A stretch of DNA of 64,000 bases from Oculina patagonica (taxonomy: Eukaryota). Within the stretch, counting starts at the first letter, position 1. Each line of letters opens with the position of its first letter. The notes below the pieces were generated by a model. That model did not search any database and was not told the DNA's origin. It worked only from the letters and a program-made list of their open reading frames with translations. Both the position numbers and the translations under genes were made by a program. This document shows positions 1 through 64,000 of the stretch, piece after piece. The DNA is taken from positions 496,001-560,000 of the forward strand of contig NC_135760.1 in the NCBI RefSeq assembly GCF_052425735.1, given 5' to 3'.

Positions 1-628
1 CCTCGATTCTACAGTGAAAACCGCTGTGTGTTCATAACACCGTCGGCTGAACGACTGCACAATGATAAAAACAACACCATCACAGGATTTGAGACATCAT
101 ATTAAAAAATAATAATATAAAATTAAGCCCTTTTTACGATTAATTCGACAAGTGGCTGAGTTAGAAGGGAAAATTTACTACAAATAAAACACTTTTCGCT
201 GCAGAGACAAAAGATTACAATGATAGAATGGACGGCAAAATTATAAGAGCATATTTATTTATTGCAATTTTCTGGGACAATTATGTCCAAGGGGGAAAGG
301 TGAAAATATGAAAAGTAATAGAACAGACCAATTTTCAGCCGTGTTTCGTTGCTAGATGCTAATTACCATGGGTAATTAGTGGATTCACCACAGCTGCTCC
401 GGCGCGTGCTTGGAAATATTATTCAATTACGATTTTCTCAACTGAAACCCCTTTATCATTTTCTAATCACCAGGAAAAAAGACATCTGAACCAGCCTTAA
501 GACCAGCATGATGAAACAAGTATAGAAGATTGTTGGAAACGTCTTTCCTGACAGCCCTGCCCTTTTAAAAGGAAACTGATAAAAAAGTAAAGGAACACTG
601 AGTCTTGTCATAACAAGCTTAAAACGAA

Positions 629-1552
629 ATGGCGAACTCAACAAAAGATGAAAACAACATTACAGACCAAGAGTTATTTTGCACGACAGGTCTTGGAACA
701 CATCAGAAGACATTTATTTCAGCATTTAATATTCCTCTCTCCATCACCGCATTTCTAGGGAATGTACTCATCATTGCTGCTCTTCAAAAAGTGTCGTCCC
801 TTCATCCACCATCAAAAATTCTGCTTGGTTGCCTTGCCAGCACTGATCTCTGTGTGGGTCTCATAACACAACCTCTTTACGTTTCTATGAAAATGTCTCC
901 AGAACACTCCAAATATTGCCTCTATCTTAAAATCCTTTTTGAGACTATAGGTTCCATGTTTTGTGCAGTATCTTTGTTAACAATGACTGCAATAAGTATT
1001 GACAGACTTCTCGCCCTGAGGTTGCGACTTAGATACAGACAGGTAGTAACTTTGATGAGAGTGCGGCTTGTTGTTGTTTCCTTTTGGCTCTTTAGTGCTT
1101 CTGTTGCAGCTATAGTGTTTTACAACTTTCTCATTGCTTCAAGCATCGCCTGCATTATAGTGTTATTGTGCATAGTAACCTCAACCTTCTGTTATACGAA
1201 AATCTATCTTACACTTCGCCATCACCAAACTCAAGTGCAAGACCATGTTCACCAAGGACAACAGAATGGAGGAGGAATTGCACTGAATATAGCACGATAC
1301 AGAAAGACAGTGTCTAGTGCACTGTGGATACAGATGACATTACTGGCTTGTTATCTTCCATATGCTATATTCGTTGGAATAATTGCAGTCACCGGATTAA
1401 CTAAATCATCTCTCGACATCGCTTGGGCTATAACAATATCTCTGCTTTTGTTAAACTCGTCCATTAATCCATTACTGTATTGTTGGAAGATGAGGGAAGT
1501 GCGACAAGCAGCGAAGGAGACAATCAGACAGTTTTGCTGCTTTTCAAATTAA
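629..1552 (+). CDS. Intronless rhodopsin-family (class A) GPCR, melanocortin/adenosine-receptor-like anthozoan expansion; array copy 1
   Basis: 307-aa ORF with 7 hydrophobic segments: GN in TM1, LASTD in TM2, SIDRL (DRY variant), CYLP in TM6, NPLLY in TM7, then helix 8 REVRQA and a CC palmitoylation-type motif. Confidence 0.93.
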   Translation: MANSTKDENNITDQELFCTTGLGTHQKTFISAFNIPLSITAFLGNVLIIAALQKVSSLHPPSKILLGCLASTDLCVGLITQPLYVSMKMSPEHSKYCLYLKILFETIGSMFCAVSLLTMTAISIDRLLALRLRLRYRQVVTLMRVRLVVVSFWLFSASVAAIVFYNFLIASSIACIIVLLCIVTSTFCYTKIYLTLRHHQTQVQDHVHQGQQNGGGIALNIARYRKTVSSALWIQMTLLACYLPYAIFVGIIAVTGLTKSSLDIAWAITISLLLLNSSINPLLYCWKMREVRQAAKETIRQFCCFSN

Positions 1553-4500
1553 CTATCTGGTGTACTTAACAATAAGTATCCCAAGTTAAAAGCAAGCCAC
1601 AAAAATGCAATTTGTAAAGAAAAACAACAAAACAGCAACAGCACGAACACAAACAACCCCCTTGATATCGATGCTGTACATGAAAGGAGGGAAGCAGTTT
1701 AATCTGGTCAATGAAAATACGGACTTTCTCTGGGCAAGATTTTTAGGAGTAAGTTCTTCCATGGCAATGCAAAGTGAAGCAGACAGGTGACGGAAACAGA
1801 GATCATTCACTACAGGATGTGTAGTAGCCTAGACCTACCCCGACCTTTCATAGTAACGTGACATCAAAGAGACCCAATGGGTATCTCGCGATGGAAAGTC
1901 ATGTATTCAAGGGACAAAGCACAAACCGATGGCAGCGACTGGTACGAAATTGTGTGAAGTTAATTTGCCATTGTAAGACAAGCACACATATTAAACGTTG
2001 TCCTCTTTTTAAAGGAGCTAATGCCATAATATTTCAAGTCACTTTTCTTGATGTACAAAATTGATTTAATTACCTCGAGAAATAGTTTTCTACGGAAGAA
2101 GAACGCCAAAGAGGTAATATTAAATGAAAAATATACAAGGGTGGTTACAACTGAGTAAGATTAAGCCAGGTTATGAAATACAAACTTGAAAAAAATGGCC
2201 AATTTTTTGCTCTCAGCAGGTCATATAGTGAGCGAGTTTTTCTTGGTGGTTGTAAATAAGTTGTTTACAGTCACTTTTGTTTCAAAGTTTGCAGACTTTT
2301 TCCAAGATAGTTATTCTACTATTGTCACCTACAAATGTTGCCGTTACATGGAAACAGCTTCATACTTAAGGTGGGGTTTCTCTAGTGTTCTTAGTAATGA
2401 GTTGTTTTGATCAACTATTTGTTTAAATCTTAGCTAATGGTTACAAGATAAAAGCCGTCTGGTCAGTTAATGGGAATGTATTGATAGCACTACATATCAA
2501 AGACCCTTATTGATTTGTAAATACATTCATTGTAAAAGTTAAGATGGTGCATGTACTTGAGCAATGTAGTCATTCTCATGCTTTAACATAGTTTTCCTTC
2601 AACTACACATTGAATTCATAAATTATTTGCTAAGTCCACGCAGGGGCACAACCTAATTATTTTACCTTTGAAAGGCAATTCATCCTTCATTTAAGGCTTT
2701 TAGGACATTTTCAGTCTTAATAAAGCCTACCAAACACGTGAATTTTCACTTCCGGTTGCGTCAGGGTCCCAAGGTTGATTCGAACACGTAAATAGTAATA
2801 AAAAACATCAGTCTGTAATACACACTTTCGGTTTCTCTTTAACCTTTCATCAATTCTCAAGAATAGTAGACAAGTTAGTCAGTAACGAGAACTTGTATTT
2901 TGTCATGTTTTACAGCATATTAACTTAACATGTCTAATACCAGAATCTCCATACATTGCTTATATTGACTTAAATTCACGTCATATGTAATGGACAACAA
3001 AACCCAAAACAAATATTTTTTCAATTCTCCTAGCGGTTTTAATCAAGCTAGCATCTGTTGAGGTGTTTCAGAAATTTTCTCTTTGTTCGATCGGCCCTAA
3101 CGTCGCGTGTTGCCAAAACATCACTAAATTTTCAAGGCACTGAACTGAAGGCACTGTTCAAAATTAATTCATATCGAAACAGGAACACACTCAAAACTAA
3201 AAGGTATTTAACTTGCTCCGTGTTAAATAATAATTAAAAGAGATTAAGCTCCGTTCGGAAAAGGTCAGAATACGGCTGATTCTGTTTACTTTTTCTCTAA
3301 TTATGGAACAAATCCAGCAGAAAAACAGAAAAGTAATTTACTTATTCACACCAAACACGAAACTAATCACTTTGACATGTAAGCGGCAAACGGCAAGTGT
3401 TATTTTTTGCCGATCGTGGGGAAAACAAACGTGAAGCTTAATCTCTATTATAATTCGCGTTTATCCTGCTAGCTACGACTTGACACTACAAGACTACAGG
3501 AGCATTAATATTTCTCAGGTAATTTAAATGTAGCTTATCACTTTTAAAAGCACAGGGCGCAATGTAGTTTTTATCAACAAAAGAACGACAGCTTTGACTT
3601 CTGAAACAAACATCCAAATGCAACTGTCCGGCACTGAAACGAAACGGAACGGAACGAACGAGTTGGCCAGCTTGCAGTAATCACGAAAAATGCGCGATAC
3701 TTGTAAAAAGAAGTACTCTATTCCTTGGTGATTGGAAGGACTGACGAAAACGTTCGATACTCATAAATGAAGTTATCGCGATTCTCGCGTTCGGCAATTT
3801 GTCTCCAGTACAGCGACGAGTTTTACAATGGATGTTTTTCCTGACGGCTACTTCTTGACATTGTTCAGCGAGCTAAGTAATTATAATTCAAGACAGCGGC
3901 TGTCAAAGCAGACTATGATATAGTTAAAACAGAAAAGTTCACACTTTTGGACAAACTTCAGCTCAGTGTACTTGTAAAAAGAGGTCCGGGATTCTCCGGC
4001 GGGAAATAAAAGAGAGGATTAGAAACAGATCTAAAAAACAAATGATTTGCTAAAATAATTAAAGCTTGAATAAATAATAATTAATTGGGAATTCTCACTT
4101 TAAAATATTGCCACCTTTCACACCTTCTCTGAAATTTGCGAACTAGAAATTCTAACAACAACCTCTATAGCAAAACTTTGGTTTTTAATTTGCTTCAAAC
4201 TAACGTTTATCATAACAGTTGTAATTTGCTTTCTTGCACGAAATATCAGTAACAGCCGAACAACGGGCAGTGTCCAATTAACGATTGCTCGACACGAACA
4301 GGTGCCAGCCAAAAAATTATTATTATTCATTCAAAATATTTCTGTTTCTGATTGGCTTTCAATTCCCCGTTAATTCTAGCTAACCGGCTAGCGCCGACCA
4401 AATTTAGAAGAAGGTCCAATTATACGACGTCGTCCAATATCAAAAATTAACGGATCGCAACCTCGTTCCCAAGGATGATTAACCGATCGCAACCTCGCCC

Positions 4501-5011
4501 ACCCTGACCACCTTTCGGTCTTGTTACAATTTACTAGAAACGGAACACTCTGAAACCAAAATCAGAGTTGATTGCATATAACAGCGAATGAGTAAGCGAC
4601 CGTGCTTTATTGACTTTCCTCTGCTGTAAATGTCACAGTCGATACATTTTCGACCGAACAAAACTTCCCGTGAGCCAAACCACGAGCCCCAACAGCCAGC
4701 TTTAAATAAGGAAAAAAGTGGGACATGCTTGTAACACCGGGTGTTCCGTTAGCGATTGCTACATGCTAATATTACCATGCATGGGTTAGAAGTGAATTCA
4801 CTACCAACTGCTCTCATGTTTGGAAATAGTATTCGATTGCCATTTTCTACACTGAAAACCCATATCATTTTCTAATCACCAGGAAAAAGCCATCAGAACA
4901 TGCAGGTGTTAGGACCAGCACAATGAAGCAATAGACGATTGTTGGAAACGACTTACTGACAGTCCAGAACTACAGGAACGATAACTCTTGTCTTAACTAG
5001 CTCAAAACAAA

Positions 5012-5935
5012 ATGGCGAACTTAACTGAAGATGAAAGCCACATTACAGACCAAGAGTTAGTCTGTACAATAGGTCTTACAACACATCAGAAGATATCTAT
5101 TTTATCTTTTAATGTTCCTCTCTCCATCACGGCATTACTTGGGAATGTTCTCATAATTATTTCCCTTCAAAAGGTGTCGTCCCTTCATCCACCATCAAAA
5201 CTTCTGCTAGGTTGCCTGGCAAGCACCGACCTTGGTGTGGGTCTCATTACACAGCCTCTTCGCATAAGCTATTTTATGTCTCCAGAACACTCCAAGCGTT
5301 GCCACTACCTTAAAATCTTTTATGAGACTATAGGTTTAATGTTTTGTGGGGTATCTCTGTTCACACTGACTGCAATAAGTATTGACAGACTGCTCGCCTT
5401 GTTGTTGGGGCTGAGATACAGACAGGTAGTAACTTTGAGGAGAGTGCAGCTTGTTGTTGTTTCCTTTTGGCTTTTGAGTGCTGCTGTTGGAACGATAGTG
5501 TTTTTCAATTTTCTGATTGCTTCAAGCATCGCCTGCATTATAGTGTTATTGTGCATAGTAACCTCATCTTTCTGTTACACGAAAATTTATCTTACACTTC
5601 GCCATCACCAAACTCAAGTGCAAGACCATGTTCAGCAAAGACAACAGAATGGAGGAGGAATTGCACTGAATATAGCACGATACAGAAAGACAGTGTCTAG
5701 TGCACTGTGGATACAGATGACATTACTGGCTTGTTATCTTCCATATGCTATATTCGTAGGTATAATTGCAGTCACCGGATTATCTAAATCATCTCTTGAC
5801 ATCGCTTGGGCTATAACAATATCTCTGCTTTTGTTAAACTTATCCATTAATCCATTTCTGTATTGCTAGAAGTTGAGAGAGGTACGACAAGCAGTGAAGG
5901 AGACAATCACACAGTTTGGCTGCTTCTCAAGTTAA
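5012..5935 (+). pseudogene. Class A GPCR copy 2 with a premature stop (TGG>TAG) right after NPFLYC; C-terminally truncated allele or young pseudogene
   Basis: ORF 5012-5869 ends in TAG where the paralogs have TGG (Trp). The frame continues KLREVRQAVKETITQFGCFSS to TAA at 5933-5935, giving the same 924-nt length as copies 1 and 3. Confidence 0.85.
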
Positions 5936-6916
5936 TTGTTTGGTATATTTGACAGCAAGCATCGCAATTTTAAAGCAAGAACCATAAATACAATTTGTGA
6001 AGCACAGGAAAAAAGCAGCACCAACACAAACTACGCCTCTTAACTTGGTCTAAACACAATGAAGGTAACAATTTAATCTGGACAATGAAAATGGAGACTT
6101 CCTCTAGACGGGTTTGTTAGGATTTGAAATGCTTAATTTTGTTATTAACCATTTTCCAAGAAGGAAAGCGGTTATAAAAGGCGGAGAACTACAGCACTAG
6201 GCAAGGACTCTAACTCACCAGCCACATAATCTTAGAAGCGTTTTCAGCTATCACTATTACTCTGAGTAAATAATTGATCTTAATTGTAAAGTTTGTTGTT
6301 TTTAATGAAAAAAATAGAAAGAAAAGAGACAATAAAATAAACAGCAGCTGTGAAGGATTCTAACTTCTCCCCACGGAATAATTCATTATTTCAGTTTTTG
6401 TTGGCAGCTACGACTCGACTCGAAACTGCAACACATCTTTCAGCTAAAACAGTTTATCAACACAACTTTTATAACTTGTCAAATTGAAGCATTGTATTTC
6501 TATGAGCGTGTTTATCACAGCCACGGCCGGCGTTCACTAAACGGTAAGCTTTGGTATACTCGTGAATGTTCATGCAATTTTCTAATCGGTTTATTGACCC
6601 TAGGAGACAATGATCGATGGAGCGCTAGTAAAATTATTCCAGATTTCACCGTAAAGTGTATATGAAATACGTGTGTATTTGCTTGATCGAATCTAAACGG
6701 AATCGTGATGAGAACATAGGAATCGTTTTTTCTTCACCGCGTTTTAACCGTCCAAACACGTGAAATTTTACTTCCGGTTGCGTCAAAAACCGCGCAACGG
6801 CGTGCAACGTGGAGAAATAGGGCTAGTGAAGGCGTGAGTAGGAACAAGAATACTTGAATACGACTAAAACGCGGTGAGGAAAAACGATTTGGATTTTTTT
6901 TTCAATGTTCATTTTA

Positions 6917-8196
6917 GGGACGGACCATTAGAAAAGTGATAGGGGGGGGGGGGTGGGGAATTTTCGGCTTGCACGAATTTTTTTCTGTCCATTTCTTGTG
7001 CAGGAATTTTTTTTTCGGGTGAACCCTCTGCTCGAATTTTTTTTTAGACAAATGTTTTTTTAGTGAGGAAATTATTAAACATGACACGAGCGTGGGACAA
7101 AGAAAAAATCTGAGTCCCCGACGGGAGTCGAACCCATGGCCTCCCAGATAAATGTTTTTTTTTTTTTTCAGACTAATGTCATGTATTGCTACTTTATACC
7201 ATGTTTTTGACAAATATTGCTTTATTGATTATTTACTTAATTGTTTAAATATTTTAAAAATGCTGTTGTTCATTGATTTCATCCTTTTGGGACTGTCAAG
7301 AAGTACCGAAGGGGGGGGGGGGGGAGAGAGACGGGGGTCAAGGGGTGGTGCAATTGGAAAAGTGGAGGCTGAAAAATATGTGACCCACCCCTTCCTTCTA
7401 GCTCAAAACTGACTGACCCACCCCTGATCAGGGGTTGGAAATTACATGACCCACCCCACTTCTACAAAAAATAGTTAAAAAAGTATTTTTGATTGTCTGT
7501 AATGGATTAGAGGTTTTTGAATTCATATCAGCTTTTAAAGTGCGATCCCAATCATACACCACCCTGTGTCCCTAATGGACACTGTAATTCTATGCACATC
7601 TTCTTTCGCTTCTTAACACACCAAAGCAGGATGAATTTCTCACTTCGAATAGTAGATTTGTGTTTTTCACATATTTCCGTGTAAAGTCCATGAGAAATCT
7701 TAGACATAAACATATGCAAAAACTGAAACAATACGTAATAGAAATTCATAAATAATTACTACAGAAATCATATTTGACAGGAATTGACAACAGAAACTAA
7801 AACCACTCCAGTCATGTTTTGCAATCTGTTTGAGAAATGAGTTAACTGGTAAGCAATCTACGCAGGCTGGAGAGAAACGATTGAAACGAATGTTATGATC
7901 ACAGTCCACCTAGGGGCGTCTGGGGGCATGCTCCCCCAGAAAATTTTGAAATTTCTAGGCTCGGAAATGCTATTTTCAGCGTTCTCCACCATATATTTCG
8001 TAATTGATCTCATCAAGTGTTAAATGATGACAGGTATTTTCAGTGCTTAATAGGACCTTTCTTTCTGCACGAATTTTGTTTCTTTGCCTTCCCCTTTGCA
8101 CGAATTTTTTTTTCTTGCCATTTTGGCTTGCATGAATTTTTTTTTGGTTTTTTCCCCACCCCCCCCCCCCCCATCACTTTTCTAATGGTCTGTCCC
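6917..8196. mobile_element. Non-autonomous TIR element (PIF/Harbinger-like MITE) with nested insertions
   Basis: TIRs gggacggaccattagaaaagtgat / atcacttttctaatggtctgtccc, with TTA on both flanks. Confidence 0.75.
7062..7149 (-). mobile_element. 5'-truncated tRNA-derived SINE fragment nested in the MITE
   Basis: Minus strand carries a B-box (gggttcgactccc); aaatgttttttt is repeated on both sides. Related heads occur at ~12880-12955 (-) and ~34985-35120 (+). Confidence 0.6.
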
Positions 8197-8249
8197 TTAG
8201 AATCCCACATTGGTTCGAAGAAATAAATAAAATTTAAAAAATGACCATA

Positions 8250-9680
8250 ATACACAATTTAAACTTTCGGTTTCTCTTTAACATTTCATCAATTCCCAAG
8301 AATAGTCGACGTTTAATATCAAAGGCAAGTAAGTTAACCAGATAGGTGAATTTGTTTTTTGTCATGTTTTACAGCATATAAATTTAACATATGTGATACC
8401 AGAATCTCCATACATATATCGAGCTTGCTTATATTCATGTCATGTGTTATGGACAAAAAAACAGCCCAAAACCAATAATTTTTCAATCATCCCAGCGTTT
8501 TAAATAAAGAAAGCATCTGTTGAGGTGTTTCTGAAATTTTTTCTTTGTTCGGTCGGCACTAACGTTGCGTGTTGCCAACAAAACGTCACTTAAAACAGTA
8601 AATTCCACGGCGTTGAATAAAATTAATTCACATCGAAACAGGAACACACTCAAAAATTAAAAAAAGGCAGCTGCGAGGTGTTTATCTTTGCCCGTGTGGA
8701 ATAATAATTCGAGTTTATGTTGCTAGCTACGAGTTGACACTACAAGAGGAGATTTGGATTAGGTCAATATTTCTCAGGTAATTTCAATGTAGTTAATCAC
8801 TTTTAAAAGCAAGCCTCATTTATTTAAGCGTTTTAAACCTTTTAAGGCTTTTTATATATCCACAAAAGAAAAACCACTTTGACTTTTGCAACACACATTC
8901 AAATAGAACACTGGCATGTTTCAAGGGATTTCGTTTCAACTCTGATGATACTGAAACAAAACCAAACGAAACGACTGAACGAAACGGTTCGCCAGCTTGC
9001 AACAAGTAATGGCGGAAAACGCGCAAGACTTGTAAAATGAGGTGCTTCATTTCTCGGTAATTGAAAGGGTTGACGCAAACGTTCGATTCTCATAACCAAA
9101 TAAAGTTTCGGCAAAGAAAATAGGTCTCCATTAACGCGACGAGTTTACAGTGGATATTTGTCCTGACTGGTACATCTTGACAGCGTTCAGCATGCTAAAT
9201 AATAATAATTTAGATATCGTCTCTCAAGGCAGTCTATGTTATAGCTAAAAGGGTTAAATTCACACTATTGGACAAACCTTAGCTCAGTAAAATGACAAAA
9301 AAGCAAGAGGGGTTCGCCCCTCTTTCGTGTAAAGGGGAAATAATTATGTAGGTATTCATGTATGTAAATAAAAGAGGGGATTAGAAACAGATCTGGAAAA
9401 CAAAAATCAAGCGGTTTGCTAAAATAAAAAGCCAAAAGTTTAAATAATCATGAATTTACTAATTCTGGCAAACATGGCCATCTTTAATATATTCTTTGAG
9501 ATTCGCAAACTAGAAATTCAAACAACGCCCTCTTTAGCAAAACTTTGTTACTAGGTTTACTCCAGACAACGTTTATCCTACACTACTAATGTGTTGGGTT
9601 TTTTTACACTAAAGCAACCCCAAGATAGCCCAGCAGACCAATTTAGAATTAACGATTGCTCGCCATAAACAGGTGCCAGT
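8250..9680 (+). repeat. Older, diverged duplicate of intergenic ~2815-4300
   Basis: Collinear shared blocks such as actttcggtttctctttaac, cagaatctccatacat, tcgaaacaggaacacactcaaaa and ttaacgattgctcg..aacaggtgccag. Confidence 0.75.
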
Positions 9681-10246
9681 CTCAAGAAATTAACTGTCTA
9701 ACGATAATTGTGGTTATTCTGTCACTGGGTGAATTATTGAAATATAATATATGGTTTCCATGGGATCGCTGCTGGTGCCGCCGTAACCATTGTTATTTTT
9801 TCACTTTATTTGTCGTAACAAATGCATTTGAAATTCTCATAAAAACCAAAAGTGAAACAGCTTATCTGTTCAACAAGCTATATAGTTATAGTTATAGTCT
9901 CATGTAGAAGAAAAATAAAAGAGAGGATAAGAAACTGATCTAGATAGAAACAGATCTAGAAAACAAAAATCCAGCTATTCGCCAAAATAAGAAGCTTAAA
10001 GCTTGAATAATCATGAATTTAGTATTTGTACAAAAAAACAAAGCCACCGTTCATATCTTCTCTGAAACTTGCGAACAGGAAATTCAAACAAAGTCCTCTG
10101 GCCAGTCACAAAGTACGACAATACAGTGAACCAATCAAAACTCAAAGTAAATACAGGAAGTCGGCAGGAAGCGCGGGAAAACGTGTGCGAAGGAGCCACG
10201 ATTGGTTTTAGGTTTACTTCTGATTGGAACAAATTCTGAAATTCTA

Positions 10247-11800
10247 CCTCGATTCTACAGTGAAAACCACTGTGTGTTCATAACACCGTCGGCTGAACGA
10301 CTGCACAATGATAAAAACAACACCATCACAGGATTTGAGACATCATATTAAAAAATAATATAAAATTAAGCCCTTTTTACGATTAATTCGACAAGTGGCT
10401 GAGTTAGAAGGGAAAATTTACTACAAATAAAACACTTTTCGCTGCGGAGACAAAAGATTACAATGATAGAATGGACAGCAAAATTATAAGAGCATATTTA
10501 TTTATTGCAATTTTCTGGGACAATTATGTCCAAGGGGGAAAGGTGAAAATATGAAAAGTAATAGAACAGACCAATTTTCAGCCGTGTTTCGTTGCTAGAT
10601 GCTAATTACCATGGGTAATTAGTGGATTCACCACAGCTGCTCCGGCGCGTGCTTGGAAATATTATTCAATTACGATTTTCTCAACTGAAACCCCTTTATC
10701 ATTTTTTAATCACCAGGAAAAAAGACATCTGAACCAGTCTTAAGACCAGCATGATGAAACAAGTATAGAAAATTATTGGAAACGTATTTCCTGACAGCCC
10801 TGCCCTTTTAAAAGAAAACTGATAAAAACTAAAGGAACACTGAGTCTTGTCGAAACAAGCTTAAAACGAAATGGCGAACTTAACAGAAGATGAAAACAAC
10901 ATTACAGACCAAGAGTTATTTTGCACGACAGGTCTTGGAACACATCACAAGACATTTATTTCAGCATTTAATATTCCACTCTCCATCACAGCATTTCTAG
11001 GGAATGTTATCATCATTGTTGCTCTTCAAAAAGTGTCGTCCCTTCATCCACCATCAAAAATTCTGCTAGGTTGCCTTGCCAGTACTGATCTCTGTGTGGG
11101 TCTCATAACACAACCTCTTTACGTTTCTATGAAAATGTCTCCAGACCACTCCAAATATTGCCTCTATCTTAAAATCCTTTTTGAGACTATAGGGTCCATG
11201 TTTTGTGCAGTATCTCTGTTAACAATGACTGCAATAAGCATAGACAGACTTCTCGCCCTGACGTTGCGACTAAGATACAGACAGGTAGTAACTTTGATGA
11301 GAGTGCGGCTTGTTGTTGTTTCCTTTTGGCTTTTTAGTGCTTCTGTTGCAATGATAGTGTTTTACAACTTTCTTATTGCTTCAAGCATCGCCTGCATTAT
11401 AGTGTTATTGTGCATAGTAACCTCAACCTTCTGTTATACGAAAATCTATCTTACACTTCGCCATCATCAAACTCAAGTGCAAGACCATGTTCAGCAAGGA
11501 CAACAGAATGGAGGAGGAATTGCACTGAATATAGCACGATACAGAAAGACAGTGTCTAGTGCACTGTGGATACAGATGACATTACTGGCTTGTTATCTTC
11601 CATATGCTATATTCGTTGGTATAATTGCAGTCACCGGATTAACTAAATCATCTCTCGACATCGCTTGGGCTATAACAATATCTCTGCTTTTGTTAAACTC
11701 GTCTATTAATCCATTACTGTATTGTTGGAAGATGAGGGAAGTAAGACAAGCAGTGAAGGAGACAATCAGACAGTTTTGCTGCTTTTCAAATTAACTATCC
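10247..11800 (+). repeat. Recent segmental duplication of window positions 1 to ~1556 (GPCR upstream region plus CDS)
   Basis: Sequence from cctcgattctacagtgaaaacc (~10247) onward matches position 1 onward almost base for base through the GPCR stop. Confidence 0.9.
10871..11794 (+). CDS. Intronless class A GPCR, array copy 3 (near-identical to copy 1)
   Basis: 307-aa ORF with the same motifs, differing from copy 1 at only a handful of residues; about 620 bp of upstream sequence is also duplicated. Confidence 0.93.
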   Translation: MANLTEDENNITDQELFCTTGLGTHHKTFISAFNIPLSITAFLGNVIIIVALQKVSSLHPPSKILLGCLASTDLCVGLITQPLYVSMKMSPDHSKYCLYLKILFETIGSMFCAVSLLTMTAISIDRLLALTLRLRYRQVVTLMRVRLVVVSFWLFSASVAMIVFYNFLIASSIACIIVLLCIVTSTFCYTKIYLTLRHHQTQVQDHVQQGQQNGGGIALNIARYRKTVSSALWIQMTLLACYLPYAIFVGIIAVTGLTKSSLDIAWAITISLLLLNSSINPLLYCWKMREVRQAVKETIRQFCCFSN

Positions 11801-12259
11801 TAAGTTGAAAGCAAGCCACAAAAATGCAACTTTTAAAGAAAAAAAGAAAAAAAAGCAGCATAACAACAATACCTCCAGCTCTACATGAAAAGGGGTAACA
11901 GTTTAATCTGGTCAATGAAAATACAGACTTTCTTTGGGCAAGATTTTTATGAGTAAGTTATCCCATTTGCTAAGTGATGAACATTTAATTTGCCTTCTTA
12001 TCAGCAATACAAAGCGAGGCAGCGAAGTGACGGAAACAGGAAATCGTTCACTGCAGGATGTAATAGCCTGGACCTATCCCCGACCTTTCATACTAACGTT
12101 AAATCAAAGAGACCCAATGGGTATCTCGCGATGGAAATTCACTGAAGTCAAGAGGGCCAAAGCACAAACCGATGGCAGCAGCACATACGAAATTGGGTGA
12201 AGTTAATTTGTAGTTCTAAGAACGTCTGGCCTAAGTATAAGTACACTTAAATGTATAAA

Positions 12260-12488
12260 TATAAGTTTCAGTGGCAGCTCCGAAATTTGGAATGTTCTAC
12301 CCGTGGAGCTCGTCAAGCGACATCACTTGACTGTTTCAAATCTCAACTTAAAACTTATCTTTTTAAGAAGTATTTTTATAATCTATAACTTTATTTTTAT
12401 TTTCATAAGATGTAAAGCGCTATTGATCAGAACATGAAAATATGCGCTATATAAATTAGCAAATTATTATTATTATTATTATTATTAC
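12260..12488 (+). mobile_element. L2/CR1-type LINE 3' tail
   Basis: Degenerate ORF2 C-terminus (tggaat..ctaccc..ttcaaatctcaacttaaaacttatctttt), a tgtaaagcgc..gcgctatataa stem-loop and an (ATT)n tail. Confidence 0.65.
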
Positions 12489-14426
12489 TTAAGGGAGCTA
12501 TGTCACGTCATTTGAAGTCATTTTTTTGTGTTTTACCAAATCATTTTCAAATTGACAAAAACCTCTAAATAAAAGATTTCTAAGGTAGTGAAACACCAAA
12601 GAGGAAGTATTCAACGGAAAATGAACAATGATGGATACGAATGAAGAAGACTAAGACATATTAAAAAAAGACAAACTTGGCCAATTTTTTCAAGATGTAC
12701 GGTCCGTGATGTAAATAGACCAAGAACATTTATTCCCATGTACTACATTGTATAAAGACATTATTTTGTTCCAATCTTGAATATTAACTAAGTGAATGAA
12801 TGATATCGAATATGAATGCAGATAGTGTCAAGTGATGACATGAGCATCAAAGTTGTATTTCACAATTTGAGCAATTCCAAAAAGCCTGAAAAAATATCAG
12901 GACTTCAACGGGATTTGAAACCATGACCTCCGCAATACTAGTGTGATGCTCTGAGCAGGCCATATTGTGAACGAGTTTTTCTTGGTGGCTTCAAATACAT
13001 TGTTTACAAAGACATTCTCTCTTAATTTTGCAACAAACTTCCCATGAGTTGATAGTTATCCTACTATTGTTTGGTATCTTAAACTGTATGTTATGAGAAA
13101 GGGCATAGAGTAAGATGTTTACACTTGATGTAATTTAGTTTTAGATATTACTGTTACTTGATATACTTACTTAGATATTACTGTTATTCATGTAATTTAG
13201 TTTTAGATATTACTGTTACTTGAGTTTATAATAAGGCTATTTACATAATAATCAATATTCTTGGTACTATCTTACTTCAGTTCTCTTACAAAGGCAAGCT
13301 TTAGTAAGAGAACTTTTATAACTTATTATAGTATTGCAGTTCTATAGGCGTGTTCTCCAGTGTCTCACTGCAACTTCAGCAATAACATGAGGTATCTTTA
13401 TTACGCCAAGCAGTCATGATCACTTTTTCCAAGATTAAATTGCTGAGCTTTGGTTGTACTCGTAAATGCTCGTGCAAAATTCCGAGTAGTTTATTTAAAA
13501 AGCGAAAGCTCTTCGGCAATTGAATGTGCCTCCGATTGTATGACATAATATTCATTTACCCTGGGAATTACGATTTATAAATATTTATCAATATTCATTG
13601 TACCAACACGGGTCAGGTCGGGTCAGATCGAATTATATTCCTAGAATACCAAAAATACGCTGTAGCGAGGCGGCCTATCAGGCCTTTTGATTTCCACTTG
13701 TTTGTTGTCTGCCGATTTAAGGTGGCTAACTTACTATAGTTTTTCTGAGACTCAGTATTGCGCGCCACGACTTTTTGAATTACAGTCGAACCCCTATTAA
13801 GCGGCCACCCCCCATAAAGCGGGCACTTGTTAAAGTCCCGAAATAGCCAATTTCTAATTTCTGAAACTAGGTAGGGTCATACGGGCAGTTTGTTTAGGTA
13901 ATAATATACAAGCAACAAGTTATCCATTCTGATTGGCTAAGAACACGTCAATTTATCCCAAACCAGTGCAAAAAGTGTAATTGGCAGTGCAAAAAGTGTA
14001 ATTAGCAGTGCAAAAAGTGTAATTGGCAGTGCAAAACGGTGTAATTGAAAATGATTGACAGTTACGGTAGCCTCGTGAAAAATGCATCTTGAACAAACAC
14101 AATGGCGGACGAAAGTGAGACAAAATGTAAACTTTATAACGTAATTTTAATTAAAAGACTTGAAAACGACGCAAAGTACAGAAGTACAACAAACATTACT
14201 ATCTGTCGAGAAGTGTAAAACACGAGGAGTTATCAAAAAGGCAAAGAGGATAAGACATGAACTCGCAATTATTTAATAAGGTCACGGCCGATGGTTACCT
14301 CTTAGTTTTGAACACAGAAGGAGCAAGTGTTCCATTTTAAAGACAGAATGCTCAGCGATTAAGTAAGCTTGTTATTTAAAGCTCGCTCAACAACAAAAGG
14401 CACAAAAGATAGTTTTACAACTGTTA

Positions 14427-14997
14427 GGGCCTGTTTACATGATTCCGGAATGACTTTCATTCCGGAACGAAACTCGTTCCGGAATGAAGTTCGTTCTGCA
14501 TTTACATGACAGAGTCGACCGGTTCAACCAAAGGCATTTTCACGTGCGCGGTTTCCGCGCGAGATCAAAACAAGGTGGCGCATGTTTCGCGCGAGATCAA
14601 AACAAGATGGCGCATGTTTCGCGCAAACATGTTTTTGTGCCCATTATTTGCCGTATCTGCAATTTTAACGAGTAATTTGACCATAGAGCTGCTTCTTTGG
14701 GCTAAACAGTATATGCTATTACTTTTTTCACTCTGAATTCAAATTGTGGAGTCCGTATGCGGTTTAATGAGTTGCGATTTCATCTCGGAACGAAATTCGT
14801 TCTGTGTTTACATGATACCAGAATGAAATGTCATTCCAGAACGAAACTTTCATTCCGGAATGAAAACCGGAATGAACTCATTCCGGAATGACTTGACTTT
14901 CGTCTCGGTATCATGTAAACAGATACAGAGAAATGTATGGGGATGGAATGAATTCGTTCCGGAATGAAAGTCATTCCGGAATCATGTAAACAGGCCC
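14427..14997. mobile_element. MITE with long TIRs and internal ttccggaatga repeats
   Basis: gggcctgtttacatgattccggaatgactttcattccggaacgaa is mirrored at the right end; TA flanks both sides. Confidence 0.8.
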
Positions 14998-15469
14998 TAA
15001 GAGGCAAATCTAACCTAACTAACCTGTAAAACGTCAGTGAAATCAGGTAGCAACGCGGATTTGTAACTGAGTGCTCTCATGTACTAAGAAATTCCGTTCG
15101 GTAGATTTTTATCGTTCAGTATTTCAATTCGGTATTCTGGTCAGCATCATGTGTTGAAGGTTGAATTCTGTTTGGGCGAACACAAACACGGCACGGATCC
15201 GGAGTTTCTTAACGCACCGAAAAAAAATACATCTCAGCAAAGAACGGCAGCAGAACCCTAGGAATTATCTCCTTGCTTTGTCATTCGCATTCTTCAAATT
15301 CAACCTTGAAAAGAGTGAAAAGACTGCACTAAAAACCTTTCATGCAGCACTTCCAGAGAGTGAATGAATATTTACGCATGAATTCACACGTCAAAATTTT
15401 TAGCCAGGCGCTGAAGCGCTAAATGTCACGAAAATTATCAAAGCGTGACCGAAATTGTCGCCTGTATAT

Positions 15470-15486
15470 TATTAACAAGTAATCAC

Positions 15487-15522
<36 letters not shown>

Positions 15523-16236
15523 TTGTAAATTTTTCAAAGACTAACCAAATTGCACTCGCCCTGCGGGCTCGTGCAATTTTGTTAGCCTTTGAAAAATTTA
15601 CTCGTGCTTATTTATGCCAAATTGCACTCGAAAAATCATGTGATTACTGGTACTAATAATACACATACAAAAATTTCACTTGAAGTGGATGACAAACAAA
15701 ACGTGTTCAGTGGCTTACCCTACCGATTCGTTCTTAAACATAACGGAGTTGCCGGGCTTTGTAAAATCCAGATACCGCTAGGGAATTTTAAATCTCTCTG
15801 TCATGCATTATCAGGTACTTTTATCCTTATTCAGTGGTATTAAATGTCCAACTTCAATTCACGCTTGTAATCTTTCTTCTTTACGAGCCGTCGCGTAAGA
15901 AAATCCACGATTGGTAGCTTTCAGTAGTTTCGTAAAGCCTGTCTTGTGCTGTACAAACGTTCAATTCCTAGTACGTTGGTTTATATACTTATAACTTTTG
16001 TAAATCGGTCAAACTTTTCATGAATCGTTATTTTTTTGCTCTCTCAAACACTCCGACATCGGCCGACATTTTGTTTTGGCGCGCTGTCCGACTTTCCTGT
16101 CAATCAATTTAATTTCAACTTTCTGCACTCAATGTCAACTTTTTGCACTCAATTTCAACTTTCTGCACTGTTTGGGATTACTTGACGTGCTCTCAGCCAA
16201 TGAGCATGCAGAAATTTTTGTATGTATATTATTATT
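15470..16236 (-). mobile_element. Putative non-autonomous Crypton-like element (terminal palindrome plus sub-terminal inverted repeats)
   Basis: ~175-bp imperfect palindrome at 15476-15652, then aataatacacatacaaaaatttc inverted at ~16211-16233. Same layout as 54546-55716; a related end lies inverted at ~13900-14050. Confidence 0.5.
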
Positions 16237-17292
16237 GAGAAAATCTTTATTGAAACTACTAGCGCCCAGTCCTCCTTTAAGCACTCGGTCGCTCATTTTG
16301 CCTGTTAATTAGCATTTATAATGTTCAAGTATCGGATATGATGGTTATAGGCTGTAACAAACAGTTATTAGAGAAAAAAACACATCTGAATATTCTACAA
16401 AAGAGTTCAAAATTAAGCTTTATATACCCTCAAAACTGTAGTAAGCCACCTTAATGCAGCTGATAAACGAGCACTTTTGCTCAAACAACACCTCAAATGT
16501 GCCATAAATAATTTAGTGTCATTGACAGGCAACCTGCTACACAATTCCATAGAAAGGAATTACCATTATTTACAAAAAAGTGCAAAACAAAATTAATTTC
16601 ACACTCTTATATCGACGCAAGAATTCACTCGACGTGGTCAATCAAGAGTGGAAAGAAACGCACCATCTCCAGCAGATCAAGACATGCGGTGAGTTTTGCA
16701 ATGAATGTTTTCCTTACCTTGACAGCACTCGGCGAGCTAAGCAGAAACATTCAAAAATAGCCTTTCCAAAGCAGTCTATCATATTTCAAAAAGTGGCATT
16801 CACAGTTTTAGAGAAACCTCATACAGAAAACCATTCGAAAAGAAAGCGGTTAACTGCAAAGGAGTTCGCCAAATAATGTCAGTTGATATATTTTAGACCA
16901 AGCGAATCGTAACGCGATCGCCCCTAAGAACGACCGCGTGGGAGGCTAAAACGTGGGAGGCTATGAGCGAAAACCGTTTTTGACCATTGCAAGAGTGATG
17001 CAACGTGCTTGTTATGTAACTTCAAAAAAACAAAACAAAACATCTAAGGCAAATAAATCCCACTGCTCAACTGTTTGGAAACACGAAATAGCCCTGATGA
17101 TCCCGATTTCAGCACTAAGACTGTACTTTCTAATCACCAGGCCGGAAAAAGACATCTGAACGAGCAATACGACCAGCACGATCACTGATTAAGCAATAGA
17201 AGAAGATTGTTGGAAGCGTCTTCTTGACATGCCCTGAACTTTTTAAAGAGAACTGACAGCAAACTTGTCATATTAAACAAGCTTAAAACATA

Positions 17293-18219
17293 ATGGCGAA
17301 CTTTACTGACGATGAAAACCACACAATCATTCAAGAATACTCTTGCACGATAGGTCTTGGAATACAGCAAAAGATATTTATTTTAGCATTAAATGTTCCT
17401 CTATCCATCACAGCATTTGTTGGAAATATTCTCATCATTGTTGCTCTTCAAAAGGTGTCCTCCGTTCATCCACCATCAAAACTTCTGCTAGGTTGCCTTG
17501 CCAGCACTGATCTCTGTGTGGGTCTCATTACACAGCCTCTTCGCATTAGCTATTTGATGTCTCCAGAACATACAAAGCGTTGTTACTACATTTTGTTATT
17601 TTATTACACCATAGGCTCTATGTTTTGTGGGGTATCTTTGTTAACACTGACTGCAATAAGTGTAGACAGACTTCTCGCCCTGTTGTTGGGACTAAGATAC
17701 AGACAGGTAGTAACTTTAAGGAGAGTGTGGCACCTTATTGTTTCCTTTTGGCTTTTTAGTGCTTCTGTTGCAATAATAGTGTTTTTCAACTTTCTTATTG
17801 TTTTAAGCATCGCCTTCATAGTACTGTTTTTGTGTATAGTAACCTCAACCTTCTGTTACACGAAAATCTATCTTACACTTCGCCATCACGAAACTCAAGT
17901 GCAAGACCATGTTCAGCAAGGACAACTGAATGGAGGAGGAATTGCACTGAATATAGCACGATACAGAAAGACAGTGTCAAGTGCACTGTGGATACAGATG
18001 ACCTTACTGGCTTGTTATCTTCCATATGGTCTAGTGATAGGTATAAATGCAGTCACCGGATTATCTAATTCAACTTTCAACTTTGCTTGGACTATAACAA
18101 TGTCTCTGCTTTTGTTAAACTCGTCCATTAATCCATTTCTGTATTGTTGGAAGATGAGAAAGGTACGACAAGCAGTGAAGGAGACAATCAGACAGTTTTG
18201 CTGTTTTGCTGTTAGTTAA
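17293..18219 (+). CDS. Intronless class A GPCR, array copy 4 (most divergent)
   Basis: 308-aa ORF with GN, LASTD, SVDRL, CYLP and NPFLY motifs. Confidence 0.93.
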   Translation: MANFTDDENHTIIQEYSCTIGLGIQQKIFILALNVPLSITAFVGNILIIVALQKVSSVHPPSKLLLGCLASTDLCVGLITQPLRISYLMSPEHTKRCYYILLFYYTIGSMFCGVSLLTLTAISVDRLLALLLGLRYRQVVTLRRVWHLIVSFWLFSASVAIIVFFNFLIVLSIAFIVLFLCIVTSTFCYTKIYLTLRHHETQVQDHVQQGQLNGGGIALNIARYRKTVSSALWIQMTLLACYLPYGLVIGINAVTGLSNSTFNFAWTITMSLLLLNSSINPFLYCWKMRKVRQAVKETIRQFCCFAVS

Positions 18220-18529
18220 CTGTCTGGTGCACTTAACAGCAGCCATGGATCCCAAGTTGAAAGCAAGACACAAAAATTCAATTCATTTAAAGAAACAGCA
18301 AAAAAGCAGCACGAACGCAATCAACGTCTTCTGCTGTACACGAAAAGGGGTAACAGTATAAACTGGTCGATGAAAATACAGACTTTTTCTCGACAAGACT
18401 TTGAGTAAGTTGTCCCATTCACTGAGTGATTTAAAAACATTTAATTCACCCTCTTATCAGCAATACAAAGTAAAGCAAACAGGTGACGGAAACACAGCGG
18501 AGATTATACCCACAACCTTTCGTACTAAC

Positions 18530-19410
18530 GTTTTATCAAAGAGACCCAATGGGTATCTCGCGATGGAAAGTCATGTATTCAAGGGACAAAGCACAAACCG
18601 ATGGCAGCGAGTGGTACGAAATTGTGTGAAGTTAATTTGCCATTTTGCCATTGTAAGACATATACACATATATAACGTTGTCCTCTTTTTTAAAGGAGCT
18701 AATGCCATGGTATTTCAAGTCACTTTTCTTGATGTACAAAATCATTTTCAAATTAATTTAATTACCTCGAGAAATAGTTTTCTACGGAAGAAGAAAACCA
18801 AAGAGGTAATATTAAATGATAAATAAACAAGGGTGGTTACAACTGAGTAAGATTAAGCTAGGTTATGAAATACAAACTTGAAAAAAATGGCCAACTTTTT
18901 GCTCTGGGCAGGCCATATTGTGAGCGAGTTTTTCTTGGTGGCTGTAAATAAGTTGTTTACAGTCACTTATGTTTCAAAGTTTGCAAACTTTTTCCAAGAA
19001 AGTTATTCTACTATTGTCACCTACAAATGTTGCTGTTATGTGGAAACCGCTTTATACTTAAGGTGGGGTTTCTCTAGTGTTCTTAGCAATGAGTTGCTTT
19101 GATCAACTATTTGTTTAAATCTTAGCTAATGGTTACAAGATAAAAGCCATCTGGTCAGTTAATAGGAATGTATTGATTAGCACTCTATATCAAATACCCT
19201 TATTGATTTGTAAATACATTCATTGTAAAAGTTAAGATGGTGCATGTACTTGAGCAATGTAGTCATTCTCATGCTTTAACATAGGTTTTCCTTCAACTAC
19301 ACATTGAATTCATAAATTATTTGCTAAGTCCACGCAGGGGCACAATCTAATTATTTTACCTTTGAAAGGCAATTCATCCTTCATTTAATGCTTTTAGGAC
19401 ATTTTCAGTC
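18530..19410 (+). repeat. Duplicate of ~1855-2717 (GPCR downstream flank)
   Basis: Shared run from tcaaagagacccaatgggtatctcgcgatggaaagtc to ttttaggacattttcagtctt in both places; the sequences diverge after that. Confidence 0.88.
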
Positions 19411-20377
19411 TTCATTATGAGAGGGCAAGTGGCCCACATAATTTGTAGAATTGTACAGTAAAGTAACTGCATGCATCCTCAGTCAATCGAGAATAAATAA
19501 ATTATACTGGCAAGCACGATTTTGTTGTGTTAGTTCCTGTACTATAATTCTCCAACCAAAAATTGCAAACAGTAATTTACGGTAACAAACACTTATATAG
19601 TTGGACTACGATAGTCACCGGCTGTGCCTCAAATGGTTTATGTGAAATATTTATGTGTAATAGGCCATTTTTGTACTCTCTGACATGGTTGCCACAGACA
19701 TCAGTTTTCAAAATTCCCTGGCCATTCCCTGACTTTCCCTGATAAGAAATTAAATTTCCCTGACCAAAAAAATACAAAATGTCTGATATCATAGTGGCCT
19801 CCAGCCTCTATAAATTTCCAAAAGAAAAACATCCCTGAAATCACATCGACTTGAAATGTTTAATCCCGCCTTCAATGGTATTAAATCAGAGGTGCTATTA
19901 TTTCAATTTTCACTGACTTTTCTTTTAAATGTCAATTTTCCCTAACTCAAAATGAATTTCTCTGACCTTCAAGAATTTTATTTTTCCATGACCGATTTTC
20001 CTGGCTGTGGCAATGTTACCCTGTCTCAGACAAAACTGAATAAAACTTGATTTCAGTGGAGGCTTATGAGTGCAGGGAATCTTTTGAAATGTAAACAACT
20101 TGAAAGTGTTTCTAATCATTTCCATGCATTAGCCTTCACAGCAAGCTTGATCTCAGTCCAGTACCAAGAATATTAAAATGAATGGCATACAGTGTATTAG
20201 AAATTGACTGAGCAGATGAGTAATTTGTTAGATATAGATTTTGTTATAAAACTTAACGCTATAAAGTCACGACGTTTCGACCTCTCCGAGGTACACACAC
20301 TAAGAAATGGGCATAACATGCCAAGACATGCCTCCCTTGGTAGAAATGAATGTGTTTCAGACTTAATGGTTTCATAC

Positions 20378-23300
20378 CTCAAGTTTTGCCTGAAGATATC
20401 TCTGCGCTGGTTATGCTCCTTCCTGTCCACCATGTTAGCATATTTTTTGGGATGTTTAATTAGAAAATGTTCAAACAACTCGTGCACTTTCTCTTGGCCA
20501 TCAGGTTCAATAAACTCTTGCATGGGATTTGCTAGCAGTTTTGACATGACTCCAGGACCAGGGAAGCCTTTGCAAGTCATGTCTAAGTTAACCAAAGGTA
20601 GATAAATAAATAAAAAAACAAACAAACAAACCAAAGAATGAATGAAAAAATGAACGAACGATATTACGGAAGGACGGACGGACAACGACGGTCATGCAGA
20701 AAGATGGACAAACGAACAAATGGACGAATGAGTGAGCGAGCAAACAAGTGGTTGGATGGGTAGGTAGGTAGGTAAATACAGGGTTCATACACTTTTTCAG
20801 GCCAAAAATTCAAGGACTTTCCAGATGGAAAGACGGACAAACGAACAAATGGACGAATGAGTGAGCGAGCAAACAAGTGGTTGGATGGGTAGGTAGGTAC
20901 GTAGGTAGGTAGGCAGGGTAAATAAATAAAGGTGGAATTGAAAAATTTTCAAGGTGGAATTGGAAAATTTTCTGTAATGGCAATTCTCCACCAATTAGCT
21001 CTGAAAAACACTGGTTTTAAAATGGAGGCCGTAGTATGCATTTATTGACTGTGTCTGATGGCTGGATAGACTGCAGGAACTAGATGTGTTTTCCTGGCCA
21101 CCCCATGCCAGCCTAACTCAGTGTTACACACTGAAATACTGTACCTATTACAGGGTTCATACCCTTTTTAACAAACAATTTTCCAGTACTTTTCAAGGAC
21201 TTAAATTGATTTTTCCATGGCCAGGACTCCAAATTCACATAAACCCTTTAACTCCAAAGATCTCAATATTATTTCTCCTTGTTACTGTCTGTACATTTCT
21301 AATAATGTTAATTTTGAGAATTCAGTTGTTACTTGAGTTTAACAGATTTCCAGAACTTCCTAGAACTGGTAGTCTTTTTCTAGGACTTTTCAGTCCTGGA
21401 AAGTGCCACAATAAAATTCCAGGACTTTCCAGGTTTTCTAGGACCCGTACGAAACATGCTATAATTATAATTAAACAAGTTTATATTGAGCAAATTGTCG
21501 AAGAAAACTAACCTTTGATTTCAAAAGTGTCAGGAGGTGGCATTTGAGGTGAGTAGTCCCTGTACTCAACCTCATATTTATCATAGTGTGAACCCAACAG
21601 GGTGTCGTAACCAAGCATTTCGTAGTGAACAGGATATTCAGCATCTACAGTCACAGTCACGGTGTATGTGTTAACTTTGTGCTGCTGCGTCATGACGTAA
21701 GTCCACACTGAGCAGTTGCCTTGATCTTTACAATCCTTGTAACCAACAAACTGGAAACAAAAACATTAACAGTTAATTGAGAGGCAGGGCTGATTGAAAG
21801 GGAAATCCCAGCAATGTGGCTGCAGGTACCAATAATTAAACTGTATAAACAGACAAAGCTTTTTAGTGCCACTTATAGAACTATAGTTGTCGTGTGGAAT
21901 GTTGTCTGTCCACTCAGGCTAGTCAGACTAGATAATTTATCTTTCATTAAGAGGCGACAGGTCATCCCTTTTTTTTCTCTGTTTACCATTGAATATGTTC
22001 CCTAATTTTGGGTTGGTTGGTCGGATTAAAAAAAGTGTCAAAAATCAGGGGCATTCCACTGGAATAGGAGGCCCAGTTCCCAAGCATCACTGCTGTGGAA
22101 GCTGGATGAATGAAATGTGGTTAAAAAATAAACATGGCAGCAATAAGAAAGAAAAGATCAATATTGTGAATACTGAGGTTAAAATCAGCTAAGAAAAGCG
22201 AAAAAAGATGAACCACCAATGCTTCTTTGCGATCTGCCAGCATGATTTTTGTTTTTGAAAATGCCAAAATATGGGTAGGTCGGACGACAGTAAATGAAGA
22301 TAAAAACGACATAGCTATGACTATAATATAAGCCCAATTGGATTTATAATTGAGAGGGCTAATTTCTGGAAGGATTTTTGCATCTGAGCTTTGGGGGGTT
22401 AGTTTTAAAAGTACCTCAAAGTTAGACAGGTCGGGTAAAACAGTCTGGACTGCAACAGGAGCCTTTTCAGTACCATTAACTTCAAAGCAGCTTAATACAT
22501 TAAACTGGGTCTCAGTGGTTTCTGGACAAATCCTGTAACTTGCACCATATGGCTTCACATCTGCTCGTTGATAGGTTTTATCCATCCCTAGAAATAGTTG
22601 TAATTTCATGTCGTAAAATGTTGCTGCTGCTAGTGCATGTTATTAAGGCATTCTCAAACATATGTGCAAAAACAGTTCCATAAACAGGGACAACTGGGAT
22701 TCTAAATGGGTACTGAATCAGAATATCATAGTACAGCTGTGGCCAGGTCCTTAGTATGTGGTCAGAATGGCTTAGTTTGCCAAGCGATCACACACACATG
22801 CAATAACATGGTCAGCACATCTGTCAACATGTAAGACAGCTGCATGCTAATTGACTCAAGAGCTACCTAATTCCTTACTCTCCTCTTGCAGGTAATACTT
22901 TAATTATTGCCTCAGTTTTGGCATCTGTTAATATGTATGGTCTCCACAACTTTTTTGCGATAGCTTATGTCAGGGCTGTCATTAAGGGCTGTAACCTGTA
23001 GCACCTGTTACGACTGAGTTCACTTGATGTTACAGGTGAAGATGACGATTTTTGTTACCGGTATGTTACACTTCTGTACAGAGCAAAATGCTACTGGTGA
23101 TAAATTCAATTTAACAGATGCTTAAAAACTTAATGACAGCCCTGAATGTCACCATTCGGATAATGTGTTATTCCAGAAAATATCCATACCCCTCCCACAG
23201 GAGGTTTTAGGTTTTGAATCCCCCTCCACACTGGAAATTCCCATACTTTGAAAATCCCCATACTTTCCTTTAAAATTTTTAGCTTTTGAGACCCCTCACC

Positions 23301-24861
23301 CCCTCGGAATTTCCAATGACCTTATTCTGTGGGGTGAGTGTGGATATTTTCTGGAACTGTACAATCTAGATAAGCTTTAAGTACCTATCAATATTTTTGT
23401 CAAAAATCACGGCATCATTAGTCAATTCCCAACGGTAATGGGAACTAAAAACAACAGGTGATATAGAGATGGTATTTGAATTTTACCCACGACATTATGT
23501 TCCAGGTTCTATATGTACTCAATAAGGGCTTATGTATTTATAAAATGTTTGAGGAATTACGTGGGAGGCGCGGTGGCCTAATGGTTAGTGCATTCGAGTC
23601 GAACGGCCCGGGTTCGAAGCCTGCCCGGGGCGCTGCGTTGTGTTCTTGGGGAAGACACTTTACTCTCACAGTGCCTCTCTCCACCCAGGTGTATAAATGG
23701 GTACCGGCGAATTTACTGCTAGGGGGTAACCCTTCGATGGACTAGCATCCCATCCGGGGGGAGTAGCAATACTCCTAGTCGCTTAATGCTACGGAAACCG
23801 GGATAAGCTCCGGCTGTATGGGCCACTTGGCTCGGACACAGACTTTACCTTTTGAGGAATTACATGCATTTTGATTTGAGGCTCATTACTTGGAAACAAC
23901 TAGGTGATGGTATTTTTTTTTGATATTATTTTGTCTAAATCAACAGAAATAAATTTTCATTTTTTTTTCATATTTTTCCATAAAATTCTGCTTATAACCC
24001 CCCTCCCCCCACACCTGCTTATAGGTCCATCTTCCTGTACACATCTGATAATTAACCTCCTCCCACCCCACCCCCGCCCTGCACCCCTTCTTTCAATATA
24101 GTTTCAATATTAAAAAAATGAATTTGATTTATTAGAGTTTTAAAGCTAACTGGTAATTCAAAACCAGTGAGTAAAAATCTATTTCAATCAACCCTGCTGT
24201 ACCTCATTTGGAAATGTTTTTTATTCTGCTTATAAGCCCCCTGGATATAAGCCTTCCCATTTATAAGCTCATCCAAAACCCCCAACAAGGTTGTATGAGC
24301 CCAGGACTTATAAGCAGAATTTTACGGTATTTAACTAATTTAAGCCACAATTCAGGTAGTTTTATTTACTTTAAGTAACCTCTCCCCCCTCCTCTCCACC
24401 ACAACCACTCAAAAGCCCAACAAATACTGAATCAAACGAAACTAAGCATTTTTTTTATTAAATAATCCCATATTAATTATGCATGCAACTATTTTATACT
24501 TTCACTTTTCACAAAGAACGAGTCAGTCAGAAAATTGTATGCATAATTAATGTATGGGGCTGTGCGGAAATCTTGCCCGTTTTACTCGAAGTTTTTACAT
24601 TTTCGGTCCCAATACGGCGTAAACGGTTACCTTGATAGAAACCTTACCTCCATAGAAATCGATTCTGCTTCTGCCATTTTGGCCATCAAAGAAGGCTTGG
24701 AATGGTTCCACAATTTCAGCGTAAGGCAACCTGAGCACTCCAGCGACAGTGTAAACGTTGGACCATGTTGGAGGTGAATTCACATGACCTCTCACATCCA
24801 CTGGTTTTCCAAACGTAACAGACAGAAAACACAAAGAAATCGCATAGAAAAGCGCTGCCAT
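20378..24861 (-). CDS. 26/29-kDa proteinase / counting-factor-associated protein D-like cathepsin (C1A), 5' part only: signal peptide, N-terminal 26-kDa domain, start of the I29 propeptide
   Basis: Phase-consistent GT-AG exons 24861-24648, 22587-22415, 21750-21513 and 20582-20378. They encode MAALFYAISL..GVLRLPYAEIVEPF..SRIDFYGG..PVHYEMLGYDTLLGSHYDKYEVEY..CKGFPGPG..NPMQEFI..EHNQRRDIFRQNLR, motifs typical of this family. Confidence 0.85.
20690..20915. repeat. Local duplication with low-complexity (GTAG/GGAC/GAAT) repeats
   Basis: ggacaaacgaacaaatggacgaatgagtgagcgagcaaacaagtggttggatgggtaggtaggta occurs twice. Confidence 0.75.
23561..23850 (+). mobile_element. Full-length tRNA-derived SINE with CORE-like body
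   Basis: A-box tggcctaatgg, B-box ggttcgaagcc and body ttggggaagacactt..cagtgcctctctccacccaggtgtataaatggg. Perfect 13-bp target duplication tttgaggaattac at 23548-23560 and 23851-23863. Confidence 0.88.
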
Positions 24862-25999
24862 TGTCGACGCTTTGAGCTCAACACTGGGGATTTGTGAATC
24901 TCGTGACTGTCACAACATCTCAGCTTACACGAAGAGTGAAAACTGGAACCAAGCCATTCACTAATTGGGACTGGGGCTGAAACACTTTCCCGCCGCGAAC
25001 CTTAACCGCGAACCTAACCGCGAACCCGCCGCGCCGTGACGCGCCGCCGTCGGAGCAAACCCCTGAGATTATTGACCATTATTCACTTCTTGCGAGTTCA
25101 TCAGATGCGTCCTTTAATATTTTTAGATCAATGTGACCAGGCATGCCCTCCGATGAACAACTCAGGGTAAAAGGAACCGAGGAAGGCCGAAAACAACATG
25201 AATTTGAAGAAGATCAGAAGTTCAACAAACTTTCTAAATTTGACTGAGTTGGAACTTAGTTAGCTGGAACCAACTGGAATAGGTCGCCAAGGATCTCTGG
25301 TGGACGAGCTATGTTCCAATGGTAACTAAAAGGTTTGAGTTTGTCAAGTCCAGTAGGTTGGTTTTGCCAAGGTCATGGGCTCCTGGTTTTGCTTTTATAA
25401 AGCTTACTCCTGCCCCTCGTGTAATTTTCTTTTTTTTCTCTCTTCAGAAGAATGAGCACTTTTTAAACCAAGAATTTTGCGCAAAAGTGAATTCAGTGAA
25501 ATTTTAAGAGGTTTTAAGAAGGGATAATTTTTTTAGAACACCACCAGACAGTTGACCCCCACTCAAGAGTACCCCAAGTTATCGGGGGACTGTTGGTGTC
25601 CATCTACTAATTTTTTACTTCAAATTCTAATTTTAAAATCACAATAAATCTTCAATATTTCTTATCTTACTTCTCTATGGCCTTTGAGAAGAACTTTCTC
25701 CTCCTAAACATCCCCAAAATCACCCAAAAGTTTACAAAACACCGCAAAACATAGATTCGAGAAATGAGCAGAGAGTTTTTGGATTGCTTCTGATTACTTA
25801 AAACGCGAACGAGATATTCGAGTAAAAGGGCTGTTTATGTTTTAAAAAGGAAAAGTTAATTGGCGGAAACATGATTCATATTAAAGTCAAAAAACACACC
25901 CTTTATGAGACTAAAACAAGATTCAAAGATTATAGAACGACCTTTTACTATCCATGGTTTGTGTAAAACGCTGTGTAACCGGGCACGAGTTAACACCGC

Positions 26000-26130
26000 G
26001 GCCTCACGTGATAGGCATGTGGACGAATTTTCTCGACCGATCACCGCCTTTTATTTCAGTTTAAACCTCGGTTGTCGTCAGCTACAGCGCGCGCTATTAC
26101 GTCACAATGGATTAAGGTATAAAAGGGTCG
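26000..26130 (+). promoter_or_regulatory. Candidate promoter of the uncharacterised gene: E-box, CRE-like site, TATA box
   Basis: tcacgtga at ~26004, ttacgtca at ~26097 and tataaaag at ~26118, about 90 bp before the ATG at 26206. Confidence 0.5.
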
Positions 26131-26205
26131 CGCGTCGACAAAAATCATGAGTTGACAGTTGAAATTTGTTGAGATAGCTTTACTACGTTTGCTTACAGAA
26201 TCGAG

Positions 26206-29200
26206 ATGATGGGTTGGGTATTTAGTAGAAACGAAGCGTTGAGCTTCAGGAAGAAGAAAAAGGTGAGCAAACTTCAAATGGTAGTGAACGTTTCTCAAAA
26301 ATTGTTAAAAAATGATGCTTTTCCATCGATTTTGCGCGACTGCTTGTTCAAACGGTTTTTGCAAACCGTTAAACTTTGTGACATCAATGCACACGGCTTC
26401 CAAATTTAAAATTTGCGCGAGACCTGGGACGAAACTTGTGTTGCGTGAAACCTGGTAACTAAAAAAAATCATCATTTTCACTGAAAAAAATAAACAGCCT
26501 GTATTTTGTCTTTACCGAGTACTTAGCAGCTAGCTCCTTTCTTTACGGAAGGAGCTAACTACCATGTTTTCGGTATAGACTACGGTCGTTTATGGTCATC
26601 TGCTTGCGGCTATTTCAGGTTTTGATGTTCTTCGAGCTCGCAATTTTGTCAAATAAAAACTGTGCACTTGATTGCTTTGAACTCCTTTTCTTCAACATTT
26701 TCATTAAGCAAGGGCGTATATATTGTAATGCAGTAATTTTTTTCATTGTCTCTGAAAAGCCGCCATGGGGAGTTGACAATAAAATTTGTATTGTATTTTA
26801 TTGTATTGTTCCCGATTAAAAAGGAGATTGGAATGAGTCCATTTAAGGCGCTGTTATACTAGGCAATGTTTGATGAAATTTGCTCCGCAATATTTTGTTG
26901 CGCCGTTGCGAGACAAACACTTTGATAAACAAGGAACGTGCTCAGTGTAAAGCGGATTAGTGGAAAACACGGGGCCGAGGTCCCGGGGTCCCGGGGTGTG
27001 GAAAACGCGGGGTCCCGGGGTCTGTAGAAAACACGGGGTGTGGAAAACGCGGGGTCCCGGGGTCTGTGGAAAATGCGGGGTCCCGGGGTCTAAAAATAAA
27101 AAGATCTAGACGGTGAAAAAAAAATTCTGGCTGAAAAGACATGTATAATAGTTTATCACCAAAGTTAATACATTCGTAAAACGTATTTCCTTGCATTGAA
27201 AGCCTATTTTTCATGTCGTAAAAAAGCCATTCAAGTTTGTGAATCATATACTTGTCTTTGCGATCCTTTAAATATCGTATTTTTTCCATTTTAAAAAAAG
27301 AAACTAATTATGAGTTATATACATTTTGTTAGTTGGAAATAATTTTTTGTCAAAAATTAACCTACAAATTTTTATCCTGAATCCGAAAACATTAAGACAA
27401 ACTACGCGCCAACAACGTCCATGACTGGCACTGCGCTGACTTCATTCACCTAGTTTCATTCATGAATCGGCGTGCGGTGCCGTGGTTTTGGCATTACCGA
27501 GTATTTAGGATGAGGAATATCTGTCATGACAATCTCAAATGTGAACACTTTTGTCACTTCACGCCTGGATTACTGCAACAGTATACTTTACGGCCTTCCT
27601 AAGCTTGAGCATGATAAACTGCAGCCGAATAAAGAACATTGCAGCGCGACTGATTACTGGAACCAAGCGGAAAGAACACATAACTCCCACCCTCAAGGAC
27701 ATGCACTGGCTTCCTGTCAAATTACGCATCGTTTTTAAGATCCTACTTTTAACCAACAAAGCCCTTAATTGTCAATCACTAACCTACTTAACTTGTCTTT
27801 TTAACGCCTATAAACCAGCTCGTTCCCTACGATCATCTGGCCAATGAATCTTACAAATTCCTGACGTGAAAACATGTTCATACGGTCAAAGTTCCTTTTC
27901 TTTTTACGCCCCTAAACTTTGGAACGACCTACCTTTTCATATCACTGATAGGGTCTGAGGGCATAGCGATTTTTAAAAAGAACCCTAAAACATTTCACAA
28001 GCCGCTAGTAACTGTTTTCAAAACAAAAAACAAATTCAACTTCGGAATAAAAAATACGTGGGACCCCGTGTTTTCCACAGACCCCGGGACCCCGCGTTTT
28101 CCACACCCCGTGTTTTCCACACCCCGGAACCCCGGGTAGGCACACACTAGGGGACAAGTCGCAGGGACTTATCCCTTAGTGTGTACACACTAAAAAAATG
28201 ACCGATTTGTGGGACTGGTCCCTGCGACTATAGTCCCAGAAACCAAACCATGCAGCTTAATTCGTTGGACTAGTCGCAGGGTGTGGTCCCTGCGACTAGA
28301 ATTTCGATGCAAAATTTGAGTACACACTAGGGGACTGGTCCCCGAAGCAAGTTCCCGCGACAAGTCCCTGCGACTAGTCCCCTAGTGTGTGTCGACCTTA
28401 ACAGCGCAGTCCATTGCAGCGTTCAGTTTGCGCAAACGCTTGTTGAAATGCCGAAAACGTTGAGAGACATGTATAGTTCAGCGAGTGTTACATGCGGCAT
28501 TTTTTTGCAAACGATGTCACAGCAATTAAAATTGAGAAGTTGCACAAAAAATTGCTAGTAGAAACCGTCGTCTTTGCAGATCGACCCATATTACACCAGT
28601 GTACAAAAACAAACCGGATAGGTCACAGAAGATGTTTGAATCATCGGCAAACGATTAGCCTGCGAGAGCAGACGCATTTCCGGCCGTCGCTTCCTCCGCC
28701 GAAAATAGCGCGCGAACCGAGCCAGAGAATGATTTCTGTGACGTCATTTCAAGGTAACCAACACAATTACCTGCAACAAGGTGCCACGCGGAGTCTGCGA
28801 GAGCACGCACAACGCGGAGAAAAAATGGCGAATGAGTTGGACACCACTGCGAGGGGAGCAGATGCACAAGAAGGAGAGAGAAGACGACTCACAATCTCGA
28901 ATGGATTGGGATCGGACACAGACAGATGGAGAACCGGAACATGGATCCTCGCCGCCAAAGTGGAGAAGACAGCAGCCAGCACGCGCGAAAGCGGACCGCC
29001 GAGAAAAAGCCAGCCGAGACACACACACCAGGAGGGAGGAACGAGGGACGAGCAGAGACACACCAGCGAAGAAGCGGAGGACCGCCGGGGGAAGGCGGGA
29101 ACGGACACAAGGAGGGAAGAGTGAGAGGGGAGGACCCTACGGGGAGAAAAGAGGAAAGAAAGGGAATGGGAAGTGAGTAGGTGAAGAGGGGGGAGGGGGA

Positions 29201-31730
29201 GGAGATGAGTGTGAAGAGAAAGGGGAGGCACAAGGGAAGAGAAACGAACTGGCAGGAAAGGACGAAGAAGCAGGTGAGGGCGTGTAGCTAACGGCGAGAA
29301 GAGAATGGAAGAAAAAAGAAGACAGACGAAAGAGAAGGAACGGGAGAAACCGAGTCAACAGCTGAGACAGCGATGTGGAGGGAGGGGGTGTGACGTGTTG
29401 GCGAAGAGGAAAGGGAAACAAAAGATGCGACGCACGAAATCACCGGCCGGGCAGACGTTTTTTCGGCGGAGAGAAGCGACGGCCGGAAATGCGTCTGCTC
29501 TCGCAGGCTAGCAAACGATGGGTCATATTTGCCGCTCATATTCTGAAATACCCAGCGATCAGGCGTTCTGTTTCTTTCCTACCGCCGCAGAAAAAGGAAC
29601 GCCGCCCGATCGCAGGTTAATTCTGAAAAGTAAATTACAGCAAAGCGCAACACTTGAAAACCTACGGGTCGAAAAAACAACAACAATAGCTTTCCTTCAT
29701 TTGTATAGGCTCGGCTTATGTAGAGTTCGACGTTTGACTCGGGTCCTGTTCCATTTACCTTAAAACAACTGAAGTATATAAATCTGTTTTCATTTAGACT
29801 GTAAAGATAGACAAGATATACCATGGCCATGAATGCTTTTCAACATCTCTACACAGCGTTCACCCCGTCAAGAAGCCAGAAAGTCGCCCTATACCATCAA
29901 AGGGCGCACGATTTAACATCTCATTCATATACGAGGGTATTCTTCAGGAATACTCAACCTTGGGCTTCTTGATGGGAGGGAGGAACTTTCCTGACGGGGA
30001 ACTGGTTTTTAAGGAAAGAGAGGAAAGAAAACCAGCATTACAAGGTATTGCCTTTTAACCTTTTATCACAGTTTAACCATTCACGTCCCCAGAGCCGCTT
30101 TACCCTCTTCGCCGGGTAGGCCTGGGGCATGAGAAACAAGTAGTCCAGACCTACTTACTCTGAAAGTGCCGTCAAATAAAATTTTCCAATATGGGGTTGG
30201 CACGGAGGGGCTGACGGCTAGCGCTTGCAATTTGATTGACAAATCTATGTCAGCTATTTATATATACCACAACCGGTGTCAAACCCTGACTCGGCCCCAT
30301 TCGTCTTCAAACAGCACGCTTTAAATGGAGAGATGCGCGCGAGACCGGTGGGAGGAGGGGGGGGGGGGGGGAGAGGGAAGCAGGGTCGGTATACCCATCT
30401 CTCCCTTTGCTTTATAAAGACGACTAGGGACGAGTCAGTGCCGAGCCTATGTGATACTAATAGTGTTTATATATTGTACCTGTTTTTAGACAGTACTAAA
30501 GTTCCTCCTCCACAAATTGACATCCCCGTCTCTTTACCAGCTGCTGTCTCGAGCCACGAAGGTAATGCTTTCTCACATACAAGTAAATTGGTATTTTTAG
30601 AATGATGATACAGGGATTGTTTCTCACTCTTTTGGACTGGATTTGAATTAGACCTCATCAAACTTATCAGTTGGCTGACATTTAAGTTTTTGGGCTCATT
30701 CATTGTGTCAAGTCTTACACAAATTTTAAACTTGTACCTACCAGTGTTGATAATATCATTGTGAGTGAGTATATATGTTTAAGTTCGTGTCGCTCTTTTG
30801 ATGAATACTAACCTATTATTTTCTTCTTTTTTTACCCTTGTCAGCTATTCGTAAAGTTGCTGCTAAGACAATGCGCACCACCGTGAATTTACCGGACTGT
30901 CTTAGCTATCAAGGTAAATTTGAGCAAAAGGCAAAATTTCCGTTCAAGCCATAAGGCTGTTAATTATTCCCCACCCCGGGTCGGCAGCCAAGAATCGACA
31001 TAAGTATTTCTACCCCATTACCCCGCCTATGGTTTGCCCCTCCCCCATCCCCACTCACGCGACATTTTAAAATTCGTATTTGGGAGGCACTGTGAGAGTT
31101 AAGTGTCCTGCCTATGACATTAAATGAAACAACTACGGAACTGTCTTAGTGATGTGAAAGTAATACGCTTTTTGTAATTTCAAGGTGAACACTAATTATT
31201 CTTTCTTTTAACAGGCCTTCATGAATATGGATATCATCTGTTCTGGCTTGAATCAGCAACATACTGCCGCTCTTTGGAGAGCCTGACTGCGTAAGTGTTT
31301 TAAGTTTTTTTAATCTTTTCTTGGTGCTCTTAGGAATTTAAAATGGAGTTGATGAATTTATTGAATATATTATAATTGCCGTTACGTTACATCAAAGTTA
31401 TTAGCTTGCAAACAGCCGATAAGAAACAATTATTTTGTTAGGACTTTTAATGTAATTTATATTTCATGCACATAATCAAGAAATATCTTGAAGCGCAGCG
31501 TTCAAATCGAATACATTTCTAGCTTGTTTAATAAAGTGTCTTCTGCGGTAATCAGTATAAAATATATTTATTTTTTCTCGTTCCACAGCCACATATCAGA
31601 GGCAATTAGTAGCGTGGTTGGAGGGAGAATGTTTAAGATCGTGTACCGAGAACACCATGATGGCACAGCCTACCTCCCTCACCAATTAACCCATGCCGGG
31701 GAACTTTTTGACACCCTATGTACCCGGTAG
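26206..31730 (+). CDS. Uncharacterised 220-aa protein, six coding exons
   Basis: Exons 26206-26262, 29798-30044, 30490-30561, 30845-30913, 31215-31290 and 31589-31730. All introns are GT-AG with matching phases (0,1,1,1,2), giving 663 nt with no internal stop. The exon 1 link is the least certain part. Confidence 0.75.
26960..28137. mobile_element. Inverted-repeat element with arrays of tggaaaac(a/g)cgggg(gtcccgggg) sub-terminal repeats
   Basis: The repeat array at 26960-27090 is the reverse complement of the array at 28060-28137. Confidence 0.7.
27530..27995 (+). mobile_element. Frameshifted L2/CR1-clade LINE ORF2 C-terminal fragment
   Basis: FVTSRLDYCNSILYGLP / NIAARLITGTKRKEHITPTLKDMHWLPV..RIVFKILLL..YKPARSLRSS / FYAPKLWNDLP, split across frames. 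Confidence 0.88.
28137..28399. mobile_element. MITE with cacacactagggga..gtcgcagggact inverted repeats
   Basis: cacacactaggggacaagtcgcagggactt at the left end versus aagtccctgcgactagtcccctagtgtgtg at the right end. Confidence 0.7.
28656..29510. mobile_element. Young TIR element with 9-bp target duplication and purine-skewed interior
   Basis: Perfect TIR tagcctgcgagagcagacgcatttccggccgtcgcttc; gcaaacgat at 28647-28655 and 29511-29519. Confidence 0.9.
29549..29619. mobile_element. 71-bp mini-MITE with 9-bp target duplication
   Basis: tacccagcgatc / gatcgcaggtta ends; attctgaaa at 29540-29548 and 29620-29628. Confidence 0.65.
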
Positions 31731-31944
31731 GTAATGGGAATAATAATAATTAAGTCTGTAGGTCTGCAGTTTATATTGACTATATTGTTAACAAGTAATT
31801 TCACATTTATTCCTTCTAAACAAATGTCTACCAATGTTTAACGTTTGTAATAGAAACGACACTTATTTTTAATCAAGCTTTAAAATAAGAGTTCATCAAG
31901 ATTCAAGAATAAAAGTAAAAATATTCGATGCTGTGTGTAGCACT

Positions 31945-32115
31945 CAAAATAATTTTCAACAAGTGTTCAATAGTGTTCAAAACAATTTTCAACAAGTGTT
32001 TAATAGTGTTCAAAACAATTTTCAACAAGTGTTTAATAGTGTTCAAAAGAATTTTCAACAAGTGTTTAATAGTGTTCAAAAGAATTTTCAACAAGTGTTC
32101 AATGGTGTTCAAAAT
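31945..32115. repeat. 33-bp minisatellite, about 5 copies
   Basis: Unit aattttcaacaagtgtt(t/c)aatagtgttcaaaa(c/ag) repeated in tandem. Confidence 0.9.
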
Positions 32116-32124
32116 AACATGTTT

Positions 32125-32385
32125 ATTGTGAAGTTTATATGTAATTTATGAAGTTAATCTAAGGATGAAACGTGTAATTTATGAAGTTTATGTAAGGATG
32201 AAACGTAATTTATGTAGTTTATGACGTTAATCTAAGGATGCTATCTGTAATTTATGACGTTCTTCTAAATAATTCAACTTTAACATGTAATGTATGAATG
32301 ATGCTTATCTAAGAATGTAAACTGTAATTTGTAGTAAAGTTTATCTATGGAATTGGTGCGCCTGTAAGTTTTGAAGTTTATCTAA
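32125..32385. repeat. Degenerate ~30-bp tandem repeat
   Basis: Recurrent tgtaatttatga(a/c)gtt..atctaaggatg units. Confidence 0.7.
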
Positions 32386-32834
32386 AAATACAGCTCTCTT
32401 TTTTTCAACTAGAACTATGTAATACAGATCAATCTATTTTAGCTGAAATCTTGTTCTGAGTCACATTAATTACTGGAAAATTCTTCGTTCATGTCATTGA
32501 TTCCTACTGTTACGAATAAAACTCTTTTAAATCGCGTTAAATTAAAATGTTCTGACCTGTTTAATCTATGAACTAGGTAAGGTGGTAGTCTTTATTTAAC
32601 GAGGGTAGCACTAAAATAGCATAAAAACACTAACAAACCAGTGGCCCTCAATAATTATTTACAATAAAATATAAAAATACTCAGATGATCGATTGGCATG
32701 AATTATCTTTTATAACTCTGTTTTCAATGTTGTAACAATTAATTCTTTTTCTTGAATTACAAATAAACAAAAATAAAAGAAATTGCTTGTGTTGTCTTTG
32801 ATCTATTTATTATACAGTGTGATCCAGATTTCTC

Positions 32835-32978
32835 TGACTACGAGCAGTCCTATTTTTTCGCAGAGCCCAGCGAAGCGAACGAGTTCGTCGAGCAAGCGAA
32901 AAATACGCCCCCCCCCGCGCGACGCGAGCCGACGACCCTCTCAGCCGGGACGCGAAAAAAAGGGACAGCTCGTAGTCA
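32835..32978. mobile_element. MITE with 9-bp target duplication
   Basis: tgactacgagcagtcc / ggacagctcgtagtca ends; agatttctc at 32826-32834 and 32979-32987. Confidence 0.75.
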
Positions 32979-34190
32979 AGATTTCTCAAACCCTTGGTTT
33001 CTTTAATATCCCTGTAACTCAAACCAAAAGTCGTTTCCCTTGACTTTGCTTCACACAGTCAAACATTGCAATTTTACGCCTATTTTCCAGCTCTTGTACA
33101 GCTGCGTACGTTTTCAAATAATTTTTAAAAAATGAGCGACTCTCGAGAGTTCCGTTGCAGGAACTCAATTTTCACAGTCCAGCCTGCGAACAGGCTCCCT
33201 AGTGGAGTGTAAGGCAAAAATAATGGGTGAGGGGAGCGGGCCGAAAAAATAATCGGTAAAGAAAGCCGAGCGCGTTTTCGATGCGAGTCTTCCCTGCCTC
33301 TACGCCTAGTCCACACAATCAAAAAGAAGCGTGAGCGCTCACGAGTACTCCGAAAGCAATTGCTCCTACAAATACGTCATGTTGCTTAGCAACTTTTGGG
33401 ACGAAAACCGCGGGCTCAGTCACTTCTCGGAGAAGTGATGTCGCCATCAACTGGCACTTGTTTCCCGGACTGTAGTCATGTAACTTATATGAAAATGAGT
33501 TTCACCTACAAATTGCAAAAATGCAAATAAAATGCAAATCAAACTCATTTTCATTTGAATTGTTCGCACGTAGACTCATTTTGAAACAGAGGCAAAGGGG
33601 AACTCGGAAATGACCAATTACTAGACCACACTAGAATACAGTTTAAAAAAATTTTTATTTCAGGATTTTACATTTTACACAACCTCTTTACAAAACGTAA
33701 AGCAATTTATTTCCTTTATAAATAATAGCATATGTTCATGACAACCTATTTACAAACATTTTCTTTATATACAACGGCATAATTTTATAATGGCGAATAA
33801 ACTTTTTTCACAGGGCCGTATGATAAACTAAGATTTCAAAAGCGATAAAAATAAAACTAAACAAATGCAAAAGTACAAGCTCAATAGCGTACAATTGGTT
33901 CAGCTAGCTACACCCAAAATTGAGTGTTTCTTCCCCAGATGTGGTTGTAATTTTTGAGTCTACGTGAAATTGCAGTAATTTCCTTCGTGCTGTTTACTGT
34001 GTCAAGATCTTTCCAAGTAAAAAAAGAATCGAAAATTTGTAAAATTTATAGTTCGAGTTTATCATTTATGCTCTCTATGGTATCTAAATATTTTTTGTTT
34101 TCATTTAATTTTAAAATAATACATTTTCTGTTTCCTTTACGTGAAGACTATTTTGTCCTTTATAGAAGCTACAGTAGTAACAATGTCATA

Positions 34191-37100
34191 TCAAGCGACC
34201 ATGGTTGGGGTTTGAGCGATCTTTGCAGCTTCCAATGAAATCACATCATGCGCTGCGTTGTTTGCCTCTAGGAAGCGGTTAATGTGTTCAATGATCCTCA
34301 TCATTTCAGACTGTAAGGTTACTAATTTGTCTCCATTGTCAATGCACTTCAGCTCGAACTCGGCAATGTCTGCTTTACTTTGTAAACCACGCAGACGATA
34401 GAAGTACTCGAGCGCTTGACGCATGCGTCCTTGGAGGACATACAACTGAAATAGAATGAAAAATATATCCTTATTTAGGTGGCGTACACGAGTTAAGCGG
34501 TTTGCTTGTTGTCCCAATACGTACATACCGACAAGAGAACCTATCAGATTCGCGGATTTGAAGTAGAACACAATGAGAGTCTTCTAGTCATTTACGTTCG
34601 CTGTGACTGATACAGTCAATCAAAAACTACCTTATAGTTTTAGTGTAAGCTTACCTCTCTGTGATCCTTCAAGCTGCCTTCATTGTTGACTCTTCTCTCC
34701 ACAAGTCTTAACAAAGCAGCTCTGTTGTTAAGCAACGTGTTTTGTAACCTTTGGTACACTATCGCCAGCTTCTTGTTCTCCATTAATGCTGTTTTCACAC
34801 CTCCCTAAGGGAAAACACAGTCACGTTATTACTAGAAGAAACGATGGCACATTGGGTTATAGATCGCGTTTTATGTTTATTTTCTAATTTTCCTGAATGA
34901 TAGATAGGTAGCTATACAAAACACGGCATCGCCTCTTCAGATTATGGATTTATGCGTTCTCTAACAACTTATCTTTTTAATGAAGAGCGTCCAACCGGTA
35001 TTCTGGAAGGTCATGGGTTCGACTCCCGTTGGGGGAACTCGGAAATCTTTTTTCCGAGTATTCGACTTGAGTACGCTTCTTAATTTATTTTCACTTTATC
35101 CAAGTCTCCATTCCACTTAAAACTTATCTTTTGTTTAAATTTGTGAAATTCTTTGGCTCACGTTACCTGATTGGTAGTTAGCACTTGATTCCTTTCTAAC
35201 ATGTGCGTCTCATGGCTTTCTTTTCCGCGTCTAGTTCTCTCTAAATGTAAAAACAAAACAAGGTTCGTCATTATAATATAAACATCCTCTCCTGTAGTAC
35301 GTCACAGAAGACGTATCTTGAAAAATTAGATCACATGATTACCACAGCACATGCGCCATCTGGAGTTCACCTCTGACCACTTTGTGTTTGCAGTGGCTCA
35401 TAAACAGGCAAAGCGAGAGCCTTCACTGGCTAGATATACTTTGTAAGATTTGTTAGTTGGGATAAACAAAGAGTGCAAACCATTAACCCCTCAAATCTTC
35501 CAAATTTAAGGCGCAAAAGGCAAGATCCCTGAAAAGAAGCAATGCAATGGAAAACAGCCATAGCCTTTTAAAGTTATAAATACCTTCGAGTTGCTGGAGT
35601 GATTTCTTCAAGTCTTGTTCAGTTTCAAATCCTGTTTCTATCTGTATCTTTAACTCAGTCATTTCCTCGCTGAAAAGCAATCGTTTTGAAAATCAGTTAC
35701 ATTCAGCGAGCGAGTGATATATGAAATGTGAGCAAGACAGCAGGGTACTCACGTCAGATCATTAATATTCTCTTGTGTCGTAGCTATGACTTTATTCATC
35801 ATTTGAGAGGAAGACTCCATATCCGCCATTTTCTTCTCCATCATCTCTGACTTCCACGTGATGTGATCTAAGCGTTTGGTCAATTCCATGGTCTCTTTCT
35901 GCAACCAAACAAGCAATGTAAGCCTGGTAATAACTTCATCGCGGTCAAACGCTAAAATGACGTCACCTCCGGTTTTCGCCGCCTCGAACTTTTCTAAGAA
36001 TTTGACTCGAAAATGTGCGAACTTTTGTAGAAAATTGTTAAAGAAATAGCACGGTGAAAAAAAAAATTCAATCTGGGAAACTCAGGGTAGATCAATTATC
36101 AAATTTCCAATCCATAAGCGGTGTATCAACCTTAACTTTCCAGGGACGGCGTTTACTTTTGGCTTTAAAGCGAAAGCTTTCGGAAAATTTAAGACTTTGT
36201 ATGAAGAATTTTGGCCGGAATTGCACAGAAACTTGCAAGCGCGCGGCGTTTGAACGCTGTGTAGGTAATAACAATGCTTTTTACATACTTAACCCATGTG
36301 TTTTAAGAGTCAGCAGTTGGAGTTTACCTTACAAATTCTTAGAGAACCTGAAAACAGTCTTCTTTTATCCAGCCGTTACAGTAGTTAGGGCCCCGAACGA
36401 AACTTAAGACCACTAGCAAATATTTAACAGGCAGACTTCTTTCCTCTCGCAAAACAAGAAAAGGCACTAGCAATTTTTTTAAGGTTTCTGTTGGACTTCA
36501 TGGACCGATGTTTAACTATTTTTCTCTTGTTATTTTGAATTATACAAGGAATTAATTTCAATAAAATCCCCTAAAGATAGCGAGATATTGGCTGCGGTCA
36601 CATCTAGACTGCTAACTATAGTTAGGACGGCGTTAACTATAGTTAGCTATTTCGGTAATGTGACCGCTTCTCTGTTCGCCCTAACTATACAATTGAAAAT
36701 ATTGTTTCCTGCTCCGGATACATAGTTAAAAGGGTTCAAAATGTTTCAAACTCGGAGCGCAAATAAAATTTAAAAGCGTGAAATATTTCGTCTGATATCA
36801 TCCAGACTTCATCAGTCACTGAGGTGTTTTTTTAAGATGAATGTTAAGAAGAATCACTGCCTCGGGGGATAAAATTGTCATAAATAGCTAATCAAAACCA
36901 TTTCTTATTTAACAAGGTTTTATTTATCTCAATGGCCTCTTTCACCCGGCTTTAAATTATTCGTGGAAATCCTCCGGCCCCCAGGAAGCTAGTTTCATTG
37001 TCAGTGGGACCGCCACTGTGCACAGGCAGTAGATTGAGACGACAGATACGGTTAAGTTGACCTGAACTTTAAGGCGTAGAATTGAACTTCTTCGGAGCGT

Positions 37101-51000: not shown

Positions 51001-51642
51001 AACACCAGGAAGTCTCGTCACTAACCAACTCGCCCCCAAGCAAAGCAGCCTCCCAATGCTTAATGAACGAGAAATATTTAGGGTTTTCACTCCTTTGCTT
51101 GGTGGCGAGAATCCTTGGTGGCAAGATGACCCGATACCCTTCAATGTAGCAGCTGCTTAAAAACCCAATGACAGCCCTGTAATGTATTTTTGAAGAATGT
51201 TGCATCTACCTTTCTCTTCTTGTTCCAAGTTCTTATCATGACCTTCTACTGAAACTATTTCATTTTCCACGGGCACAAGATCTTGTCCACTCTCTTGTGA
51301 AATTAAACTTCTGCCATCCAGAAAAGGCACAATTGCCAAACCAGACCCCCCACTTTGACCACTAACTTCTGATCTAGAGTCATCATATACCAAGGGCACA
51401 TCCAACTTTGCTAGCTGAATATTGCTCTCTGAATAACGAGTCAGAACTCCATCTTTTGCAGAGTTGCCTTTTTCAGCTGCAGTTAGCTTTGCTTTCAGAT
51501 CTGTCTCGCTGAATGCAGACCGCTCCGAAAGCGATTTCTTGACTTTTGCAGCACTGGCTTGAGTTGCAGATGTAACCTCATTGCTAACTTCACTTGTTTG
51601 CGCTTCCAACTCATATTTCCCCTTTTTATCCACAGTTGGCAT
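34191..51642 (-). CDS. CCDC178: Coiled-coil domain-containing protein 178 homolog, about 22 exons
   Basis: Exons include 51642-51210, 50066-49855 (RRRSCELVKSTSSCVRKAVSHLHQLQ), 49536-49340, ~47330-47074 (DVITLLGRMESDR..DLPLAVQK), ~46603-46505 (EHEACAIDINELRWH), ~45557-45506, ~44711-44499, further coiled-coil exons between 43.7 and 34.6 kb, and a last exon ~34446-34191. The RRxSC..CVxK.ISH and LPLAVQKEHEA..ELxWH motifs match CCDC178 as I recall it. Confidence 0.8.
36590..38012. mobile_element. Harbinger-like TIR element (3-bp TSD) with cargo, inside a CCDC178 intron
   Basis: TIR ggctgcggtcacatcta / tagatgtgaccgcagcc, ATT on both flanks, and repeated palindromic taactatagtta motifs near both ends. 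Confidence 0.8.
36778..36819 (-). ncRNA. Minimal type I hammerhead ribozyme motif (Penelope/retrozyme type)
   Basis: Minus strand reads GTGA-CTGATGA-A-GTCTG-GATGATAT-CAGAC-GAAA-TA-TT-TCAC: core boxes, 5-bp stem II, 4-bp stem I (GTGA/TCAC) and a palindromic vestigial stem III. Confidence 0.6.
38374..38658. mobile_element. Interspersed TIR repeat rich in CCAAT boxes, flanked by a long direct repeat
   Basis: tatagcggttttca.ttgagtgtcg / cgacactcaattgaaaactgctcta ends; an inverted partial copy lies at ~10095-10228. Confidence 0.75.
38965..39172. repeat. (AGTC)n/(AGCC)n compound microsatellite
   Basis: Directly visible tetranucleotide runs. Confidence 0.95.
40052..40305. mobile_element. MITE with CAG..CTG ends and 5-bp TSD
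   Basis: cagggccgta / tacggccctg ends; caatg on both flanks. Confidence 0.75.
40859..41222. repeat. Near-perfect 183-bp tandem duplication (intronic)
   Basis: gttggtaaggaggaatttggatcac..cacagctattttgc starts at 40867 and again at 41050. Confidence 0.9.
44818..45065. mobile_element. MITE with CAG..CTG ends and 5-bp TSD, related to 40052-40305 in the opposite orientation
   Basis: caggggcggtaac / gttacagccctg ends; gaatt on both flanks; shares ctagcaagaggcaaga in reverse. Confidence 0.7.
47909..49299 (+). mobile_element. Internally deleted hAT-like (hAT5-type) DNA transposon
   Basis: TIR cagtgttc(g/a)acac, ctatt on both flanks, and a decayed RK*QTSWEMDFPWLVFD (ZnF_TTF-like transposase N-terminus) at ~48935-48990. 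Confidence 0.7.
47988..48413. mobile_element. MITE nested in the hAT-like element, 8-bp TSD
   Basis: cccgggggg / ccccccggg ends; ggtaaaac at 47980-47987 and 48414-48421. Confidence 0.75.
50206..50332. mobile_element. Short MITE containing a few TTAGGG units
   Basis: caggggcggat / atccgcccctg ends; agatatg on both flanks; ggttagggttagggttagg inside. Confidence 0.7.
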
Positions 51643-51847
51643 ATTCCTATGCCTTTTTATGTTCTGTTTTCCGTATAAGGGTATTATTTTAACGATTCGA
51701 AACGATAACTTGAAAAGGCGCAAAATGACACGAAGGCCGCCATCTTTGAAGTGAAAAAGCGACTTTGTGATTGCTAAGCGACGATGGACAACAGCACACA
51801 ACCGAGGCTGTCGTGACGTCATATCAGTTTTTCCTCGACCGTCCAAG
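51643..51847. promoter_or_regulatory. Compact bidirectional promoter shared by CCDC178 and the CIB-like gene
   Basis: Divergent ATGs are about 205 bp apart. YY1-type gccgccatcttt at 51736-51747, X-box-like attgctaagcgac at 51770-51782, and a perfect CRE tgacgtca at 51814-51821. Confidence 0.65.
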
Positions 51848-54800
51848 ATGGGGGGCCATCATTCGCAATTTACAGAAGAAGAACTGAAAGATTATCAGGT
51901 AAAACATTCATTTATAAACATTTTGGATATTTCTGCTGTTTCTGCTAGTCCTTATAATGTTAATTTTGCATTTGGGTGGAAATTCATGACGATACTAACG
52001 AGCGATTTGAATGTGTTTACAATTTATAGGAACTGACGTATTTCACACAAAAGGAAATCTTACAGTGAGTTTTTTGCTGTTTCCTGTAATTTATGGGGAA
52101 GCCATGCAGTTTATTAGTACCTGTAGTAAATTTAATACGTTAACGTTGTGTTTGTGTCGACTGTACGTAATTAAAGGCTACCTATACAGCTTAATTATAA
52201 GTTTTCTAAACATAAGCTTGAACATGTCACTGCAGCTTTCATGACTAGTATAGGAGGAATGTTTAAAATCAGCAGCTAGGGAGCAAACTGCTCATCAGAT
52301 TGTTTCTGCAAGACATTGTATCCTTTAAATACCTGATTCTTACCAAGTACCATGTAGTGTACCTTGACAATAACAGTTTGATACAAGAATCCAAACCATG
52401 AATATACTTGCAAGGTGTCATGTTATGCACCATGTTATGACAATTTACTAGTAATACGTGACTCGCAGGGCCTCGCGAAGCTCTGGGTTGGGGAGGGAGG
52501 GGGGAGGGGGTCTTATAAATAAGGAGACACCCTCGTTCCCAGTGTCTACTCCGCTTTAAAAATGGCGGCTCTTTCTGGTTCGTAAAGAGGTATAAAGCGT
52601 TGGGAAGCGCAGGCTATTTTCAAAATCATCGACAAATTATTGGATATTCGCATTTTGGACATTTATTTCAGGGCATTAAAAAAAAAAAGAAGAACGAACG
52701 GCAGGAGGATTCGAACCCTCCGCCCGCGCGCCTCTGATGGCCATGAAAGGTTTATAGCTTGAATTGGCGTTGAGGGAGTATTATGTGCAAATCAGTGGTA
52801 CAGTTTAATCCGAAAAGAAAAACGATAAAAATGAAAGGCTCAGGATTCAAACCCACACAAAAAAAAAGTAAAAAAAAAAAGAAAAAAAAAAACTTTAGCC
52901 GGATTCGAACCCCTGCCCTCAGTCCAGAAGATCTGATTTGAAGTCCGACGCTCACACCATTAGGCCACCAGCGCGCGGCCGTGTGACGTCATTTCCGCCA
53001 TACACCAAGCTCACAAATATATATATATATATATGACCGTAAACTCCACACGAGATTTCATCCCGCCTGAGCCCTTTGAGGGACAAAATTATACACCCCG
53101 CTACGCTCGGCCTTCGGCCTTGCTTCGCGAGGAAAAATTCATTTATTTTTTCGTATAAATTTATGTAAGTTTTTGCATAGAGCAGCCACATGATACACAT
53201 CTTCCTTGAAGCAGTGGGGTTGTTAGCTTGTGAGTTAGAAAGCAAATAAGCAAAATAGACTAAATGCTCATTGTACATACATTCTTGAGTCACAATTTTA
53301 ATATATTCTAGGATCTATCAAAGGAAGGTTAATCTCTCGCTTGGAAGTTAATATCTTTAGATCATTGGATGCAGTTTTTTTATGTTTTGCTTGGTCTGGG
53401 GTACTAGATTGGTGGTTTCATAAATAATACTCATCAGTTAGTATGACTTAAGCCCTGTGCTTTGAAATAGCATCCATGGCAAGTCGTAACATTCTCTTAG
53501 TGTCGAAGTTGCCCAGTTACGTACCCTGCAAATATAATGCAATTGACTTGCATTTGATTTCACACTACCACTTTGGGTGTTTATGAACAATTAAGCCCCA
53601 CTAAAAGGCTGTCAGTAAATTGTCGGCCACCAGTCAGCTAACAGTTTATCAACAGTTTACTGACATATACCTCACAATGGTGAAATTTGTGGTTGCTTTA
53701 AGCAGATGTAAGTTTATAAAATATTGTCTGCGATGGAGTTTGGATGAAATCCAAAGAGGTGTTTTATTTAATTCTTTAGTTGTCACAAAAGGTTTGCACA
53801 ACTTGACCCAGATGCTGTGAGGACCAACAAGAATGCAAAACTTCCTTCAAGAAAGATCATGACCTTACCAGAACTAAGGGTATGTTAATGCCTCAAGTTT
53901 TTCAGTAGTAAAGGTTTATTAATTTGTAGTTAAAGGCGCAAATTAATTCAAAATTAGACAAACCATTGTTTCAAGCATGGTGGCAGTTGCTGAATTTGTT
54001 CTACTTTCTTAAACTTTAAGCATGTGATGCATGGAAAGTGACAAGTAGCGTATTATGGTGTATTTAATCACAGAAAATAAATTTATTACAGCGATTGCAG
54101 GTAACAGAACGTGGCTCTATTATGTGTGAAACTTACAGACAATTGCAAGTGGATTACAATGAATGGAAACCCATTGCATGTACACATATATTATTTTCCA
54201 GATTTTTGCACCATGTTGTAGATTGTTTGACCTATGAAGTCAATGAGGCCATTTTGAGTTGGTAGAAACATTTTTTTTAAGTTACAGTAAAATTGTCTCT
54301 TTCTGTGCAGGTGAATCCATTTAAAGACAGAATTTGCAAAGTGTTTTCATCCTCAAAGGATGGTGAACTCACGTTTGAAGACTTCTTGGATATGATGTCT
54401 GTATTTAGTGAGAATGTGAGTTAACTTTACAAACTTGCTAACAAGTCCGTTCAAAAGTTTTCCAGACCAGTTGACTGTTTAATTCAGTTCCCACTGTTTT
54501 ATCTACCTTCGCCAGCACTCACTTTCATAATGAAATTCCTAGTTTATCAATTATTGGATGAGGCTGAATATGATATGAAGAATTATGCAGATCGAGGAGG
54601 GTGTTATTCGGCTTCAGCAGATAACACCCTCCTCGATCTGCATAATTCTTCATATCATACGAAAGCCGAATTCAATAATTGTTTTATTATTCATTCAAAA
54701 TATTTCCAGAGCTCCAAATGCACAAAATGAATTTAATAGGGTTTTGACAGTAGACAAAGTACACAAATACACAACAATGTTCGCTTTTAAATTTGATTTA

Positions 54801-56882
54801 AACTTCAAAAACTTGGTTACCTTCATTAAATTTCTTGTCCTTTATAATGTCGATATTTAGCATTTGCTTGAAGTGTCTATTGAAGCTAAATCTGATGACA
54901 CAAAGCGATGTTTTCGAGTACAGGTTTCCATCTTTCTTGCTTACTTCGACGTAGAATTTTCGTAAAAAACTGCTCCAAGTCCTCCGCTGTGGCTGGATCT
55001 TTTCCTCTTGAAGATACGCTTTCAAAATCGATCGACTCCCCTTCGTTGCTTTTTCCGTGTTTTGACTTTCCTTGTCTTCTAATAACTTAAAATTTAACCT
55101 CTTCGTAATGCTCAAATCTAGCGGCCATTTTGCCATTCAACCTGCTCGGCAGCAAAGCCGTTCAGTCGTGTGACGTCAGCGGTTCTTGGGAACGAGGTTG
55201 CGATCTGTTAATCCTACTTGGAGACGAGGTTGCGATCCATTATGACCCCACGGAACATTTCAGATCTTGTCCTTCCAGGGCGAACATTTTGATCTTGCAA
55301 ATAGAATTGAGCCATAACAAACTAAACTAGTACAACATGTGGCAGAGAACAGATTTAGAGGTGTCATTCAACCCTACAAACAGAAACCTCGCAGCGCGGA
55401 CTTATGACCTCTAGACACTTCCTTGGGCACGATCTTACGGCTCTATTCAATACATAATGCCTCTAAATAATAACAGTACCCTCAGAAAAAAAAAGTCAGA
55501 AGCTAATATGGTCGAAAGACCGGACTCAACAGAAAACGGCAAAGGTTACAAATGTCACGAACGTAGGAGTCGTGTAGGCCCATCACCTTTATTTACCATT
55601 GACGTCATTAAAATGACGTCAATCGTCCAAATTTGGTCGGCGCTAGCTGGTTAGCTAGAATTAACCGGGGATCGAAAGCCAATCAGAAACAGAGAAATAT
55701 TTTGAATGAATAATAATGCTTATTATTGTTGTGTACATTATTTTATAATCACTTTTATTTCACAGTTTTCACCGAAAAGCTTATGACCACGAACCGATAG
55801 AAATTTTCGGTATCACAGAGTATAATATGGAGTGCTACTTATTTGCCATTATTGTGTTAGTAAAAGAATTGTATTCACATTCCTTTGGCTGTTTTTAATC
55901 AGTTATAGTAAGGTATTTTTGGTTCTTATCTTGGAAGTCTGCCTCTGGCATTTAGACAATGGGGCATTTGAAGAGAGACACCAATTTCCGCACACAAAAA
56001 CTAAGTAATGTGTCAAAGAGACCCTCATCTACTTGTGTGTTTTGTTTTGCTATAGGCCCCTAAGAGTGTAAAAGTGGAATATGCTTTTAGAATTTATGGT
56101 AGGTTTGCTTTTAACTCTTAAATCAATATTATTATGTGGCCAGGAGGAGAGGGGAATTGGGGACATAATTTGTATTCCAACTACATTTTTGTTGCTCACT
56201 CCAGACTCTTATCTGTGGCCCCAGTCTAAGTGAGTGTTGTTGTTGTTGTTGTTTTTTTTTGAGAACTTTGGTGTACACTGTGGTCACCTTATGAAGCTCA
56301 TCCCTATCAACTTAACTTAGATATCAAGGGGTGTATGTAACTTAAGCTTTTCAAGGTGTTCTCGCATCAGGGCTGTAGTGAGTGTGTACCACAGGCTAAT
56401 TAGCATACAGCCCCCCCCCCCCCCAGTGTCAGATTTCAAGGGACACAATATTCATGTGTATAGGGTAGTTACATGCATTGTGTGCCCTTATGTTTGTTGT
56501 AGCATGGGAGTTTTCTGTGTGGTAGAAGCATATTCAGCGTTCATTTGAATGTGACTTCTTGAGTTTAAGGCTGTTCGCAATGGTTGTTTGTGTCTCCACA
56601 GAATCCCTGGAAAGTTTCATGAGAAACTACATGTTTGTAAATAATTTTCCGACCCCCCCCCCCCGCGCGCCACTCTGTAAATAATTTGCAATAATATTAT
56701 TGTAAAGTGCTAGAGTAAGAAAAGGGCTGCATTTATCCTTGACCAAAGCCTTTGCCTTCATAATATTTGCAGATTTCAATGAGGATGATTACATCTGCGA
56801 GAATGATCTAAAACGAGTCATACAGCGACTTTGTGGTGAACAGAGATTATCTGATGAAAATGTGAATGCTTTGATTCAAAAG
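51848..56882 (+). CDS. Calcium- and integrin-binding (CIB1-like) EF-hand protein; six exons found, final exon(s) not located
   Basis: Phase-consistent exons 51848-51898, 52030-52064, 53780-53879, 54311-54415, 56056-56098 and 56773-56882. They encode [89 protein letters not shown], with an N-terminal myristoylation-type MGxxxS. Confidence 0.88.
52448..53137 (-). mobile_element. Non-autonomous Helentron/Helitron2-like element
   Basis: On - it starts TTTTT-cctcgcgaagc plus a ggccgaaggcc hairpin and ends gcttcgcgagg..attaCTAG: 11-bp asymmetric inverted repeats, CTAG 3' end, no TSD. Confidence 0.6.
52897..52973 (-). pseudogene. Degenerate class II tRNA-like sequence with CT-TCA-AA anticodon loop
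   Basis: tggcctaatgg A-box, tcgga-CTTCAAA-tcaga anticodon arm (one mismatch), long variable arm and ggttcgaatcc B-box. The T-stem and acceptor stem do not pair properly. Confidence 0.5.
54546..55716 (-). mobile_element. Crypton (tyrosine-recombinase transposon) remnant with terminal hairpin, in a CIB intron
   Basis: ORF 54798-55136 has [57 protein letters not shown], the region N-terminal to DUF3504 in Crypton/ZMYM/KCTD1 proteins. Inverted repeat tattattcattcaaaatatt at ~54685 and ~55696; a copy of the right end lies at ~4318-4500. Confidence 0.75.
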
Positions 56883-58629
56883 GTAATGGAATTGAAGTAC
56901 ACCATATGCTATAGAGGACTGTGGTCTAGTACGTTTTAGTTTCATTAAGGGTTAATCGACTTTAGTTTTAAAAAAATTCAACACTCAGTGTTACAATTTT
57001 GATTTCTTACATGTCTTAAAAAGAATTAATGTAGGCTGCTGACAGTGCTATGTCATTTATATTTACCTGTAGATTCTCTTATGTTTTTCTCTCTCTCTTT
57101 GTTCAGGTTTTATCTATTACTGGTATATTGCAACTCTTTAAAAGAGTAGAAATAAAAATGTCAAAAAATGATAATTTGATATTCCCTGTGTGGTGCTGGC
57201 ATGGAGCATAAATTTGCATGTGCATCAAATCATGAAAATGAACACCACGTACAATGTAGTTAAGAATCCCACTCGGCAGGTGGTTATTCAAATGGTGCAG
57301 CCAAGAACTTTAGCATAGAACTTCCATGTGGGGGGGGGGGGGGGGGGGGCTGACTAGTGGGGGGGAGCTGACTAGTGACTTGAAGTGGGGGGCTTAAGAG
57401 ACTCTTCTCTTAGTAAGTCTTTATTTTTTTTGGAAAAAGTCGGGGGGCTTAAGCCCCACCCCCCCCCCCAACCCCCCTGGCTCCGCCGTCCCTGACTACC
57501 AAATCCAGCTAGTGGCAGGGACATGGGTTTGAACAGCTATCTTGTAAATAATATTTTCATACATGTATGGTGAAAAAAAAAGTTGTTTTGAAAGAGAGTT
57601 GTAAAAAATTTATAGTGTAAATTTGCTGGTTGTTTTTATAAATCTGATTGCTGTTTCCATGGTCAGTAAAAATAATTTTCTGATCTGTAAAAAGACTCTT
57701 CATGGGTGGAAACCATGCTACGGTTTCTATCAACTTTGATAGTTGGCTTTAGGTTCCATCATCAACTATGATCAACACAATGTAGAAACATAGAGCTCTC
57801 AGTCCAATGGTTAGTTATTACTGATATGGGTATGTTCCAAACCAGGCTCAGGCTCAGTTCTCCAGGCTCAGTTCTCTTCTGGTTATTCTTTGCAAATATG
57901 ACATTTAATTACTGTAGGGAGGGTGAGAAATCAATTGGATCAGGGATGGTAGTCACTGGGCAAATTATTGGCTTTCTAGGATTAATACACAAGTGTATGT
58001 ACAATCACAAAATATTATTTTCCACAGTTTATTGTGTTAATTCAAATTACAGTATTTTTGGTGATGACCAAATTTACAATCTTTTTAGCATTAGTTCAGT
58101 ACTAGCTGGCAATTAGGCTTAGTAAAGTATCTAGATCAGTAATGAAATGATCATAATTTTAAGAGTCACATAGCATCTACCTTCATTAAAAAAACTTATT
58201 TTTTTCAGCAAAGTTTTCTGACGTAAGCAACAAAAATCTACCACTAGCTTCAAAGCATCTGAGCAATCCATCACCAATATTGAAAGAGTAATGGAAAATA
58301 ATTCAGTAAACCAAGTATTTAATACTGAATAAAACCATAGTCTGATGTTTTTTAGTTCATTATGCAATAATAAATATTCTTCTAAAAAGAAGTGTAACAA
58401 TGGACACTTCAAGCAATAAGCAAAGCTGATGCTTGTTGAAACCCCATGGGCTTGCTGTTAAAGCACACATACATGTATGTGCCTCACTTATAAAGGAATC
58501 AGTGCTAATCACACCTCCCATTCATGATCAGCTACAGTTTTTGTACAAAGAAGAGAAAGACTGTCCAGCAGTCTTAACACAGAATTTTTTCACTGAGTCT
58601 ACTCTCCGCTCAGTAGTGTTTGTTCCTCT

Positions 58630-61600
58630 TCACTTCAAGGGGAGGTTAGCATTTGTCTCTGTGACTGGTATTCCAGGGATCGGGTCAAGTTCTAGATCAA
58701 TCGACTTGGGCCTCTTGCCTTCAATACTGTTGTGGTATCCATACAGCAAGTATACAAACATTCCTGAGATGAAATAGCATATGATGAATATATAAACATC
58801 ATTTCATTATGCAAGATACAGATTAGTGTCTGCTTTGAGCAGTTGAATCAAATTTTGTTTTACATATTACATTATCATCAATAATGTACTTTCTAGTTGA
58901 TTTCAGAATCATCTGAAAACGTTAAGGTACTCCTTTAAACAACATCTGGCATTCTATTAATTTGTGTTTTACTTTCAATGCTAATCAACATTCAGAGTTG
59001 AATAAGCAATTATTTAAAGGGCGCTACTTTTTCTCGCATCGCTAATTCCATTTTAATTTGTTTTTATCTGTTGTTTAAATTGTATTTTTCTTGGGTGTAT
59101 TTATATAGTTTTGTTTTGTTTCTATAAGGCTTCAAGAACAGAAACGAAGACATTGAAAATGCGCGCTATGTGTTAAACAGATAAAAAACTGTACTCTCGA
59201 AAGCTTGGTGTTTTCTAGGTTTTCTACTTGAATGCTTCAGTGATTTTGTTCTAGAAGGCATCTTGTTACGCCTCTCAGTCTCAAAGTATGTGCTTCTCTG
59301 ACCTTCTTTGTGGTTTTACAAACTGCAGGGTGTGGCGTGCAAGTTTTACTGCCACCTTCGAAATATTGTGAGATTGATAATGTTTACAAAAGAGCAGGCA
59401 TTTCACTCAAAGTAATATGTACAATGTTCTTGCGTCCTTTGACTTCGTAGCTTTCTAAAACAGGCGTAGTTTGGAAGTCCGCAGAAACTGGATTTTGAAC
59501 AGTCATTGTTTCGTTCATATTTGTTGTGTTTTCTCCGCACGCATTCTTTTTTAGCCCGACGATCTAGGAGAATATATATATATATTTTTTTTTTGCCCGC
59601 AGTCTATCGCTTGCCTAACGTTTCACACAAAAGAAAATCGAATCTTTTGCGTAAGTGTGGAGCAAAATTTATTTGAATCCAATATCCGCCTTTTGTTTAT
59701 AGATGCCTAATGACAGTGAAAAGGCTTTTTCAATCTTAGAATACTTTTTGTTCTATTATAACAATACAGAGAAGCCATCAACCGAAGCGTGGCTAATAGC
59801 TTAGCTGCGGTTTAGGGCTTGAGATCACAAATCACTTGAATGCAAATTAAAACAAAATAAATAGCTTTTACGAAAATCGGTTGAAAATTTCTTTGCTCCT
59901 CTTCGTAAACAGATGAAAATGAACACGTTTCTTTTTGTTCTGTAAGTTTTTCAAGGCCGCTTGGCGCTTTTTACGTCCTCAGTTTTTGCCGCAAGTTGTT
60001 CAAATCGCTTATGTTATTTTGGTTTATAATTTTGTAAACTACTCTTGTAAAAAAACATGTTAATCTGTGATTTTAGTGGATAATAAACTCAAAGGTGGTT
60101 TGGAGGCATGCAACTAAAACAGAGAAAACCAACATTCAAATAAACGTAAGATAGTTAACCACCCACTACTCAAATTTTAATTCGTATGTATAGTAGCAAC
60201 GTCGCAGTTGATTCATCTTTAAAAAAAATAAGCATGTTTTTTTTAACTTCACAACCCTTCGCAATCTTTACTTAATCTTAACGATTATTCCTGTAGAGTA
60301 TATTTTTACCTCTTAATTTTTTTCTTCCTTATTATGGATGAACGGTTTAATATTTTGATTAAATTTTTGTACGTAGTCACAAAGACGAGTCGTGACATAG
60401 TTTCTGTAAGGGCTACAAGAGAAGTACTATTTCAAACAACTTACCTATTGTAATCCATATTGCGAAGCGTATATAGGTTAGTGGTTGAAGCAGTGTCAAC
60501 AGCAACATGTTAATGAGAATACTGAGCGCGGGAAGGAAAGGAACGCACGGAACCATGAACGAAAAGGTGGCGCAGTTCTTTGGCTGTAGCTGTAGCACTA
60601 TCAAACAGGTTACGGTGATGAACGCGCTAAGCGCCACCGCAAAGATAGACACGGCTTCTATATTTCCCTCGCTTGTAATCCAGGTTTTAAGATAAACACA
60701 TAGCGAGAACATGGACAACATCATAAGTGTTACCGTGACATTGGCAACAGTATTGGAACACTCGCTTGGACTTGCGTGACAGGCTGTCGTGACACTGTCA
60801 TGCCCAGACTGCGGAAGTTTTTCGTAGGTGTTACCTTGGCTTTTCTTTCGTTTCCTAAATAATTTCCTAAGCCAAGATTGTGTTCGTTTTGTGAGTTGCC
60901 CGTTGTTACTCACTGATTCCAGGTTTGGTTGGTAGCGGGTGAGAATCACTGATAAGGAGACCATTGTGTAGGTTGTAAGGGTCGTAATGGATACCATCTC
61001 CACCAGCTGACGCATATCGAACAGAAACGCCAAGAACGCGCTCGCCACTCCACTGACTGCCACGGCGCGCAGAGGCATCTTCCTCTCTTCGTTTATTTTA
61101 GTGAAGCAGCCAAATATGAGGCCGTCATACGCGACGGCGTAGATCAGACGAGGCGTAGCAAAGCACGCAGCGAGCAAACTACTCAGCATCGAGCACAAGG
61201 CTCCGGTGGAAACGATGTACTTGGAAGCGGCGAATCCTCGCACGGCGAATGCTTCAGCGATCGGCGCGAGATCTTTCAACTGGTCATAAGGCACCATCAT
61301 TGTCAGTACTATAATGACGCCGATGTAAACAAACAGGCTTATTCCTAACGATAGCAGAATTGCCAGTGATATGGACACGGTCGGGTTAATTGCTTCCTCG
61401 CTTGCGCTTGGTATGGTGTCGAACCCGATAAAGCAATAGAAGCAGCTAGAGGCCGCTGTAAATATCCCAGACCATCCGTACGGTGCAAACCTCTCCATTG
61501 TCGACCAGTTGCTAGCATCGGCATAGTAAGCTCCAACAAATATTATAAAAGTTACCACGAGTAAATTGCACAGAACAGTGACGTCTAGCACGAGTTTGGA

Positions 61601-62146
61601 CTCTTTGACTCCCAGGCAGACTATTATTGTTACTATGAGAACCAGTGCGAAGGCTAAGAGATCGGGAAACGGTGCGAGCGCAGGCACTCGCCAATCGCCG
61701 AATTCTTCCATAAAGTACCTATATACTGAACCGTTGCATAGAAAGTTAATGTACTCGCTACAAGCCGCTGCAAGTGAGGCGGCGGAAAGAACATACTCAG
61801 TGATCATACACCAGCCTGTTATAAACGCCCAGATCTCGCCCATGGCTACGTACGTGTAGATATAGCCGGAACCAGCGCGGTTCACCCGGGATGCAAACTC
61901 CGCATAGCAGAGACCGGCCAGGAGCGATGCGACAGCGGCAATCAAGAAGGATAGGATGACGGCTGGGCCGGCTACGGAGTGCGCAAGCTGCCCAATAACA
62001 ACATACAACCCCGCGTCTATCAACGATCCGATTCCAAGAGCTGTCAGATCGAAAACGTTCATACATCTCTTGAGAGGAGTGTCAGACGGGATAAAGTCAT
62101 CAGTCTTCCGCCTGGTCAAGCTTTTGACGAATTTATAGCCGAACAT
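58630..62146 (-). CDS. Cationic amino-acid transporter (SLC7A1-4/CAT family, APC superfamily), two coding exons
   Basis: Exon 62146-60445 contains LKRCMNVFDLTALGIGS, AGPAVILSF, LCYAEFASR, FAPYGWSG, FYCFIGFD, EEAINP and FMVPCVPFLP. It is spliced in phase 1 to 58763-58630 (GMFVYLLYGYHNS..LPLK*). The ATG at 62146 is preferred to the ORF track's upstream TTG. Confidence 0.92.
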
Positions 62147-64000
62147 TGCGAGCGAAAACACTGCTCGGTGCGTGCCCTCATCGAAGGCGCGCAACACCCA
62201 AACACGTACAATCCACCCTTTTCTGTTTTTTATTATATTTTTTAATTCCGGCGATTTAAATATTCGCGTTTTATGCTCGCTCAGCCATAAACAGTCGGCA
62301 TTCAACCGTTAAATGTTAATGGACTTGTACAAAAACTTTTTTGTTTTGTGATGTTTTTGGTAGCGTTGAAAAATGGTCGTTTGGAACACTGTACAACTTT
62401 CTGTAAAGTTTCAAAAGTTTCTGCAAAAGCGTTTTTCGTTCGTATCTCAAGTCTTGCTATACCAGGCGAAAAAATACTCGGCGTCTTTTTTTGAGATAAT
62501 TGGAAGTTTCTGGTTTTTATGGTTTAGTGACGCGGAAAAGAGTAACAATCTAATTATAGAACAATATAAGTGAAATTTTTGTTAGAAAATGCTGTTTCGA
62601 TCTGGGCAATTCTTTATATATTTGCCTTATTTTAGCCTCTCTTCTCAGAGACCGTTCCAGATAGACAAAACGTTGGTAAATTCCGTGATTTCGTCGTGGT
62701 TTCAAATTGTTCATCAATCTGGCGATCCGTGAAGCGTAAAAAACACGTCTAGGGGTGCTTTAATCGAGCTAGAATAATCACACAAAATCGCTTTGTGCCT
62801 TTGTATATTCTCGCGGCTTTTATTCTCTTTCAGTTTTCCTTTCATACACAAATGACACATTTTTCTATTCGTGCACAGTAGTGGCATTTTTTAACACTTT
62901 GCCAAGCAAGAACAATATGGGTGGATGCTGTTTGTTTACTGTTGTTCCGAAAGGACGCCTTTAGTTCACATACCTGAACACATGAAGGGCTTGTTTTACA
63001 GAGCAATACTTTTCAGTATTGTGCTTTAAGAAAGCGAAAGCACTGAAGCGGAATTTTAGGCGCCAACGCGCCTTAAAATGAAAACAACGAAAACCTGATT
63101 TTCTTTTTTTCAGTAAGGGCTCTTTAATTTAAAATCTTTTGGTTGTGTTTAGTAGATTTTCAAATAGCGGAGAGGTTTGAACTTGTCCTTGTCGTTTGAA
63201 TCTCTAACTTTCAGAGCCAAATCATTAAGATATTTGAATTGTTAAAACTCAGTGGCGTCCTTTCAAACCAAGTGTGACCATATCATTCTAGTATTCTTGA
63301 GCTGTATTGAAACACGCTAGATCTTTCTTGGCTAAATTTTATGCTTTCGTGTGTTCCCATTTATTGGTTTTGCTGTGAACAGTGGAATGTGAAATGTGAA
63401 GCATACAGATACATCTGTTGCTCTTTTTTGACGCTGTGACTCCGAGTGGCATTCATGTGGAAAAAATGAACAATGGACGGCATTGAATTTGACTGACGCT
63501 AACTTGTTCTAGCATTTGTAATTCCACTCTTAGTGAAAACAAAAAAGGGTCTTATCAATAAAACTCGATTCTGTTGCGTGATTTGTGCATTTTATTCCAA
63601 AGTATAATCGTTCCTTTTCTGGTTCTTTTTCTAACTTTTTATAAATGAAATTTTCCACCTTCTGTTCATTGTCGATATAGGCTAAATTTTCCAAAACTTT
63701 ATAATCGTTTATAGACTATTCTGGATATACTGCATGGTACACAGGGGATGTAGGTGGGGCTGCACATAGTGTCAGTCAAAGCGAGGCTCCAGCAAGCATG
63801 CCGGGATTTCTACCCTTTTGTCGAGCGAAATTGTGAAAAATGAATGGGAGAAAAATGTTGTGGTTCAAATACAGGAGGATCTTTGAAGAGAAGGGGAACT
63901 GTTCGTGGTCATATATTTATAGTCCCCCCCCCCCCCCCCCAGAAAAAAGGTATGCTTTAAAGTAAAAAAAGGGTTTATATAGCCAAGGTTTGAATTAAAA

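What the first reader, a model, noticed from the sequence alone, without database searches (positions are those of the whole stretch)
26206..31730. Hidden six-exon gene encoding a 220-aa protein of no recognisable family
Seen: six exons join through five GT-AG introns with matching phases into one stop-free frame (MMGWVFSRNEALSFRKKKKTVKIDKIYHGHECFSTSLHSVHPVKKPESRPIPSKGARFNISFIYEGILQEYSTLGFLMGGRNFPDGELVFKEREERKPALQDSTKVPPPQIDIPVSLPAAVSSHEAIRKVAAKTMRTTVNLPDCLSYQGLHEYGYHLFWLESATYCRSLESLTAHISEAISSVVGGRMFKIVYREHHDGTAYLPHQLTHAGELFDTLCTR). It follows an E-box/CRE/TATA promoter, and the ORF track shows only fragments of it. Inference: two globular halves joined by a Pro-rich linker, with an RKKKK possible NLS. 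The C-terminal helix plus FKIVYRE..DG loosely recalls a PB1/beta-grasp fold, which is weak. It may be a lineage-restricted, inducible gene.
Basis: partly seen in the sequence, partly recalled or inferred. Interest (0 to 1): 0.7.

Follow-up and report, generated by a model that had tools for sequence, protein, structure and literature searches.

The report
Expressed truncated copy of coral Sec14-like gene
The six-exon gene is real and transcribed, but it is not an orphan: it is a tail-less duplicate of a coral-specific, lipid-anchored Sec14/BCH-like gene, has lost its last three exons, and is probably decaying.

Summary
Spliced transcript contigs from two public runs carry all five junctions.

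- **Already annotated.** The genome is Oculina patagonica. The gene is RefSeq LOC144645524 and GenBank ACROYT_G008440, each with a different imperfect model.
- **Part of a small stony-coral family.** Every full-length member checked at its start begins MGC[I/V/C]FSR followed by a basic patch, a myristoyl plus palmitoyl motif. All have a disordered N-terminal half with one strongly conserved motif, and about 65 further C-terminal residues.
- **Fold of the C-terminal domain.** In the paralogue, residues 140-279 fold as a Sec14/CRAL-TRIO domain closest to BNIP-2-type BCH domains (Foldseek 3e-9, VIA-align Z 9.7).
- **What the window copy is.** It is an inverted 7-kb duplicate of LOC144645971, which lies 450 kb away. 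A 1.7-kb stretch holding exons 7-9 is replaced by a 33-nt minisatellite, so about 40% of the domain is missing.
- **Other damage.** The start now reads MMGW instead of MGC. In a relative about 3% diverged, the orthologous transcript carries an 11-nt frameshift in exon 4.

dN/dS against the parent is 0.29, so the loss of constraint looks recent. The PB1 and NLS readings are not supported.

The parts
25960..26139 (+). Promoter shared with the parent paralogue. It holds an E-box CACGTG (26005-26010), a CRE-like TTACGTCA (26097-26104) and TATAAAAG (26118-26125).
   Evidence: It is 92% identical to the paralogue's promoter, against 85-88% in introns, and all three motifs are identical. The homology with the paralogue begins at 25960.
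26140..26262 (+). 5'UTR and exon 1 (CDS 26206-26262). It reads MMGWVFSRNEALSFRKKKK, a degraded form of the family's MGC[IV]FSR plus basic patch lipidation motif.
   Evidence: A transcript contig covers 26140-26262. The paralogue has ATA ATG GGT TGC where the window has ATG ATG GGT TGG. Cys3 is conserved in all other members.
26942..28407 (.). Transposon-like insertion in intron 1, absent from the paralogue. It has long terminal inverted repeats, and a 263-nt MITE-like element at 28135-28397 lies next to its right arm.
   Evidence: Inverted repeats I1, I2, I4, I5 and I6. There is a gap in the homology with the paralogue between 26941 and 28408.
28656..29513 (.). Second inverted-repeat element in intron 1, with perfect 38-nt terminal repeats. 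Its purine-rich ORF was wrongly used as the N-terminus in GenBank model ACROYT_G008440.
   Evidence: Inverted repeat I3 is 100% complementary. The region is absent from the paralogue. The N-terminus of P0002 matches the ORF at 28492-29124.
29798..30044 (+). Exon 2. It holds the family's most conserved motif, IYEGILQEYSTLGFLMGGRNFPDGELVF.
   Evidence: Joints on both sides. It is 94% identical to the paralogue. An exhaustive HMMER search found 11 hits; ten are relatives that share this motif and the eleventh (P0009) is an unrelated repeat protein.
30490..30561 (+). Exon 3, a 72-nt in-frame cassette encoding the Pro-rich linker. It is skipped in some isoforms.
   Evidence: Joints. RefSeq isoform X2 (P0016) and paralogue isoform X2 (P0001) lack it. 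The Desmophyllum proteins P0006 and P0012 differ by the same segment.
30845..30913 (+). Exon 4. An 11-nt deletion (30884-30894, between ACCG direct repeats) is seen in the orthologous transcript of 'organism A'.
   Evidence: Joints. Contig arithmetic 24+247+72+41+17+28 = 429 shows that exon 4 is 58 nt rather than 69 nt in X1 and X4 (tables 5, 5c and 8).
31215..31290 (+). Exon 5, the start of the Sec14-like domain (first two strands). The RefSeq models read on into intron 5 and stop at TAA 31292-31294.
   Evidence: Joints. P0015 and P0016 end in ...LTA. A 3-nt indel at 31283 is present in X5 and X6.
31589..31730 (+). Exon 6 with stop TAG 31728-31730. The stop lies in what is the first codon of intron 6 in the parent, where the donor CG|GTAGGT is used; the window keeps that donor sequence.
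   Evidence: The acceptor joint is at 31589, and contigs read through to 31848-31853. The donor sequence is identical in the paralogue, where it splices to exon 7.
31731..31954 (+). Remnant of the parent's intron 6, now 3'UTR. A possible poly(A) signal AATAAA lies at 31908-31913.
   Evidence: It is 86% identical to the paralogue's intron 6. The homology ends 22 nt before the paralogue's exon-7 acceptor.
31944..32114 (.). 33-nt minisatellite (5.2 copies). It sits where the parent has 1.72 kb holding exons 7, 8 and 9 and the first ~160 nt of its 3'UTR.
   Evidence: TRF gives period 33 and 96% matches. Alignment to the paralogue. No tail exon is present anywhere in the window.
32137..33096 (+). 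Relic of the parent's distal 3'UTR, with a conserved AATAAA at 32515-32520, followed by downstream flank. This marks the end of the duplicated segment.
   Evidence: 32139-32542 is 94% identical to the paralogue's 3'UTR. The homology ends at 33096.

Best explanation
The locus is LOC144645524 of Oculina patagonica. It is a transcribed, correctly spliced, 3'-truncated duplicate of LOC144645971, which lies about 450 kb away on the same chromosome in inverted orientation.

The parent family is specific to stony corals. Its members have an N-terminal myristoylation/palmitoylation motif (MGC[I/V/C]FSR plus a basic patch). This is followed by about 140 disordered residues that carry one highly conserved motif, and then a C-terminal Sec14/CRAL-TRIO domain closest to BNIP-2-type BCH domains. 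The family probably makes membrane-anchored adaptors that bind lipids or small GTPases (inferred).

After a single-gene duplication of about 7 kb (dS about 0.17), the window copy lost a 1.7-kb stretch containing exons 7-9. Exon 6 now reads through its former donor into an immediately adjacent TAG and has become the terminal exon.

The product (220 aa, or 174/150 aa in the RefSeq isoforms) lacks about 40% of the domain. The missing part includes the strand-helix segment that corresponds to the BCH signature. The lipidation motif is also spoiled by an extra upstream Met and a Cys3-to-Trp change.

The copy most likely no longer performs the family's function and is at an early stage of decay. It is still driven by the conserved promoter.
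For: **Gene model and expression.** The model and all five junctions are confirmed.

**Identity and family.**

**Duplication and exon loss.**
- The window segment 25960-33096 matches C3:80171-72769.
- Exons 7-9 are present in the paralogue.
- At the window locus they are replaced by a minisatellite.
- tblastn finds no tail exon anywhere in the window.
- All seven other members examined have the tail: three in O. patagonica, two in Desmophyllum and three loci from ENA assemblies.

**Fold of the paralogue.**
- AF2 gives pLDDT 75-90 for residues 140-279.
- All of the top 50 Foldseek PDB hits are Sec14/CRAL-TRIO/BCH, best E 1e-5.
- AFDB hits are BNIP2, caytaxin, Prune2, GDAP2 and ARHGAP1/8, best E 3e-9.
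- VIA-align gives Z 9.7 over 136 residues to CRALBP.
- ESM features score 0.93 to PF13716 clusters.
- PF13716 scores 14 bits, below threshold.

**Truncated window protein.** Its AF2 model has mean pLDDT 44.6, and the last 26 residues are below 50.

**Signs of decay.**
- Window-derived changes include C3W, G198D and a new upstream ATG.
- The orthologous transcript in organism A carries an 11-nt frameshift in exon 4.
- Two solitary exon-2 relics elsewhere in the genome show that the family sheds copies.
Against: The remaining 660-nt frame is intact in this assembly, and all ten splice sites are intact.

dN/dS against the parent is 0.29, which caps the window lineage at about 0.58 even if the parent had no replacements.

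Derived amino-acid changes are split evenly, 7 in the window copy and 7 in the parent.

Exons (94-96%), the promoter (92%) and the relic 3'UTR (94%) are better conserved than introns (85-88%).

These facts fit either a recent loss of the tail or selection on the truncated protein.

The frameshift in organism A is inferred from alignment tables, not from reading the contig itself. X1 and X4 belong to one study, and organism A is coded and about 3% diverged.

The Sec14 assignment rests on a model built from only six sequences, and no sequence search reaches a curated threshold.
Confidence: 0.8

Rival explanations
1. The truncated copy is kept by selection as a new, shorter protein. It would be a soluble, non-lipidated form that keeps the family's conserved N-terminal motif and the first half of the domain. 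It would act as a decoy or dominant-negative regulator of its membrane-anchored paralogues.
For: - The ORF and splice sites are intact, and pairwise dN/dS is 0.29.
- Replacements on this branch show no excess, 7 against 7.
- The promoter and the relic 3'UTR with its AATAAA are conserved.
- The locus is transcribed and correctly spliced.
- The exon-2 motif is fully retained.
Against: - The orthologous transcript in a relative about 3% diverged has an 11-nt frameshift in exon 4 and an S7R change.
- A half Sec14 domain is not predicted to fold.
- Changes at otherwise invariant residues (C3W, G198D) look like relaxation.
- RefSeq's transcript-based models end even earlier.
- The low dN/dS can be inherited from the period before the deletion.
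Confidence: 0.17
2. One reading: a lineage-restricted orphan gene that is complete as found, with a new or PB1/beta-grasp-like fold and a nuclear localisation signal.
For: No Pfam hit on any exon piece. Named homologues come only from stony corals; the other hits are unnamed contigs.
Against: The gene is colinear with a longer parent that has three more exons. The family fold is Sec14-like. The KKKK patch follows a lipidation motif in all paralogues. No PB1 or beta-grasp entry is among the fold rows returned.
Confidence: 0.02
3. The family's domain is not a CRAL-TRIO relative. It would be another SpoIIAA-like or alpha/beta fold, such as STAS or TIR, that merely resembles Sec14.
For: STAS domains score Z 8.2-8.4, close to the Sec14 hits. 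The family profile hits a PDB TIR chain, 8fz9, at E 0.0024 over 37 residues. Z 9.7 is only moderately above the background of 7-8 quoted by the tool.
Against: - All top 50 Foldseek PDB hits and all 30 AFDB Swiss-Prot hits are Sec14/BCH proteins.
- The aligned length is 133-137 residues for Sec14, against 107-112 for STAS.
- Language-model features and the only Pfam hint both point to PF13716.
- The ...IVxH(K/N)PSW segment resembles the hhhhHPs end of the BCH signature.
- TIR is absent from the 80 fold rows returned.
Confidence: 0.08

Closest known systems
BNIP-2 / caytaxin / Prune2 / BNIPL family (BCH domain, Pfam PF13716 CRAL_TRIO_2)
   Same: The architecture of the full-length paralogues matches: a long disordered N-terminal region followed by one C-terminal BCH/Sec14-like domain of about 140 residues. 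These are the best AFDB fold matches, E 3e-9 to 8e-8. The ...IVxHxPSW strand-turn resembles the end of the BCH signature.
   Different: - No sequence match reaches the Pfam threshold (14 bits against 23).
- The Arg/Lys patch of the BCH signature R(R/K)h(R/K)(R/K)NL(R/K)xhhhhHPs is absent.
- The coral family starts with a myristoyl/palmitoyl motif and carries its own conserved N-terminal motif.
- The window copy lacks the signature-bearing part altogether.
Sec14 / CRAL-TRIO lipid-transfer domains (CRALBP, alpha-TTP, Sfh2, NF1 Sec14-PH)
   Same: These are the best matches among solved structures: Z 9.1-9.7, 133-137 residues aligned, rmsd 3.3-3.5; Foldseek E 1e-5.
   Different: Identity is only 9-15%. 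Only the C-terminal alpha/beta part of the Sec14 domain is matched, and the N-terminal helical part of classical Sec14 proteins is absent. Ligand binding is untested.
Unprocessed (duplicated) pseudogenes and truncated gene duplicates
   Same: The copy retains the introns, promoter and flanks of its parent. It has lost essential 3' exons by deletion and is still transcribed. Other copies in the genome are reduced to single-exon relics.
   Different: The remaining frame has no stop or frameshift in this assembly, and the pairwise dN/dS is low.
Dually acylated N-termini of the MGC type (Src-family kinases Lck/Fyn, G-alpha-i); from established knowledge, not tested here
   Same: The paralogues begin M-G-C-x-x-S-R followed by a Lys/Arg run. 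This is the textbook context for N-myristoylation of Gly2 and palmitoylation of Cys3 with an added electrostatic patch.
   Different: The window copy reads M-M-G-W. It has an extra Met before Gly and a Trp in place of Cys, and both changes are unfavourable for acylation.

Membership tests
CRAL_TRIO_2 / BCH domain (Pfam PF13716) | Sequence score at or above the curated Pfam cut-off (23 bits) | tested here: not met
   The five exon pieces of the window protein give no hit at E<=10. Among paralogues the best is P0008 at 14 bits, E 0.063, and only 1 of 6 members hits at all. Canonical PF13716 genes do exist elsewhere in this genome.
CRAL_TRIO_2 / BCH domain (Pfam PF13716) | Sec14-like alpha/beta fold of the domain (full-length family members) | tested here: met
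   AF2 model of P0013 residues 140-279, pLDDT 75-90. The top 50 Foldseek PDB hits are all Sec14/CRAL-TRIO/BCH. AFDB gives BNIP2 at E 2.9e-9. Z is 9.7 to CRALBP and 8.5 to the yeast BCH domain.
CRAL_TRIO_2 / BCH domain (Pfam PF13716) | A complete domain in the window's own protein | tested here: not met
   The protein ends at the equivalent of P0013 residue 221, so two strands and three helices are missing. The exons encoding them are deleted. The AF2 model of the truncated protein has mean pLDDT 44.6.
CRAL_TRIO_2 / BCH domain (Pfam PF13716) | BCH signature R(R/K)h(R/K)(R/K)NL(R/K)xhhhhHPs (PMC3313917) | tested here: not met
   The paralogues have TR(L/F)GxQLxRI(V/I)x(H/Y)(K/N)PSW. The hydrophobic run and PS are present with one extra residue, but the Arg/Lys patch is absent. 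The window copy lacks the whole segment.
CRAL_TRIO_2 / BCH domain (Pfam PF13716) | Binding of a lipid or of Rho/Ras GTPases | not testable with these tools
   Needs biochemistry.
N-myristoylated / palmitoylated proteins (MGC type) | Gly at position 2 after the initiator Met, a small residue at 6, Cys3 for palmitate | tested here: not met
   The window reads MMGWVFS. The upstream ATG is new (ATA in the paralogue) and Cys3 is replaced by Trp. Every paralogue whose 5' end was examined reads MGC[I/V/C]FSR(K/N) followed by a basic patch. Acylation itself was not tested.
   In the paralogue's model the segment is strand 190-195 of a Sec14-like sheet. No PB1 or ubiquitin-like entry is among the 50 PDB or 30 Swiss-Prot rows returned.
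Unprocessed pseudogene / truncated duplicate | Colinear with a parent gene including introns and flanks, with loss of an essential part | tested here: met
   Homology runs across the promoter, all introns and the 3' flank. Exons 7-9 are replaced by a minisatellite.
Unprocessed pseudogene / truncated duplicate | Disabling mutations or neutral evolution in the remaining frame | tested here: inconclusive
   This assembly shows none, and dN/dS is 0.29. An 11-nt frameshift and a premature stop are inferred in the orthologous transcript of organism A.

The most novel reading that the evidence does not exclude
The tail-less copy is a selected innovation rather than debris. By losing both its lipid anchor and the closing half of its Sec14-like domain, while keeping the family's conserved N-terminal motif and its promoter, it would have become a soluble competitor. 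It would titrate the partner of its membrane-bound paralogues. That would make it a natural dominant-negative within a coral-specific family of dually acylated BCH-like adaptors.
Probability: 0.17. Interest if true: 0.45.

Novelty: new member of a known kind. Interest (0 to 1): 0.3.

Why it matters
For annotation, three models of this gene disagree.
- RefSeq stops in intron 5.
- GenBank borrows a transposon ORF as the N-terminus.

All family members are labelled 'uncharacterized', although the full-length ones can now be described as lipid-anchored Sec14/BCH-like proteins.

For biology, the family is a small lineage-restricted offshoot of the CRAL-TRIO superfamily in stony corals. It has its own conserved motif and shows visible birth-and-death dynamics: three full genes, one expressed truncated copy and at least two single-exon relics in one genome.

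None of this overturns anything known. The window locus itself is most likely a gene on its way out.

Tried and rejected
- **Pfam on the exon pieces and on six family members.** Nothing reached threshold.
- **Family profile against PDB sequences.** The only hit was a 37-residue match to a TIR chain, 8fz9, at E 0.0024. I treated it as chance because TIR is absent from the 80 fold rows returned.
- **tblastn of the paralogues' C-terminal tails against the whole window.** Only noise, E >= 0.07, so exons 7-9 are not hiding downstream.
- **Profile-profile test against genuine BCH proteins.** This could not be done. Canonical PF13716 exons of this genome were located. Full-length BCH proteins could not be fetched by reference, because of the length window of the homologue search.
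- **Naming the organisms behind the short exon-2-like hits.** The cluster look-up gave no names. Their contigs come from ENA assemblies ERZ25067556 and ERZ25878340.
- **The scan's earlier notes and the literature.** Neither held anything on this family.
- **STAS as an alternative fold.** Considered, and kept as a low-probability rival.
- **Gene conversion as the cause of exon conservation.** Rejected. Exons of 70-250 nt at 94-96% identity alternate with introns at 85-88%.
- The 3' end beyond 31950, the deletion in other individuals and the frameshift in organism A could therefore not be re-examined.

Full report
**1. The observation**

| Exon | Coordinates |
|---|---|
| E1 | 26206-26262 |
| E2 | 29798-30044 |
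| E3 | 30490-30561 |
| E4 | 30845-30913 |
| E5 | 31215-31290 |
| E6 | 31589-31727, TAG at 31728-31730 |

Three codons are split G|NN and one is split GC|C. Every intron is GT..AG with a pyrimidine-rich acceptor.

Public runs were searched with 29700-31800, and four were laid on 26050-31950.
- Contigs of X1 and X4 (one study, 'organism A', labelled RNA by guess) skip exactly 26263-29797, 30045-30489, 30562-30844 and 30914-31214.
- They also join 31282 to 31589. The five unaligned letters, together with a 3-nt indel at 31283 seen in X5 and X6, place that joint at the predicted donor.
- X6, which behaves as DNA, has none of these joints. The joined forms are therefore spliced RNA.
- A contig begins at about 26140, just after the TATA box.
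- Others run unspliced from 31589 past the stop to 31848-31853.

The gene model is confirmed.

**2. Who it is**

An exhaustive HMMER search with exon 2 and two word-based searches returned only coral proteins. Their NCBI names identify the genome as Oculina patagonica.

The window gene is already on record twice.
- RefSeq LOC144645524: isoform X1 is 174 aa, covers exons 1-5 and reads into intron 5; isoform X2 is 150 aa and lacks exon 3.
- GenBank ACROYT_G008440 is 295 aa. Its N-terminus is taken from a purine-rich ORF inside a transposon in intron 1, joined to exons 2-6.

Neither model equals the junction-supported six-exon model.

**3. The family**

O. patagonica has three full-length paralogues.
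- LOC144645971 on the same chromosome at 72.8-80.2 kb, minus strand.
- LOC144647279 at 26.71 Mb.
- LOC144632708 on contig 12.

Desmophyllum pertusum has two proteins of the family. Three further loci sit on ENA assembly contigs.

Shared features:
- Every member whose 5' end was examined starts MGC[I/V/C]FSR(K/N)..., followed by a Lys/Arg patch.
- All share the exon-2 motif I(Y/F)ENIxQEYSTL(A/G)FLMGGKxFPDxELVF.
- All continue about 65 residues beyond the point where the window protein stops. That extension runs (L/F)GxQLxRIVxH(K/N)PSWYVQ ... LGKLTGFPG and is encoded by three more exons.

Two further places in the genome keep only an exon-2-like relic.

**4. The fold**

No Pfam family reaches threshold. 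The only hint is PF13716 (CRAL_TRIO_2) at 14 bits on one paralogue.

Language-model features place P0013 among PF13716 clusters (0.93, 186 shared features).

AlphaFold2 on the six-sequence family alignment leaves residues 1-139 disordered. It folds 140-279 at pLDDT 75-90, in the order strand, strand, helix, helix, strand, helix, strand, helix, helix, strand, helix.

| Search | Result |
|---|---|
| Foldseek vs PDB | Top 50 hits all Sec14/CRAL-TRIO/BCH, best E 1e-5 |
| Foldseek vs AFDB Swiss-Prot | BNIP2, gacY, Prune2, caytaxin, BNIPL, GDAP2, ARHGAP1/8, NF1; E 3e-9 to 4e-5 |
| VIA-align | Z 9.7 (CRALBP, 136 aligned, rmsd 3.3); 9.5 (NF1 Sec14); 8.5 (yeast BCH); STAS 8.2-8.4 over fewer residues |

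The published BCH signature R(R/K)h(R/K)(R/K)NL(R/K)xhhhhHPs (PMC3313917) is only half present. The family has the hydrophobic run and PS but no Arg/Lys patch.

I therefore file the family as a divergent Sec14/CRAL-TRIO superfamily member with BNIP-2-like architecture, not as a bona fide BCH family member.

**5. What happened to the window copy**

Window 25960-33096 is colinear, in inverted orientation, with C3:80171-72769. This is a single-gene duplication.

Differences from the parent:
- Intron 1 has gained two blocks of inverted-repeat elements, 26942-28407 and 28656-29513.
- Homology continues through exon 6 and into the parent's intron 6 up to 31954, which is 22 nt before the parent's exon-7 acceptor. 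It resumes at 32137, about 160 nt after the parent's stop codon.
- The parent's intervening 1.72 kb (exons 7, 8, 9) is represented only by a 33-nt x 5.2 minisatellite at 31944-32114.
- The start of that minisatellite belongs to a dispersed repeat.
- No tail exon exists anywhere in the window.
- The exon-6 donor CG|GTAGGT is unchanged, but there is nothing left to splice to. Read-through gives CGG TAG.
- The relic 3'UTR, with its AATAAA at 32515-32520, is 94% identical to the parent.

At the 5' end the parent's ATA ATG GGT TGC has become ATG ATG GGT TGG. This adds an extra Met and turns Cys3 into Trp.

The truncated protein ends inside the long helix 205-225 of the domain model. It loses two strands and three helices. 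Its own AF2 model has mean pLDDT 44.6.

**6. Constraint or decay?**

| Segment | Identity to the parent |
|---|---|
| Exons 2, 3, 4, 6 | 94-96% |
| Introns | 85-88% (intron 5: 78%) |
| Promoter | 92% |
| Distal 3'UTR | 94% |

Other measures:
- Nei-Gojobori on 218 codons gives dS 0.166, dN 0.048 and dN/dS 0.29. Even with a perfectly conserved parent, the window branch could not average above about 0.58.
- Polarised by four outgroups, replacements split 7 (window), 7 (parent) and 8 ambiguous.
- The only coding indels are in frame.

The copy was therefore under purifying selection for most of its life.

Against continuing function:
- Changes hit otherwise invariant residues (C3W, G198D).
- The lipidation context is spoiled.
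- The orthologous transcript in organism A has an exon 4 of 58 nt instead of 69 nt. Organism A is about 3% diverged, judged from a 0.29-0.39 share of 31-mers. The contig adds up as 24+247+72+41+17+28 = 429.
- That is an 11-nt deletion between ACCG repeats. It shifts the frame onto a TAG three codons later.
- Organism A also shows an S7R change at the Ser of the myristoylation motif.

I infer a recent loss of the tail followed by the onset of decay. A maintained truncated protein remains possible (about 0.17).

**7. How it most likely works**

Shown:
- the promoter with E-box, CRE-like site and TATA box is shared with the parent;
- transcription starts near 26140;
- the five introns are removed;
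- exon 3 is an optional cassette, in this gene according to RefSeq and in the parent according to contigs and RefSeq;
- exon 6 is terminal.

Inferred:
- the full-length family members are tethered to membranes by myristate, palmitate and a basic patch;
- they use the Sec14/BCH-like domain to bind a lipid or a small GTPase, and the N-terminal motif to bind a partner;
- the window product can do neither anchoring nor pocket formation.

**8. Verdict**

The sequence observation is correct and the gene is real. It is not a hidden orphan. It is an annotated, expressed, truncated duplicate in a small coral-specific branch of a well-known superfamily.

The useful yields are a corrected gene model, a fold assignment for an 'uncharacterized' coral family, and a clean example of exon loss turning an internal exon into a terminal one. 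Interest is modest.

Noticed in passing
window 629-1552, 5012-5869, 10871-11794, 17293-18219 (+): Four tandem intronless ORFs of 285-308 aa, all rhodopsin-type GPCRs (PF00001, E 1e-26 to 1e-29). An ENA contig carrying a family member (L013) also has a 7tm_1 gene about 6 kb upstream, which may be conserved linkage.
   Followed up: partly
window 60413-62305 (-): A 630-aa single-exon ORF with AA_permease_2 (E 8e-49) and AA_permease_C. This is a cationic amino-acid transporter-type gene.
   Followed up: partly
window 28492-29124 (+) and 28767-29231 (-): Long purine-rich ORFs inside an 858-nt element with perfect 38-nt terminal inverted repeats in intron 1. The + ORF supplies the spurious N-terminus of GenBank protein ACROYT_G008440.
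   Followed up: partly
window 26942-28407: A composite transposon-like insertion. Its ~60-110-nt arms are built of GGGGTCCCGGGG / GTGGAAAAC(G/A)CGGGG repeats, and a 263-nt MITE-like element at 28135-28397 lies next to its right arm. Contig depth over these parts is very high in all runs, so they belong to abundant repeat families.
   Followed up: partly
window 52447-53137: Matches (87-100%) an insertion inside intron 5 of the paralogue (C3:75653-76277). It is a dispersed repeat shared by both regions.
   Followed up: no
G000:C4:31862547-31862645 (L005/L018) and G000:C12:12460933-12461013 (L006/L019): Solitary exon-2-like relics of the family with no other family exon within about 4-6 kb. These are probably dead copies.
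   Followed up: partly
window 31283-31285: The CTG (Leu173) of the window is absent from runs X5 and X6 and from the paralogue. It is either an in-frame insertion specific to this assembly or species, or a polymorphism.
   Followed up: no
window 31937-31978: The first ~42 nt at the start of the 33-nt minisatellite occur at 87-93% identity in at least nine other places of the genome. The exon-removing rearrangement may therefore have involved a repeat element.
   Followed up: partly
window 29904 and 29981 (contig of X1/X4 at ~92% identity): The contig that otherwise looks like the paralogue's exon-3-less isoform shows two single-base deletions in exon 2 relative to the window. The assembled paralogue does not have them. 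Their meaning is unexplained; they may reflect another copy or species differences in organism A.
   Followed up: no
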